This document shows positions 1-64,000 of a stretch of DNA of 64,000 nt, piece by piece. The DNA comes from an uncultured Bacteroidota bacterium (lineage in GTDB: Bacteria; Bacteroidota; Rhodothermia; Rhodothermales; DASSAV01), in contig CAWBQO010000002.1 of assembly GCA_963790965.1 (NCBI GenBank), forward strand, positions 273,651 through 337,650. The letters are read 5' to 3'. Each line of letters begins with the position of its first letter. Positions within the stretch are counted from its first letter, which is position 1. Position numbers and translations under genes: made by a program. The notes beneath the pieces were generated by a model. That model was not told where the DNA came from and did no database searches. It worked only from the letters and a program-made list of their open reading frames with translations.

Positions 1-747
1 CAATCTTGCCACCACCATCCCGCCTGCCAGCTCGCCCATGCCGAGGATCCAGAACGGCATCAGCTTGCCGACAATGAACTGGTACTTTTTGATGGGCGCG
101 ACGTTGAGTTGCTCGATCGTTCCGGTTTCCTTTTCGCGGACGATGTTCATGGCGGTCAGCAGTCCGCCGATGATGGTCACGAGCAGCACAAGAATACCGG
201 GCACCATGTAGGCCGGATAACTCATGTCCGCGTTGAACCAGTATCGCCCGATCACCTCTACCCTTGGCTGATCCGGACCCGGAGGCGGCACCAACCCGCG
301 CTCCGCCGCCAGTTCTTTACCGACGCTGCCGGTGATGGCCGTGACGTAGGCGAGCGCGATGCCCGCCGCCGCTCCATCCTCCGCGTCGATCGAAATCAGG
401 ACGGGGGACGGACCTTCGGTAAGCAAGCGCCGCTCGAATCCCCTGGGTATCTCCAGGATCATGCCCGCGCGTCGGCGGAGGAGGTCTTCTTCGGCTAAAC
501 GGGCGGAGGCCGAGCGGCGCTCGATGCGGAAGTACCCGGAGGCTTCGAGCGCCTGCGCGAGCCGGTAGGAGGCCGTCGAGGCGTCAAGGTCTACGAGATG
601 AACGCTCACATTGCGCACCTCGAACGTTGCTGCAAATCCGAGCACGACAAGCTGCAGCACCGGCATGATGACGATGATCGGCAGCATCGCCCGATTGCGG
701 AAGATCTGCAGAAACTCCTTTTGAAGGATGTAAAGCACCGTGCGCAT
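1..747 (-). CDS. ABC-2 type transporter permease (YbhR/YbhS-like), 3' end cut by window edge
   Basis: Not in the ORF track because it is open-ended. My own reverse-strand translation from ATG at 747-745 reads MRTVLYILQKEFLQIFRNRAMLPIIVIMPVLQLVVLGFAATFEV...NIVREKETGTIEQLNVAPI. The N-terminal TM helix, large periplasmic loop and REKExGT motif are typical of ABC-2 permeases. The start lies 6 nt after the stop of the upstream paralogue. Confidence 0.85.
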   Translation of the reverse strand, partial: MRTVLYILQKEFLQIFRNRAMLPIIVIMPVLQLVVLGFAATFEVRNVSVHLVDLDASTASYRLAQALEASGYFRIERRSASARLAEEDLLRRRAGMILEIPRGFERRLLTEGPSPVLISIDAEDGAAAGIALAYVTAITGSVGKELAAERGLVPPPGPDQPRVEVIGRYWFNADMSYPAYMVPGILVLLVTIIGGLLTAMNIVREKETGTIEQLNVAPIKKYQFIVGKLMPFWILGMGELAGGMVVARL

Positions 748-752
748 GGCCG

Positions 753-1895
753 CTACCCGTCCAGGCGAATGTTCAGGCTCCGCACGCCCGCAATCAGCAG
801 GAGGAGACACATGCCCCCCAGCACGGCGGTTTCCTTCCAGATGTACGCTATCCCGAGGCCCTTCAGCATGATGCCGCGCAAGATGAGCAGAAACCACTTC
901 GCCGGGACGATATTGCTGATCCACTGCAGCGGTTCGGGCATACTTGCTATCGGAAAAATGAAGCCCGAGAGCAGCAGCGTCGGAAGGAGCAATCCGACGA
1001 GCGAAATCATCATGGCCGTCTGCTGACTCGACGTGCGGGTGGAAATGAGCACGCCGAGCGCGAGCGCCGTGAGGATAAAAAGCAGGGACTCGAGCGCCAG
1101 CAGCACCGCGCTGCCCCGCATCGGCACGCCGAAGACGACGCGCGCCAGAATGAGAATCGACGCGGCGTTGACCGAAGCAAGCGCCACGTACGGAACGACT
1201 TTGCCCGTGATGATTCCCAGCGGCCTCAGCGGCGAGACGAGCAGCGTCTCCATCGTGCCCGTCTCTTTCTCGCGCGCGATGGTGATGGACGTCATGAGCG
1301 CCGAAACGAGCATGAGGATGAACGCGGTCAGGCCGGGGACGAAGAGATAGACACTTTCTAGCGTCTGGTTGAACCGCATCCGAACGACCGGCTCGACGCG
1401 CGGCGCGGCGGGAAGGCCGACCTTTTCGGCGGCAAACCCGCTTATGACCTGCGTCGCGTAGGCTTCAACGGTGCGCGCGTAATTGGGATCGGTCGCGTCC
1501 ATCACAAGCTCAACTTGTGCAACGCCCTCGGAGGCAAGCCGCGCGGCAAAATCGGGCGCTATGATCAGCGCCTGCTTCCCCTTTCCCGTGCGAAAGAACG
1601 CTTCGAGACCGGCTTCCGAGGGGAGGCGGTCAACAATATCAAATGTTTCCGTCGCGCCGAAGCGAGCCACGAGTTCCTGAGACAAGTAATCATTCGCGTG
1701 GTCGACGACGGCCAGATGCACGTCCGTCACTTCATTGCGGATGGCAAAGCCGAAAAGAAGCAGCTGAGCGAGCGGCATCCCGAAGAGGATGAGCAGCGTC
1801 CGCCGGTCACGCAGAATATGGCGGACTTCCTTCAGGATGAAGCCCCCGAGCGCGCTCCGGCGATGTGGGTCGATGTTTTCCTTTGGCGCGTTCAT
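753..1895 (-). CDS. ABC-2 type transporter permease (YbhS/YbhR-like)
   Basis: 380-aa ORF with the motifs ILKEVRHILRDRRTLLILFGMPL and TIAREKETGTMETLLVSPL and a multi-TM C-terminal half. It overlaps the upstream ATPase gene by 4 nt. Confidence 0.9.
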   Translation of the reverse strand: MNAPKENIDPHRRSALGGFILKEVRHILRDRRTLLILFGMPLAQLLLFGFAIRNEVTDVHLAVVDHANDYLSQELVARFGATETFDIVDRLPSEAGLEAFFRTGKGKQALIIAPDFAARLASEGVAQVELVMDATDPNYARTVEAYATQVISGFAAEKVGLPAAPRVEPVVRMRFNQTLESVYLFVPGLTAFILMLVSALMTSITIAREKETGTMETLLVSPLRPLGIITGKVVPYVALASVNAASILILARVVFGVPMRGSAVLLALESLLFILTALALGVLISTRTSSQQTAMMISLVGLLLPTLLLSGFIFPIASMPEPLQWISNIVPAKWFLLILRGIMLKGLGIAYIWKETAVLGGMCLLLLIAGVRSLNIRLDG

Positions 1896-2632
1896 GCACG
1901 GGCACCGGAAGCGGCGGGGCGGGCCAGGCGGAGGAAAACTTCGTCCATAGAGGCGGCTTCGTACGCCCTCTTCAGCTCACCGGGCGTGCCGTAAGCCTCG
2001 ATTCGCCCGTCCACCATAATGGAGATGCGGTCGCAGTAGGCGGCCTCGTCCATGTAGTGCGTCGTGACGAGAACGGTTGTGCCGGAAGCCGCTTCCTCGT
2101 AGATCATCTCCCAGAACTGTCGCCGGGTGATCGGGTCCACGCCGCCGGTCGGCTCGTCCAGAAAGATGACGCTCGGGCGATGCAGCACCGCGACGGAAAA
2201 AGCGAGTTTCTGATTCCATCCGGGCGGCAGCGACCCCACCAGCGCATGCTGCACGCCCTGCAAGCCAAGGCGCTCAACCAGCCGATCCGTGCGCTCTTTG
2301 ATTTCCGACTTGCTCAGGCCGTATATACCCCCGAAGAAGCGCGTGTTCTCGCGAACGGTAAGGTCCGGGTAGAGCGAGAACCGCTGACTCATGTACCCTA
2401 TGCGGGCCTTGATCTCCTCGGGTTCGCGGCTCACGTCGAACCCTGCAACGGAAGCCTGCCCGGACGTCGGTGCCAGCAGGCCGGTCAGCAATCTGATGGC
2501 TGTGGTCTTGCCCGCGCCGTTGGCCCCGAGGAAGCCGAGGATTTCGCCGGCTTCCACGGAGAAGGAGATGCCGTCAACAGCGGTGAAGGTGCCAAACTGC
2601 TTTGTGAGATCCTGTACGTCGATGACTTTCAT
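1892..2632 (-). CDS. ABC transporter ATP-binding protein (second of two split YbhF-like ATPases)
   Basis: Walker A GANGAGKTT, Walker B VIFLDEPTGGVD, H-loop TTHYMDEA. It overlaps both neighbours by 4 nt. Confidence 0.93.
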   Translation of the reverse strand: MKVIDVQDLTKQFGTFTAVDGISFSVEAGEILGFLGANGAGKTTAIRLLTGLLAPTSGQASVAGFDVSREPEEIKARIGYMSQRFSLYPDLTVRENTRFFGGIYGLSKSEIKERTDRLVERLGLQGVQHALVGSLPPGWNQKLAFSVAVLHRPSVIFLDEPTGGVDPITRRQFWEMIYEEAASGTTVLVTTHYMDEAAYCDRISIMVDGRIEAYGTPGELKRAYEAASMDEVFLRLARPAASGARA

Positions 2633-3591
2633 GCGGCAGTCCCTGTTTCGCTCAGAAGGGCGATGAAAGCATCTTCGACCGTCGGCTCGATGGGACGCAC
2701 GAGCGCGTCCGCAACTCCATTTTCGCTCAGGTAGGCGCGAAGGTCGTCCGGGTCGGCGCTGGGCCGGCGGTCCGCGTAGTGGAATGTTTCGCCAAACGGC
2801 TGCACGGAGGCGGCGTGCGGGTAGTCGCGCAGCAGCGCGGCGAGGCGGACGCGGCCGGACGCGGACACGGCCAGCAGCGGCTGCCGAAATCCGGCCGCTA
2901 CGGCCTTCGGCGTGTTCGCCTCGGAAAGTTTTCCGTTTTGCATCAGCGCGATGCGGTCGCAGCGGGAGGCTTCGTCCATGTACGGCGTAGAGACGAGAAT
3001 GGTAAGGCCTCGCTCACGCAGCCGGGCAAGCATCTCCCAGAACTCGACGCGAGAGACGGCATCGACGCCGGTGGTCGGCTCGTCGAGGAAGAGCAATTCC
3101 GGCTCGTGGATGAGCGCGCAGCTAAGCGCAAGCTTCTGCTTCATGCCGCCCGAAAGCGCCGCCGCCCGCCGGTCCTTAAACGGCTCGATCTGCCGGTATA
3201 TGTCCTTTATCAGTTCGTAATTCTCCTCCAGACTCGTCCCGAACACCGACGCGAAGAAGCGCACGTTCTCTTCGACCGTTAGATCCGGGTAAAGCGAAAA
3301 GCGTCCGGGCATATAGCCGACGCGGCGGCGCACTTCCCGGAAGTCGCGCTGCACGTCGAAGCCGAGCACGCGCGCGGCACCGGCGTCGGGCAGGAGCAGC
3401 GTAAGCAGGAGCCGGAAAAGCGTGGTTTTCCCCGCGCCGTCAGGACCGATGAGTCCGAAGATCTCGCCCGGCCGAAGGCTGAGGAAAGCCTGATCGACGG
3501 CAGTCGTTTTGCCGAAGCGCCGGGTGAGTCCTTCGGCCCACAGCGGCGGCTCCGCGCCCGGGGGCGCTGAGGCTTGCGGTCTAAGGCTCAT
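2629..3591 (-). CDS. ABC transporter ATP-binding protein (first of two split YbhF-like ATPases)
   Basis: Walker A GPDGAGKTT, signature LSGGMKQKL, Walker B LLFLDEPTTGVD, H-loop STPYMDEA. Confidence 0.93.
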   Translation of the reverse strand: MSLRPQASAPPGAEPPLWAEGLTRRFGKTTAVDQAFLSLRPGEIFGLIGPDGAGKTTLFRLLLTLLLPDAGAARVLGFDVQRDFREVRRRVGYMPGRFSLYPDLTVEENVRFFASVFGTSLEENYELIKDIYRQIEPFKDRRAAALSGGMKQKLALSCALIHEPELLFLDEPTTGVDAVSRVEFWEMLARLRERGLTILVSTPYMDEASRCDRIALMQNGKLSEANTPKAVAAGFRQPLLAVSASGRVRLAALLRDYPHAASVQPFGETFHYADRRPSADPDDLRAYLSENGVADALVRPIEPTVEDAFIALLSETGTAA

Positions 3592-4486
3592 CGATCAGCA
3601 CCTCTCCGGGCATTCCGATCTTCAGAAGCCCGGACGCATTCGGCACTCGAATTTTCACGGCGTAGACATGCGTGACGCGCTCTTCCTTCGTCTGCACCGC
3701 GCGCGGCGTGAACTCCGACCTCGAAGCAATCCACGTGATCGTGCCCGGAAGCGTCTTGTACCCCGTCGCTCCGGAATCCACGCGAACATGGACGCGCTGC
3801 CCGATGTGAAGCCGGGAAACCTGCCCACCGGCGAAGTAGGCGCGAAGCGTAAGCGTATCGAGCGGCGCGATCCGGTAGAGCGGCTTGCCGGGCGCAGTAA
3901 GTTCGTACCGCTCCGCGTACTTCTGCAGGACCGTACCCGCAACAGGATTTACGATGCGACTCCGGGAAAGCCGGTCGCCTACCTGCTGCCGCTTGGCGAG
4001 GCTTACGTCAAGCTCGCTCAGCACCGAGGCGTTCTGAGTCCGCACCGCGGCGATGCGTTCCTGAAGCACCGCCACCTGCCCTTCCGCTTCATCGAGCTGC
4101 TGAGACGGCGCGGCGCTGTCGCGCACGAGCTGCGCCAACCGCGCGCGCTCGCGCTCGGCGGTGCGAAGCTGCGCCTCCAGCACCTGTATTTCCGCCAGCG
4201 CACCGCGCGCCCGCGAGCGAACGACCTTCTCCCCGGCCGCGATTTCCTGCCGCTGCAGGGCGAGTTGTACGGTGTCGATCAGGCCGACCGTTGCGCCCCG
4301 GCGCAGGTTTTCTCCTTCCTGCACGTCGAACTGCAGGAGCTGCCCGGATGCCTCTGCAGAAATGAGCACTTCGTCCGCTTCGAAGTTGCCGTAAGCATCG
4401 CTCTCCGCCTCGCCGCTACCGCACGCGGCGACGAGCATGACCGCCGGGAGAACGCACAAGCGTAGGGACAGCAGCAATTTGTTCAT
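3581..4486 (-). CDS. HlyD-family periplasmic adaptor (YbhG-like) lipoprotein
   Basis: The track ORF 3581..4723 is trimmed to the internal start MNKLLLSLRLCVLPAVMLVAACGS, which has a lipobox. It has a coiled-coil middle region and a beta-barrel C-terminus (GMPGEV). The longer start would overlap the TolC gene. Confidence 0.85.
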   Translation of the reverse strand: MNKLLLSLRLCVLPAVMLVAACGSGEAESDAYGNFEADEVLISAEASGQLLQFDVQEGENLRRGATVGLIDTVQLALQRQEIAAGEKVVRSRARGALAEIQVLEAQLRTAERERARLAQLVRDSAAPSQQLDEAEGQVAVLQERIAAVRTQNASVLSELDVSLAKRQQVGDRLSRSRIVNPVAGTVLQKYAERYELTAPGKPLYRIAPLDTLTLRAYFAGGQVSRLHIGQRVHVRVDSGATGYKTLPGTITWIASRSEFTPRAVQTKEERVTHVYAVKIRVPNASGLLKIGMPGEVLIDEP

Positions 4487-4520
4487 AACGAATGGGCGCC
4501 ACGCGAGCGCAGAGAGGGTT

Positions 4521-5774
4521 TCATTCAAGTTCCTGCCCCAGCAGGGTCGCGAGTCCAACCCGTGCCTGCAGGAGCTGGATGCGGTGCTCGTCGCGGGCAA
4601 GGCGCGCCCGATGCGCTTCATTTTCTGCCTCCACGTAGACGGACGCCGTGGCGGTGCCCCTTTCCAGTCGAATGGCCGTCTCACGGGCAATGGCCTCCCG
4701 CAGCGCCACGATCTCATCGTCAAGGCGGATCACGGAGGAGAGCCGGTCCATGTCCGAAAGCGCCGCGGCACGCGCGCGGGCCAGTTCATCGGTGAAGGCC
4801 GCCTCCTGCGTGTCGACGAGTCGTTCTTGCATAGCGAGGATCTGCCGTTCGCGCCCGGTCTGCCCCCAGTCCAGAGGTGCCCAGCGGAGCCGAAGGCCTC
4901 CCTGCCAGAAGCCGTGCAGATCGTCGTTGAAGAAGTCGTAGCCGGGACGGCCAAACCCCCCTTGTACAAACGCGGACGCTTGCGGAAGCAGGCGCGAGCG
5001 GAGCATCGAGGATCGGAGCGCGAGGCTTTCCCGCCGCCGCTCGAAAAGGCCATACTCCAGCCGCCCGTCGGGCTTGTCTGGCACCGGCACAACCGACGCA
5101 GGGGCAACCAGGACGGCATCCGCCGTGAGCGGCCGGCCCGTGAGCAGGGCAAGCCGTTCGAGGGCCGAGGCGCGCCGAGCGGCCAGCTCGACTTCCTGTT
5201 GCTGAACGCGGAGCCGCTCCACCCGGAGCGCATCGACTTCGCTCGGCAGCGCAACACCCGCCTGCAGCCGGGCACGCAGCGTCCGGAGGCGCACGTCCAG
5301 GTTTTCGCCCAGGATTTCCAGGGATGCCGTGCCCGCGTCGGCAAGGAGGACGCCCATATACGCAGCATTTACGGCTTCGCGGAGCCTGTCGAGTTCGACG
5401 AGGATCGCCTGCTCCTCGACCTCCATCTGAGCGCGTTCGGCGGCAAGACCCGCTGCCGTGGCCCCGCCGTCGTAAAGCGTCTGCTCGGCGTTCAGGATGG
5501 CGCTGTAATGATCCTTGCTGAACTCGGGCAGACGCCCACCCGGCAGGCTGAACGGCAATTGGGGCACCTCCGACTGGTAAGTGGCCGATCCAGCGCCTGA
5601 AAGCTGCGGACGCCAGACGTTGCGGATGTTCGCTCTGCGCAGCGCCGAAAGCTGCTCCTGTAGCGCCAGCTGGCTGAAGCGGGCGTCTGAACGGATCGCC
5701 TCGCGCTGCAGATCGGCGAGCCGCAGCGTATCGGGTGGACTGATCCAGAGCAGGAGCGCGAAGATCCACGTCAT
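4521..5774 (-). CDS. TolC-like outer-membrane efflux protein
   Basis: The track ORF is trimmed to MTWIFALLLWISPP, which forms an ATGA overlap with the TetR stop at 5771-5774. It shows the two-repeat alpha-helical OEP pattern (LRLADLQREAIRSDARF..., RVERLRVQQQEVELAARR...). Confidence 0.85.
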   Translation of the reverse strand: MTWIFALLLWISPPDTLRLADLQREAIRSDARFSQLALQEQLSALRRANIRNVWRPQLSGAGSATYQSEVPQLPFSLPGGRLPEFSKDHYSAILNAEQTLYDGGATAAGLAAERAQMEVEEQAILVELDRLREAVNAAYMGVLLADAGTASLEILGENLDVRLRTLRARLQAGVALPSEVDALRVERLRVQQQEVELAARRASALERLALLTGRPLTADAVLVAPASVVPVPDKPDGRLEYGLFERRRESLALRSSMLRSRLLPQASAFVQGGFGRPGYDFFNDDLHGFWQGGLRLRWAPLDWGQTGRERQILAMQERLVDTQEAAFTDELARARAAALSDMDRLSSVIRLDDEIVALREAIARETAIRLERGTATASVYVEAENEAHRARLARDEHRIQLLQARVGLATLLGQELE

Positions 5775-6376
5775 GGTCGTAGCCCGTTCAAGAAGAAGTC
5801 GGCCAGCGTGGCCCGGCGCTCCGCGACGAAGGCGTCGAAGCGGTCGCCCTCCACGCCGAGGATTGCGCCAAGCATCGGACGCGCGAGGAACGGGAAGACG
5901 CAAAGGCCCAGCAGGTTCACGATGAACTGCTCCGTGCTGATCGGACGCATCCTTCCGGCCTGAACCTCTTCCTCAATCTGCCGGCTCAGTTGGGCCGTGT
6001 CGAAAGGCACGAGCGGCCGAACGATCTCCTGAAGGCGTCCGGGATTCCGGCTCATCTCGGAAAGAACAAAGCCCACCACAAACGGCTGCTCGCTCATCAG
6101 GTCGAGGTACGTGTGGACGAGCTTTTCCACCTTCGCGGGCAGCGGTTCGTCGCCCGAAAACGCGAGCGCGATGCTACCGAACACGTGCGGAGCCACGCCG
6201 CGGAAGACGGACTCAAACAGGAGGTCCTTGCTGCGAAAGTAATAGTGCAACATCGCCTTGTTGATGCCTGCGCGGTCCGCAATGTCCTGCATCCGGCTTC
6301 CGGCAAAACCGCGCTCGATGAACACCGCGCGTGCGGCTTCAAAGATCTTCTTTTCGGTGTCGGGTTCTTTGTCCAT
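5771..6376 (-). CDS. TetR/AcrR family transcriptional regulator (CecR/YbiH-like position)
   Basis: The N-terminal HTH IFEAARAVFIERGFAGSRMQDIADRAGINKAMLHYYFRSKDLLF is a textbook TetR_N domain. It is the first gene of the efflux operon. Confidence 0.9.
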   Translation of the reverse strand: MDKEPDTEKKIFEAARAVFIERGFAGSRMQDIADRAGINKAMLHYYFRSKDLLFESVFRGVAPHVFGSIALAFSGDEPLPAKVEKLVHTYLDLMSEQPFVVGFVLSEMSRNPGRLQEIVRPLVPFDTAQLSRQIEEEVQAGRMRPISTEQFIVNLLGLCVFPFLARPMLGAILGVEGDRFDAFVAERRATLADFFLNGLRP

Positions 6377-6388
6377 GCGCCCTGTCGA

Positions 6389-6404
6389 TTAACCACGTGG
6401 TTAA
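6389..6404. promoter_or_regulatory. Perfect 16-bp palindrome TTAACCACGTGGTTAA, candidate TetR operator
   Basis: Read directly in the sequence. It lies 13 nt upstream of the TetR start codon, in the divergent TetR/aroB intergenic region, and is AT-rich against a GC-rich background. Confidence 0.45.
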
Positions 6405-6544
6405 ACTACTTAGTTAATTTGCGAAAGTCAAGCGACAACGTGAAATCGAGCCAGAAAAACTTGCGGTCCGGGAAGGGCGTACTTGTTTGGACACTGAGGG
6501 GCGACTGGAGTATGTTGCCTCTCCACCTATCCAGCCCCTCGAGA

Positions 6545-7642
6545 ATGCCGACAGACCCCACGCTTGATCCGATTACCGTAGCAGCCCCCGGGGGAGCCTA
6601 CAGCATTGTTTTCGATGCGCTTGAGCGCCTGCCAAACCATCTTGCCACAGCCGGGCTTCGCCGGGGCCGCTGCCTGGTCGTCACGGACGAGCACGTGCAG
6701 CGACGCTACCTCGCAGGCGTATTGGCGGCGCTTCAACAGAGCGGCTGGGAGGGCCAGGCCATTGTCCTCCCTCCGGGAGAAGAATCAAAATCCTACGGCC
6801 GGCTTCACGAGATCTACGACCGTGCGCTTTCGTGGGGCATTGACCGGAAGACGCCGGTGCTTGCGCTCGGCGGCGGCGTCGTCGGCGACCTCGCGGGCTT
6901 CGCCGCCGCCACGCTGCTTCGAGGTCTACCTTTCGTTCAGATCCCCACGACGGTCATCGCTCAGGTCGATAGCGCGATCGGCGGCAAGACGGGCATCAAC
7001 CATTCAGCGGGAAAGAACCTCATTGGTGCCTTCCACCAGCCTGCGCTCGTCCTGGCCGACGTTTTAACGCTCGATACGCTGACCGATCGCGACTATGCCA
7101 GCGGCCTCGCCGAGGCCGTCAAGCACGCCATCATTGCGGACGAAGCGCTCTTCGGATGGGCAAGCGACCACATTGACCGCTTGCTCGGACGCGACCGGAG
7201 CGTACTGCCGCACTTCATCCACCGAGCCGTGCGTATAAAGGCGTCTGTGGTTGAGGAAGACGAGCGCGAAACGGGCCGGCGCGCAATCCTCAACTTCGGC
7301 CACACGTTTGCGCACGCCATCGAGAAGGTGGCGGGCTACGGCCGGTTCACGCACGGCGAGGCCGTTGTTACAGGGATGCGGGCGGCAACGTGGCTTTCGC
7401 ACCAACTCCATCCAGGCGTCCCCCGCGACGCTATTGACAACCTGCTCAGCCGCATTCCTGTCCAAGGATCGCTCCGCGGCATGAACGCGGAGTCGCTCCG
7501 AGTGTCCATGTTTAGCGACAAGAAGACGGAAGGGGGGCAGCTGCGCCTCGTTCTCATCGACCAACTCGGCCATGCTTATGTGCGCGAGGACGTTCCTATG
7601 GCGACTGTCGAGGAGGCCTGGGCTTACGTCTGCGCGCTGTAG
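6545..7642 (+). CDS. aroB: 3-dehydroquinate synthase
   Basis: GGGVVGDLAGFAAATLLRGLPFVQIPTTVIAQVDSAIGGKTGINH and the downstream NFGHTFAHAIE motif. The track ORF starts at 5990 but its 5' part overlaps the TetR gene. Plausible starts are 6545 (MPTDPT) or 6512 (MLPLHL). Confidence 0.9.
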   Translation: MPTDPTLDPITVAAPGGAYSIVFDALERLPNHLATAGLRRGRCLVVTDEHVQRRYLAGVLAALQQSGWEGQAIVLPPGEESKSYGRLHEIYDRALSWGIDRKTPVLALGGGVVGDLAGFAAATLLRGLPFVQIPTTVIAQVDSAIGGKTGINHSAGKNLIGAFHQPALVLADVLTLDTLTDRDYASGLAEAVKHAIIADEALFGWASDHIDRLLGRDRSVLPHFIHRAVRIKASVVEEDERETGRRAILNFGHTFAHAIEKVAGYGRFTHGEAVVTGMRAATWLSHQLHPGVPRDAIDNLLSRIPVQGSLRGMNAESLRVSMFSDKKTEGGQLRLVLIDQLGHAYVREDVPMATVEEAWAYVCAL

Positions 7643-7760
7643 CGGGTGAAAGGGTTCCGGGTCACGAAAGCGCCTTATCTTCAGGCATCGTTGTTGTTGA
7701 TTTCATAGATCTTATGTTCTCCCGCGCAGCCTTCCGCGTGCGCTTCGTTTTACTTTTGCC

Positions 7761-10700
7761 TTGAAGCACCTTTTCCACATCAGCCGCGCCGCCGTGAGCG
7801 CCGTCCTTGTGCTGCTTGCGGCAGTGGTGATCCTTTTCTTCACCCTTACGCGAACGGAAGTCGGCCGCGACCAGTTGCGCCGGGAGGCTGAGGTGCAGTT
7901 CGGCAATGCCTTTGAAGGACGGTTGGAGATCGACCACCTGACGGGCAACCTGCTCCGCGATCTTTTCGCAAGCGGCGTGCGCCTGCGCGATGAAGACGGA
8001 AATGTCATCGTGACGGTGGATTCGGTCGTCGTGCGTCCGCGCTGGCGCGATCTTTTCAGCCGCTCCCTTTCCTTTGGTGAAATTACGCTGGTCCGGCCCG
8101 AAGTCGTTCTTGAGCGCACGGAAGCGGGCAACTGGACGGTCGAGGATGCGCTCCGGCCACGGCGCGCGCGCTCGGGCGGCGGAACTGCAGCGCCCTGGTC
8201 CTTCTCCTCTGCGGAAGTGCAGGTGTTCGACGGGCGCTTCCGGACGGTCAACCGGGGCGGCGTGCCCGATGCCGTGGCTGCGGGGCGGTTGTTCGACTAC
8301 GCGAACGCGGAGGTCGAGAACATCGATGCCCTCGGTGAAGTCGTTTGGACGCAGAACGAGCGGTCCGTTCAGATCGATAGGTTATCGGCCCGCTGGGCCG
8401 ACGAGGGTCTGCGGCTGCATCTCTTCGACAGCGCTTTTCGGCTGGAGGAGGACGCGGCCATTGTCGAGTCTCTGACCCTGTCGGCGGGCGACCTGAGGCT
8501 GGTGGCCTCCGGCGCATACGGCTCCCCCACCGCCTCGCGGCAGCGTGGATGGGGGCAGGCGGCCATCGAGTTGAACATCGACGCGGCGCACCTCGCATTC
8601 GATGATCTGCGACGGTTCTTTCCCGCCATTCCCTTGAGGGACGCAGTGGATGCGGAGGGCATCGTTGATGGGACACTCGCATCGCTCCGTTTGGATGGGC
8701 TTGAGGTGGCGCGCGGGGCGTCGCGGGTGCAGATTGCCGGATCGGTGACGGGACTGCCGGACAGCGCCGCATATCGACTCAAGCTGTCCCCTTCCACCCT
8801 GACGGCGACCGACATTCAGGCGGTCGCTCCACAACTGGATGCCCGGAAGTACGCCGCGCTCGGGACCGTCCGCGCCCGTGCTGATCTTCGGGGAACATAC
8901 GTCCTGCCGCGTGGAGAGCAGCAGTGGCGACTCGCGTCGACCTCCGACCTCACGATCCGCAGCGCCGCCGGTGACATAGCGGGCAAGGTCGTGATCGCGG
9001 GCGGTGCCGGGCGGCAGCCTTTGGTCGAGCTGGCGCTCCGTCTGGACGGCGTCGATCCCGCACCCGTTCTGCAGAATGCGGAGCTTGCCGGGCGGCTGAG
9101 CGGGTCCGTCAAGTTGAACGTGAGCCGATGGCAGCCGGAGCATCTGACAGGCGCGCTGGCGCTCCAGTTAACTGAGTCCACCTTTGCCGGGCGGCGCATC
9201 GACAGCCTTTCAGTGCGGGGCGAGGCGCGAGAAGGAGCCTTGGACGCGCTTGTACTGCTTCAGCAAGGCACGGGCCGGCTGAGCGCGCGCGGCAACCTGC
9301 AGCTGGCCGCCTCGCAGCCGCGCTACCATGCCGAGGTGCGCGCCTCCCGCGTCGACCTTGGCCGTTTGCTGTTGACCGACTCGCTTTCCACCGCCTTGAA
9401 CGGTACGCTCTCCGTCGATGGGGAGAGTTTCCGGTTGGCGGCGCTCAGGGCGCAGGCGACGCTTAGCCTCGACTCATCGCGCGTTACGGTCGGTGGCGAC
9501 GAGCGGTATGTTGCGCCGGGCGCGCTATCCGCTGAACTCGTGCAGACCGGTGAGGCACCGCATTTCACCCTTGCGGGAGACGCAGGCGACGTGTCGCTCA
9601 CAGGCGACGTGTCGGTGGAGCCGCTGCTTGCGCTCGTCCGCCAGTGGCAGGCGGCGGTGGCGATAGAAGTCGCCCGCGAACTGAACAAGCCGCGGTCGCA
9701 GGCGGGCATCCTCGCGGCGGAGGCGACTGCGCTGCGAAGCGACGATGCGGCGCACGTCGGCGGGCTGCGGGCGCGTTCGCTTCGCGTTCTCGATCGGGCC
9801 GGCCGCACCGGGGCGATGAATCTCGCGCTTCAGGTCCGCCTTAAAGAATCCGGTCTGCTCGGCTCGCTCTTCCCCGCCATCCGCTACGTAGCACCGGGAA
9901 CGGCAGCGGAGGCCGAGTTGACCATCGGCCCGGACAACTTCGAGCTTGCGGGATCCGCGCGGACCGACTCGGCGGGAACGAGCGGCGCGTACGTCCGCCG
10001 CGCCCAGGTGACGTTCGGTGCCGGGATGGACACCCTGAGCGCCGGCCCGGCGCGATTCGGCTTGTCGGTGCGGGCCGCGGCAGACACCGTGCGAGCCGTC
10101 GGCCGCAGGTATGCGGACGCAAAGCTGGACCTGAACATCGACGAGGGCGTGGGAGACCTTGAACTCACCGCCCGAAATACCGAATCCGAGGCCGCCCTCC
10201 GCCTCGATGCCGGAATCGCCTTGCTGCCGGATCGTAACCGCATCACCCTCAGAACCTTGCAGGCCTTTGCCGGATCGTCTGCCTGGCGGAACGCGGGCAC
10301 GTATACGCTCGACCTGTTTGAGGACGCGCTGGTTGTGCCGGCGCTTACGCTCGCGAGTCGCAGCCAGGCGGTGGACGTGACGCAGCGCATCACGCTCTCC
10401 GGAGCCTTGTCCTCTGCAGAAGAAGACACGGTGCTGGCCGTAATCGAAAACCTCTCCGTGCGGCAGGTATCTGAGGCGCTGCACCTCAAGTACGCCGTCG
10501 GTGGGCTGCTCGATGGGCGGCTGGCCTACACCGGCGGACGCAACAGCCCGGTCGTCACCGGCTTCCTCAACGTGCCGGTGCTCATTTTTGAGGATCAGGC
10601 GGCGGGGCGGCTTGAGATTACGAGCCGGTTCATTCCCGGCTCGCCCGACATCGGTCTTCATGCGAGCTTGTTGCCCCTGAGCGACGCCGACCCGTCGCTG

Positions 10701-12491
10701 CGGCGTTATATGGACTTCACCCGCCGAACGGTTCGCCGGGTACGGGAGAACGCCTTTCAGATCGACGGCACCTTTCGGCTCCCCCGGCGCGCGGCTCCGG
10801 GTGCTCCTTCAGACGGGGGCGCGCTCGACCTGACACTCGCCGTTGATAGGCTCGACCTGTTCTTTTTCGAATCCATTTTTCCAGGCATCGTCTCCGGCGT
10901 GACCGGCTACGCCGACGGCGGCGGCCGCGTTGGCGGTACGCTTCGAAAGCCGGACCCGGATCTACACCTGACACTTCACGACGGAAACTTCGACATACCG
11001 GAGTTCGGCCTTTCGTACGCCGCCGCCGGAGACGTGCGGATCGTGCCGCGCGGGATCATGCTCGACGACGCAGCCGTGACCGACGACACCGGCGGAACGG
11101 CCGTGGTCGGCGGGGGCATTCTTTTCAACGACTTCCGCTTCCTGTCCTTCGATCTGCGCGCCGCGCTCGACGAGATGCAGATCATCGACGTCCTCACTTC
11201 GGACCACCTCTCCTTCTATGGCCGCATCTGGGCCTCCGGGGACGCGACGCTCACCGGGCCGGTGTCGAACGCGCTGCTCAGTTCAGGCAATGCGCGCGCC
11301 AGTGCGCGGAGCGAGATCTTCATTCCGCTTTCCGACAACGGATCGTCCATCGACCCGAGCTTCATCGTCTTCGCCGACTCGGCTGCCGTGGGTGCGTCCG
11401 GCGGGCGGCGACCGGCCGCGTCCGCCCCGGCGCGCAAGCGCACCTTCCTCGACGGGCTGGAGATGGACCTCGGCATCTACGCCCCGCCCGGATCGACCAT
11501 TCACCTCGTCATCGATCCGCTGCTCGGCGACGTGATCAACGCCGTCGGCTCCGGTCGCCTGCAACTGCAGCTCCGCGAGGGAGAGTTCTTCACCTTCGGA
11601 TCGCTCGACGTGACTTCAGGCGACTACCTGTTCACAGCCGGAGACGTCTTCTTTCGCCGCTTCCTGATTGATTCGGGAAAGCTCACCTGGGACGGGGACC
11701 CGGTGGACGCCATCCTCGACATCGAGGCCTCCTACCGGACGCGCGCCTCACTCGCGGGGCTGACGCAGACCGGCAGCGGCATGATTCCGCTGATCGTAAA
11801 GCTCGACATCGGCGGGCGGCTTTCCTCTCTTGCGATCGGCCTGGAGCTGGAAGTGGACCGGCGCGATCGCGGCCTCATCGCCAACTATGAAGGGTTGGAG
11901 GCGGCCATGAATACGCCTGAGTTGGCAGCGGAATACGCGACGAGTGTGCTTCTTACCAACTCCTTCCTACTCACCACCAGCCGCGAGAACGCCATCGGCA
12001 GGGCGGGCGAAAACACGTCGCAGATCGCCTTCAACAGCCTGTCGCAGCTCGTGACGAGCCAGATCAACCGGTACGTGAACCAGGTCCTGCCGAACCTCGA
12101 CCTCAACCTCGGCGTGCAGCAAGGAGACCGGGTGCAGGACCTCGACATCACCTACGGCGTCGCGCTGCGGCTGCTCGACGAGCGCGTCGTCATTCGCGGC
12201 GAGGGAGTTTATCTGAACCAGAACAACCAGTCAAGCGCCGTTGACGGCACACAGGGCGAGTTTATGGTACAGTTTCGGTTGAGCGAGGCGGTCGCGCTGG
12301 AAGTATTTTACCGCCGGGAAACCGATCCGCTCTCCACCGCCACGCTGACCAGCACGACCGGTGCCGGCCTCTCCTATCAGACGCAGTTTCCCACCTGGCG
12401 CGCGCTGACCAACAAGCTTTTCGGCTGGCTCCTGCCGAACCGGCACGAGGAAGAGCGTGCCGAGCCGGTGCCGGTAGCTACGGAGGGCTGA
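7761..12491 (+). CDS. TamB/AsmA-like translocation and assembly module protein (DUF490-type C-terminus)
   Basis: 1576 aa with a single N-terminal TM helix (AVSAVLVLLAAVVILFF). The long beta-rich repetitive body and the C-terminal 300 aa (GSGRLQLQLREGEFFTFGSLDVTSGDYLF...) resemble the TamB C-terminal domain. It uses a TTG start. Confidence 0.8.
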   Translation: MKHLFHISRAAVSAVLVLLAAVVILFFTLTRTEVGRDQLRREAEVQFGNAFEGRLEIDHLTGNLLRDLFASGVRLRDEDGNVIVTVDSVVVRPRWRDLFSRSLSFGEITLVRPEVVLERTEAGNWTVEDALRPRRARSGGGTAAPWSFSSAEVQVFDGRFRTVNRGGVPDAVAAGRLFDYANAEVENIDALGEVVWTQNERSVQIDRLSARWADEGLRLHLFDSAFRLEEDAAIVESLTLSAGDLRLVASGAYGSPTASRQRGWGQAAIELNIDAAHLAFDDLRRFFPAIPLRDAVDAEGIVDGTLASLRLDGLEVARGASRVQIAGSVTGLPDSAAYRLKLSPSTLTATDIQAVAPQLDARKYAALGTVRARADLRGTYVLPRGEQQWRLASTSDLTIRSAAGDIAGKVVIAGGAGRQPLVELALRLDGVDPAPVLQNAELAGRLSGSVKLNVSRWQPEHLTGALALQLTESTFAGRRIDSLSVRGEAREGALDALVLLQQGTGRLSARGNLQLAASQPRYHAEVRASRVDLGRLLLTDSLSTALNGTLSVDGESFRLAALRAQATLSLDSSRVTVGGDERYVAPGALSAELVQTGEAPHFTLAGDAGDVSLTGDVSVEPLLALVRQWQAAVAIEVARELNKPRSQAGILAAEATALRSDDAAHVGGLRARSLRVLDRAGRTGAMNLALQVRLKESGLLGSLFPAIRYVAPGTAAEAELTIGPDNFELAGSARTDSAGTSGAYVRRAQVTFGAGMDTLSAGPARFGLSVRAAADTVRAVGRRYADAKLDLNIDEGVGDLELTARNTESEAALRLDAGIALLPDRNRITLRTLQAFAGSSAWRNAGTYTLDLFEDALVVPALTLASRSQAVDVTQRITLSGALSSAEEDTVLAVIENLSVRQVSEALHLKYAVGGLLDGRLAYTGGRNSPVVTGFLNVPVLIFEDQAAGRLEITSRFIPGSPDIGLHASLLPLSDADPSLRRYMDFTRRTVRRVRENAFQIDGTFRLPRRAAPGAPSDGGALDLTLAVDRLDLFFFESIFPGIVSGVTGYADGGGRVGGTLRKPDPDLHLTLHDGNFDIPEFGLSYAAAGDVRIVPRGIMLDDAAVTDDTGGTAVVGGGILFNDFRFLSFDLRAALDEMQIIDVLTSDHLSFYGRIWASGDATLTGPVSNALLSSGNARASARSEIFIPLSDNGSSIDPSFIVFADSAAVGASGGRRPAASAPARKRTFLDGLEMDLGIYAPPGSTIHLVIDPLLGDVINAVGSGRLQLQLREGEFFTFGSLDVTSGDYLFTAGDVFFRRFLIDSGKLTWDGDPVDAILDIEASYRTRASLAGLTQTGSGMIPLIVKLDIGGRLSSLAIGLELEVDRRDRGLIANYEGLEAAMNTPELAAEYATSVLLTNSFLLTTSRENAIGRAGENTSQIAFNSLSQLVTSQINRYVNQVLPNLDLNLGVQQGDRVQDLDITYGVALRLLDERVVIRGEGVYLNQNNQSSAVDGTQGEFMVQFRLSEAVALEVFYRRETDPLSTATLTSTTGAGLSYQTQFPTWRALTNKLFGWLLPNRHEEERAEPVPVATEG

Positions 12492-12618
12492 TTCCACCGC
12501 TTTTCCAAACCTTTTGCGCCCGGAGAGGCTAAGAGCAGCCCGGTTGGCCTTAGCTTGGGAGTGCCGCCGCGTGCATCCGGCGGCTCAACAGGCTCCTCAC
12601 CTTCCTCCCGTTACCCGC

Positions 12619-14736
12619 GTGCCCACTAAGCAAAGCCCCAAAGATATCCGGCGCGCCGTTCTCGGCCTGCTCAAAACGCAAGGCAAAAAGGCGCTGCGCC
12701 CAAAGGCCATCGCCAAGACGCTCCGTTATAAGGACAATGAGACGTACGCCATCTTCAACGGCGTCCTCGAGGAGATGGCGCAACAGGGCCTGATCGCCCG
12801 GGAGAAAGGGGGCAAGTACACCTACCGCGCCCTGCCCACCACCGCCGAGGGCGTGCTGCGCGTCAACCCGCAGGGCTTCGGGTTTGTGCAAGTGCCAGGC
12901 GAAGAGGAAGACCTCTTCGTGAGCGAAGGCAATATGAAGACGGCCCTCGACGGAGACACCGTCCGCGTCTCGCTCGCTGCGCCGGCCAAAGGCGACCGCC
13001 GTCGCGAGGCGGAAGTGACGGAGGTCATCCAGCGGAGCCGCACGCAGGTGGTCGGCTCGTTCAAGCCCCACGGGCACTTTGCGTTCGTCATTCCGGACGA
13101 CCGCCGCGTGCCGCAGCACATCTACGTGCCCGAAGACGCCTTCAACGGCGCAAAGGAGGACGACAAGGTGGTCGTTTCCATCGACCGGTTTGACGACCGC
13201 GGCGCTTCGCCCGAGGGCCGCGTGCTACTCGTCGTCGGGCCGTCGGACGATCCGGGCGTGCGCGTCCTCTCGCTTGCACTTAGCCTCGACGTGCGCTCCG
13301 GTTTTCCGGATGAAGCCATCGCGGAAGCCGAGGCCATTGCCGACAAAATCGCCGACAAGGAGATCGAGCGGCGGCTGGACCTGCGCGACAAGCGTGTCTT
13401 CACCATCGATCCCATAGACGCCCAGGACTTTGACGACGCGATACACCTGGAAACGCTCGAGGATGGCTCAGTCGAAGTGGGCGTTCACATTGCCGACGTG
13501 AGCCATTACGTCCAGCCGGACTCCGCCATCGACAAAGAGGCGTACGTCCGCGGCACGAGCGTCTATCTCGTGGACCGTGTCGTGCCGATGTTGCCGGAGA
13601 AGCTCTCGAACAAGGTCTGCTCGCTGCGCCCTGACGAGGACAAGTTGACCTACTCTTGCATTCTCACCCTTACGCGCCAGGGCCGCGTGAAGAGCCACCG
13701 GGTGGCCGAGACGGTCGTCCGTTCGCAGCGCCGGTTCACGTATGAGGAAGCGCAGGCGCTCATCGACGGCGAAGGCCGCAACGATCCGTTTGCAGAAGAC
13801 GTGCTGCAGGCGGCGGCACTTGCGCGCACGCTGACCAAGAAGCGTATGCGCGAAGGCTCGGTCGACTTCGATCTGCCGGAAGTGCGGGTCGTTCTTGACG
13901 AGCAGGGCACGCCCATCGAAGTCGTTCGGAAGGAGCGCAAAGAGGCGAACCGTCTCATCGAAGAGTTCATGTTGCTGGCCAACCGGACCGTTGCGGCAGC
14001 CATTGGCAAGAAGCGCAACGCGCCGCCGTTCGTCTACCGCATCCACGACCGGCCGGACCCGGAGAAACTGCTGACCCTCTCCCAGTACGTCAAGGCGTTC
14101 GGGTATGACCTGCAGACCGACAACGGGATTGTTGCTTCCAAGGTGCTCAACGACTTTCTGAACCGCGTGAAGGACCGTCCGGAGGAGCCGGTGATCGAGG
14201 AGGCCGCGCTTCGGGCCATGGCCAAGGCCAAGTACGCCGTCAACAACATCGGGCACTACGGCCTCTCCTTCGACTACTATACCCACTTTACCAGCCCGAT
14301 ACGCCGCTATCCTGATTTGATGGCGCACCGGCTACTCAAGCGCTATCTCGGCGGAGGCGGGCCGGTCGAGCGAGAACCGCTGCAGGAGAAATGCGACTAC
14401 TGCTCGCAGCGCGAGAAGATGGCAACCGAGGCCGAACGGGAGTCGATCAAGCTCAAGCAAGTCGAGTTCATTCAGCAGCACATCGGCGGGCGGTTTTCCG
14501 GCGTAGTTAGCGGAGTGACGAAGTTCGGCGTGTTCGTTGAGCTTTCCGACATGCTCATCGAAGGACTCGTTCACGTCCGGGAACTGGACGACGATTTCTA
14601 TGAATATGACGAGCGTTCTTACCGGCTCGTCGGTCGCTACACGGGCAAGGTGTATCGCCTCGGCGATCCGGTGGACGTGGTGGTGGCCGCCGCCAACCTG
14701 GAAAGCAGGACGATTGATTTCGTTTTCTCCGACTGA
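12619..14736 (+). CDS. rnr: Ribonuclease R
   Basis: It has an N-terminal winged-helix region, cold-shock-like domains, an RNB catalytic domain (FTIDPIDAQDFDDAIH...VYLVDRVVPMLPE) and a C-terminal S1 domain (FSGVVSGVTKFGVFVEL). The start is uncertain: GTG at 12619 is preferred over the track start at 12514. Confidence 0.9.
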   Translation: MPTKQSPKDIRRAVLGLLKTQGKKALRPKAIAKTLRYKDNETYAIFNGVLEEMAQQGLIAREKGGKYTYRALPTTAEGVLRVNPQGFGFVQVPGEEEDLFVSEGNMKTALDGDTVRVSLAAPAKGDRRREAEVTEVIQRSRTQVVGSFKPHGHFAFVIPDDRRVPQHIYVPEDAFNGAKEDDKVVVSIDRFDDRGASPEGRVLLVVGPSDDPGVRVLSLALSLDVRSGFPDEAIAEAEAIADKIADKEIERRLDLRDKRVFTIDPIDAQDFDDAIHLETLEDGSVEVGVHIADVSHYVQPDSAIDKEAYVRGTSVYLVDRVVPMLPEKLSNKVCSLRPDEDKLTYSCILTLTRQGRVKSHRVAETVVRSQRRFTYEEAQALIDGEGRNDPFAEDVLQAAALARTLTKKRMREGSVDFDLPEVRVVLDEQGTPIEVVRKERKEANRLIEEFMLLANRTVAAAIGKKRNAPPFVYRIHDRPDPEKLLTLSQYVKAFGYDLQTDNGIVASKVLNDFLNRVKDRPEEPVIEEAALRAMAKAKYAVNNIGHYGLSFDYYTHFTSPIRRYPDLMAHRLLKRYLGGGGPVEREPLQEKCDYCSQREKMATEAERESIKLKQVEFIQQHIGGRFSGVVSGVTKFGVFVELSDMLIEGLVHVRELDDDFYEYDERSYRLVGRYTGKVYRLGDPVDVVVAAANLESRTIDFVFSD

Positions 14737-14851
14737 GCCGGCGCGCCGGTATGCGCCGGAAGTGTACAGATTTCCGCGCCGCGAGCGGGTGCGCTGCCTT
14801 AGACGCGGGATTACTTTGCGTGTAGAATCGCTCCCTACTTGCCGGCGTCCA

Positions 14852-16342
14852 ATGTTGTACCAGCCTGTCTTCGACCACAAACTCAAGCGCCTGTTGCGCC
14901 GAAAGCCCGGCCGCTTTCGCCTGATCGCCACGGCAGGGTTGACGGCGCTCCTGCTCTACGTCGTGTGGGCACTGGCGTCGCTGGGTTTCGTCTTTGATGA
15001 GGTGGTATCGTCCTTTCTGCCCGGAGTGGATCCCGGAGCGCTTTTCAGTGGAGGGTTCATCTCCGTCTGGCTGAGCCTGCTGCTACTTCGCCTGTTCACG
15101 CAGCGTTCGGCGCAGATGCGCGTGCGCCCCTACCAGCTACTGCCACTTGCGCGGCGCAATCTGGCCTTCTTCTTCCACGTGGACGCGCTGCTGAGCGTTC
15201 ACAACCTGCTGCCCGTCGTTTTTCTTGTGCCATATTGGGTGCGGCACGCCATCGTCGCACCGGTCGGGATGCCGCTCTCGCCGCTCTGGCTGCCGGGCAT
15301 GATCCTGCTGGTGCTGCTCGCGCACTTCGCAGCCGTTGGCTTGCAGTTCCTGCTCGGCGGCAGCCTGAAGCAGTTTGTGGTCGCGGCAGCCGTCTTCCTC
15401 GGCCTCGTCTTTCTTGACGCGGGCCTCGGAACGGGCACCCTGCGACTGCTCTCCTCCGCGCTCGTGGATGCGCTCGCCGCCGGGTCGCCGCTTGTGCTCG
15501 CGGCCACGCTGCTCGTCACGGCCCTTGTCACCGGGTGGGTTTTCCGGCTCTCGAAAGGTGGGCTGTACGAAGCAGTTCCAGATAAGAGCGGGGACGACAC
15601 CCGCGCGGGACTCTCTTTCGACGCGGGCCGAGGGGCCGTTGCCGAACTGATGCTGCTCGAGTGGAAGCTCATGGGCAGAAACCGCCGTCCGCGCACGCTG
15701 CTTCTCTCCGCTCTCATCATGGGCGGGGCCTACCTCGGCCTGCTGTTGACCTACCACAACCAGTTCAGCGGCGTCGTGGGAGCGGCCATTCTCGGCGTGT
15801 TGTCGTCGAGCCTGGCGGCCCTCAACTACGGGCAACTGATGTTCTCCTGGGAAAGCTCCTACTTCAACGGCGTCATGTCGCGCGCGCACCGGCCGGACGA
15901 GATCATCAAGGCCAAGCTCTTCATGTTGCAGGGCCTGACACTTGCCGCCTTTGTGCTGGCGCTGCCGCTGGTTCTGGCACTCGCGCCCGAGGAACTGCCG
16001 CTTCATGTCGCCTTCCTGTTTTACAATGCCGGAATCACATCCATCCTGATTCTCGCGCTGGCGCTGCTCAACAGTCGCCGGGTGGACCTTACGAAAGGCG
16101 GCTCGTTGCTGAACTACGAAGGCTTCTCCATTGCGCACTTTCTCTGGTTCGTGCCCATGATCCTTCCGCCGGTACTTCTCTTGAAGCCGGCGGCGGGAGT
16201 CCCGCATCTTGGCCTTTACATCGTCGCTGCGGCCGGCATCGCAGGGCTGGCCGGAACGCCGCTAGTCGTGCGCGCATTTTCGGCGATATTGGGCAGGCGT
16301 AAGTACATCATGATTTCAGGTTTCGCGCAGTATGGAAATTGA
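14852..16342 (+). CDS. Polytopic membrane protein, putative permease partner of the downstream ABC ATPase (DUF5687-like by recollection)
   Basis: The track ORF is trimmed to MLYQPVFDHKLKRLL at 14852, because the upstream part overlaps rnr. It has about 10-12 hydrophobic segments and a central LEWKLMGRNRRPRT motif. It overlaps the ATPase gene by 11 nt. Confidence 0.7.
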   Translation: MLYQPVFDHKLKRLLRRKPGRFRLIATAGLTALLLYVVWALASLGFVFDEVVSSFLPGVDPGALFSGGFISVWLSLLLLRLFTQRSAQMRVRPYQLLPLARRNLAFFFHVDALLSVHNLLPVVFLVPYWVRHAIVAPVGMPLSPLWLPGMILLVLLAHFAAVGLQFLLGGSLKQFVVAAAVFLGLVFLDAGLGTGTLRLLSSALVDALAAGSPLVLAATLLVTALVTGWVFRLSKGGLYEAVPDKSGDDTRAGLSFDAGRGAVAELMLLEWKLMGRNRRPRTLLLSALIMGGAYLGLLLTYHNQFSGVVGAAILGVLSSSLAALNYGQLMFSWESSYFNGVMSRAHRPDEIIKAKLFMLQGLTLAAFVLALPLVLALAPEELPLHVAFLFYNAGITSILILALALLNSRRVDLTKGGSLLNYEGFSIAHFLWFVPMILPPVLLLKPAAGVPHLGLYIVAAAGIAGLAGTPLVVRAFSAILGRRKYIMISGFAQYGN

Positions 16343-17036
16343 AGTTCGGGATCTCGTCCGCCGGCATGGTGCCGCATTCACCCTCCGCGTGCCTTTCCTC
16401 CGGGTTGAGAAAGGAACGACGTTCGGCCTCGTCGGAAACAACGGTGCAGGCAAGACGACGCTGCTGAAGCTGCTTCTGGACCTCATCCGAGCAGACGAGG
16501 GGGCCGTACACGTGGGCGAGGAATCCGTTGCCCGCAGCACAAAATGGAAGGCGAGCACGGGGTCTTACCTCGACGCTTCGTTCCTCCTCGACTTCCTCAC
16601 GCCGGAAGAGTTCTTCGACTTCGTGGGCGGGAGCTATGGCATTTCGAAGGACGACGTGCACCACCGCGTCGAGGGGTACCACCGCTTCTTGGGAGACGCG
16701 GTCTCCTCGCGCAATCGCTATATCCGCGACTTGTCGATGGGCAACGCCAAGAAGGTCGGGCTTGTTGGGGCCATGCTTTCCCGCCCTTCGCTGCTCGTTC
16801 TCGACGAGCCGTTCGCCAATCTCGATCCGGCTTCCCAGATTCGCCTCCGTGATCATCTGAAGGACCTGAACGAAGACGCCCAAACGACGCTCTTCCTGTC
16901 CAGCCATGATCTCGGGCGGGTGACGGAGGTGTGCGAACGCATTGCCGTTATGGACGCCGGCCGCATCGTGAACGACTTCGCCACCACGCCGGATACGCTT
17001 CCGACCCTACAAGACTTCTTCACGCAGCTTATTTAG
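16332..17036 (+). CDS. ABC transporter ATP-binding protein
   Basis: Walker A GNNGAGKTT, a degenerate signature LSMGNAKKV, Walker B LLVLDEPFANLD, H-loop SSHDL. Confidence 0.9.
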   Translation: MEIEVRDLVRRHGAAFTLRVPFLRVEKGTTFGLVGNNGAGKTTLLKLLLDLIRADEGAVHVGEESVARSTKWKASTGSYLDASFLLDFLTPEEFFDFVGGSYGISKDDVHHRVEGYHRFLGDAVSSRNRYIRDLSMGNAKKVGLVGAMLSRPSLLVLDEPFANLDPASQIRLRDHLKDLNEDAQTTLFLSSHDLGRVTEVCERIAVMDAGRIVNDFATTPDTLPTLQDFFTQLI

Positions 17037-17048
17037 GCAGACGCGCCC

Positions 17049-18368
17049 TCAGTCGAAGGCCCGTTCGAGCGCACGGCGCTGCGCCGCGATGGTCCGTTCA
17101 AGCTCCCGGTCTCCGTGCGCCGCCGAGTAGAAAAAGGCTTCGAACTGGGACGGTGCCAGGTAGACGCCCTCTTCCAGCATCGCGTGGAAGTAGCGCCCGT
17201 AGGCAGCGGTGTCGCACGTCAGCGCAGTAGGGTAATCGACAACCTTCTCCTCGGTAAAGAAGAGGCAGCCCATCGAGCCGATGCGCGTGCTGTAGAGGTT
17301 TCGTCCAACCGCCTCTAAATTGGCTCTGGTGCCTTCGTCAAGCGCCTTTCCGTAGGCTTCGAGGCGGTCATACAGGTCGAGGTCGTCGGCGATGGCGCGG
17401 AGCATGACCAAACCGGCCTGCATCGCGAGGGGATTACCCGAAAGCGTCCCAGCCTGATAGACAGGCCCAACCGGCGAGACAAAGTCCATGATGTCCTCTC
17501 GGCCGCCATAAGCGCCCACGGGAAGTCCGCCGCCGATGATCTTGCCGAGCGTCGTCAGGTCCGGGCGCACGCCGAACCGCTCCTGCGCTCCGCCTCGTGC
17601 GACGCGGAAGCCGGTCATGACTTCGTCGAAGATCAGGAGCGCGCCGTGCTCGTCGCAAAGCTCCCGAAGACGCTCCAGGAAGCCTTCGGCGGGAGGAATG
17701 CAGCCCATGTTTCCCGCCACCGGCTCTACGATCACGCAAGCGATCTCATCCGGCGAGGCCTTGAATAGCTCCTCGACATGCGCGGCGTCATTGTAGCGCG
17801 CCACGAGCGTGTCTTGCGCATTGCCGGCCGTCACGCCGGGCGAATTGGGCTGCCCGAACGTCATCGCGCCGCTGCCGGCTGCAATGAGGAAGAAGTCCGC
17901 GTGGCCGTGGTAATTCCCCTCGAACTTGATGATTTTTGAGCGACCGGTATAACCTCTCGCCAGGCGCACTGCGCTCATGGTCGCCTCCGTTCCAGAGTTG
18001 ACCATGCGCACCTTTTCGATGGAAGGCACGAGGCTACAGACGAGCGAAGCCACCTCGACCTCCGCGCGGGTAGGCGCGCCGTAAGAGGTGCCACGTTCGG
18101 CCGCGCGCTGAACGGCCCGCACCGCATCAGGGTGGGCATGGCCGAGAAGCATAGGCCCCCAGGAGCCGACATAATCCACGTACCGCTGCCCGTCAGCGTC
18201 CTGAACGTACGCGCCCTCGGCGCTGTCGATGAAGAGCGGCGTGCCGCCCACGCTGCGGAAAGCGCGAACGGGCGAGTTCACGCCGCCGGGGATTACGCGC
18301 TGCGCCTCGTTGAATAACCGCTCGCTTTCGGGATAGGATGCCATGGAATCGTGTTTCGTTGTGTTCAT
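17049..18368 (-). CDS. hemL: Glutamate-1-semialdehyde 2,1-aminomutase
   Basis: 439 aa. The motifs [33 protein letters not shown] and [17 protein letters not shown] are diagnostic of HemL. Confidence 0.95.
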
Positions 18369-18405
18369 GATGGACCGGCTCTTGGCCCGGCGTGCGGCAC
18401 CGCAA

Positions 18406-18930
18406 TCAGCGGGGTGTATGTGCGTCTACACGCCGGTAGATGCCCTCGAGGCGATCTCCGGCGCGCCTCGGCTCTTCCGAGAGGGCGAACCCGGCGGCTT
18501 GCATCGTTTCCGTGAGGCTGCGTTCGGAGAAGTTCTGCGCCGGCACGCCCATGTAGACCCAGCCGCCGTCCTTGAGCCGGCGGCGCGTCCACCCGAGCAG
18601 CCGGGCGGTCCCCTCCGGCACCCCGCCTGGATTCAAGAACCCGACGGCAACGACCCAGTCGAAGCGGACGCCGCCGAACGGCTCGGCGTCCGCATCGGAC
18701 ACCTTCGCCACGCGCCCGGCGGCCGGGTGCCCTGCAAGGGATGTGACCCGTTCCTGGAGCCGAGCAACGACCGCGCCATCGTCCGCGGCGGCGTACAATT
18801 CGAATCCGAGCAGGCCCAACGATTCGAGGTGCCCTTCGGCGTCCGGGCCGAGAATGAGGATTCTCGACTGCGGCGCGACGGCGGCAAGCGTGCGAAGGAG
18901 ATGGTCCGACGGTACCGGCACGGCTTTCAC
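18406..18930 (-). CDS. Class I SAM-dependent methyltransferase-like protein
   Basis: The track ORF is trimmed to GTG at 18930 ([12 protein letters not shown]), directly after the hemH stop. It has the motif I-like [11 protein letters not shown] and a later [10 protein letters not shown] motif. It is short (about 175 aa). Confidence 0.65.
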
Positions 18931-18931
18931 C

Positions 18932-20197
18932 CTACAGAGCGGCCTGGCCGGCGGCGGCCGAGGGCGCGGCCTCCTTTCTCCAGCGGCGAGCTTCGGTAAT
19001 GAACTCGCACTGATGGCAGCGCGTGCAGCGATCGCTGACGTGGTAGCGGGGCATGACGTCCTGCGGCATGAGCGGGTAGTCGGCCCCGGTAAACGGTTCC
19101 TCCCCAGGCGGCGCAACCACCTGCGAGGCGACCGCTTCAGCAAGGGCCTGGATGAAGAGCGGATGGCAATTAAGCCCCGCCGTCACTTCATAATGCTCGA
19201 TGCCGAGGTGCATGGCCTCTTCCCGGACCTCTACGTCCAGTTCGTACGCCGTCTCCACATGGTCCGTGACGAACGCCACCGGGATCATCAGAACGGCCCG
19301 GTGCCCCGCCTCAGCGAGTTCCTTGAGCTTGGCCGGGGTGCCCGGCGTCAGCCATTCGGCCGGACCGACTTTGCTCTGGAAAGAGACGTGGTAGGGCCGG
19401 TCATTACCGCGAAGCGCCATCACGCGGTCCACGGTGGAGTGAACGAGGCAGCAGTAGGGATCACGGCGCTCCTTCATTTCCTTAACCGGCGTGCCGTGGG
19501 CGCTAAAGACCAGCTGCACATCGTCCCGCACTTCCCTCGGAAAGCGCTGCAGTGCCTCGTCGATTCGCTCTGATATTGCCTGCACGAGACCGGGGTGCGC
19601 GGCATACTCAAAAACGAAAGTAGTTGGCCACGCCGTGATTTCCCGCTCCTCGGTGAGCGTCCACCAGTACTGAATCGACGATCCAGACGTTGTCTTGGAA
19701 TAGTGCGGGTAGAGGGGCAGCAGGACGACCTTGGTGATGCCGTCTCGCTTCATCTCTTGCGCGGTCTGCTCGCTCATTGGGTGCCAGTAGCGCATGGCCA
19801 TGTACGTGCGGAACGTGACGCCCGCTTTGGCCCCGTATGTCTCGTTCAATACTTGCTGCAAACGCTCGGCCTGCTCTCGCGTGAGGCGGGTGAGCGGCGA
19901 TCCCCCGCCGATAACCTCATAATCCTTCGCCACCGACTTTGCGCGCGTGCGCGAGATAAAGCGCGAAAGCAGGTGCCGCAGCGTTCCACCGACCGGTATG
20001 TCGATGATGGCCGGGTCCATAAAGAGGTTGTACAGGAACGGCTCGATGTCCTCGGTGCGCTCCGGGCCACCGAGGTTCATCAACACGACCCCGACCACGT
20101 CCCCCGGTTCCAGGGCGAGCGGCGCGGAGGGAAAGTAGCGTCCATTGATCAGGCGCTTGTCGAACGTGTACTTCGTCAGAAACTGGCGAGGAGTCAT
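18932..20197 (-). CDS. hemH: Ferrochelatase with N- and C-terminal extensions
   Basis: GVVLMNLGGPE..., YWHPMSEQT, PLYPHYSKTTSGSS, SAHGTP and a TDHVET-type core identify it. The C-terminal tail contains CTRCHQC. Confidence 0.92.
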   Translation of the reverse strand: MTPRQFLTKYTFDKRLINGRYFPSAPLALEPGDVVGVVLMNLGGPERTEDIEPFLYNLFMDPAIIDIPVGGTLRHLLSRFISRTRAKSVAKDYEVIGGGSPLTRLTREQAERLQQVLNETYGAKAGVTFRTYMAMRYWHPMSEQTAQEMKRDGITKVVLLPLYPHYSKTTSGSSIQYWWTLTEEREITAWPTTFVFEYAAHPGLVQAISERIDEALQRFPREVRDDVQLVFSAHGTPVKEMKERRDPYCCLVHSTVDRVMALRGNDRPYHVSFQSKVGPAEWLTPGTPAKLKELAEAGHRAVLMIPVAFVTDHVETAYELDVEVREEAMHLGIEHYEVTAGLNCHPLFIQALAEAVASQVVAPPGEEPFTGADYPLMPQDVMPRYHVSDRCTRCHQCEFITEARRWRKEAAPSAAAGQAAL

Positions 20198-20351
20198 GCG
20201 GGCGTTTTGGGGAAAGGAGCGAGATTGCCAAGCGGAGGTCCCGGAAGAGAACCGTAGCCCTTAGAACGACGCGCGTTCCCCACAACCGTTGAAATTTGGC
20301 ATAATCCGGCTTTCCGGCACCGGATGCACGGAGCCGCCCGCCGTCATGCCG

Positions 20352-21338
20352 CTACCCGGGTTCATCTCCGGGCGAGAGCGAAAGCCAGTCATGAGGCCGG
20401 AAGAACCAGGCCGCCTTTTCCTCCGCGCTGCCGGGTTCCGGATGCCAGTCATATTCCCATCGGACGCGCGGCGGGAGACTCATCAAGATACTCTCCGTCC
20501 GCCCCCCCGTCTCCATGCCAAAGCGCGTCCCGCGATCGCGCAGCAAGTTGAACTCCGCGTAGCGCCCGCGCCTCAGCTCCTGGAAGTGCCGCTCCTCATC
20601 CGTCCATGATTGATCTTTTCGCCTGTCGACGATGGGCAGGTAAGCTCGAAGGAAAGCGCGGCCGGCCTCTCTCGTGAAGAAAAACGAGCCTTCCGGGTCG
20701 TCGCGCAGATGGTCGTAAAAGATGCCACCTACGCCGCGCGTCTCCTCTCGAAAAGGCAGATAGAAGTATTCGTCGCACTGGCGTTTGAAGCGGCCGTAGT
20801 CGGCGGCGGGGTGGCTGTCGCAGACTTCCTTCCAGACGGAATGAAATAGCTGCGCGTCGTTCAGGTGCGGATAATAGGGCGTCAGGTCGGCACCGCCGCC
20901 AAACCACGCATCCGACGGATGCAAGGTGTCGCCGCCAAGCGCAAAGTAGCGGAAGTTGGCGTGCACGGTGGGAACGTGGGGCGAGCGCGGATGGATAACC
21001 AGCGAAAGGCCGGTCGCAAAGAACCGCTCTCCCGAAGCGCCAAGCGCAGCCGCACCGGCTTCGGGCAACGTGCCGAAAACGGCGGACGTGTTGACACCGG
21101 CCTTCTCGAATACCTCGCCTCCTTCCAGCACCCGCGTCAGTCCCCCGCCGCCGCCGTCACGCTCCCAAGGATCGGAGCGAAAGCGGGCGACGGGTTCGTA
21201 CCGCTCCAGCGCGCGACAGATGCGAATCTGCAGCGCCTCCACGAATCGCTGCATCCGCTCGCCCATCGGCCGATCGGTGCGCGATTCCGCCCGGAGGCGA
21301 TCTACCCGCCGCTGATCATCCGGCATCGTTCCCGGCAC
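20352..21338 (-). CDS. hemF: Oxygen-dependent coproporphyrinogen III oxidase
   Basis: The motifs GGGGLTRVLEGGEVFEKAGVN, HPRSPHVPTVHANFRYF, WFGGGADLTPYYP and RRGRYAEFNLLRDRGTRFG are characteristic of HemF. Confidence 0.93.
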   Translation of the reverse strand: MPGTMPDDQRRVDRLRAESRTDRPMGERMQRFVEALQIRICRALERYEPVARFRSDPWERDGGGGGLTRVLEGGEVFEKAGVNTSAVFGTLPEAGAAALGASGERFFATGLSLVIHPRSPHVPTVHANFRYFALGGDTLHPSDAWFGGGADLTPYYPHLNDAQLFHSVWKEVCDSHPAADYGRFKRQCDEYFYLPFREETRGVGGIFYDHLRDDPEGSFFFTREAGRAFLRAYLPIVDRRKDQSWTDEERHFQELRRGRYAEFNLLRDRGTRFGMETGGRTESILMSLPPRVRWEYDWHPEPGSAEEKAAWFFRPHDWLSLSPGDEPG

Positions 21339-22041
21339 CCCCTTGCGGTGTTAAATCGGCCAGTAAGGCATCGATCTGTGTCTTGAACCGGCTTCCCCAC
21401 TCCTCCGGCGGAGGGGCGCTCCATGCAAGCGACTCCTTGCGCGTCGGGTGCTCGATACCCAGATAGGTGCAATGAAGGGCGATGCTGCGGTTGCCGAACG
21501 GCCGCTTTGCGCCGTACCGAAGATCGCCCAGAATCGGGGTGCCGCCGGCGGCGAGTTGCACGCGAATTTGGTGCGGCCTTCCTGTCAACAGGACCACCGA
21601 GAGGAGCGTCTGACCGTCCGCCGTTGCTACGGCTTCCCAGGTCAGCAGCGCCTGTGCCGCACCGGGATGATCGGGAGGCACGATGCGCACCTGCCGGTCC
21701 TCTTTAACCAAATAATCTTCGCAGCGCCCGGAGCCTGTCCGCACGCCATCCACGACGGCAAGGTAGCGCTTGTCCACCTTGCGGCGGCGAAACTGGTCGG
21801 AAAGACGCGCAGCCGACTTCGACGTCCGCGCGAGCATGAGCACGCCGGAGGCGGGTCGATCCAGCCGGTGCACGAGCCCAAGAAACACCTTGCCCGGCTT
21901 ATCGAACTTCTCCTTCAGGTAGGCCTTTCCGAGCGTCAGCACATCCGCGTCGCCGGTCTCATCCGCCTGAGAAAGCAGTCCGGAGGGCTTCATGACAACG
22001 AGGAGATGGTTGTCGAGATAGAGGACCGGCGGCATCTTCAT
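21316..22041 (-). CDS. RluA-family pseudouridine synthase
   Basis: The ORF is trimmed to [21 protein letters not shown], which forms an ATGA overlap with the upstream stop. The catalytic motif is GLVHRLDRPASGVLMLA, followed by a TGRPHQIRVQL motif. Its 3' end overlaps the hemF start by about 20 nt. Confidence 0.88.
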   Translation of the reverse strand: MKMPPVLYLDNHLLVVMKPSGLLSQADETGDADVLTLGKAYLKEKFDKPGKVFLGLVHRLDRPASGVLMLARTSKSAARLSDQFRRRKVDKRYLAVVDGVRTGSGRCEDYLVKEDRQVRIVPPDHPGAAQALLTWEAVATADGQTLLSVVLLTGRPHQIRVQLAAGGTPILGDLRYGAKRPFGNRSIALHCTYLGIEHPTRKESLAWSAPPPEEWGSRFKTQIDALLADLTPQGGAGNDAG

Positions 22042-22391
22042 CCCTGTAGCCGCTCCCGGTCCTTTCTCGGCAGGCCCTGCACCACGAGACCGTAGGAATG
22101 ATCCACCAGCGCCAGGGCTTCGCTGTCCGGCACGTTTCCATCCATCACGATGGTGTTCCAGTGGCGCTTGTTCATGTGGTAGCCCGGCGAGATGGACTCG
22201 TATCGCTCGCGGAGATCGGCGCTGCGCTCGGGATCGCATTTGAGGTTCATCGTAAAGGGCAGAGCGCGGAAGTTAACCATGCCGAACATCTTGCCGGCGA
22301 CTTTAAAGACCAGCACGTCTTCTCCAAAAGGAAAATCCTCGCAGGCTTCCGGCAGACCGAGGCAGTACGTTCTCAGGCGGTCAATGGTCAT
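22038..22391 (-). CDS. MmcQ/YjbR-family protein
   Basis: 117 aa. [29 protein letters not shown]...[11 protein letters not shown] matches my recollection of the YjbR fold family. Confidence 0.8.
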
Positions 22392-23485
22392 GGTGCCGAT
22401 ACCGTTTTTGAGCCGAAATCATCGCCGCCGCGGTGTGCGGCTTCGGACAGTGCGTGGACCGCATCCACAAAGGCTGCGGCATGGCCGGGATCGTGATCCG
22501 GGTGCATCCCGTGCCCGAGATTGGCGATGTGCCGCGTCGGACCGAAGGCACGGAGCATTTTCGCCACCTCCCGCTCGATAGTGGAAGGCGAGGCGTAGAG
22601 AACGACCGGGTCGAGGTTTCCCTGGAGCGTCTGGTCCGGCCCGACCTGCCCGCGAGCGGGAGCGGGATCCATCGTCCAGTCCAACCCGACCACCTCGAAG
22701 GCAGTCCGGCCAAGCGCCGGGAGCGCGTAGTGGGCACCTTTTGCAAAGACGATCTTCGGAACGCCGGGGCAGGATGATCCGACGCGCGTCGCGATTTGTT
22801 CGAGGTAAGGCAGCGCGAACGTCTCAAACGCGGCGGGCGAGAGCAGTCCGGCCCACGAGTCGAAAACCTGAAGCGCCTGTGCGCCCGCTTCAACCTGGCG
22901 AACAAGGTAGGGCACCAGCACATCCGTGATGCGCTGCAGCAAACGGTGGCTTTCCTGCGGGTAGCGGTAGAGCCACGATTTCGAGCGGGAGAAGGTTTTG
23001 CTTCCCCCGCCGTCGATCATGTAGGCCATGAGCGTCCACGGCGCGCCGCAGAAGCCGATAAGCGGTACTTTTCCGCTAAGCTCCCGGCGCGTAAGGCTGA
23101 TCGCGTCGTAGACGTACGCGAGGTCCGCTTCCACATTGCCGCCCCGAAGCCGACCGAGATCCTCCGGGCCTTGCAACGGCGACGGGAAGTGAGGCCCTTT
23201 CCCCTTGAGCATCTCCACTTCGAGGCCGAGCGCCTGCGGTACGACGAGGATATCAGAGAAGATGATCGCCGCGTCCACGTCGAAGCGGCGGACGGGCTGA
23301 AGCGTCACCTCCGCCGCGAGGTCGGGCGTTCGGCAGACAGTAAAGAAGGCGTCTTCAGAACGGAGCGCGCGGTATTCCGGGAGATAGCGACCTGCTTGCC
23401 GCATCATCCAAACGGGTGTGCGCTCGGTCTCTTCGCCGCGAGCCGCGCGAAGCAGGAGATCGTTCTTTAAGGGCGGAAGCGACAA
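22388..23485 (-). CDS. hemE: Uroporphyrinogen decarboxylase
   Basis: The N-terminus [32 protein letters not shown] and the motifs [14 protein letters not shown] and NLGHGM are diagnostic. Confidence 0.95.
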
Positions 23486-23496
23486 AGGGAGACCGG

Positions 23497-24384
23497 TCAG
23501 GAGTTCGGGTAAAGGTTCTTCTTCAAGAAGGCCACCGTCTTGCGGCAGGCATCGGTCGCCGCCTCCTCGACGTAGTTGTTGCCGGAGGGGTTTGCGAAAG
23601 CGTGCCCGGCCTCATCGTAGACGTGAACCTCGATGTTCTTGCCAAGGTCGTTCAGCGTCGATTCGAATTCGCGAACGCCGTCGACGGGAATGCCTTCATC
23701 CTCGCCGCCGTAGAAGCCAATAATGGGCATATCGAGCGTGGCAAGATGCTCCCGGTCCTGCACGGGCCGTCCGTAGTAGATCACGGTGGCGTCGAGCTTC
23801 TCCGGCATCGCGAGGGCCGCTTCGAGGGCCTGCGTACCTCCAAAGCACCAGCCCATGACGGCAACCCGCTCGGCCCCGCCCTCTTCAGTCAGGTAATTGT
23901 AGGCGGCTTCCATGTTCTCGTTCAGTTTCGGCTGGCGACCCATGGCCGTCTTCATGAGCGCCTGCGCCGCGTCGGGGGTTGAGGCCGCTTCGCCGCCGTA
24001 AAGGTCAACGGCGAGCACGCGAAAGCCGTCTCCCGCCATGCGCCGCGCGGAAGCGCGGATGTTGTCGTTCAGGCCCCACCACTCGTGGATCATGATGACG
24101 CCGGCTACCGTGCCTGTGACGGAGCCGAGGGAACGGGCAAGCGAATCCGCCTGCGCGGGGTAGGCGAGGTACCCGCGCACCGAGTCCCCGTCGATGACGG
24201 CATAAACGACTTCCTGCGTCAGCACGGGGTGCGCAGGCTCGGGAATGACCGCGGACGCCGCTGAGGTATCCGTCGCGTGCTCGGCCTTCATGGCGTCGGC
24301 ATAGTCGCGGTCTGCGTCGCCGCCGCAAGAGGCAAAGAGTAGCATGACAAACGTGGCGCTAATAAGAAGAAGATAGTTCTTCAT
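23497..24384 (-). CDS. Dienelactone hydrolase-family lipoprotein
   Basis: The ORF is trimmed to [22 protein letters not shown], a lipoprotein signal. It has [10 protein letters not shown], a nucleophile elbow GWCFGG and a C-terminal GHAF motif. Confidence 0.85.
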
Positions 24385-24509
24385 AGAAGTGGGTGTGGGT
24401 TTCGTATACCGGGGCAAGCTGCGGGCAAAGGTACGGACGAGCGGCTCGCGGTGCAAGAAGAGGCTGCACGCGGCGATGCCGCCCGCCCGGTGCGCAAGCG
24501 AGGTCCACA

Positions 24510-24558
24510 ACGTCGAACGGCTGCAGATGTGGCAAGATCATCTGCAGCCGTTCGACGT
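24510..24558 (-). terminator. Perfect 20-bp stem / 9-nt loop hairpin
   Basis: ACGTCGAACGGCTGCAGATG (24510-24529) pairs perfectly with CATCTGCAGCCGTTCGACGT (24539-24558). It lies downstream of the minus-strand ORF ending at 24596 and upstream of the DLH gene. There is no clear U-tract. Confidence 0.4.
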
Positions 24559-24595
24559 CAGTGGCGAGGTGGGTGGCAAAGCAAGGGCTTCTAAC

Positions 24596-25240
24596 TTAGT
24601 CCGCCCTCGCCATGGCCTGTAGTGCGACCATGCCTTCCGTGACCGACCCCGCTGGTTCGGCTGCGCCGAGGCGGGCGAGTTTTACTCCTTTAGCCGTGCA
24701 ATCCATACAGTTCGCTTCGCGTTCGGCAGCGTATTCGGCCGCCGAGAGTGCCTGCCTCGCGTGCGTACGAAGTTTTTCCTGCGTCCAGAAACCCTTCAAT
24801 TCGGTAAGTGCTTCCGCGAGAAGCCCGGTTGCCGGACTGCCGTGACGGGTGAGTCGCTCGGTGTAAAAGCCGGTTGCCGCCAGCTGCCGACTGTCTGAGG
24901 CACCGACGTTCAGAAGCCGGAGCCGCAACATATGAACGGCCGCGACCTGCTCGCGGAGACGCTGTGGCAAATCGGACGGCTGATCCAGATCATGCTTGAA
25001 CTGATTGTGCACCGATTCCCAGTCAGGGTTGGCGCGCAGCACCTCCGCAGACCAGCGCACCGTCTCAACAACGTCTCGCGGGCGCGAACAGAGAACGTGA
25101 ACAGACTCGTCCAAACATCTATGAAACCGTTGAAAATAAGAATGCGCCGTTGTTAGCACAGTGCGCGTGGTGAAGTCAGGACACAAACCGTCGGTCGACA
25201 ATCGCCAAGCCCCCGGGCAGCGGCGCTGCTGAAGGATCAA
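24596..25240 (-). CDS. Hypothetical protein
   Basis: It is the longest ORF in this interval (214 aa) and I recognised no motif. The predicted protein looks helical. Composition is visibly less GC-rich than the neighbouring genes. The start is uncertain. Confidence 0.4.
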   Translation of the reverse strand: MILQQRRCPGAWRLSTDGLCPDFTTRTVLTTAHSYFQRFHRCLDESVHVLCSRPRDVVETVRWSAEVLRANPDWESVHNQFKHDLDQPSDLPQRLREQVAAVHMLRLRLLNVGASDSRQLAATGFYTERLTRHGSPATGLLAEALTELKGFWTQEKLRTHARQALSAAEYAAEREANCMDCTAKGVKLARLGAAEPAGSVTEGMVALQAMARAD

Positions 25241-25449
25241 AATACACCCCCACCGCAGCGGAGTAAATGCTTGGCGGTCGACTCAGGAAGACGTTCGCAG
25301 TTCGTTACCTTTCTTCCTGATTCTGCCACAGTTACTCCGTCTGCTGGCAAGGATGATTTCAGAGAGAGCTTTCGCCACAGCGCTGTCGCAACCCGGCCGT
25401 AGCTTGGCCGTTTCACTCTTTGCGCCTCTTCAACCCGCCCTCTTCTTCC

Positions 25450-27504
<2,055 letters not shown>

Positions 27505-27511
27505 CGAAAGC

Positions 27512-27811
27512 TTAATGCACGATCGTCACGGCGGTGTCTGCCACGGTGACACCGTCGGCTTCGAGCCGGCACAGGTACGTTCCGGCGGACAGGTTCGCGG
27601 CGTTGAAGCGCACGGTATGCCGGCCCGGCCCGTACTGCGCGCCGGCCACAACGGCGGCCTCCCGTCCGAGCAGATCGAAAAGCAGGAGCCGCACGACCGC
27701 CGGCGAATCCAGCCCAAAGGCGATCTCCGTCGCGGCGGACGTTGGATTGGGATACACCCGCAACAGCGCGCCTTCTGCGCCGTCCTTCGGCAGACCGACG
27801 CCGGCCTTCAC
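27512..27811 (-). pseudogene. T9SS (Por) C-terminal sorting domain in a different frame from the upstream esterase; probable frameshifted 3' end of that gene
   Basis: The last ~90 aa of track ORF 27512..28558 read LLRVYPNPTSAATEIAFGLDSPAVVRLLLFDLLGREAAVVAGAQYGPGRHTVRFNAANLSAGTYLCRLEADGVTVADTAVTIVH. This is a typical type-A T9SS CTD pattern. It has no signal peptide or plausible start of its own. Confidence 0.6.
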
Positions 27812-29001
27812 GTCCGCGGAAAGAAGTAGAGAAGAATGTCGTCCAGCAGGTTGCTCCACTGGCCCCACGAGTGACCTTCGTTCGTCTCCCGCGTCTCGAC
27901 GGTCAGCCCTTTCTCGCGCATCAAGGATACCATCGCACTGGCGAGGGGCGCGCCGTCGTTGAGGGTGCCCCAGGTCATAAAGACGTTCAGATCCTTCGAA
28001 GAAGCGTTCTTGTACCGTTCCACCAGAAAAGCGTCCCTGTACCAGAAGGCGGGCGACTGCACGGCGAGAAGTCCGAAGGTCTCCGGCGCTTGCAATCCCA
28101 CATAAGCCGAGAATACGCCGCCGAGCGACGTGCCGAGAATCGCCCGCGCCGCTCGGCGGGCGTCGGTTCGATACGCAGCGTCGATACTTGGGACCAGTTC
28201 TTGCGCAACGAACGTGGCGAAGGCGGCATTGTCGATGTAGAGACTCTCGCGCCGGTTGGTGCCGCCAACGCGCGGGTCGATGAACACGATCAGGACCGGA
28301 CGCATTCTGGACTCCGCGAACAGGTTGTCCGCGATGATCGGCAGGCTGCCCAGTTGCGCGTCGACGTACTCTTGTCCGTCCGTGGCGTAGACGACGGGCA
28401 GGTGCTTGAGCGTGTCGTAGCCGGGCGGCGTATAGACGCGGTAATTCACGGCAAACCCGAGCGCCGCGCTCACGAGTGACCTGTTCGCGGTAAGCGCGCC
28501 CTGCGGCACGTCCGGCCCGCGGGCAACGTACGGCGAGGGCCGGTACTCGGGCATCCACAGAGCAGAGTTGGGGCCAAAGCCGCTCTGCTGCCGCCGGGGG
28601 TTGGCCGGATCAAGGATCCACGTGCCGTTGCGCACAATCTTATAGTCCACGCGCGCATCCGGCGGGAGCGTCATCTCCTGAATCCAAACGTCCGACGCCC
28701 CCAGCCGGGTCGCCGCGCCCCGCGACGGGTCCCAGCCGTTGTGGTCTCCGGCGACGGCAACCGAGGTCGCGGGGCCGCGATACAGAAAGGCGACGTGGTC
28801 TCCCTGCTTATAGGGCACCTGGCCCTCAGCGCGGAGCGCGTCGAAGAACGAGGTCAGGCGCGCCTCCCGCGCCGGAGCGTCTGCGATGCCGGTGAGCGCG
28901 AGGAGCGAGTCTTTAAAGGCGGTGTAGGAGGCGAACGGCGGCTGCTGCGCCGAGGCCGGTAAGGCAATAAGCAGCGTGAACAGGAGGAGGAGTGGGCGCA
29001 T
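27808..29001 (-). CDS. Secreted esterase (esterase D / enterochelin-esterase-like alpha/beta hydrolase with N-terminal E-set/CBM48-like domain)
   Basis: The ORF is trimmed to MRPLLLLFTLLIALPASAQQ, a signal peptide. The N-terminal beta domain reads VAFLYRGPATSVAVAGDHNGWD. The hydrolase part reads RVYTPPGYD..., with nucleophile elbow GTSLGG and a C-terminal EGHSWGQW. Confidence 0.8.
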   Translation of the reverse strand: MRPLLLLFTLLIALPASAQQPPFASYTAFKDSLLALTGIADAPAREARLTSFFDALRAEGQVPYKQGDHVAFLYRGPATSVAVAGDHNGWDPSRGAATRLGASDVWIQEMTLPPDARVDYKIVRNGTWILDPANPRRQQSGFGPNSALWMPEYRPSPYVARGPDVPQGALTANRSLVSAALGFAVNYRVYTPPGYDTLKHLPVVYATDGQEYVDAQLGSLPIIADNLFAESRMRPVLIVFIDPRVGGTNRRESLYIDNAAFATFVAQELVPSIDAAYRTDARRAARAILGTSLGGVFSAYVGLQAPETFGLLAVQSPAFWYRDAFLVERYKNASSKDLNVFMTWGTLNDGAPLASAMVSLMREKGLTVETRETNEGHSWGQWSNLLDDILLYFFPRT

Positions 29002-29016
29002 CGGGCGAATGCAAAA

Positions 29017-29056
29017 GGCGGCGGAGAAGCGTACCTGTTGAAGCTTCGCCGCCGCC
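29017..29056 (-). terminator. GC-rich hairpin followed by a T-run on the minus strand
   Basis: GGCGGCGGAGAAGC (29017-29030) pairs with GCTTCGCCGCCGCC (29043-29056) with one mismatch. On the minus strand it is followed by TTTTGCATT and then, only ~15 nt later, the esterase ATG. Confidence 0.45.
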
Positions 29057-29079
29057 CTAAGATCCATCCGAACGGGTCT

Positions 29080-29472
29080 CTACCGGGTTGTCACGAGGAT
29101 GGCACCGTACTGATGCCCTTGTCCGAGACGAACGGCCTTTGCCGTGTCGAGGTATTCGATGCGTGCAATCGTATCCGGGTAGATGTTCTGCAGCGCCTCC
29201 GGGCCACCCATGCGGGTGCCGTTGAGATAGATAATGATGTCTCCGTCCGTGGAATCCCACGTGCCGCCGTCTACCGGCGCGCCGCGCTTGCGGAGCCAGC
29301 GGGGCTGCATGGACTGAATGACTTCGTAAGCGGAGCGGTAGGCCACACCGGAATTGGTGATGTCCTCCTGCGTCAGTACATCGCGGCTCGCGGTGCGGGG
29401 TCCGGACCCGGTGGAGGCGCACCCGGCGAGAAAGAAGCCGGTGAAGAGGAGCAGAGCGAGGGTTGCTTTCAT
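29080..29472 (-). CDS. Small lipoprotein, unknown function
   Basis: The ORF is trimmed to MKATLALLLFTGFFLAGCAS, which has a lipobox. The C-terminal half (IIIYLNGTRMGG...IARIEYLDTAKAVRLGQGHQYGAILVTTR) resembles the TonB-dependent-receptor plug consensus. Confidence 0.6.
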   Translation of the reverse strand: MKATLALLLFTGFFLAGCASTGSGPRTASRDVLTQEDITNSGVAYRSAYEVIQSMQPRWLRKRGAPVDGGTWDSTDGDIIIYLNGTRMGGPEALQNIYPDTIARIEYLDTAKAVRLGQGHQYGAILVTTR

Positions 29473-29590
29473 GAATATAGGGGCGGTTTGTTGGTTGCGA
29501 AGCGACGGCTCAAGCATTGCACCGATTGCGCTTGGCCTGCTCACGTCGGCGCTTGTGTTCTAAAGGTACCATCCGGCGGCAAAAAGTAAA

Positions 29591-29619
29591 ACACCCTGGA
29601 GGAAAAAGGCCTCCAGGGT
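29591..29619 (-). terminator. Rho-independent terminator of the susC/susD transcript
   Basis: CACCCTGGAGG (29591-29601) pairs with CCTCCAGGGTG (29609-29619) across a 7-nt loop. On the minus strand the stem is followed by TTTTACTTTT. It lies ~60 nt downstream of the susD-like stop. Confidence 0.7.
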
Positions 29620-29676
29620 GCTTACCGTTGCGCTCTCAGGAGCGAACCGTACCGGATGCCCGGTTATAGGGGAGCC

Positions 29677-31191
29677 TTAGTTGGCGTCCCACCAGACCGG
29701 CTGGAGGAGTCCTTCCATGCCGCGGCCGATGCCGGTGGCAAGCGCATTCTCCTGATTCGTCGAGTATTCGCCCGACGGATAGGGGATGCGAACGGGAATC
29801 TGACCATTCGCGGTCTCGGGGCTTTCGACCGGCATGATCGACGCGGGATATCCCGTACGCCGCCAGTCGGTGAAGTTCTCCGTCGACAGGAAGTTGGCGA
29901 TGTACTTCTGCGTGATAATCGCTTCGAGAGCCGCCGCCTGCGACATGCCGTTAAGCGAAGCGAGCGAGGACACGTAGGCGTCGCGATTCGCCGCGCTCAC
30001 GCCGAGCATGTCCATGCTCGCGCGGACACCTGCCACGTATGCGTCCTGCGCTTCGCCCATGTGGCCAAGATACAGGTGGGCTTCAGCCGCAAGGAAGCGA
30101 GACTCCGCGTAGCTAAGCCAGAGCAGCGGAGAGTCCGGGCTGCCGTAGAACTCGCCGATGGCGGAGATGTCTGCGATGGACTCCGGCTCGGTGCCGTTGA
30201 TATGGCCGACATAGGTCGAATCGTCGACCGTCCAATCTTCGGCGGTTACCGGCTCAGGCTCAAAGCCTTCGACGTAGCCCGTGTTCGTGAGGGCACCGGT
30301 CTGCCGCGCCTGGATCGGCAAGCGAGGATCGTTCAGGTTCTTGAGGAGCCTGATATAATGGTCGCTCAGCTGGTAACGCTCGTCCCAGTCGTTGATCCAC
30401 TGGTACCACGGGTTCTCTTCGCCGGAACCGGAGCCGTACTGGAACCACGCATCGTCGTCGATGCTGGTGAAACCCTTCGCAAGGGCGTCGAGCGCCTTCT
30501 GCGCATGTTCGGTCTTCGATTCGCCGGGAGCATTCACAAGGTGCATGTGCATCCGGGCCTCGAGCGTATAGGAGAGTTTCTCCCACTGAGCGACGCCCGC
30601 CGCGCCGCCGCCGTAGATGAGATCGTTCAGGCCGGGCAGGGAGACGTTACCCTGCGTGAAGTCGACCTGCGCCGAATCGAGAAGCGCGAAGATGGCGTTG
30701 TAAACCGCCTTTTGTTCGTCATACGCCGGCGTCGAGTTGTCCGGATTGAAGGCTTCGGAATACGGGACGTCGCCGAAGAGATCCGTAACGATGCCGAGGT
30801 TCCAGGCCTCGATGGTGCGCGCAATACCGGCATAGGCATTGTTGCTGTCCGCGTCCGCCTTCATCTTGAGGAAGTGCGCGGACTTCATGGAGCCGGTATA
30901 GGAGTAGTAGGTCCAGAAGTTGTTGAAGTCGGATTCGACCACGCGGTAGGTGTCGAACTCCGGTATCTGGCCATTCCAGGCGAGCTGCTGAACCCAGAAG
31001 TTCGGCCAGCGCGCCGCATCGTTGCCCAGGATCTCGTACGAGAAAGTGGAGAGCATGCCGGAAAGGGCGAGGTTCTCCGGCACGACCGTCGGGTCGTTCG
31101 GGTTGTCGTTAAGGTCCGTCAGGTCGCAGCCCGCGCTGAAGGCGAGCAGCAGCACCGCGAACAGGGCTGTCAAAGACTTATTCATTCTCAT
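29677..31191 (-). CDS. SusD/RagB-family nutrient-binding outer-membrane lipoprotein
   Basis: It has the lipoprotein signal LLLAFSAGC and TPR-like helical content with typical SusD-like_2 motifs (NFWTYYSYTG, AYAGIARTIEAWNLGIVTDLFGDVPYSEA, NFTDWRRTGYP). It sits immediately downstream of the SusC-like gene. Confidence 0.92.
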   Translation of the reverse strand: MRMNKSLTALFAVLLLAFSAGCDLTDLNDNPNDPTVVPENLALSGMLSTFSYEILGNDAARWPNFWVQQLAWNGQIPEFDTYRVVESDFNNFWTYYSYTGSMKSAHFLKMKADADSNNAYAGIARTIEAWNLGIVTDLFGDVPYSEAFNPDNSTPAYDEQKAVYNAIFALLDSAQVDFTQGNVSLPGLNDLIYGGGAAGVAQWEKLSYTLEARMHMHLVNAPGESKTEHAQKALDALAKGFTSIDDDAWFQYGSGSGEENPWYQWINDWDERYQLSDHYIRLLKNLNDPRLPIQARQTGALTNTGYVEGFEPEPVTAEDWTVDDSTYVGHINGTEPESIADISAIGEFYGSPDSPLLWLSYAESRFLAAEAHLYLGHMGEAQDAYVAGVRASMDMLGVSAANRDAYVSSLASLNGMSQAAALEAIITQKYIANFLSTENFTDWRRTGYPASIMPVESPETANGQIPVRIPYPSGEYSTNQENALATGIGRGMEGLLQPVWWDAN

Positions 31192-31274
31192 TTGCTTTTA
31201 GGAGCAAGGTAAAAGGCATGGTGAAGAAGCGAGCCGGGCGGTAGGCACGAAGCCTGGCCGCCCGGCCTCGTTCT

Positions 31275-34200
31275 TTACAGCGTCAGCTGGAGCGTGAGCT
31301 GGAAGGAGCGCGTGTTGGGCGTAACCATGTGATAGAAGCCCTGCGCGTTGCCGGTACCGGCGAGGCTGCCTTCGGGATCGCCGCCGGTGAAGTCCGTGCC
31401 GATCCAGAGATTGCGGCCCGTGCCGATGATGCTCATGTTCTCCACACCGTAGCGCCGGGTGAAGGTCGACGGAAGGGTATAGCCGAGGCTAACCTCACGC
31501 AGCTTGATGAAGCTGCCGTCTTCGACGAAGTTTTCAAACACCTGTCCGAAGCGTGAGCTTTGGAAATACGCCTGGTTGGTGGGCACTTCGACGTTGTTCG
31601 CCTCCCCTTCGTTCGGAAGACCCGGTGCATTCACGCCTCCGTAATTGATCGTTCCTTCACGATTTTCGGTCTCTTTGGCGATGCCGTAGTAGGTCGTGTA
31701 GTACCGGTCGAAGTTGAGCAGGTCGCCGCCGTGACGAATGTCGAGCAGCGCGTTGACCGAAAGGCCCTTGAAGGTCACACCCGTACGGATGTTTGCGAGC
31801 CAGTCCGGCTGCACGTAGCCAAGCGCACCGTCCTCATCTGCGATGAGCGGCAGGCCGTAGTTCACGTTCGCCGCTCCGTTGGAGAGCGTCGGCCGCGAGT
31901 CGATGAGCAGCTGCCCGTTGTCGTTGCGCGCCCACTGGCTGCCCCAGATGGCCCCGTATCCGCCCGTCTCCGGCATAATGCGGATCTGCGGCGTGGTGAA
32001 GCCATAGAGGAAGATATTCTCGACGCCGGGCGCGAGTTCGACCACGTCCGTGACGTTCTTGGACCAGTTGACCTGAACGTCCCAGAAGAGGTCTCGCGTG
32101 CGGACCGGTGCCAGGCTCAGAGAGACTTCACCGCCCCGGTTACGGACTTCGCCCGCATTCAGGTTACGGCTGACGTACCCCGTCGACGGTGCGAGCGGCA
32201 CGTTAAAGATCTGGTCCTTCGTCGAGCGGTTGTAGTACGCCACGTCGAGGGAGATCCGGTTGCTGAAGAACTGCAGGTCTGCGCCTACTTCGTACTCCGT
32301 GCTCAGCTCCGGCTTGAGCGCCGGGTTGAGGAGCGTGTTGCTCGGCACAAAGCCGTTGACGCCCATGAACGGGAAGTCAATGTTGCCGCCCTGTCCGTCG
32401 CCCGGTGCCGCCTGCGTGTAGATGGTCTGGAGCTGGTACGGACTGGTGTCGCTACCGATCTGCGCCACGGAAGCCCGCAGCTTACCGAAATCCATCCACG
32501 TTCCTGTATTGATCAGTTCCGTGAACACGAGACTGACACTCGCCGACGGGTAGAAGTACGAGTTGTTGTCCTTCGGCAGCGTGGAGCTCCAGTCGTTACG
32601 GCCCGTCACCGTGAGGTAGGCGAGCTGGTCGTAATCGAGCGTCGCCTGGCCGTAGACGCTCGTCAGGCCCCGCTTGAAAATGTTCTCGTTGCCCGTGACG
32701 TTGGAGGCGTTCCCGATGTTGTAGTAACCGGGAATGCCAAGGCCGCGGCCGTTCAGGTAGTTGTACTGATTCTGGCGGCGATTGATGTTGTTGCCAAGGA
32801 CCGCGTTCAACGCAAACTTCGGCGAAAGCTGACGGTCTGCCGTGACGGTAAGATCGGAGTTGATCTCGCGGCGGCGGAACGTGTTGTCAAACACGGCACC
32901 GTCGGTCACGCCGCGGAAGCCGAGGTTGAACGTCTGCTTACGCGCGTCCGTGTACGTGTCGATACCGAGGCGCTCCGCGATGGAGAGCCAGGGAAGGATC
33001 TTGTACTGCATCTGGGCGCTACCAATGATGCGGTCGACATCGCTGCCGACGGCGCTGTTCTTGGTAAGCCAGAAGGGATTGTTGAACGAGTTGGAGTACG
33101 AGCGCTGCGTCTCGTCAGGGAACAGGTAGTTCGTGAGGTCGAACGTTATCGGCGCGAAGTTGAGGCCGTAGGTGAACGCCGCTGCACCGTTACCCTCGGA
33201 CAGGGTATTGTTCTCCGTGCGGATGTAGTTCGCCGACGCTTCTGCGCGCAGCTTGGGGCTAAGCTCGCCGGAGAACTTCGCCAGCACGCTCGTGCGCTTG
33301 AGATCCGTGGTCGGCACGATGCCCCCCTGGTCGAGGTTCGTGAACGAGAGGAAGTAGCTGTTGCCGACGCCGCCGCCGGTGACGCTCACCGACTGTTCGA
33401 GCGTATTGCCGGTCTCGTAGAACTGATCGCGGGGATCGTAGACAGGGATCGTCGTGAAACCCAGATCTTCGCGCGTGCTCGCGAATGACGGGCTGAAGTT
33501 CAGCGAATCGATGGCAGGACCCCAGGAGCTATTCGTCTGCCCGGTGACACCAAAGCCGGCGTTCGAGCGATAGCCGCCCTCGCTGGCCGGAAGGTTGTTG
33601 TAGAAGATGCCGTTCGTGCCGGCGGCGTACTTGTTCTGGTAGCCGTCGATGATGGCTTCATCCCAGCGGCCGCTGACGCGGTAGGAAACGCGGGGGCCGG
33701 CACCGGCGGTGGTCGTTCCGAGGCCGCCCTTCGTCGTGATGAGCACGGCGCCGTTGGTTGCGCGGGAGCCGTAAAGCGCCGTTGCGGCGGCACCTTTAAG
33801 GATCGTGATGTCCTGGATGATGTTCGGGTCGATGTCCACCGCGCGGTTGGACATGCCGCCCGTGCGGACGGACGTGGCGTAGAGGTTCGCGTCCTCCGCG
33901 TTGGAGATCGGAACGCCGTCTACCACGAAGAGCGGCTGGTTCTCGCCAAGGAGCGAAGAGATGCCGCGAATCTGGATGCGGGAGCCGCGTCCCGGCTGGC
34001 CTGACGAGCTTGTGATCTGAACACCTGCCACTTTACCGGCAAGGGCGTTGACCAGGTTCGATTCCGCCGCGCGGTTGACTTCGTCCGACTCGACTTCGCT
34101 GACGGAATACCCGAGGCTTCGCGTCTCGCGCTCGATGCCGAGGGCGGTCACCACGACTTCGTCGAGGTCAATGCCGCCTTCGACGAGCTGAACGCGCAGG

Positions 34201-34487
34201 TTGAGCGTTTCGCCCGGGCGAATGACGACGGGCGCGGAGTAGTCCGCATAACCCACGAAGCTAACGAGGAAGTTGTAGGATCCGGAGGGGGCAGCAAAGC
34301 TGAACCGCCCCTGTACGTCGGTGGCTGTGCCGAAGGTAGTGCCTTCGAGGGCCACGTTGGCACCCGGCAGGGCCTCTCCTTCGGGCGTGAGCACGACGCC
34401 TTCTACCAGGCCGTCCTGCGCGAAGGCGGCTCCCGGCAGGAGTATCAGGGCCAGTACCCAGATAAACCGTAGGAAGTTTGTTCTCAT
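31275..34487 (-). CDS. SusC/RagA-family TonB-dependent outer-membrane receptor
   Basis: 1070 aa. Signal peptide, carboxypeptidase-regulatory-like domain (GVVLTPEGEALPGANVALEGTTFGTATDVQGRFSF), plug (IQIRGISSLLGENQPLFVVDGVPI), long beta-barrel and terminal aromatic-rich strand. Confidence 0.95.
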   Translation of the reverse strand: MRTNFLRFIWVLALILLPGAAFAQDGLVEGVVLTPEGEALPGANVALEGTTFGTATDVQGRFSFAAPSGSYNFLVSFVGYADYSAPVVIRPGETLNLRVQLVEGGIDLDEVVVTALGIERETRSLGYSVSEVESDEVNRAAESNLVNALAGKVAGVQITSSSGQPGRGSRIQIRGISSLLGENQPLFVVDGVPISNAEDANLYATSVRTGGMSNRAVDIDPNIIQDITILKGAAATALYGSRATNGAVLITTKGGLGTTTAGAGPRVSYRVSGRWDEAIIDGYQNKYAAGTNGIFYNNLPASEGGYRSNAGFGVTGQTNSSWGPAIDSLNFSPSFASTREDLGFTTIPVYDPRDQFYETGNTLEQSVSVTGGGVGNSYFLSFTNLDQGGIVPTTDLKRTSVLAKFSGELSPKLRAEASANYIRTENNTLSEGNGAAAFTYGLNFAPITFDLTNYLFPDETQRSYSNSFNNPFWLTKNSAVGSDVDRIIGSAQMQYKILPWLSIAERLGIDTYTDARKQTFNLGFRGVTDGAVFDNTFRRREINSDLTVTADRQLSPKFALNAVLGNNINRRQNQYNYLNGRGLGIPGYYNIGNASNVTGNENIFKRGLTSVYGQATLDYDQLAYLTVTGRNDWSSTLPKDNNSYFYPSASVSLVFTELINTGTWMDFGKLRASVAQIGSDTSPYQLQTIYTQAAPGDGQGGNIDFPFMGVNGFVPSNTLLNPALKPELSTEYEVGADLQFFSNRISLDVAYYNRSTKDQIFNVPLAPSTGYVSRNLNAGEVRNRGGEVSLSLAPVRTRDLFWDVQVNWSKNVTDVVELAPGVENIFLYGFTTPQIRIMPETGGYGAIWGSQWARNDNGQLLIDSRPTLSNGAANVNYGLPLIADEDGALGYVQPDWLANIRTGVTFKGLSVNALLDIRHGGDLLNFDRYYTTYYGIAKETENREGTINYGGVNAPGLPNEGEANNVEVPTNQAYFQSSRFGQVFENFVEDGSFIKLREVSLGYTLPSTFTRRYGVENMSIIGTGRNLWIGTDFTGGDPEGSLAGTGNAQGFYHMVTPNTRSFQLTLQLTL

Positions 34488-34825
34488 GGGTTTTCCTTAA
34501 CAGTTGGTGTAGATGAACAAATAGCGGGTGATCATGAACTCTTGATCGGCGCGCTCCCGCCGCGCACCGGAGAAGTTATTGGCTTGCAGCTCCAGGGGTG
34601 AGCATGAGATCTGCAGGCGACGCTTACAGGCATCTTCTGGTATCAAAAGCTTTCTCCGTTACAAGATGCTGCAATGGCGACGGTAAAGATAACGCGAAGA
34701 TCGCACAATGCACCTACGGATTATGCGGACCGTGTGAATGTGGGGCCTGAACGGTAGGCTGACTACCTGAACCGTTCCATGACGCGATCACTCGTGTGCT
34801 GTAGGTGACGAACGCCCGCGCAGCG

Positions 34826-35518
34826 TTACAGGCCGAGCAAACGCGGAAGCTCCGGCCAGGCCGAGAAGCGCATGAACGCCTCCTCCGCGGACGCGGCAGG
34901 CTCGTCGGTGTACCACGCCGCCTGCCACCCGGCACCGAGCGCGCCCTCTACGTCGGACGCATACGAATCGCCGATGTAAAGGATGTCGGCCGGGGGCACC
35001 CCCGCCTTTTCCGCAGCATAGCCAAAGAGCGCAGGATGCGGCTTGAAGTAACCCACCAGATCGGACACGACGGTGGCCTGCAGACGGTCGCGTATTTCGG
35101 GAAACCGTTCGAGCTTCGCCGCCTGAACATCCGAAAAACCGTTCGTCAGGACACCCACGGGAAAGCGGTCCGCAACGCGGTTGAAGGCATCCAGCGCTCC
35201 CTCGAGCACCGTCCAGTGCGCCGCGTAGCGCTCCATGTAATGGGCATCAAAACGCGCCGCTTCGGCCCCGCTAACACTGAGACTGTGGATCAACTTTTCA
35301 AAGCGCAGCCTCCGGAGGTCGGCCGAGTTGATCTCGCCTAGCGCGTACTTCCGCCAGAGAGGCACGTTGTGCAGATGGTATTCCTCCTGTAACTGCTGAA
35401 CACTGAGTCCGGAGAAAAGGATCGGAAACTTGCCGTGCAGGTCCTGAAGCGCCATGCGCTCGGCGTGACGGTGGTCGAGCAGCGTGTCGTCGAGGTCGAA
35501 ATAAACGAACTGAATCAA
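34826..35518 (-). CDS. HAD-superfamily hydrolase (YjjG-like subfamily IA)
   Basis: Motif I FDLDDTLLD, motif II VLTNG, motif IV YIGDSYASDVEGA. It overlaps the upstream gene by 4 nt. Confidence 0.85.
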   Translation of the reverse strand: MIQFVYFDLDDTLLDHRHAERMALQDLHGKFPILFSGLSVQQLQEEYHLHNVPLWRKYALGEINSADLRRLRFEKLIHSLSVSGAEAARFDAHYMERYAAHWTVLEGALDAFNRVADRFPVGVLTNGFSDVQAAKLERFPEIRDRLQATVVSDLVGYFKPHPALFGYAAEKAGVPPADILYIGDSYASDVEGALGAGWQAAWYTDEPAASAEEAFMRFSAWPELPRLLGL

Positions 35519-36726
35519 AGAGCGGACGGGTCTCGGGTTGGTTGGGAGAAGCTCATCTCGAACATGGCATATTCCTTGTCCTTGACGCCGTTGATTGCGT
35601 GAAGCGAGTTGATCATGACACTGTTCACGTCCAGAATCCAGCTCATCTCCGACGCATCGTAGCCGTTCTTTGGCCCTTCCGTGATCGTGGCGAGGTTGAG
35701 CATGGCGTCGATACCACGGCCCTGATGGTCGAGCAGGACGCCCATGAGCAGCGTGCGCACTTCGTAGATACCGCCGAACTTGCTCGCGCCGAGGAGTTGA
35801 ACGAGGCCGTTCGGAACCAGCCGCCCGTTCTTCACGCGCCGCATGGCCAGGTTGATGTTCGGCAGCGAAATGGAAAAGGCGACGGGAAAGCCGTTGTCCT
35901 CGACGATGAAGACGATCTTGGGATCGACGATCTGCTTCATCTGCTTGATGAGCTGCGCGAACTCGCCGTCAGTCATGGGGACGTGGCCCCAGTTGTGCGA
36001 CCATGCGTCATTATAAATGCGCAGAATGTCCCGCGCTTCCTGGTCGAAGCGGCTCATGTCGAGCGGGCGGACGGTAAGGCCGGGATTGCGCCGCCGCACC
36101 AACTCGACGCCCCGCCGCAGCTTGTCGATCTGGACGTACTTCTTGTGGACGTAGTACGCCCACATGGTCATGGCGCGGGTGAAGCCGTACTGGAGCAAGA
36201 ACTGCTCGTAGTAGGGCGGATTGTACGGCATCAGAACGGAAGGCTCCCGGTCGAAACCGCCGACGAGCATTCCGGCCATGTCATTCATCGACGGATTCGT
36301 GGGGCCTCGGACGCCGGTAAGGCCCTGCTCCTGCAACCAGGCGCGCGCCGCGCCCAGGAGCGCCTCCGCGACGGGGTAGCTCTCGACGCACTCAAAGAAG
36401 CCGAAGAAGCCGTTTCCGTCGTTGTACTTCTTGAGGTGCATCCCATTGACGAGCGCCGCGATGCGCCCGACGACGTTCCCCTCGCCGTCCTCGGCCAGGA
36501 ACAGCTGCCTCTTGCCGTGTTCGTAAAAGGCGTTCTTCTTCGTGTCGAGCGCGTGCGCCACGTCCTGCCGTAGCTGCGGGATGAAAAACTCGCTGTCGCG
36601 GTAGAGCGCGTACTGAAAATCGATGAACCGCCGGAGGTCGCCCCTTCCCTCTGCTTTGCGCACGCGGAGTCCTGCCGGCGCGACTGCCGCCGCCGCATCC
36701 ATAGGGGCGGAAAGTGCTGTCGTCAT
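35515..36726 (-). CDS. Large GNAT-fold acyltransferase-like protein of unknown specificity
   Basis: 403 aa. FIDFQYALYRDSEFFIPQL...FLAEDGEGNVVGRIAALVN...GFFGFFECV...GVRGPTNPSMNDMAGMLVGGFDREPSVLMPYNPPYYEQ matches a family I recall being annotated only as GNAT N-acetyltransferase. It is tightly linked to the alpha-oxoamine synthase gene, 10 nt away. Confidence 0.65.
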   Translation of the reverse strand: MTTALSAPMDAAAAVAPAGLRVRKAEGRGDLRRFIDFQYALYRDSEFFIPQLRQDVAHALDTKKNAFYEHGKRQLFLAEDGEGNVVGRIAALVNGMHLKKYNDGNGFFGFFECVESYPVAEALLGAARAWLQEQGLTGVRGPTNPSMNDMAGMLVGGFDREPSVLMPYNPPYYEQFLLQYGFTRAMTMWAYYVHKKYVQIDKLRRGVELVRRRNPGLTVRPLDMSRFDQEARDILRIYNDAWSHNWGHVPMTDGEFAQLIKQMKQIVDPKIVFIVEDNGFPVAFSISLPNINLAMRRVKNGRLVPNGLVQLLGASKFGGIYEVRTLLMGVLLDHQGRGIDAMLNLATITEGPKNGYDASEMSWILDVNSVMINSLHAINGVKDKEYAMFEMSFSQPTRDPSAL

Positions 36727-36736
36727 ACGCCCACCC

Positions 36737-38032
36737 TCAAACGGCTCCGTTGGCGTGAATGACGCCGTGCTTCATCCCGACGCGCTTGAAGGCTTCGAGA
36801 ATGAAGTCCAACTCGTCATCGGTATGGGTGGCCATGTACGAGGTGCGCATGAGCGACTGCCCGGCGGGCACGGCCGGCGGAATGACGGCGTTGACGAAGA
36901 CGCCCTCGTCCAGCAAGTCCTTCCAGAACCGGAAGCACGTCATCATGTCCCCGATCACTACGGGGATGATGGGCGTCTGGCTCGTCCAAACATTGAAGCC
37001 GAGGTTCCGGAAGCCTTCGCGCATGTAGTCGGAGATCTGCCAGAGGCGCTCGAGGCGTTCGGGTTCTTCTTCTAGAATATCGAGGCACTTGAGCACCGTA
37101 GCCACGTTGGCCGGCGGCATGGACGCGGCGAAGATGTGCGCCGAAGAGCTGTGGCGGATGTACTCGATCACGTCATGCTCGCCTGCGCAAAAGCCGCCGA
37201 GCGAGGCGAAGCTCTTCGAGAACGTGCCCGTCGTGAGCGCTACGCGGTCGCCGAGGCCGAAGTACGCAGCCGACCCGCGTCCGCCGGGGCCGATCACGCC
37301 GACGGCGTGTGCGTCGTCGAGCATGAGGGCCGCATCGAACTCCTCGGCCAGATCGACCAGTTCCGGAATGCGCGCCACGACGCCGTTCATGGAGAACACG
37401 CCGTCCGTGACGATGAGCTTGCCCGCCGTGCGGCGTTCCCTGTGCGCCTTTTCCAGCAGCTTTCGCAGGTGCGCCATGTCGTTGTGGCGGTAGCGCCACG
37501 TATCGGCAAGGCTGACCTGCGTGCCGGCCACAATGCAGGCGTGGTTGTCCTTGTCCGAGAAGATGATGTCGCCCTTGCCCGCCACCGCCTGAATGACGCC
37601 CTGATTGGTCATGTAGCCGGTGGAAAAGAGGACGACCGCCTCCTTGCCCATGAACCGCGCCAGCTTCTCCTCGAGCTCAATGTGAATATCGAGCGTTCCG
37701 TTCAGGAAGCGGCTGCCCGTGCATCCGGTGCCATACTGCTGGATCGCCTTGACCGCCGCTTCCTCAACGCGCGGGTCGGAGAGCAGGCCGAGGTAGTTGT
37801 TCGACCCGGCCATGATAATCTCACGCCCGTTCATGATGGCGCGGCTGCCGTCGTTGCGCTCGATGGGGCGGAAGTACGGGTAGAGGTCGGCCGCCGTCAC
37901 GGTCTGATAGTCGCCTTCCGGCTGAAAGAACTCGTGCGCCTTGCCGAAGATGGTCGGCGACGACTGCGTCGGCGTTTGCTGCCCTTCCACGAGGTCTTCG
38001 GGTAGTCTTTCAAAAATGCTTGGTATGGTCAT
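36737..38032 (-). CDS. Serine palmitoyltransferase-like alpha-oxoamine synthase (PLP-dependent acyl-CoA:amino acid C-acyltransferase)
   Basis: GSNNYLGL, GCTGSRFLNGTLDIHIELEEKLARF, VLFSTGYMTNQG, DKDNHACI, DDAHAVG, PLP-lysine motif GTFSKSF and C-terminal VFVNAVIPPAVPAGQSLMRTSYMATHT. From memory the pattern is closer to bacterial SPT than to BioF or Kbl. Confidence 0.85.
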   Translation of the reverse strand: MTIPSIFERLPEDLVEGQQTPTQSSPTIFGKAHEFFQPEGDYQTVTAADLYPYFRPIERNDGSRAIMNGREIIMAGSNNYLGLLSDPRVEEAAVKAIQQYGTGCTGSRFLNGTLDIHIELEEKLARFMGKEAVVLFSTGYMTNQGVIQAVAGKGDIIFSDKDNHACIVAGTQVSLADTWRYRHNDMAHLRKLLEKAHRERRTAGKLIVTDGVFSMNGVVARIPELVDLAEEFDAALMLDDAHAVGVIGPGGRGSAAYFGLGDRVALTTGTFSKSFASLGGFCAGEHDVIEYIRHSSSAHIFAASMPPANVATVLKCLDILEEEPERLERLWQISDYMREGFRNLGFNVWTSQTPIIPVVIGDMMTCFRFWKDLLDEGVFVNAVIPPAVPAGQSLMRTSYMATHTDDELDFILEAFKRVGMKHGVIHANGAV

Positions 38033-38131
38033 AACGCTTAACCTCGACGTGGTGCAATCGCGCAGTCATAAAGTAACGCGCAGGCCCTCGAAAGTATATG
38101 CTAATAAAGTGTTGTGGAATCGATCTGTTTG

Positions 38132-39262
38132 TCAGGCGGCCAGTTCGGCGTTTACCTTCTGCAATGGAGGGGCGTCGTCTTGGCGCGCGTAGCCGTTGGT
38201 CCTGCTCGCGAGCATCGCTTCAATGGCATCCACGGCGTCAGCGTTGCCGCAGGCCTTTCTCCCTTGCATCCGCGCGCGGTAAAGATCGCACCGGCTCAGG
38301 AAGCCTCGCACATCGTCCGCACGCAGTGGCCGGTTGAAGACCGCTTCGCCAAGCCCCTCGCGCTCGAGGAACATGGCGTTGATCGTCTGCTCGAAAATGC
38401 CGCGGTTCGGGACCACGAGGAGCGGCTTGCCGAGAAAGAGCGACTCGCTCATGAGCGTAAAGCCGGCCGTACACACGACGGCGCGGCAGGCCGCGAGGTC
38501 GTGAAGAAAGCCTTCCACCGAGGGCGTCCGAAAAGTCAGGTTCGGATACTCTTCCGGACGCTCAGGTTCGGGAAAGTTGTAGACGACGAAGGGCGCATCC
38601 ACCTGCCGAAGGGCGTCGAGCACGAAATCTGCTCCCTCGGTCTGATTGTAATACACCAGCACGCGATCGCCTTCTGAGGGCGCAAGCTGCTGCACGACGG
38701 GGCGGATGATCGGCGGGACGAGCGTTGCGCGATCCGGATGGAGGAGCGGCGGGAAGAAGAAAGACGTCATCAGGATGTGCTCCGGCTTTTTGGGAGCAAT
38801 CAGCCCGATGGCGAGCTTCGTCACTGCAGCCGCAGGGCGGTCCCGCATCGGAAGGTGGTACCGCGTCTCCGTGACGACCTGCTGATGGTTAAACGAGACT
38901 ACGGGCAGGCCTATCTTCTTCGCCGCCCTGGGCGAGAACGCTTCAAAGTCCGTGATGAGCAGGTCGGCCCGCTCGGCTCTGAACCGCTCCGCGAGATCCG
39001 AGACGATCCTCGGTATAGAGACGATATGCTTGAGGTTGCACAGGAGCGTGCGTCCGTGTTGAACCTCGTTGCCGCGCATCACCTGCCGGAGCGCCGGCAC
39101 GGGCAGAACGCGCTCGCCGCGCGACTCCATAATGTCCCGTGCCGTTCCGCCGCAGCACAGGAGCACCTCATGCCCGCGCTCACGCAGCGTGGCAGAAATG
39201 GCCATCACCCTCGAGGTATGCCCACGCCCTTGTCCGCTAAGTGCATAGATAATTTTCGACAT
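38132..39262 (-). CDS. GT-B fold glycosyltransferase (MJ1255 / UDP-glycosyltransferase-like)
   Basis: The ORF is trimmed to MSKIIYALSGQGRGHTSRVMAISATLRERGHEV, the typical N-terminal G-rich loop of this family. The C-terminal half reads VCTAGFTLMSESLFLGKPLLVVP. Confidence 0.8.
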   Translation of the reverse strand: MSKIIYALSGQGRGHTSRVMAISATLRERGHEVLLCCGGTARDIMESRGERVLPVPALRQVMRGNEVQHGRTLLCNLKHIVSIPRIVSDLAERFRAERADLLITDFEAFSPRAAKKIGLPVVSFNHQQVVTETRYHLPMRDRPAAAVTKLAIGLIAPKKPEHILMTSFFFPPLLHPDRATLVPPIIRPVVQQLAPSEGDRVLVYYNQTEGADFVLDALRQVDAPFVVYNFPEPERPEEYPNLTFRTPSVEGFLHDLAACRAVVCTAGFTLMSESLFLGKPLLVVPNRGIFEQTINAMFLEREGLGEAVFNRPLRADDVRGFLSRCDLYRARMQGRKACGNADAVDAIEAMLASRTNGYARQDDAPPLQKVNAELAA

Positions 39263-39548
39263 AGGGCAAGGGAACGCATCGGGGGCTTCATAAACAGGGG
39301 CGAACCGCCCTCCGGATGCTACGCGATCTATAAAAAAGCAGGAGGCGCGCCGGCATCGGCCGAAGGCGCTCAAGAAGACCAGAAAGACTTTAAGACTGCA
39401 GACCGTTGACGCGCAATGCCGATCCACGGCAGCGAGACGGCGGCTGTAACGTGTTACGAATGCCAAAGGTTGCGACGCGCGCTCCCGGCTGCCCCTCCGG
39501 CATTGCACATGTACCGCTTCCTCTTGAGAGCTATAGACCGCCGGCAAG

Positions 39549-40262
39549 CTACAGAGACCATCTCACGGCGAGCGCAGCGCCGCGAGGCACCGGCCGCAGC
39601 GAAACCGTCAGATCCTCCCCCACGTCAAAATCGAGCAGGTGAGCGCTCACGTAAGCGTCGAGCACGGTAAGGCCATAGAATAAGCCGACGCCAAGGTAGG
39701 AAAGGTCACGGTTGCGCCGAAATATATCCCGTTGATCGCGCAGAGAGCGGCCGACTTCAGCACCGCGCGCCTTCTGCCGCTCGACACATCCCGCGTCGCC
39801 GTTGCAGATCAGCGACAGCGCCTCGTCGTACTCTGCCCCGTACGCCTCCCGGTACTGAGGCGGACGCTTCTCATCCGCCACGTCCTTATAAGTCGCATAT
39901 AGAGCGGCCCGCCGGAAGATGAGGTAGTCGTGGTTGCTTCGATAGGCGAGGAATCCGATGCCGCCAAGCCCCGCATACACGAATGGCAACTTGTAGTACT
40001 GCCGGTTATAAACTTGCCCCCACCCGGGTATCACCGCCGCGCGGCGCAAGGCGGTAGCGGGCGAATGCGGGGAGGGCGGCACGTCGATCACCTCGATGCC
40101 GTCGCCAGCACGCTCCGGACCCGGAATGTCTCCGAGGGGAATGACCGTAGCGGCCGAATCGGCCGTCTGCGCTACGGCAGCGGGCGTCCCGACGCAGAGC
40201 AGAAGCACAGCCGTCGCAAAGACGAAGCGCCTCAAGGTGGACGGCGCGTGGGCGCTCCTCAA
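39549..40262 (-). CDS. DUF5683-like membrane protein (conserved partner downstream of parB in Bacteroidota)
   Basis: It has a signal/TM segment, the motif AAVIPGWGQVYNRQYYKLPFVYAGLGG and a C-terminal GVGLFYGLTVLDAYVSAHL. It lies 5 nt downstream of parB. Confidence 0.75.
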   Translation of the reverse strand: MRSAHAPSTLRRFVFATAVLLLCVGTPAAVAQTADSAATVIPLGDIPGPERAGDGIEVIDVPPSPHSPATALRRAAVIPGWGQVYNRQYYKLPFVYAGLGGIGFLAYRSNHDYLIFRRAALYATYKDVADEKRPPQYREAYGAEYDEALSLICNGDAGCVERQKARGAEVGRSLRDQRDIFRRNRDLSYLGVGLFYGLTVLDAYVSAHLLDFDVGEDLTVSLRPVPRGAALAVRWSL

Positions 40263-40267
40263 ACCAC

Positions 40268-41221
40268 TTACACGTGGAGCAGCTCCATGAGCCGCTCCAG
40301 GTCCTCAGCGGAATAATAGGCGATCTCGATCCGCCCGCCGGCATCATCGGACTTGTGTCGGATCTGCACCTGCGTGCTGAAGTGCGAACGAAGCCGGTCG
40401 GTAAACTGGCGAATCTGGAGCCTATCGCGCTCCATCGCGGGAGCGTCCTGCCCCTCCTCCTCCGGCGTCCCGCTACCGGCACCGTCCTTCCGCTGGTGCC
40501 AGAGCCGCACGAGTTCTTCCACTTCGCGCACCGAAAGCTGCCGGTCTTGAACGGCGCGCAGCATTTCGACCTGCGCCTCTTCCTGTTCGACGTTGATGAG
40601 CGCGCGCGCGTGTCCGGTCGTGATGGTGCCGTCGCGCAGCGCCGCCTGCACGCGCGTCGGCAAACGGAGCAGGCGCAGAAAATTGGCAACGGTCGCGCGG
40701 TTCTTCCCCACCTTCGCCGCAACCTGCTCCTGCGTCAGACTGCACTCGTCGATGAGGCGCTGGTACCCGAGGGCGATTTCCATCGGGTTCAACTCCTCAC
40801 GCTGCACGTTCTCGACGATCGCCATCTCCAGCATCGCTTCGCTGTCGGCTTCGCGCACGTACGCGGGGATGCGGACCAGAGCGGCCTTGCGGGCCGCGCG
40901 CAACCGCCGTTCTCCGGAGATGATCTCGAAGCGACCCTGTCCGAGCGAGCGCACCGTCACGGGCTGGATGATGCCGAGGTGACGGATGGATTCCGCCAAT
41001 TCTTCCAGCGCCGCCTCGTCGAAGTCCCGCCGGGGCTGATAAGGATTCGGGCTGATGCTCTCCACTTCGATCTCCGCCACTCGCCCGGCGAGGCGCGAGC
41101 GCTCGTCGAGCGAGTAGACGCGGCTGGCGGGCCGCCCTTCTGCGCGATCTTCGTCCTCGGCACTCTGGTTCGATATGAGCGCGCTGAGTCCCCTTCCGAG
41201 TACCGCTTTCCCTTTCGACAT
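40268..41221 (-). CDS. parB: Chromosome partitioning protein ParB/Spo0J
   Basis: ParB box NPYQPRRDFDEAALEELAESIRHLGIIQPVTV, GERRLRAA and HTH LTQEQVAAKVGKNRATVANFLRLLRLP. Confidence 0.93.
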   Translation of the reverse strand: MSKGKAVLGRGLSALISNQSAEDEDRAEGRPASRVYSLDERSRLAGRVAEIEVESISPNPYQPRRDFDEAALEELAESIRHLGIIQPVTVRSLGQGRFEIISGERRLRAARKAALVRIPAYVREADSEAMLEMAIVENVQREELNPMEIALGYQRLIDECSLTQEQVAAKVGKNRATVANFLRLLRLPTRVQAALRDGTITTGHARALINVEQEEAQVEMLRAVQDRQLSVREVEELVRLWHQRKDGAGSGTPEEEGQDAPAMERDRLQIRQFTDRLRSHFSTQVQIRHKSDDAGGRIEIAYYSAEDLERLMELLHV

Positions 41222-41260
41222 GCTGTTCTATATATACTGACGGCGAGAAGTCACCGGGCG

Positions 41261-42121
41261 TCATCCATTGACGGCAGCGGAGGATCGCTTTCGCGGCGCA
41301 GGCGCGTTGATCACGGAGCTAAGCTCCTCGCCGCCGCTGCCGGACGCCGCCACGAACTTCCGGTTGTTCTTGATGATCTCTTTGGCAACGGCCATGTAGT
41401 TGCGCGATCCGACGCTCGTAGCGTCGTAGAGCAGGACCGGCTTACCGAACGAGGGGGCTTCCGAGAGGCGGACGTTGCGCTGCACCACCGTCTTGAACAC
41501 CTTCTCAGCGAAATAGCGGCGAACCTCCTGCGCCACCTGGTTCGAGAGGCGCAGGCGCGTATCGAACATGGTCAGAAGCACGCCTTCAATCTCCAGACCG
41601 GGGTTCAGCTCGTTGCGAACCATGCGGATGGTGTTGAGAAGCTGGCCGAGGCCTTCAAGCGCAAAATACTCGGCCTGCACCGGGATGAGCACCGAGTCCG
41701 CAGCCGTGAGGGAGTTGAGCGTCAGCAGGCCGAGCGAGGGCGGGCAGTCGATGATAACGAAATCATACTTGCGCCGGGCGTGCTCGAGCGCCTTGTTCAA
41801 GATGCGCTCGCGCTGCGCCACGTCCACCATCTCGATCTCCGCGCCGACAAGGTTGATGTGGCTCGGCACCAATTCGAGAAAGGGCATCTCTGTTGGCAGG
41901 ACAGACTCTTCCACGGTTGTCTGGCCGATGAGCACCTCGTAGGTGGTCGCCGTGACCGTCCGCGGATCGATGCCGATGCCCGACGTGCAGTTCGCCTGCG
42001 GATCGATGTCAATCAGCAGCGTCGGGTGCTCCGTCGCAGCAAGCGAAGCGGCGACGTTGACCGACGTGGTCGTTTTCCCGACCCCGCCCTTCTGATTGGC
42101 AACTGCAATGACCTTTCCCAT
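41261..42121 (-). CDS. parA: Chromosome partitioning ATPase ParA/Soj
   Basis: The ORF is trimmed to [19 protein letters not shown], the deviant Walker A. It also has [11 protein letters not shown]. The C-terminal ~40 aa tail is non-canonical. Confidence 0.93.
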
Positions 42122-42436
42122 TCTACCTCGAACCTGCCCGGATAAGCGCGACCAACTCTCTGCACGCGCAAGAGCTTGCGCCTCCATTAAACCATGTCGA
42201 ACCAAAAAGATACGAAACCACGAGCTTCGCGCCGGTTCCTGCTCTGCTCGGTGCCACGGGCGCGCCGCACGAATGTATGAACAATCCATAGGACGAGCCA
42301 AACCGTTCGCATAGAATAGCGGGTAAGGTTATCCACATTCCCGCACTTTCCTTTTGAACGCAACGGTCCCGGGCGCGTACGGATCAACGCTGCGCAGGGA
42401 AGCCGTCCTCGCGCCACGTACCACCACCGCCCTCCA

Positions 42437-44506
42437 ATGGCCCGCCGGTTCGTCCTTCAACCCGATTCTTTGCAGGAGCGCCCCGCGCTGACCATCGCGT
42501 ATGAGGAGGCGCTCAACGCGCAGCAGTACGCCGCCGCGACGGCGGCCGGCGGGCCGGTCCTCGTCATCGCGGGTGCCGGAACGGGCAAGACCCGCACGCT
42601 CGTCTACCGCGTGGCCTATCTCGTGGAGACGGGCACGTTGCCGGAGGAGATTGTCCTGCTCACCTTCACGCGCCGCGCGGCCACGGAGATGCTCACCCGC
42701 GCCTCCGCCCTCCTCGACGGCCGGTGCAGCCGCGTTCGCGGCGGGACGTTTCATGCCTTTTGCCTGTCCGTCCTTCGCGAGCACGCCCCGCGCATCGGTT
42801 TTCCCCGAAACTTCAGCGTGCTCGATGCGGCGGATGCGGCCGACGTGGTGGACGTTCTCCGCACATCGAGCGGACTGAATCGTTCCGGCAAACGGTTCCC
42901 CCGCAAGAACACCCTCTACAACCTGTTCTCGGCCGCCACGAACAGGGACCAGTCCATTGCCGATATACTCGAAGCCCGGTATCCGCAGTTTGTAGAGTAC
43001 GCGCAAGAAATCGAGTCGCTTGCGGTGCAGTTTGACGGGTACAAGGCGCGGTACGGACTGATGGACTACGACGACTTGCTTGCGCGTACGCTTCAGCTTT
43101 TCGAGGCGCACGAAGACGTGGCGCGCCTCGTCGGCGCGCGATGCCGGCAAGTGCTGGTCGACGAATACCAGGACACGAACAAGCTTCAGGCGGCGCTCGT
43201 CAGGCACTTTTCAGCCGTTCACGGCAACGTGATGGCCGTCGGCGACGATGCCCAGAGCATCTACGGCTTTCGCGGAGCGGACACGGAGAACATCTTCGTT
43301 TTTCCCGAAGCTTTCCCCGGCACGGAGCTTCTCAAGCTGGAAGAAAACTACCGGTCGACGCAGCCCATTCTTGACCTCGCCAATCACGTCCTGACCCGGG
43401 CGTCGCGCCGGTACGACAAACGCCTTTTCAGCCTTCGTGAAGGCGGCGAACTGCCGGCCTTAATTCCCGCTGCCGATGACCGGGTGGAAAGCCGCTTCAT
43501 TTGCCAGATGATTCTCCAGCTTCGCGAAGAAGGGGTGCCGCTCGACCGCATCGCCGTCCTCTTTCGAAGCGCCTATAACTCGTTCTATCTGGAAACGGAG
43601 CTGAACCGGCGCGGTATCCCCTTCGTCAAGTATGGCGGGTTGCGGCTAAACGAGGCCGCGCATATCAAGGACGTCGTCGGCTACCTGCGCGTTGCGGAGA
43701 ACCCGCAGGACGCCGTAGCCTGGAACCGCATCCTGCAGCTTCTCGAGGGCATCGGGCCAAAGACCGCCCAGGACCTCATCAGCTGGATAACGAGCGGCGC
43801 GGCCGATGCCTTCAAGCTCGATGCGAGGCCGTTTTCGCCCCGGTATGCGGACGAGCTGCAGCGGCTCTTCACCATGCTTAGAGCCATTCGCCACCCGGAT
43901 ATGCCGCTGCCCGAGCAGGTGGAAACGGCCCTTGCCTACTACACCCCGATTTTGCGGGAGCGCCACTTCGAAGACTATCCGAAGCGCGAGCAGGACCTGG
44001 AGCACTTCGCCGCGCTGGCCGCAGGTTTCGCTTCCCGCGCCGACTTCATTGCCTCACTGGCGCTCGACCCCATCGAGCTTACGGCCATCGACACCGACCC
44101 CGAGAACGCGGACGAGTCGCCGCTGGTGCTCTCGACTATTCATTCTGCCAAAGGGCTTGAGTTTCATTCGGTGTTCCTCATTCACGCGCTCGACGGCGTA
44201 CTGCCCTCCGTTTATATGCTGAAGAACCAGGCAGGGCTGGACGAAGAACTGCGGCTGCTCTACGTCGCGATCACGCGCGCGGAAGACAATCTCTTCATTT
44301 CGTACCCGGTGCTTCAATACCGCCGCTTCGACGGAGAGTATTTTTCCAAGCCGAGCCGCTTTCTGGATGGCATCGCGGAGGCACTGCTGGAGCCGTGGGT
44401 CCTTGCCGAGGAGCCTTCTGCACCCGCGCTGCCCCCGCCGGCCGCACGGGCCGCCTTACCCGCGCAGCTCTCTCCGCCGGGGCTGGACGATCCGCTGCCT
44501 TTTTAG
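42437..44506 (+). CDS. UvrD/Rep/PcrA-family ATP-dependent DNA helicase
   Basis: Motif I AGAGTGKTRTLV, motif II VLVDEYQDTN, GDDAQSIYGFRGA, LEENYRST and TIHSAKGLEF, followed by VAITRAEDNLF. Confidence 0.9.
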   Translation: MARRFVLQPDSLQERPALTIAYEEALNAQQYAAATAAGGPVLVIAGAGTGKTRTLVYRVAYLVETGTLPEEIVLLTFTRRAATEMLTRASALLDGRCSRVRGGTFHAFCLSVLREHAPRIGFPRNFSVLDAADAADVVDVLRTSSGLNRSGKRFPRKNTLYNLFSAATNRDQSIADILEARYPQFVEYAQEIESLAVQFDGYKARYGLMDYDDLLARTLQLFEAHEDVARLVGARCRQVLVDEYQDTNKLQAALVRHFSAVHGNVMAVGDDAQSIYGFRGADTENIFVFPEAFPGTELLKLEENYRSTQPILDLANHVLTRASRRYDKRLFSLREGGELPALIPAADDRVESRFICQMILQLREEGVPLDRIAVLFRSAYNSFYLETELNRRGIPFVKYGGLRLNEAAHIKDVVGYLRVAENPQDAVAWNRILQLLEGIGPKTAQDLISWITSGAADAFKLDARPFSPRYADELQRLFTMLRAIRHPDMPLPEQVETALAYYTPILRERHFEDYPKREQDLEHFAALAAGFASRADFIASLALDPIELTAIDTDPENADESPLVLSTIHSAKGLEFHSVFLIHALDGVLPSVYMLKNQAGLDEELRLLYVAITRAEDNLFISYPVLQYRRFDGEYFSKPSRFLDGIAEALLEPWVLAEEPSAPALPPPAARAALPAQLSPPGLDDPLPF

Positions 44507-44572
44507 AGGCGACGGAACCCTTCACCGCTCTCGATCCTTCCACTGTTTCTCTCCGACCTTCAGAACGGCCTT

Positions 44573-45034
44573 TTGGAAACCTCGCGCGCAATCATAACGG
44601 CCCGGCAGTCTCTCCGCATCGAAGAGGCGGACCTGTCCACGTTTGAGACGCTTAGCGCCTTGAATGAGGAGATCTTCGAGGAGCAGCGCATCATCAACAC
44701 ATTCGACCGGGAAGACTTGACGCTGCTCTACGCCTTCCTGGAGGACATTCCGGTGGGATTCAAGCTCGGCTACCGCGAGAGCCGTCATGTTTTCTATAGC
44801 GCCAAAGGCGGCGTGCTGGAATCTTGCCGCCGAATGGGCATCGCCCGGTTGATGCTGGCCGCCATGGTCGAGCGGGTCCGGGCGAAAGGCTATGCCCGCT
44901 TCGCCTTCGACACCTTTCCCAACCGCCACCCGGGCATGGCGGTTATGGGCTTGCAGGAGGGCTTCCGCATTACGAAGGCGGATTATAACATGCTTTACAA
45001 AGATTTTCGTATCCGGTTTGAAAAGCGTTTATAG
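44573..45034 (+). CDS. GNAT-family N-acetyltransferase
   Basis: 153 aa. The acetyl-CoA loop is VLESCRRMGIARLMLAAMVERVRAKGY. The start codon is TTG according to the track. Confidence 0.75.
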   Translation: METSRAIITARQSLRIEEADLSTFETLSALNEEIFEEQRIINTFDREDLTLLYAFLEDIPVGFKLGYRESRHVFYSAKGGVLESCRRMGIARLMLAAMVERVRAKGYARFAFDTFPNRHPGMAVMGLQEGFRITKADYNMLYKDFRIRFEKRL

Positions 45035-46277
45035 CGAGGACGATGGCGCAGAGGGCGCGTGGGATGTTGTCGTGGTGGGCGGCGGCCCGGCGGGGTCGAT
45101 GGCGGCGGGTACGGCGGCGCGCGCCGGCCTGCGGGTTCTCCTGCTCGACCGAGCGCAGTTCCCCCGCGACAAGGTCTGCGGCGACGCCATCAGCCGCAAG
45201 GCGGTTGAAATACTGGAGCGGATCGGCCTCGCGGAAAAAGTCCATGCTGCGGGCGCGCTTGGTTCGTACGGCGTCTCCATCTTCTCCACGCGAGGAGACC
45301 ACCTCGAGATTACCTTCGAGGACGACCTGCAACGCGCCGTGCCTCCAAGCTTCGTCTGCGAGCGCCGGCACTTCGACGGCGTGCTGCTGGACTGGGCAAA
45401 GGATGGAGGCGTCACGGTGCGGCAGGGCGTGGAGGTCGGCCGCCTTCTTCGGGCGCAGGAGCGCGTCACCGGCGTCCGGATTCGCGGGGCGAATGGCGAG
45501 GGTCATGAACTCACTGCGCCGCTCGTTATCGGGGCCGACGGCGCGAACTCGGCCGTGGCACGGGCCGTCGGGGTGGACGCCCGGGATGATCGGCATTTTT
45601 GCGCCGGCCTTAGATGCTACTACGAAGGGATCGGCGGCTTCCACGAACACCATCATCTCGAGGTGCATTTCCTCGACGGCGTCCTGCCGGGCTACTTCTG
45701 GATGTTTCCCCTTCCGGACGGGCGGGCGAACATCGGCGTCGGCATGTTGAGCCGCGCCGTCAAGCAGGGCGACGTGCGCCTTCGCGCGCTTCTGCAACGA
45801 TGCGTAGCGCACCCGAGTCTGCGGGACCGGTTTGCTAACGCAAGGCCGCTTGGCGCTCCCAAGGGCTGGGGCCTGCCCCTCGGGTCCAAGCCCCGGAAGA
45901 TGTCCGGCGAGGGCTGGATGCTCACGGGCGACGCAGCCTCGCTCATCGACCCGTTCGCGGGGGAAGGCATTGGCAACGCCATGTTCAGCGGCATCGCGGC
46001 GGGGCAGTGGGCGGTGCAAGCAGCCGCGTCGCGCGACTATTCGGCGGCGTTCTTGAGCGGGTATGAACGGGAGGTCCTCCGGGCGCTGCGCTCCGAGCTT
46101 CGCCTGAGCTACTATATGCAGCGCCTTGGTTCGCGGCAGTGGCTGCTCGATGCCGTCGTTGGGCGCGTGGCGCGCTCGCCGGAGCTTACGCGCGCCGTTA
46201 CGCTCATGATGGACGACGAGCGGTCTCGACTGAAGCTCGTCTCTCCGCTCTTTTACCTCAAGCTCCTCTTCACGTGA
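45018..46277 (+). CDS. Geranylgeranyl reductase-family FAD-dependent oxidoreductase
   Basis: Dinucleotide fold WDVVVVGGGPAGSMAA...LLLDR, KVCGDAIS and a later GDAASLIDPFAGEGIGNAM motif. The start is uncertain: TTG at 45018 gives a sensible N-terminus, while the track start at 44892 lies inside the GNAT gene. Confidence 0.85.
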   Translation: MKSVYSEDDGAEGAWDVVVVGGGPAGSMAAGTAARAGLRVLLLDRAQFPRDKVCGDAISRKAVEILERIGLAEKVHAAGALGSYGVSIFSTRGDHLEITFEDDLQRAVPPSFVCERRHFDGVLLDWAKDGGVTVRQGVEVGRLLRAQERVTGVRIRGANGEGHELTAPLVIGADGANSAVARAVGVDARDDRHFCAGLRCYYEGIGGFHEHHHLEVHFLDGVLPGYFWMFPLPDGRANIGVGMLSRAVKQGDVRLRALLQRCVAHPSLRDRFANARPLGAPKGWGLPLGSKPRKMSGEGWMLTGDAASLIDPFAGEGIGNAMFSGIAAGQWAVQAAASRDYSAAFLSGYEREVLRALRSELRLSYYMQRLGSRQWLLDAVVGRVARSPELTRAVTLMMDDERSRLKLVSPLFYLKLLFT

Positions 46278-46382
46278 AATCCGGGTGAGGGCGCGGCAAC
46301 GCCGGTGTCCTTATCTTGCCCGCCGCCGGGCGTCCGCGCTCGGCCGGTTCAGACTCATTTCTTCAAACATCTATTCTTCAAC

Positions 46383-46694
46383 ATGTTCGCACTCCTTCTA
46401 CTCGCCGGTTCTCCCGGTGGCGGCGCAGCAGGGAACCCGCTCATCACGTTCCTGCCGCTCATTCTCATCTTTGTCGTCTTTTACTTTTTCCTCATCCGCC
46501 CGCAAAAGAAGAAGGAGGACGAGCGCAAAAAGATGATCGAGGCGGTAAAGAAGGGAGATCGCGTGGTGACGGTCGGCGGCATTCACGGCACCATTCTGGA
46601 AGTGGACGAGGCGAGCGTGCTGGCCCAGGTCGACGCCAACACCAAGCTGCGTTTCGACAAGTCCTCCGTGGCTTCGGTGCGCGTCAAGGAGTAG
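46383..46694 (+). CDS. yajC: Preprotein translocase subunit YajC
   Basis: The ORF is trimmed to MFALLLLAG. It has one TM helix followed by FYFFLIRPQKKKEDERKKMIEAVKKGDRVVTVGGIHGTI, the YajC signature. Confidence 0.88.
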   Translation: MFALLLLAGSPGGGAAGNPLITFLPLILIFVVFYFFLIRPQKKKEDERKKMIEAVKKGDRVVTVGGIHGTILEVDEASVLAQVDANTKLRFDKSSVASVRVKE

Positions 46695-46768
46695 CCGGTC
46701 CGTAGAACCTCCGGGCTTCTGCGCTGTTGAAGAGCGCTTTGATGCAGACGCCGAAATTGTGCAAAATC

Positions 46769-48043
46769 ATGGCCATAGAGGCTGAAAACACCGCCTCCGA
46801 GTTGCAGTTCGATTCCATCGCCGACGCCATTGCGGACATCCGCCGGGGCCGGCTCGTGATCGTGGTCGACGACGAAGGACGCGAGAACGAGGGAGATTTT
46901 ATCGGCGCGGCCGAGACGATCACACCAGAACTCGTCAACTTTATGGCCTCGCGCGGGCGCGGACTGATCTGCGTCCCCCTTACGCCGGAGCGGTGTTTCG
47001 AGCTGGATCTCGACCTGCTCACGACGAACAACACGGCCCTGTTCGGGACGCCGTTCACGATGTCGGTGGACTACAACATCGGCACCACAACCGGCATCTC
47101 CGCCGCCGACCGCGCAAAGACCATTCGCGGCCTTGCCGATGCGGATGCGCGGCCGGAGCACTTTGCGCGTCCGGGTCATGTTTTCCCGCTGCGCGCGCAG
47201 GCGGGCGGCGTGCTTCGGAGGGCCGGCCACACGGAGGCGGCGGTCGATCTGGCGGCACTTGCGGGCTACAAGCCCACCGGCGTCCTGGTCGAGATCTTGA
47301 ACGAGGACGGGTCGATGGCGCGCGTTCCGCAGCTTGCGGAGATTGCCCGCCAGTTCGACATGCGCCTCATCACGATCAAGGACCTGATCGCCTACCGCAT
47401 GGCGAACGAAAAGCTCGTGCGCCGCGTCGTTGAAGTGCAAATGCCGACGCGCTACGGGGATTTCAGGCTCATTGCCTTCGAAGAGCGCTTCACCGGCGAC
47501 GTACACCTCGCCCTCGTCAAGGGCGAATGGACGCCTGACGAAGCGGTACTCGTTCGGGTGCATTCGCAGTGCGTCACGGGCGACATCTTCGGTTCGCTGC
47601 GGTGCGACTGCGGAGACCAGCTCGCTACGGCCATGATGCGCGTCGAGCAGGAGGGCCGGGGCGTCGTGCTCTATATGAAGCAGGAGGGCCGCGGTATCGG
47701 ACTGCTGAACAAGCTACGCGCCTACAAGCTGCAGGAAGAGGGAATGGACACGGTCGAGGCCAACGAAGCGCTGGGCTTCAAAATGGACCACCGGGATTAC
47801 GGCATCGGCTGCCAGATCCTTCGCGATCTCGGCATCCGAAGAATGCGCCTGATGACCAACAATCCCACCAAGCGCATCGGACTGGCCGGATACGGACTGG
47901 AGATCGTTGATCGCGAATCTATAGAGATCGCCCCGAATGCGCAGAACGAACGCTATCTGCGGACCAAGCGCGACCGCATGGGGCACCTTATTCTGGAAGA
48001 ACTCGCGCCCCACGACCAGGCCGTCCTGGACCGCGTCCTGTAG
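46769..48043 (+). CDS. ribBA: Bifunctional 3,4-dihydroxy-2-butanone-4-phosphate synthase / GTP cyclohydrolase II
   Basis: The RibB part has [14 protein letters not shown] and [12 protein letters not shown]. The RibA part has [24 protein letters not shown] and [15 protein letters not shown]. Confidence 0.95.
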
Positions 48044-48248
48044 CCGCATCGCACCGGAAGGCCGGGCGGCATCGCGCTCCGGATGCCTTCCGCCTTCGCG
48101 CCGCTCCTACTGATGGACTGCGGCCCTTCGTCTTCGCTGGAGCGAGTCGAGGCGAGCCTGGAGCGGAGCGGCCGTTGGCCCTACATGAGCTTGCGCTCGT
48201 TATGCACGGCCAACGACCGGCACGGCCACAGGAGGTCGAATCCTATGC

Positions 48249-48680
48249 CTACCGTTCGACGGACACGAGGGTCAGGTCGAACGTGAGGTCCTGCCCGGCA
48301 AGCGGGTGGTTGGCGTCGAGGCGAACCGTCTCCTCTCCTACGTCCGTGACAAAGACGACAACGGCCTCGCCCGGTGCCTGCTCCACCTGGAGCTGCTGTC
48401 CGACTTCAGGGTTCAGGTCGGGCGGGAACATGGACCGGTCAACGTCGATCACCTGATCGTCGGAATAGGAGCCATAGGCGTTCTCCGCGGCGATCGTGAC
48501 CGTTTTCGTCTCTCCCGGACTCATGCCGACCAGTGCTTCTTCAAAGCCCTGAATGACCTGTCCGGATCCAATTTCAAACGAGAGCGGAGCGGCATCGGTC
48601 GAGGAGTCAAAAACGGTATCGTCGTCGAGGCGGCCGGTGTAGTGAACGTGAACGGTGTCGCCGAGGCGGGCAAAATCCAT
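48249..48680 (-). CDS. FKBP-type peptidyl-prolyl cis-trans isomerase (SlyD-like, with IF insert, no His-rich tail)
   Basis: VHYTGRLDDDTVFDSS...FEIGSGQVIQGFEEALVGMSPGE, an insert-in-flap segment and NHPLAGQDLTFDLTLVSV. Confidence 0.88.
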   Translation of the reverse strand: MDFARLGDTVHVHYTGRLDDDTVFDSSTDAAPLSFEIGSGQVIQGFEEALVGMSPGETKTVTIAAENAYGSYSDDQVIDVDRSMFPPDLNPEVGQQLQVEQAPGEAVVVFVTDVGEETVRLDANHPLAGQDLTFDLTLVSVER

Positions 48681-48952
48681 GCTAAAGAAGAGGCTTTGCT
48701 GAAAGGTGCAAAAGCTTTAGTACGGACGGCACGGCGCTTTGGGTCCCGGTATGGATGTGCCGGTGCGCTCAGGAGCCTGTTGACTTACTATGGTTCGGAT
48801 GCATCACAGACTTGCGGGGCCGTGTCTATGACTGGAATGCCGCCTAATACCACCTTGCATCCCCGTCAAGGGGGAGGTTGCGTTGGTGCTTTGGTCCATA
48901 CCGCCAGCTACATACAGCGCGTTCTTTTATTCCAACGGCTTCTCGGGTGCGC

Positions 48953-49351
48953 TCATGTGCTCGACACGTGCGCGGAATTGCTCAGGACGAAGTCGCCGTC
49001 GCGGATGCGATCCAGCATTCCGTACAGGTTTACCGGGTCGCCTTTGATGACGTAGCCGACCGCGCCGGCAGCGAGCGCCTGATCCACGTAAGCGGGCTGC
49101 TCGTGGCCGGTGAGCATCAGGCAGGGCAGAGACGGCTGCGTTGTTTTCAGTTCTCTAACAAAGTCGATTCCGCTCATTCCGGGGAGGGAAACGTCTACGA
49201 GCAGGAGGTCCGCCTCCAGCTTTCCGGGGTCGGCGAGCGCCTCTTCGGCGGAGCCTGCCGTGCCGCACACTTCGAGATCCGGAAGGGCCTCCACGAACTC
49301 TTTCAGCATGGTCCGCATAACGAAGTGGTCTTCCACGATGTAGATTTTCAT
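48953..49351 (-). CDS. Stand-alone response-regulator receiver domain (NarL-like receiver, no output domain)
   Basis: MKIYIVEDH..., a phospho-acceptor context LLLVDVSLPGMSG and LTGH...YVIKG. The ORF ends at 132 aa, and I found no LuxR-type HTH in any downstream frame. Confidence 0.88.
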   Translation of the reverse strand: MKIYIVEDHFVMRTMLKEFVEALPDLEVCGTAGSAEEALADPGKLEADLLLVDVSLPGMSGIDFVRELKTTQPSLPCLMLTGHEQPAYVDQALAAGAVGYVIKGDPVNLYGMLDRIRDGDFVLSNSAHVSST

Positions 49352-49447
49352 AGCCGTTGTTCGGTCTGCTCTCTATGAAACCGGCACCCTGCGCCGGATG
49401 GTCGTAAGTACAATATACACTTACATTTCGAAAAAGCAAAAAAGCCG

Positions 49448-52400
49448 TTACGCAGCAAGGTCGCTCGCCAGAGGCACCATCAAAGTCACGGAGGTGCCGT
49501 CACCCGGATGGCTATCTATTTCGAATTCGCCGCCGAAGAGACGGAGTCGTTCGCGCACGTTCGAAAGGCCGAAGTGGCCGGAAACACTACGATCGAGGTC
49601 CAAGGCCTCCATCTCAAAGCCGCAACCATGATCCGTTACAACGATCACGAGGTTCCCATCGGCATCCTTCAGTTCGATGGCGGCCGCTTCCGTATCGGCG
49701 TGCTTGGCGACGTTAAACAGCAACTCGCGGATGGACTGGAAGAGGAGCACGCGCATGGCCTCGCTGGGAATGCGGAAAGCGTGCGCGGCCCGAAGTTCGA
49801 TCTTCAGGTTGTGAAGCTCTTCCATTTGCCAGACAAGCCACAGCAGCGTGTCGGTGAGGCCCTCCCCTTTCAGGACCGGCGGACTGAGGTCTACCGTCAG
49901 CCGCCGCGTGATGCCGATGGCATCGGAAATCCAGCTGTCTACCTCCTTCCAGGCCGCCGTGCGTGCTTCGCCGTCCGCCGTCTCGGAGACCTTGCGCACG
50001 TGCGCCATCTTGAGCTGCACGGCGTAGAGCATCTGCTGCAGATCGTCGTGGAGGATCTGCGAAATGCGGTGGCGCTCTTCCTGCTCGGCCATCGTGAGGC
50101 GCGCAGCCAGTCCGCGCAGCTGTTCCCGCTGGGCGGTGACCTCGCGCGTGCGCTCGGTTACCCGCTGCTCCAGATGCTCATTCAGGTCGTGCAGCTGGTC
50201 CTCCGTCTCCTTTCGGCGCGTGTTGTCGCGGAGCACCTTGGCGAAGCCGCGAAGGGAGCCGTCGCTGTTGCGAAGCGCGGTCATGACGCCGGATCCCCAG
50301 AACTTGGAGCCGTCCTTGCGGAGGTGCAAGCGCTCGTCGGCCGACTGCCCGTTTTCAGCCGCATGGGTCAGTTCCAACATCGGGACGTTCTTCTGCCGAT
50401 CTTCCTCGGTAAATATTGCAGCGGCGTTCAGCCCGACTGCCGCCGCCTCGGCGTAGCCGAAGATGCGCTCGGCACCGGCATTCCACCTCGTGATGATGCC
50501 TTGCTGATCCATGATGAAGATGGCATATTCCTCCACGCTCCGCATGAGCAGCCGGTACTGCTCCTCGCTTTCCCTGAACGCCTGCTCGACGGATCGCTGC
50601 TCGTTAATATCCGTATTCATGCCGACCCATCCCCGGATGGACCCCTCCTGGGTGCGCCGGGGCACGGCGCGCATGGTCGTCCAGTGGTAGCCTCCGTCGT
50701 CGGCTCGGCGGATGCGAAACTCGTCCGCGAAAGGCACGCCTTCTTTAATACTCGTCTGCCACGCGCTGCGGGCGCGCTCGCGGTCGTCCGGATGGAGGGC
50801 GTTCAGCCAACCGGTGCCTTCTGCTTCGTCGAAGCGTTGCCCCGTGAAGCGACGCCACGAAGGAGACTCCTCGACCATGGCACCCGTAGCGTCCGTGGAC
50901 CAGACCATTTGCGCAGACGCCTCCACGAGCGCGCGAAAACGCTCTTCGCTTTCTCGCACGGCCAGTTCCGCCGACCGTCGCGAAGAAATGTCGATCAGCG
51001 TGATTACAACGCCCTCGATGTGGTCCGTCGTGCTGCGATAGGGCAGGATTCGCACGAGGTACCATCTGCCCTCCTCATCCTGGGCTTCGCTCTCGATGGG
51101 AACGAGGCGGCGAAGAACGCTTTCGGCGTCCTTCCGGAGCGCGTCGTAGCCGAGGCGGTGCGTGAGGTCTGAAAGCGGCCGCCCGCGGTCGGTGGCGCGC
51201 ACGTTAAAGATCTTGCCGACCTGGGGCGTAAAGCGTAGGATGCGCAGATCGCGGTCGAGAAAGAGGGTCGCGATGTCGGTAGCGATCATCAGGTTCTCGA
51301 GGTCGCTCGAAAGCTGCGCGAGTTCTTCGACTTTGTGGCGGTTCTCCTGGTTGACGGTCTGCAGTTCCTCGTTGATGGATTGCAGCTCCTCCTTGCTCGT
51401 TTCAAGCTCCTCCATGGTCGAGCGCAGTTCCTCGTTGGCGGACTGAAGCTCCTCGTTGGAAGCCTTCATTTCCTCCTGGCTCGACTCGTACTCTTCAATG
51501 ATGCCTTGCAGCCGGCGGTTGGTAAGGTCGAGTTCCGTTTCCAGCTCCACGAGCCGCGGATTGGAGCCGTTGCCATCAACGCGCCCGGATGCAGGCGGCT
51601 GAGCGGCAGCCATGTCGTGCTCCGATGCGGTCTCCCGTTCGTCGAAAATGACGAGCACGAACTCCGCCTGGCGCGGCTCGAGCGCCGGCCGGACGTGGAG
51701 CACCACCGCCCGGTCTTCCCCATCGATGGAGACCGGAAGGGGCTTGGTCGTCGTAGAGCGGCCGTGCTCGACGGCCCGGTGAAGCGCGGCGCGCAAGTCT
51801 ACCCGGAACTCGGGCCGGATGATCTTGAAGATGTTCGTCGTCGGCTCGCCGCCCGGATGGAGGAGGTATCTACCGGCGTGCTCGGAGAAATGGACGACCT
51901 TTGCGTCCGGGCCGAGCAGCAGGCTCGGCGGAGCGAACTGCTCCACGACGCGCTGATGAATGCTGCCGTAGGCCGGCGGCTCCATGACCCGTTTGCCGTC
52001 TTCCGGAATAGTTAGAGTGCTTGAACGCAGGATTGGGAAGACCGGCAGGTGCTGCATGGGTGCCGGAATGTCCCGCTTCTCGAAGATGCCAAACTCCTTG
52101 TTTTCGACGCGGAACAGCTCCTTGCTCTCGATGGTCTCGGAGGAACCGAGGATGAGATAGGCATTGGGGCAGAGGGCGTAATGAAAGACCTCCATCACGT
52201 CCGACTGCACGTCGCGCTGCAGGTAGATGATCAGGTTGCGGCAGGAAATGAGGTCGATGCGGGAGAACGGCGGGTCGCCGAGCAGATTATGCGGCGCAAA
52301 TACGACGAGCTCGCGCACCTCCTTCCGCACGCGGTAGGAGCCGTCTTCCTTGTGGAAAAAGCGCCGGATGCGCTCCTCGGAGACGTCCGTCGTGATGTCG

Positions 52401-53608
52401 CCGGAGTACAGCCCGTCACGCGCCGTTTTGAGCGAGCGCTCATGAAGGTCCGAGGCGAACACCTGTATCTGCGGAGACGGCCCTCCGCGCCGCTCGGCTT
52501 CTTCAATCAGGACCATCGCGAGCGAGTAGGCTTCCTCGCCGGTCGCGCAGCCCACCGACCAGACGCGCACCGTGTCGGACGACCCTTTTCCCTCGAAGAG
52601 CCGCGGTATAATATCGCTCTGGAGGTACTCGAAGACCGCTTCATCCCGGAAGAAGTTGGTGACGGTAATGAGGAAATCATCGGCGAGGGCGCGTATTTCC
52701 TCGGAGTCTTCGCGCAGCCTTTCGAGGTAGCGGGAAAGCTCCTCGACGCGGGCGAGCTGCATGCGGCGCCGGATTCGGCGCATGATGGTCGAGCGTTTAT
52801 AGCGGCTAAAGTCGCGCCCGGTGCGCGAGAGGATCTGAGCGAAAATTTTATGCAGCAGCCGCGACTCGTCCATCTCCTCGTGGGCGGCCTCATCGGACTC
52901 CGAAATGCGCGGTCGCACAGCGGCCAGTTCGATGATGCGCTGAGGCATCTCGTCCAGCGGCAGGATCAGATCGGCCAGTCCGGTGGCGATGGCGCTCTGC
53001 GGCATCCCGTCGTACTCGGCCTCGTTCGGATCCTGCACAATGATGAATCCGCCGCGCTCCTTGACGTCCTTGATGCCGAGGGTACCGTCGGACCCGGTGC
53101 CCGTGAGGATGATTGCAATCGCGTGGGAATCGTGGGTCTGAGAGAGGGTCCGAAGGAAGTGATCGATGGGCGCGCGTTCGCGGCGGCGCTCTTCGAGCGG
53201 CGTCAGGCGGAGGTGCGTGTCGATGGTGGAGAGGTTGCGCCCCGGGGGAATGACATAGACGTGGTCCGCCTCGAGTTTCGTGATCTCCCTGACCTGCTGT
53301 ACGGGAATGTGAACCTGGGGCTGGAGCAGGTCGGCGAGGTGGCTTTCGTGGTCCGGGGAGAGGTGGACGACGACCACATAGGCGAAGCCGCTCCTCTCGG
53401 GAACATGGCTGAAGAACTCCTTGAGGGCCGCCAGCCCACCTGCTGAGGCACCGATGCCGACGACGGTCGGATTAGAAGGTGTGTCGGAAGAGTCTGAAGT
53501 TTCAGACGGGGCAGATTGCAGTTCCATCGAGGGCCTGTGGACGGGAGTCGGACGCAAGTATTGTAAAAGAATATAAGCACCTATCGCTCGAAACAATGGC
53601 GAAAGCAT
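49448..53608 (-). CDS. Multidomain CheB methylesterase - CheR methyltransferase - coiled coil - PAS x3 - HisKA_3/HATPase sensor histidine kinase
   Basis: CheB: VVGIGASAGGLAAL...ILTGTGSDGTLG. CheR: TNFFRD...VWSVGCATGEEAYSLAMV...CRNLIIYL. Heptad segment: SQEEMKASNEELQSANEELRSTMEELETSKEELQSINEELQTVNQE. PAS S-boxes. HisKA_3: ERHRISQILHDDLQQ. ATPase: VTDHGCGF...GHFGLSNVRERL. An alternative start is MELQSAP at 53527. Confidence 0.9.
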   Translation of the reverse strand: MLSPLFRAIGAYILLQYLRPTPVHRPSMELQSAPSETSDSSDTPSNPTVVGIGASAGGLAALKEFFSHVPERSGFAYVVVVHLSPDHESHLADLLQPQVHIPVQQVREITKLEADHVYVIPPGRNLSTIDTHLRLTPLEERRRERAPIDHFLRTLSQTHDSHAIAIILTGTGSDGTLGIKDVKERGGFIIVQDPNEAEYDGMPQSAIATGLADLILPLDEMPQRIIELAAVRPRISESDEAAHEEMDESRLLHKIFAQILSRTGRDFSRYKRSTIMRRIRRRMQLARVEELSRYLERLREDSEEIRALADDFLITVTNFFRDEAVFEYLQSDIIPRLFEGKGSSDTVRVWSVGCATGEEAYSLAMVLIEEAERRGGPSPQIQVFASDLHERSLKTARDGLYSGDITTDVSEERIRRFFHKEDGSYRVRKEVRELVVFAPHNLLGDPPFSRIDLISCRNLIIYLQRDVQSDVMEVFHYALCPNAYLILGSSETIESKELFRVENKEFGIFEKRDIPAPMQHLPVFPILRSSTLTIPEDGKRVMEPPAYGSIHQRVVEQFAPPSLLLGPDAKVVHFSEHAGRYLLHPGGEPTTNIFKIIRPEFRVDLRAALHRAVEHGRSTTTKPLPVSIDGEDRAVVLHVRPALEPRQAEFVLVIFDERETASEHDMAAAQPPASGRVDGNGSNPRLVELETELDLTNRRLQGIIEEYESSQEEMKASNEELQSANEELRSTMEELETSKEELQSINEELQTVNQENRHKVEELAQLSSDLENLMIATDIATLFLDRDLRILRFTPQVGKIFNVRATDRGRPLSDLTHRLGYDALRKDAESVLRRLVPIESEAQDEEGRWYLVRILPYRSTTDHIEGVVITLIDISSRRSAELAVRESEERFRALVEASAQMVWSTDATGAMVEESPSWRRFTGQRFDEAEGTGWLNALHPDDRERARSAWQTSIKEGVPFADEFRIRRADDGGYHWTTMRAVPRRTQEGSIRGWVGMNTDINEQRSVEQAFRESEEQYRLLMRSVEEYAIFIMDQQGIITRWNAGAERIFGYAEAAAVGLNAAAIFTEEDRQKNVPMLELTHAAENGQSADERLHLRKDGSKFWGSGVMTALRNSDGSLRGFAKVLRDNTRRKETEDQLHDLNEHLEQRVTERTREVTAQREQLRGLAARLTMAEQEERHRISQILHDDLQQMLYAVQLKMAHVRKVSETADGEARTAAWKEVDSWISDAIGITRRLTVDLSPPVLKGEGLTDTLLWLVWQMEELHNLKIELRAAHAFRIPSEAMRVLLFQSIRELLFNVAKHADTEAAAIELKDADGNLVIVVTDHGCGFEMEALDLDRSVSGHFGLSNVRERLRLFGGEFEIDSHPGDGTSVTLMVPLASDLAA

Positions 53609-53708
53609 GTCGGACGTGATTTTCCCACCTCGAGAGACTGTTGATTGGGTTTATTCAGGCTTTAATGACGGGTACGTGTTCGCCACACTTCAACAGCCTC
53701 TTAGCAGC

Positions 53709-53744
53709 CGGGAGAACAGATCCTTCGCTGCGCTCAGGATGACA
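53709..53744. repeat. Repeat family A, copy 1 (CGGGAGAACAGATCCTTCGCTGCGCTCAGGATGACA)
   Basis: Read directly. It is identical over 36 nt to copy 2 and shares the 31-nt core CAGATCCTTCGCTGCGCTCAGGATGACA with copy 3. It contains the short internal inverted repeat ATCCT/AGGAT. Confidence 0.85.
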
Positions 53745-53901
53745 CCTTGGGGGGTGGAGGATGATGAGAGATGGAGATCTTTTAGTGGCACGATATGTCG
53801 TGCTCCTGCGTACGCGGTGGTGATCCTTGCACGGGTGGCAACCTCTCCGTCTCTGCGTCTCTGCGTCAAACAAGCCGTGCTGGGATGAAGGCTTTGCCCG
53901 G

Positions 53902-53981
53902 TTGAGGAGGTCCCTCCGCGCGGCGGCGGATGATGCGGTCTCATGAAGAGGGTCGGTAGCGCCGCCTTGTTGGGATGACAC
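53902..53981. repeat. Repeat family B, copy 1 (about 80 nt)
   Basis: TTGAGGAGGTCCCTCCGCGCGGCGGCGGATGATGCGGTCTCATGAAGAGGGTCGGTAGCGCCGCCTTG is identical over 68 nt to 54199-54266. After 2-3 nt both copies continue with GGGATGACAC. Confidence 0.9.
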
Positions 53982-54076
53982 ACTGGTCGGGCGGAGAAAG
54001 CGGGACCGGGATGAGCACCTGAAAGGCCGCACCCTCCCAGCGTGTCGTGCCGGCGAAGCGGAGCATCTCGGCTTTC

Positions 54077-54112
54077 CGGGAGAACAGATCCTTCGCTGCG
54101 CTCAGGATGACA
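54077..54112. repeat. Repeat family A, copy 2
   Basis: It is identical over 36 nt to 53709-53744. It continues GCCGGGG, as copy 3 does. Confidence 0.85.
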
Positions 54113-54198
54113 GCCGGGGGGCGGGGCGGAGGATCACGGGCGGGGCGTTGTTATTCTTTTTCGGGGCGACGGGCAGGCGGGGGGTGCGTTGTTGCCTC

Positions 54199-54279
54199 TT
54201 GAGGAGGTCCCTCCGCGCGGCGGCGGATGATGCGGTCTCATGAAGAGGGTCGGTAGCGCCGCCTTGGTCGGGATGACAC
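54199..54279. repeat. Repeat family B, copy 2
   Basis: See copy 1. It is a direct repeat 297 nt downstream. Confidence 0.9.
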
Positions 54280-54381
54280 GTGGGGGGCAGGTGTCTTACG
54301 GGTACGAACGATTTTGACGCAGAGACGCGGAGGCGCAGAGGTTTTGATCCCGTGGGGTTTGCGGCATTCGCCCGGAGGCCT

Positions 54382-54409
54382 GTAGGGGCACGATAGTTCG
54401 TGCCCCTAC
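54382..54409. repeat. 12-bp-stem hairpin GTAGGGGCACGA-TAGT-TCGTGCCCCTAC (family H; weaker relative at 53788-53803)
   Basis: Perfect inverted repeat read directly. The core GCACGATA..TCGTGC recurs at 53788-53803 as GCACGA-TATG-TCGTGC. Confidence 0.8.
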
Positions 54410-54418
54410 TGCGAAAGG

Positions 54419-54453
54419 CAGATCCTTCGCTGCGCTCAGGATGACAGCCGGGG
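54419..54453. repeat. Repeat family A, copy 3
   Basis: CAGATCCTTCGCTGCGCTCAGGATGACAGCCGGGG is shared with copy 2. Confidence 0.85.
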
Positions 54454-54486
54454 AGTGTGGGTGGTCGCCGTGTGCCGCATAGAAAA

Positions 54487-54512
54487 AGGCAGCCCGCTTG
54501 CGCAGGCTGCCT
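54487..54512 (-). terminator. Rho-independent terminator of the sdh operon
   Basis: AGGCAGCC (54487-54494) pairs with GGCTGCCT (54505-54512) across a 10-nt loop. On the minus strand it is followed by TTTTTCT. It lies ~25 nt downstream of the sdhB stop. Confidence 0.6.
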
Positions 54513-54537
54513 CCTGTTTGCCGCACTGTATGGCGGC

Positions 54538-55257
54538 TCAGTAGCGGGCCGTGACGGCGCGGCGCTTGAGGGCGGAGAGCCAGCGTGTGATGTCGATCTC
54601 CTTCGGGCAGGCTTGCACGCAGTTAAAGATCGTGTAGCACTTCCAGAGGCCTTCGTTCGAGTCAACGACGCCGAGACGGGTGCCGCCGGCATGGTCGCGC
54701 GTGTCGAAGGTGTAGCGGAAGGCCTTCAGCATGGCGGCCGGGCCGAGATACGTCGGGTCCGCCCACGTGCTCGGGCAGGAGTGCGTACATGCTCCGCACA
54801 TGATGCACTTCGTCGCGTCCTCGATCACCTCGTGATCGTGGGGACTCTGCAGGCGCTCAAGCTCCGGCGCGGGGTCGTTATTCATCAGCCACGGCATGAC
54901 GGCGCGGTACTTGTCAAAGAAGGCCGTCTGGTCGACCACCAGGTCCTTGATGACCGGCACGGCCGGCAGCGGGGCGTAGGTGATCGTGTCGCCGTCCTTC
55001 GAGACGAGGTCCTGGACAAGGATCGAACAGGCGAGTTTGTTCTCGCCGTTGATCTGCATGGCGTCCGAGCCGCAGATGCCGTGCGCGCAGCTCTTGCGGA
55101 AGGTGAGCGTCCCGTCGATGTGCCACTTGATGTGCAGCAGCACGGCGAGCGCGCTGTCCATCGGCTCGACGGGCACCTGGTAGGACTCCCACTTGGGCGC
55201 CTCGTCCGCTTCGGGGTTATAGCGCTTGATCTTAACGTTGATATTCATGCTCAGCAT
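54538..55257 (-). CDS. sdhB: Succinate dehydrogenase iron-sulfur subunit
   Basis: The 2Fe-2S motif is CAHGICGSDAMQINGENKLAC, the 4Fe-4S motif is CIMCGACTHSCP and the 3Fe-4S motif is CYTIFNCVQACP. Confidence 0.95.
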   Translation of the reverse strand: MLSMNINVKIKRYNPEADEAPKWESYQVPVEPMDSALAVLLHIKWHIDGTLTFRKSCAHGICGSDAMQINGENKLACSILVQDLVSKDGDTITYAPLPAVPVIKDLVVDQTAFFDKYRAVMPWLMNNDPAPELERLQSPHDHEVIEDATKCIMCGACTHSCPSTWADPTYLGPAAMLKAFRYTFDTRDHAGGTRLGVVDSNEGLWKCYTIFNCVQACPKEIDITRWLSALKRRAVTARY

Positions 55258-55293
55258 CTATTTACGGCCGGGCCGGTTCTGGACCGCCGTTAA

Positions 55294-55491
55294 CTAAGTC
55301 TTAGCCCATTCGATAAAAAACCCCGCCCAGGCGAGAGTGCTTCCGGCCGCAAGCGTCGCGGCGTAGAAGAGGAAGAGGCGCGGCCCTATCCGTTCTTCCG
55401 AGCGCTGCCGCCAGGCCCGGTATAGCCCGTCGAGGCTGATCAGGGACACAACGACGGCGACAAGCAGCAGGCGATCCAGCGTCCAGTACAT
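55294..55491 (-). CDS. Possible small two-TM membrane protein between sdhA and sdhB
   Basis: Track ORF 55294..55542 is trimmed to MYWTLDRLLLVAVVVSLISLDGLYRAWRQRSEERIGPRLFLFYAATLAAGSTLAWAGFFIEWAKT. It has two clear hydrophobic helices. I recognised no homology. Confidence 0.4.
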   Translation of the reverse strand: MYWTLDRLLLVAVVVSLISLDGLYRAWRQRSEERIGPRLFLFYAATLAAGSTLAWAGFFIEWAKT

Positions 55492-55606
55492 ACGCGGCGG
55501 GGGCGGAGAAGCGCGGGGCATCGGAGGCGCGCTCGCGCGCACCTTCCTGAACTAAGCCCTGCAGTTCCATCTGTTCCATGATCTTCTCCCTCAGCGCCGG
55601 CACCGA

Positions 55607-57340
55607 TCAGTACTTGCGCACCTTCGGCTCAAAATCCTTGATGCTCACCTTTTTGTAGGAGAACTCGAAGTTACCCTCGCCGTCGGCGGTGTAGAGCGTG
55701 TGCTTGAGCCAGTTGGTGTCGTCGCGGTCCGGATAGTCTTCCCGCAGGTGCGCGCCACGGCTTTCAGTGCGGTGGAGCGCCGAGGCGGCAATGCCTTCCG
55801 CATAGTCGACCATGAAGTTGATCTCCACGGCGTCCATCAGGTCCGTGTTGAAGATCTTGCCCCGATCCCGAACAACGACTCCCTTGGCGCGGCGGCGCAG
55901 CTCGGGCATGGCGTTCACAGCGGTGGAGCACGTTTCTTCATTGCGGAAGACGGACACGTTGTCCATCATCGTCGCTTGCAGGTCCGTGCGCACCTTGACG
56001 ATGCTTTCGCCGGTATTGGCCATAAGCCCATCCAGCATATCGCGGGTCCACTTTTCGGCACCCTCCGGCATGGACTCCTTCTTGCTGTTACCGCGAATCT
56101 CTTCGGCCATGGCCATGCCCGCGCGGCGGCCAAAGACGACGAGGTCGGTAAGAGAGTTCGTCCCGAGGCGGTTGGCACCGTGGACGGACACGCAGGCGCA
56201 CTCGCCAATGGCGTAAAGACCGGGAACCGTTGTTCCGCGCGTCGCGCTTTCAACGCGGCCGTCGTAGTCCGTGGGGATGCCGCCCATTGCGTAGTGGGCC
56301 GTCGGCGCAATCGGAATCGGCTGCGTGACGGGGTCGATGCCCATGTACGTGCGCGAGAACGTGGTAATCTCCGGCAGCTTCTTTTCGAGCACGTCCGCGC
56401 CGACGTGCGTCATGTCGAGCAGGACGTAGTCCTTACCGTTCACCCCGCGCCCTTCGCGAACCTCCTTGTAGATGCACTGCGAGACGAGGTCGCGCGGCGC
56501 GAGGTCCTTGACCGTCGGCGCGTAGCGTTCCATGAAGCGCTCGCCCTCGCCGTTGCGGAGGATACCGCCTTCGCCGCGCGCGCCCTCTGTGATGAGGATG
56601 CCGAGGCGGTAGAGGCCGGTCGGGTGGAACTGAACGAACTCCATGTCCTCGAGCGGCAGCCCGTGGCGCAGCATGATCGCCATGCCGTCGCCCGTTCCGG
56701 CGTGCGCGTTAGAGGTCGTCTTGAAGGCCCGTCCGTAGCCGCCCGTCGCGTAGCAGACGATCTTGGAATGGAACGTGTGCAGATCGCCCGTGCGCACGTC
56801 ATAGGCAACGACGCCGGCGCAAGCGCCGTCAGGCGTCATCACCTGATCGAGGACCTGAAATTCGTCGTAGAAGCGGACGTTGTTCTTGACGCACTGATCG
56901 TAGAGCGTGTGCAAGATGGCGTGGCCGGTACGGTCGGCCGCGTGGCAGGCCCTTCGCACGGGCGCTTCGCCGAAGTTGCGCGTATGGCCGCCGAAGCGCC
57001 GCTGAGAGATCTTGCCCTCCTTGTTGCGGCTGAACGGGACGCCGTAGTGCTCCAGTTCGATGATCGTGCGGGGAGCATCCTTGCAGAGAATCTCGATGGC
57101 ATCCTGGTCGCCGAGGTAGTCGCTTCCCTTGACCGTGTCGAAGGCGTGCCAGAGCCAGTGGTCTTCCTCTTCGTTGCCGAGCGCTGCGCCGATCCCGCCC
57201 TGCGCGGCACCGGTATGAGATCGAAGGGGATGGAGCTTGGAAACGACGGCAACGTCGGCTCCGCCCTCTTTGGCGTAGAGCGCCGCCATCAGCCCGGCAC
57301 CACCGGCACCGACGATGACAACGTCATGTGAGAAGGTCAT
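55607..57340 (-). CDS. sdhA: Succinate dehydrogenase flavoprotein subunit
   Basis: FAD fold [14 protein letters not shown], covalent-FAD histidine context [14 protein letters not shown] and the C-terminal [12 protein letters not shown]. Confidence 0.96.
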
Positions 57341-57369
57341 AGCGTTCTATGGCAAAGTAAGAATCAAAA

Positions 57370-57963
57370 TCAGGGAAGGAGCGCCGTCAACTCGGGGCCG
57401 CTCATGCTCCACCCGGCCGTGACGACCGAGTACAGCCCGATGACGAAGAGCACGAGCGCCACCGTCCAGGAGAGCGTCTTCGCGACGACGCGCATCATGT
57501 CGTTGCGGATGTAATCGCCCATGACGTTGTTCAGGCCATAAAAGCCGTGATGCAGGGCGAACAGCAGAAAGAGGATGTTGAAGCCTTTCCAGAGTACGGC
57601 ATAGACGGGATCGGCGAGGCGCGTCATAACCACGTCGTAGGACGTAACCTCCGGCTCGCCGGCGCGTGGCGGCGGCAGAAGTCCGGCGGCGCGGCGGGCG
57701 CGGACGGCTTCGAGCGCGGCTTCGGGGTATTCAGGATAGCCGCCGGCCGCCACCTGCTCGGCCGACTCAACGGCCGGACTGGACTCGACCGCGGCCTCGT
57801 CCGTGGACCCGATCACGCTGTGCGTAACGGTCGCGAGCGAGGTGTCGTAGTGCTGCACCCAGAAGTGGGTGATCAGCATAAAGATGAGGAAAGTGCCCGT
57901 TATGCGGGCGAGAAACCAGTTGAACGCATTCGACTGGGCTGATTTTCCGTAGGCGTGCGCCAT
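57370..57963 (-). CDS. sdhD: Succinate dehydrogenase hydrophobic membrane anchor subunit with a long loop insertion
   Basis: It occupies the position between sdhC and sdhA. Its TM helices are ITGTFLIFMLITHFWVQH, FNILFLLFALHHGFYGL and SWTVALVLFVIGLYSVV. About 80 aa of Ala/Glu/Pro-rich sequence separates helices 1 and 2. Confidence 0.8.
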   Translation of the reverse strand: MAHAYGKSAQSNAFNWFLARITGTFLIFMLITHFWVQHYDTSLATVTHSVIGSTDEAAVESSPAVESAEQVAAGGYPEYPEAALEAVRARRAAGLLPPPRAGEPEVTSYDVVMTRLADPVYAVLWKGFNILFLLFALHHGFYGLNNVMGDYIRNDMMRVVAKTLSWTVALVLFVIGLYSVVTAGWSMSGPELTALLP

Positions 57964-58008
57964 GATGCTTAGAGCGTATCAGGGAAAAAGGACGGGGCCG
58001 AGTCGGGA

Positions 58009-58407
58009 CTAATTGTTCAGCCAGCCGACGAGCGCGTAGATAGACGGAAAGCCGCCCACGATGATGATGAGCGCCGTCACGGCACCGAGCGTCCAGAAGA
58101 GCTTGCGGTGATGCGGGCTCCATCCCATAAAGTCGATGAGCACGATCCGCAGGCCGTTCATGGCATGGTAAGCCACGGCGCAGAGCAGAAGGAACTCGCC
58201 CACCTTAAAGATCGGCGCGTGGTAACTTGCGATGAGATGGTTAAATGCGTCTCTGTTCGAGAGAGAGCGAAGCCCCCAGATGTGGAGCGTGATATACACG
58301 ACGATGGCAAGTCCGCTGAGCCGATGAGCCAGCCAGGCGAACATGCCCACCCTGATCTTGTAGGGCTGCACGGCGTGCGGTTTGCGTTCTTCTACGTGAA
58401 CGGCCAT
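58009..58407 (-). CDS. sdhC: Succinate dehydrogenase cytochrome b subunit
   Basis: 132 aa with three TM helices. Heme-ligand contexts are AHRLSGLAIVVYITLHIW and AYHAMNGLRIVLID. It is the first gene of the operon. Confidence 0.88.
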   Translation of the reverse strand: MAVHVEERKPHAVQPYKIRVGMFAWLAHRLSGLAIVVYITLHIWGLRSLSNRDAFNHLIASYHAPIFKVGEFLLLCAVAYHAMNGLRIVLIDFMGWSPHHRKLFWTLGAVTALIIIVGGFPSIYALVGWLNN

Positions 58408-58660
58408 AACGAATCGTCCCTGTTGGAGAGAGAGGTTCAGGCAAAGAGGCGGGAGAGTCCCCGCGCAGGCAAACCGGCCGCGACCGGCAAGGCCGGGGCG
58501 CTGATGAAGCCCGACACGTGTCTCAAAAGAACCGAACGTTACGGGCGGCTTGTCTGAGGCCCCAATATAGCAAGTTTGTAAAAGACTTCGCGCTGCTCTT
58601 CGCTAATTCCGTATGAATGAGCATCAAAATCATTCTTTTGAGCAGCCTTTGGCGCGGACC

Positions 58661-59158
58661 TCATCGGCTTTGCAAACGATGCCGCACAAGGCGTCCGTGC
58701 GGCGTGAGGCGGTAGCGTTGGCTGCGGCTACTTGGCTTCCCCGGAATGGTCCGTTCGATGAGGCCGAGGGCAAGCGCCGGGAGCAGGTAGCGCGCGCGGA
58801 ACGACTTCCGGTCGCGCAAACCCAGCGCCAACTGGAGCTCCTCGCGGCTCGCCTCACCACGCAACACCCGTAGCAGCGCGCCGATCTGAGGGATGATCGC
58901 GGGACCAACCCGGGCGGCATCCTGGGGGCTTACCTGAGGGGTGAATTCCGGGGCGTGCAAGCCATTTTCACCGTGAACCGCCAGGTCGATCTTTCGCAAC
59001 ATAAAGGCCACAAAGGTGGCTGAGTCGCCACGGCTTGTGCTTTCGCGCAGCCTGGCATAGTATTCCTGCTGGTGATCGAAGACGATGCTTTCTGCAGGAA
59101 CATCGCCCAATAGCGGGTTCCAGCGGGCAAGGATCAGCCTCTGCCAGGTCGAGTGCAC
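58661..59158 (-). pseudogene. 5'-truncated Fic/DOC-family gene (C-terminal part only)
   Basis: WQRLILARWNPLLGDVPAESIVFDHQQEYYARLRESTSRGDSATFVAFMLRKI and TPQV...LLRVLRGEASREELQLALGLRDRKSFRARYLLPALALGLIERTIPGKPSSRSQRYRLT match the region that, in Fic proteins I recall, follows the HPFxxGNGR motif. That motif is absent. An in-frame stop lies 13 codons upstream, and the upstream DNA turns AT-rich. Confidence 0.65.
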
Positions 59159-60105
59159 CCGCTGGGACAGCCGCGCACATGGCCAGACACCTCCCCTCTA
59201 CTCTCATCTCCTCCGGAGACTGTGCGACAATACAGCTTCATTTCAATACAACCTTTGAATTCAAGCAATTCTTCAATCCCGACATAACTCACTCAACGCT
59301 GACACTCCATAATTAAAGCACTAAGTATCTATACAATAATGACGTAAGCTCTCTTCCTGGACGTGACCGTATGTCAATGCCCCCGCAGATCCAAGAATTC
59401 TTGGCAATCAAGGCAGATCGTCAATCACGGCCCTGCTTACGCAACGCTGTTCTCTCATCTCACTTGCTTTAAGTTTCTATAAAATAAATACGTAGATTTC
59501 CCTCCCGGACAAGCATATCCTGAGCTTGCCGAACGGGAGGGGCAGGGATGGTTGATCGCAAACACTCCGTCCACCTCATCAAATAGGGGCTTGGCATCCG
59601 ACGCAGAAATATATACATATGTCTCCTCCAGCGAGAAGGTCAGTATGGGTGAAACACACCTTTGCGTCCGCCACCACGGGAAAGTTGCCGCGGCACTTCG
59701 AACAAGCGTTTCAGCCGACTTCGACGCCCCAGCTGATTCAGCAGGCTCACAGAAGGCTGTCGAACAAATGATGAATCGGACTCGATCATGAAAAGAAGGT
59801 CCGAACACCGCAGACGTCATTTCCCCCTCCGCCGAGCATCAAGCGGTGTTCCGACAGCCGCTTGAGCACTCATACCGCGCGCCTCCGTTGCAAACCGCCC
59901 GTCTCCTTCCCCCATCTTCTCCTGACCAAAGACAATCGCTTTTGCCTCGCTCCGGCCGCCTTCACCTGAACAGGAGCTTGTTTCACGAAAGTTCCGTGAA
60001 AATACATTAAGGGTTAGCAGACAGACTATTTTCACAGCGCGTGGCGAGAAGTGACTGGGGGCTCAACGCGAGCCGGAGCGTTCCGAAACCGTGCCGCGAA
60101 GCAGG

Positions 60106-61170
60106 ATGCATTTTCCGTTCAGGTTTCGCCGGAGGGCGGGTCAACCCTTCAGAAGCGACGTATTCCTTCGAACCGCGCTGCTATGCAGCCTGCTGCTGCC
60201 CGTCGGCACGGCAGCGGGGCAGCGCGCGTCCGTTCAGAACTCCTCGAAAACCGGCACCCTCCGCGTGCGCCTGACCGAAGGCCCGGCGCTCATTTATGAG
60301 GACGGGGTGTGGGAGTCGGCCGTGCCCTTCGATTCTACGACGGAGTTAAGCCTCTCTGCAGGCTGGCACATGCTTACTATTGCTACGCCCTACGCCATTG
60401 ACACCCAGATCCACTACTACATCAAACGGGACAGCACGACCTTCCTTAACGTACAGATTTCGCCGACAACCAACGACGAATTGTATTTACGCCGAAGCAC
60501 GTACCATCCGGTACTTACCGGCCGCAATCTCATCGTCATGACCGACGACGATGCCGAGGTGTATGTGAACGGTGTCACGCAGGGTCGCGGTATCATGCGG
60601 CTCGCGCAGGAGCCTGGCCGTTACCGTATTGAGGCGCGGCGTAGCGACGGCGCGTCGCGGTCGACCACGATCGTGATCCCGCCATTTCCAGCCGGCACCC
60701 GTGTGGCCCAGCTCTACACAAGACCGGATCGCAGGACTACTCGTTCACTGGCCGTCGTTCCCGGTGCGACCCAGCTCCACCGCAGACAGTACCTGCGCGG
60801 AGTCGCCTTCCTGACGGGCGGAATTGCTGCCACGTACTGGACGGTCCATCAGCACAGGGTTTACACAAACGCCGCTGTAACGTATCGCCTACTCGAGGCG
60901 GAGTACCGCAACGCGTTTAACGAAACGGCAGCGACGAACATTGGAGATTACCTGGAAGCGTTGGCTCCCGAAGTTCGCGCCCAGAAGCGCCGGCGTAATG
61001 TTGCGGCGGGCACGCTCGCTGCCGTCTTCACGGCGAACGTCCTGGACGCACTCTGGCCGCCTGCCGCCGGATACCGCAAAACGCCGGGATCCGTGCGAGA
61101 CCTGGCCGTGGAGGTTGCGCCGGATGCGATCGGCATAAAAGTAACGCTCGGACTCGGACAAACGCCATGA
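60106..61170 (+). CDS. Secreted/membrane protein with PEGA-like beta-sandwich segments and a DUF5683-like C-terminal half
   Basis: The ORF is trimmed to MHFPFRFRRRAGQPFRSDVFLRTALLCSLLLPVGTAAGQ, a signal peptide. A PEGA-like segment reads LIVMTDDDAEVYVNGVTQGRGIMRLAQEPGRYRIEARR. The C-terminal motif AVVPGATQLHRRQYLRGVAFLTGGIA...TANVLDALW parallels the parB-linked DUF5683 protein. Confidence 0.65.
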   Translation: MHFPFRFRRRAGQPFRSDVFLRTALLCSLLLPVGTAAGQRASVQNSSKTGTLRVRLTEGPALIYEDGVWESAVPFDSTTELSLSAGWHMLTIATPYAIDTQIHYYIKRDSTTFLNVQISPTTNDELYLRRSTYHPVLTGRNLIVMTDDDAEVYVNGVTQGRGIMRLAQEPGRYRIEARRSDGASRSTTIVIPPFPAGTRVAQLYTRPDRRTTRSLAVVPGATQLHRRQYLRGVAFLTGGIAATYWTVHQHRVYTNAAVTYRLLEAEYRNAFNETAATNIGDYLEALAPEVRAQKRRRNVAAGTLAAVFTANVLDALWPPAAGYRKTPGSVRDLAVEVAPDAIGIKVTLGLGQTP

Positions 61171-63395
61171 CGGCACCGCACTCGAGACCTTCAGCCGGCT
61201 CTGTGGCACATCGCCCGGTAAATGCCATGCAACTTTCGAACAGCAAGGCCCCCATTACCGCCGTCATGCTGGGCGCCCTTCTGGTACTTCTACTGTTCGC
61301 AACGGGCTGCAACAGTGTCGACCCTGATTTCGAGCGGACGAGCACGCATGATAGCAAATCCCCGGACTATGTTCCCCATGGCACCTATGCTCTGAGTATT
61401 CAATCGGTGGATGGATTCGTTCGGCTGAGATGGAGTACGTTTGCTGAACACGAAGATGGATTCATCATCATGAAGGGTTCCGGGACGCCGTTGCAATTCC
61501 GCGTCATCGGCACCGTAGGTGCCGGCGTTGAGACATTTAACGACACAACCAGTTATGCCGGTCTGCCGACTGAATGGCGGGTCCAGGTATTCGTCGTGCG
61601 GGAGGATACCGTCCTGTCACCGGAATACGTGCAGAGAAGGGCCCTCTTCTCCAGGATCTACGATCTCCAGCTGACAAAATATGGGCTCACCTGGAGCACT
61701 TCATATGGACCGACACTACTTCCGCTGTACGACATCGTCGCGGAGGCCGACACATCAGGCCTCGGTGCCTGGTTTCCCTTTCCCCTTCGACCAGACGTTA
61801 TCGGGAAATCGATCAAAGGGCTTTGCACCATCAGTGACAGCGTCCAGGTCCGCGTCAGCGGCCGGGTACGAGGTGAGAACGGGCCGCTCGTCGTTACAAG
61901 CGACAGCGTTACATTTTCCAGTCGGCATATGTATGTGCCGCCGCAACCTGGACTACACCGAACCGCCGACGGTTTGAAGCTCACGTGGCAGGACGTCTCT
62001 GCCTGCGACGAAACGTACACCGTGCTGCGCTCCGTCGACGACAGTCCGTTCGAAGCCATTGCTACGGTTCTGAATGAAACCAGCTACATCGATCCTGACA
62101 TCCGGAAGAACACCACGTACCGATACGCGCTTACCTCTACTCTGCCGGGCGGCACTTCGGCACCGAGCCGGGAATCTACCTACCGATTGGACATTCCACC
62201 GCCGCAGCTCCATTATTCCGGAAGCGAACCTGACGGAGCGCGAGTGTTAGCTTTATACTACATTATTGATCCCGACGGGGGTTACGTGTTGCAGCGCTTC
62301 CGCGGCCGCACCGCCGAGGGCGTACCGGAGCGTGAGATCGAACTTGCCCTCGGCACCGAGCGGTATGTGGATCGTGATCGCGAGACGGCTACCGCGTACA
62401 CGTACCGACTGATTGGGCCGGACGCATTTCAGCAAGACCTCACGATCGAAAGGCGATCTGTTTTCCGAAAGGTCGAGCGCCAGTCCACCGACGGCGCGCT
62501 GATTTACGCGATTGCCTATGATGAGGTCGGAAGCCGCCTGACAACCGTAGGAGGCATCGTCAACACGCGCGACGTGGAAACGGGAGTAACCCTGAACACC
62601 GTAGCGCTCCGCGAGTCTACCCTCCACTTTCCGAAGTACGCTGCGATGAGCGGAGATCGCAACGTCGTGGCATTTGTTTATATCTCGGAGGCTGAGAACC
62701 GCGCCATACTCTGGGATGCCGTGTCGGGAATCGTGCTGAACCAGATCGACTTCCAGGGCGGCACAGATGTGGCTTTGAACCGGGCGGGCGACCTCGTCGC
62801 ACTTTGGACAGAGCAGGGGGTTGAAGTGCGCCGGGTCGGCGACGGCACTCGAGTGCGGACCATTCCCGTTACTCCGGTCGGCTACGAAAACCATCTCGCG
62901 CTAAGCCCGGACGGGAAGGAAGTGGCGGCCGGGGTGAACCGGGACGGCAGCGGCGGCAATCACGAAGTCAACAACTGGCGCATCGACGATGGTGCCCTCG
63001 TCGAATCCTTCCCCGTACCTTTGGTACGCGACCTCGCCTATGAGCCGTCGGGGCGCTTCCTGATAGCCGATTCCGACTCGGGGCTCGTCGTTCAGGATAG
63101 GCCCTCGAACGGTGCCCCATTCCTATTGCGCACTTCCGGGAGAACAACATACTACCCCCGGGCCGCCCCCACGGCTTCAGAAGATGGCAGCATCTTTGTG
63201 ACCGTGCGTGACGATAACGTTGTTACGTGGCGCAAGGGCACGAACGGCTATGCCGCACACACGCAGGAACTCCCTTACGGCTACCCGGCGGCGTTCGCCG
63301 TTCACCCTTCCCGCCCCGAGATAGCCGTAGCGTCAAACAGTCGGTACCTGTATTACTTGCGTCCGGGGGACGGATGGTTTGAGGTTGCAGAATAG
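61167..63395 (+). CDS. Lipoprotein with FN3-like repeats and a C-terminal beta-propeller-like region, unknown function
   Basis: It overlaps the upstream gene by 4 nt. The lipobox LLVLLLFATGC suggests the start could instead be MQLSNSK at 61227. Repeated FN3-like segments occur (LRWSTFAEHEDGFII..., LKLTWQDVSACDETYTVLRS...TTYRYALTS, TAYTYRLIG). The C-terminal ~300 aa show WD40/TolB-like periodicity (LALSPDGKEVAAG, LAYEPSGRFLIA, FAVHPSRPEIAVA). Confidence 0.7.
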   Translation: MTAPHSRPSAGSVAHRPVNAMQLSNSKAPITAVMLGALLVLLLFATGCNSVDPDFERTSTHDSKSPDYVPHGTYALSIQSVDGFVRLRWSTFAEHEDGFIIMKGSGTPLQFRVIGTVGAGVETFNDTTSYAGLPTEWRVQVFVVREDTVLSPEYVQRRALFSRIYDLQLTKYGLTWSTSYGPTLLPLYDIVAEADTSGLGAWFPFPLRPDVIGKSIKGLCTISDSVQVRVSGRVRGENGPLVVTSDSVTFSSRHMYVPPQPGLHRTADGLKLTWQDVSACDETYTVLRSVDDSPFEAIATVLNETSYIDPDIRKNTTYRYALTSTLPGGTSAPSRESTYRLDIPPPQLHYSGSEPDGARVLALYYIIDPDGGYVLQRFRGRTAEGVPEREIELALGTERYVDRDRETATAYTYRLIGPDAFQQDLTIERRSVFRKVERQSTDGALIYAIAYDEVGSRLTTVGGIVNTRDVETGVTLNTVALRESTLHFPKYAAMSGDRNVVAFVYISEAENRAILWDAVSGIVLNQIDFQGGTDVALNRAGDLVALWTEQGVEVRRVGDGTRVRTIPVTPVGYENHLALSPDGKEVAAGVNRDGSGGNHEVNNWRIDDGALVESFPVPLVRDLAYEPSGRFLIADSDSGLVVQDRPSNGAPFLLRTSGRTTYYPRAAPTASEDGSIFVTVRDDNVVTWRKGTNGYAAHTQELPYGYPAAFAVHPSRPEIAVASNSRYLYYLRPGDGWFEVAE

Positions 63396-63698
63396 TCTTT
63401 TCCTCCCCGCAATGGCCTCGGCGGCGTGCCGTACAGCCCGGTCGCGGGCTAACCTTTCCCCGTTCGCGACCCCTTCGACGGACCGATCTGTTGGTACGAA
63501 GTAATCCAAGCCCTACTGCCGGAAGTGCGCACACAGAAATGATCTCGAAGGGGCCATCCAGCGCCCCGGCCACTGGATACCGGCCGCGGCAAGAAAGACG
63601 CCGCGACCTCTCGCTTACAGCCGCCCCAAGTCAGGATGTCAATACACCCCTCGCTCTGGATGAACAGGCCCAACCCGACACTTCAACCCCGTAGCGCA

Positions 63699-64000
63699 AT
63701 GCGTTGCCAGACGACGATCTTCCTGCTATGCCTGCTGATCGGGCTGTCGATGCTGCAGAATGCCGACGCGCAGGTAAGTCCCGATTCCGCCGGGTACGCG
63801 CTCATACGCCTTGCGCGCGGGCCCGGCATCTTGTATATCGATGATGACTGGATGAACCCCACTTCTTTCGACATGGAAGTTATTGTCCCTGTCGATACCG
63901 ATCCGCATCGGATCACGGTCGCCCTGCCCTGCGAGGCCGACTTTGTGACGCAGGTCCATGTTGCGCCCGGAGACACAGCCCGCATCACCTTCCAGGCGTT
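63699..64000 (+). CDS. Secreted protein, 5' part only (runs off window); distant paralogue of the 60106 gene
   Basis: Not in the ORF track because it is open-ended. My own translation from ATG 63699 is MRCQTTIFLLCLLIGLSMLQNADAQVSPDSAGYALIRLARGPGILYIDDDWMNPTSFDMEVIVPVDTDPHRITVALPCEADFVTQVHVAPGDTARITFQA. It has a signal peptide, and its N-terminal domain aligns loosely with GTLRVRLTEGPALIYEDGVWESAVPFDS...HMLTIATP of the 60106 product. Confidence 0.6.
   Translation, partial: MRCQTTIFLLCLLIGLSMLQNADAQVSPDSAGYALIRLARGPGILYIDDDWMNPTSFDMEVIVPVDTDPHRITVALPCEADFVTQVHVAPGDTARITFQA

Follow-up and report, generated by a model that had tools for sequence, protein, structure and literature searches.

In a member of the Rhodothermales, a predicted Spt-like alpha-oxoamine synthase (AOS) was found to be encoded next to a GNAT-fold protein of 403 aa that is, by sequence, a homologue of the bCerS family. 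The locus probably supplies the two enzymes with which bacterial ceramide synthesis begins, in the form of an Spt-bCerS module. The Rhodothermales, among which are thermophiles and extreme halophiles, are the deepest branch of the Bacteroidota. An earlier note on this DNA had suggested a pathway of an uncharacterised kind, encoded by a four-gene operon, and neither part of that suggestion was borne out. Since the AOS is Spt-like and the GNAT protein a bCerS homologue, the locus is taken as a further instance of a bacterial sphingolipid pathway that is already known: the Spt-bCerS route to the ceramide backbone has been described before, and what is new is its probable occurrence in the Rhodothermales, an order from which no ceramides have been reported. 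The locus consists of a conserved two-gene core (AOS-GNAT) to which two variable genes, for a glycosyltransferase (GT) and a HAD hydrolase, are added.

The window, i.e. the whole stretch of 64 kb that was analysed, contains the four co-directional ORFs between positions 34826 and 39262 (Table 1). The gaps between them, given in the earlier reading as -4 to about 100 nt, are 99 nt (GT to AOS), 10 nt (AOS to GNAT) and -4 nt, an overlap of 4 nt between the end of the GNAT gene and the start of the HAD gene. The GT, AOS and HAD proteins were identical to public annotation calls in exact-sequence look-ups. The public call for the GNAT gene uses an alternative start at 36702, 8 codons later, which gives a protein of 395 aa and widens the AOS-GNAT gap to 34 nt. 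The ParA-ParB-DUF5683 genes (DUF5683 is PF18935 in Pfam) form a synteny anchor and lie outside the pathway; a 286-nt gap with a terminator-like hairpin at 39310-39298 separates DUF5683 from the GT gene. Scans for sigma-70 promoters and for terminators were uninformative for Bacteroidota.

Table 1 Genes of the AOS-GNAT locus and its upstream neighbours (positions in the window)
Feature	Position	Strand	Description
GT	38132..39262	-	376 aa; GT-B glycosyltransferase, MJ1255/VC2487 family (PF13528, TIGR00661)
AOS	36737..38032	-	431 aa; predicted Spt-like alpha-oxoamine synthase, PF00155
GNAT-like	35515..36726	-	403 aa; bCerS-family tandem-GNAT acyltransferase (predicted)
HAD	34826..35518	-	230 aa, TTG start; HAD-IA hydrolase, YjjG/YfnB-like
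ParA, ParB (40268-41221), DUF5683 (39549-40262)	within 39549..42100	-	conserved upstream neighbours

The AOS matched Pfam PF00155 with an E value of 7e-54, and the motifs from which it had originally been recognized (GSRFLNGT, STGYMTNQG, GTFSKS and PPAVPAG...LMRTS) are all in its translation. The proposal that it is nearer to SPT than to BioF or Kbl held up in the comparisons by HMM and phylogeny. The best NCBIfam model was SerpalmtaseCFB (NF047600) with 485 bits, every other model scoring at most 394 bits (NF047599, 385 bits with a cutoff of 500; Kbl, 387 with a cutoff of 460; BioF, 389 with a cutoff of 426). Although 485 bits is below the equivalog cutoff of NF047600 (640 bits), this SPT model is still the best by 91 bits. 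The best PDB matches, at 404 bits, were the S. multivorum SPT structures 3a2b and 8guh, followed at a distance by Thermus BioF/Kbl (294 bits) and by the CapB/SulA structures (246, the score for CapB, and 236 bits). With the characterised S. multivorum SPT (SmSPT), the AOS shares 49 % of its residues. In a neighbour-joining (NJ) tree of 12 sequences, built without bootstrap and without HemA or CapB sequences, it clusters with SmSPT and with AOSs linked to bCerS, while Kbl and BioF of E. coli fall outside. The bCerS-linked partner AOSs of other lineages also score highest on SPT models.

The active-site residues point in the same direction. The AOS has the PLP-binding Lys273, His164, Asn78, Arg396 and, 30 positions after the lysine (K+30), Ala303. 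The roles of these residues in Spt have been described, and SulA carries Lys281 at K+30, where Spt has Ala (PMC9304779); Kbl and BioF of E. coli have Asn and Thr at this position. Across the 62 Rhodothermales orthologues that were aligned, Lys, Arg and Ala are invariant, and His and Asn are each present in 61. The scores, the tree and these residues together argue for an Spt-like enzyme, with serine as the predicted substrate. The catalytic residues are the same as those of SmSPT, and, as elsewhere in Bacteroidota, no dedicated ACP gene adjoins the gene. The protein differs from the Bacteroidota SPTs in being extended by about 40 residues at its N-terminus, in its score relative to the equivalog cutoff and in that its gene adjoins bcerS, whereas the sphingolipid genes of Bacteroidia have been reported to be dispersed. 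In public annotations, the orthologues are often named "8-amino-7-oxononanoate synthase" or "glycine C-acetyltransferase".

Sequence searches of Pfam, NCBIfam and PDB with the 403-aa protein gave no match; PF00583 was detected in the C-terminal half of its relatives. Structure prediction, as had been proposed, yielded a tandem-GNAT fold: the AlphaFold (AF2) model (pLDDT 86, pTM 0.84) had as its top Foldseek matches the tandem GNATs 5kf1, 7q3a, 2wpw and MshD, with TM values of 0.55-0.60. The link with bCerS was first found by tblastn against annotated plasmids. Using BLASTP, 33 % identity to E. coli YghO was obtained over residues 20-390 (E 5e-72), and a full-length match, also with 33 % identity (E 1e-65), to an N-acetyltransferase of Sphingomonas (S. 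parapaucimobilis). The genes for both of these proteins are located in sphingolipid clusters with spt, ACP, a CerR-type SDR and lptF/lptG paralogues. YghO has been given as the counterpart of Caulobacter CC_1154 ("aca"), which is cerS/bcerS (PMC9386255), and according to the secondary literature CC_1154 is genetically required for ceramide in Caulobacter. The bCerS assignment runs via this equivalence of YghO in the literature, the sequences compared being those of YghO and of the Sphingomonas protein.

By sequence, the 403-aa protein is truly homologous to the bCerS/CC_1154/YghO family, beyond mere analogy, and its predicted activity is that of an N-acyltransferase. The suggestion that it is of the ceramide-synthase type thus stood with respect to family and fold, and the acylation reaction is what these would predict. 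At E <= 0.001, the family to which it belongs counts about 6,600 cluster representatives, of which only a part are demonstrated bCerS orthologues. Like the known bCerS proteins (CC_1154/CCNA_01212, YghO/ECD_02850 of E. coli B and the Swit_3908 type), with which its homology is full-length, it lacks transmembrane segments, being a soluble protein of about 380 aa with a tandem-GNAT fold, and it is genetically linked to spt. It differs from them in its limited identity and in its surroundings: the gene is directly downstream of spt, and no ACP, acyl-ACP synthetase, CerR or LptF2/G2 gene is nearby. A polyamine-acylating GNAT, hinted at by adjoining polyamine genes in Roseithermus, was considered and rejected, as this block is an insertion in two loci (L001 and L030) only.

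Within the Rhodothermales, the AOS and GNAT genes are adjacent at 74 of the 79 loci. The GT gene is directly upstream of the AOS gene at 25 of 65 loci, in a patchy distribution across the tree, and the HAD gene adjoins the GNAT gene at 43 of 76; in Roseithermus, HAD has stayed with GNAT though AOS is 6 kb off. Conserved linkage is seen for the core pair, and not for the four genes as a set. The order ParA-ParB-DUF5683-[GT]-AOS-GNAT is present at nearly all Rhodothermales loci. As the gene arrangement of the window recurs in dozens of Rhodothermales genomes, it is not due to chance. Synteny inside one order may in part reflect shared ancestry rather than selection. A scan of genome contigs returned Rhodothermales only, the peptide patterns used being too specific. 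AOS-GNAT-SDR clusters were found across phyla, in Rubrobacter, in Streptomyces and in two metagenomic lineages, some of them together with PAP2_3 or MGDG-synthase-type GT genes, and fusions of AOS with GNAT and of GNAT with a fatty-acyl-AMP-ligase exist. These Spt-bCerS-CerR clusters, which occur in Actinomycetota and uncultured lineages (Rubrobacter, Streptomyces plasmids; loci L087, L089 and L091), have the same AOS and GNAT families in the same order, with head-group genes (GT or PAP2) attached, as in the window. They differ in carrying an extended-SDR reductase, which the window locus does not, and the GT of the window is of PF13528 and not of the MGDG_synth/GT28 type.

The GT matched PF13528 (E 2.7e-72) and scored 154 bits, under the cutoff, on TIGR00661; in PDB, weak similarity to YjiC-type GT1 enzymes and to MurG was observed. 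Distant homologues are located on plasmids of Bacteroides and Fibrella, in contexts that are uninformative on GT function. The HAD protein matched PF00702 (E 1e-21) and PF13419, had YjjG_YfnB as its best NCBIfam model (128 bits; cutoff 160) and resembled 3qnm and YfnB in PDB. To our knowledge, neither family has a role in sphingolipid synthesis, nor does the PF13528 GT family have one in lipid synthesis. The GT might be a ceramide glycosyltransferase, as a variable accessory of the core; the HAD protein, likewise a variable accessory, would be an optional extra, possibly acting on the head group.

As had been noted before, the four genes include no ketoreductase, and no CerR-type reductase was found in the 64-kb window. 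A CerR-type SDR is also absent from the 8-kb flanks of most relatives; in three close relatives, a CerR-like extended SDR is encoded about 6 kb downstream. BT_0972, the reductase of Bacteroides, is likewise unlinked to SPT. The absence of a linked reductase would be explained if the pair produced a non-canonical lipid that is never reduced, either an N-acyl amino-ketone or 1-deoxy-type lipid made from alanine or glycine or a stable 3-oxo-ceramide, which would then be tailored by the GT and HAD enzymes. 1-Deoxy-ceramides have been published for Bacteroidota, and the score of the AOS under the SPT equivalog cutoff would fit as well. This explanation is nevertheless unlikely in view of the BT_0972 precedent, the downstream SDR of the three relatives and the match of the AOS active site with that of serine-using Spt.

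The pair might also make a sulfonolipid of the capnoid/halocapnine type, if the AOS used cysteate, or a sulfonated amino acid related to it, in the condensation with an acyl thioester and the product were then acylated by the GNAT protein. The CapA/CapB(SulA)/CapC pathway likewise starts with an AOS-family condensation, leads to sphingoid-like lipids and occurs in the same phylum. Halocapnine sulfonolipids have been reported from the Salinibacteraceae of this order (Salinibacter and Salisaeta), with the biosynthetic genes unnamed in the literature examined, and Salinibacter and Salinivenus share the AOS-GNAT(-HAD) locus, with 71-74 % AOS identity. However, the position of Lys281 of SulA is occupied by Ala303 in the window and by Ala in all 62 orthologues, the CapB/SulA structures score far under SPT, no cysteate synthase or CapC gene is near the locus, and Rhodothermus has the orthologue yet no reported halocapnines. 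The capnoid-type alternative raised earlier thus finds no backing: a capnine/SulA identity for the AOS was rejected on account of the Ala at K+30, and sulfonolipid synthesis by the pair is decidedly unlikely. A last explanation would make the AOS a Kbl or BioF with a housekeeping task in threonine degradation or biotin synthesis, next to the GNAT gene by inherited synteny without functional coupling. It draws on the public names of the orthologues, on the position next to parAB and identity of 71-84 % across the Rhodothermales, as for a core gene, and on the 387-394 bits of the BioF and Kbl models. None of these models reached its cutoff and all are about 90 bits under the SPT model; in addition, tdh and bio genes, whose absence next to the AOS gene had been pointed out before, were not found in the whole window, and AOS-GNAT adjacency and fusion are seen again in unrelated phyla. 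Together with the tree and the residues at K+30, the scores and the context argue against a Kbl or BioF identity for the AOS, which was rejected, and make this explanation highly unlikely.

For the preferred Spt-bCerS module, the following route can be proposed. Judging from its homology and active-site residues, the AOS would form 3-ketosphinganine by condensing L-serine with long-chain acyl-CoA or acyl-ACP, and the 403-aa protein, by its homology and conserved linkage, would N-acylate this base to oxo-dihydroceramide. Reduction of the keto group would then fall to an unlinked reductase, as is the case in other Bacteroidota. Where the GT is present, in a subset of the Rhodothermales to which this genome belongs, it might transfer the sugar of a nucleotide-sugar to the ceramide. 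To the translationally coupled HAD protein, no step could be assigned.

The findings leave the known pathway logic unchanged. They suggest a function for a large family of proteins left without a name in current HMM libraries, correct the frequent BioF/Kbl labels on the partner AOS and place spt and bcerS in tight linkage in a basal Bacteroidota lineage, as opposed to the dispersed genes of Bacteroidia. In the literature examined, DPG and PE are given as the main polar lipids of Rhodothermus, and ceramide is not mentioned; the prediction is that the Rhodothermales make (glyco)ceramides and that cultured members such as Rhodothermus, Roseithermus and Salinibacter should hold ceramide-type lipids missed by routine polar-lipid descriptions. 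A wider proposal, tentative and rather doubtful, is that the Rhodothermales make an unreported ceramide-type lipid by means of the compact spt-bcerS module next to parAB, and a glycosyl-ceramide where the PF13528 GT is present. If true, the latter would be made by a GT family for which we know of no lipid role, and in the Salinibacteraceae the module could provide the entry point that is still missing from halocapnine biosynthesis.

The region 34826-39262 contains four ORFs, all running in one direction on the minus strand and specifying a glycosyltransferase (GT), an alpha-oxoamine synthase (AOS), a GNAT-fold protein and a HAD hydrolase. The GT and AOS genes are separated by 99 nt and the AOS and GNAT genes by 10 nt, while the GNAT and HAD genes overlap by 4 nt. 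The families of GT, AOS and HAD were backed by Pfam and NCBIfam scans. Both the co-directional arrangement and the AOS motifs quoted in the earlier note were borne out, every motif being found in the AOS translation. A GC-rich hairpin and a T-rich tract lie between the DUF5683 gene and the start of the GT gene. The hairpin may end the parAB-DUF5683 transcription unit, in which case the four genes would form a separate one. On the 3' side of the HAD gene, past a gap of 338 nt, a SusC-like TonB-dependent transporter (1070 aa) and a SusD-like lipoprotein (504 aa) are encoded.

Coordinates of features in the window and, where named, in loci of relatives
Feature	Coordinates	Strand	Remarks
TamB-family protein, 1576 aa	7761-12491	plus	
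Heme-biosynthesis group	18932-23485	minus	
SusC/SusD-like pair	29677-34487	minus	assigned from ORF translations
HAD hydrolase, 230 aa	34826-35518	minus	TTG start; PF00702; YjjG/YfnB-like, below cutoff
GNAT, 403 aa	35515-36726	minus	start 8 codons later in one public gene call
AOS, 431 aa	36737-38032	minus	PF00155
GT, 376 aa	38132-39262	minus	PF13528; TIGR00661 family
Hairpin, then T-rich tract	39298-39310	minus	
parAB-linked DUF5683 gene	39549-40262		
Chemotaxis-type hybrid, 1386 aa	49448-53608	minus	
Second DUF5683-domain protein, 359 aa	60091-61170	plus	
CerR-like SDR in L014	15411-16415	minus	
Roseithermus polyamine block, L001	4802-9893		
P0257 in L087, 780 aa	8001-10343		AOS::GNAT fusion
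P0232 in L093, 940 aa	8001-10823		GNAT::fatty-acyl-AMP-ligase fusion

Elsewhere in the window, a second and longer DUF5683-domain protein is encoded far from the parAB-linked copy, and in a large hybrid protein CheB methylesterase and CheR methyltransferase are joined to several PAS domains and a histidine kinase. A heme-biosynthesis group (ferrochelatase, coproporphyrinogen oxidase, uroporphyrinogen decarboxylase) and a TamB-family protein are also present. A function as outer-membrane lipid transporters has been discussed for TamB-type proteins of Bacteroidota; no tie between this one and the AOS-GNAT locus was found.

The AOS is, as judged from its sequence, an Spt-like enzyme, in agreement with the proposal in the earlier note that it is nearer to serine palmitoyltransferase (SPT) than to BioF or Kbl. 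Its top NCBIfam model was NF047600 (Bacteroidota serine palmitoyltransferase) with 485 bits against 394 for the runner-up, the curated cutoff being reached by no NCBIfam model. Among PDB structures, Sphingobacterium multivorum SPT (SmSPT) scored 404 bits, Thermus BioF/Kbl 294 and E. coli Kbl 277, and the alignment with SmSPT (49 % identity) is almost without gaps. In a small neighbor-joining tree, made without bootstrap and without CapB and HemA sequences, the AOS clusters with SmSPT and with AOSs of other phyla that adjoin homologues of the 403-aa protein; Kbl and BioF of E. coli are not part of that group. These lower scores and the tree speak against a Kbl or BioF identity. The names "glycine C-acetyltransferase" or "8-amino-7-oxononanoate synthase" carried by public Rhodothermales orthologues (P0323, P0339, P0321, and others) are probably mistaken.

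A cysteate acyltransferase of the SulA/CapB type is likewise disfavored, as the CapB and SulA structures scored only 246 and 236 bits and the site 30 residues past the PLP lysine, which is Lys281 in SulA and Ala in Spt (PMC9304779), is Ala303 in the window. This residue is Ala in 62/62 Rhodothermales orthologues, the Salinibacter/Salinivenus clade included; the active-site positions (PLP lysine, His, Asn, Arg) are each kept in 61-62 of the 62. The published lipids of Salinibacteraceae comprise PC, glycolipids, and halocapnine sulfonolipids, and those of Rhodothermus are mainly DPG and PE (PMC5167729). That the AOS-GNAT pair serves halocapnine synthesis is an unattractive reading, given the invariant Ala and the presence of the same orthologue in Rhodothermus.

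The GNAT protein gave no matches in Pfam, NCBIfam, or PDB sequences. Its AlphaFold model, made with 45 homologues (mean pLDDT 86, pTM 0.84), consists of two GNAT-like halves, and the best PDB folds were the tandem GNATs Clostridium glucosamine N-acetyltransferase, MAB_4324, clavulanate tandem GNAT, and MshD (TM-scores 0.55-0.60). The family comprises 6,594 cluster representatives (50 % identity, E <= 0.001), mostly of about 375 aa. The key family link came from tblastn against annotated plasmid records, which led to E. coli YghO (33 % identity over residues 20-390, E 5e-72 by BLASTP) and a Sphingomonas parapaucimobilis N-acetyltransferase (33 %, E 1e-65 by BLASTP). The E. coli gene surfaced there via PLSDB records of 4.8-11.9 Mb, evidently chromosomes filed as plasmids (NZ_OL790696.1, NZ_CP141089.1, NZ_AP026896.1, NZ_LT559118.1). 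Next to it stands a block encoding a fatty acyl-AMP ligase, an SDR of the NAD-dependent epimerase family, an ACP, and an AOS, with lptF/lptG paralogues; the Sphingomonas cluster contains an NAD(P)H-binding protein, ACP, AOS, an ATP-binding protein, LptF, LptG, a desaturase, and the N-acetyltransferase. The same arrangement is known from Caulobacter, where it spans CC_1165 to CC_1154 (PMC11324152). YghO (ECD_02850) is listed with CC_1154 and Swit_3908 as an acyl-CoA N-acyltransferase needed for dihydroceramide (PMC9386255), and CC_1154/CCNA_01212 has been named cerS/bcerS (PMC11324152). The 403-aa protein is therefore assigned to the bacterial ceramide synthase (bCerS) family, a homology that goes beyond the analogy drawn in the earlier note.

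The window proteins were compared by tblastn with 83 non-redundant Rhodothermales loci, throughout which the order ParA-ParB-DUF5683-[GT]-AOS-GNAT-[HAD] is repeated. In 74/79 loci, less than 400 nt separates AOS from GNAT; in the other five, the two are still co-directional, 0.4-6 kb apart. Their identity across the order (AOS 71-84 %, GNAT 57-73 %) marks them as a core pair. GT adjoins AOS in 25 of the 65 loci with enough flank and HAD adjoins GNAT in 43/76; where there was room on both sides (61 loci), 14 had both, 9 GT only, 20 HAD only, and 18 neither, in a patchy pattern on the AOS+GNAT tree. The supposed four-gene operon is thus a conserved AOS-GNAT core with two variable accessory genes in constant slots. 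In Roseithermus (L001; also L030, R. sacchariphilus), a polyamine block (deoxyhypusine-synthase-like protein, arginine decarboxylase, CN-hydrolase, agmatine-deiminase-type protein) lies between the AOS and bCerS genes, HAD keeping its place beside the latter.

Linkage was also seen outside the order, among GNAT relatives of 33-41 % identity: AOS-GNAT-SDR in Rubrobacter radiotolerans and a Streptomyces plasmid, AOS-GNAT-SDR(epimerase/3-beta-HSD type)-PAP2_3 in locus L089, and AOS-GNAT-GT(MGDG_synth type)-SDR in L091. SPT models score highest for the AOSs of the latter two. The fusion P0257 has an SDR and a PAP2 protein as its neighbors, and the fusion P0232 adjoins an MGDG-synthase-type GT. Two further bCerS-domain proteins of this sort are P0246, a partial AOS::bCerS of 648 aa, and P0122, in which two bCerS-like stretches make up part of 784 aa. 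Adjacency and fusion across phyla argue that the pairing is functional, more than inherited synteny.

A search by tblastn with seven CerR-like queries and Pfam scans of other large ORFs revealed no CerR-type extended SDR, classical SDR, PAP2, lipid kinase, ACP, or acyl-ACP synthetase in the 64-kb window, as the earlier note had stated for the ketoreductase in the operon. Three of the closest relatives (L008, L014, L015) carry a CerR-like extended SDR (Epimerase/3Beta_HSD), 36-37 % identical to that of L091, about 6 kb downstream of HAD on the opposite strand. The intervening genes are housekeeping ones (GT2, Ham1, 2-oxoglutarate dehydrogenase), whereas the window has the SusC/SusD pair downstream of HAD. 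As the Bacteroides reductase BT_0972 is unlinked to SPT (PMC9278070) and the three ceramide genes of Bacteroidota are reported to be scattered (PMC11334938), the lack of a reductase in the window is not strong evidence for the different chemistry that had been considered.

In the proposed pathway, Spt would form 3-ketosphinganine by condensing a long-chain acyl thioester with L-serine, bCerS is predicted to N-acylate this product in the cytoplasm, and an unlinked reductase would finish dihydroceramide; acylation precedes reduction in the Klein laboratory model (PMC11087976). The roles of GT and HAD are hypotheses. The GT-B enzyme is weakly similar to enzymes with lipophilic acceptors, namely MurG and GT1 members of the YjiC type, and may add a hexose, as suggested by its position and by analogy with L091 and L093. 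HAD is translationally coupled to bCerS, and a role as phosphoserine or lipid-phosphate phosphatase is speculation.

In conclusion, the core idea of a sphingoid-type synthase with an N-acyltransferase was right, and is now firmer for the latter. The novelty is below that claimed for an uncharacterised pathway, as the locus appears to be a further example of the known Spt-bCerS module. Nothing tying Rhodothermales to ceramide synthesis genes was found in the literature searched. What is new here is the occurrence of the module in this order.
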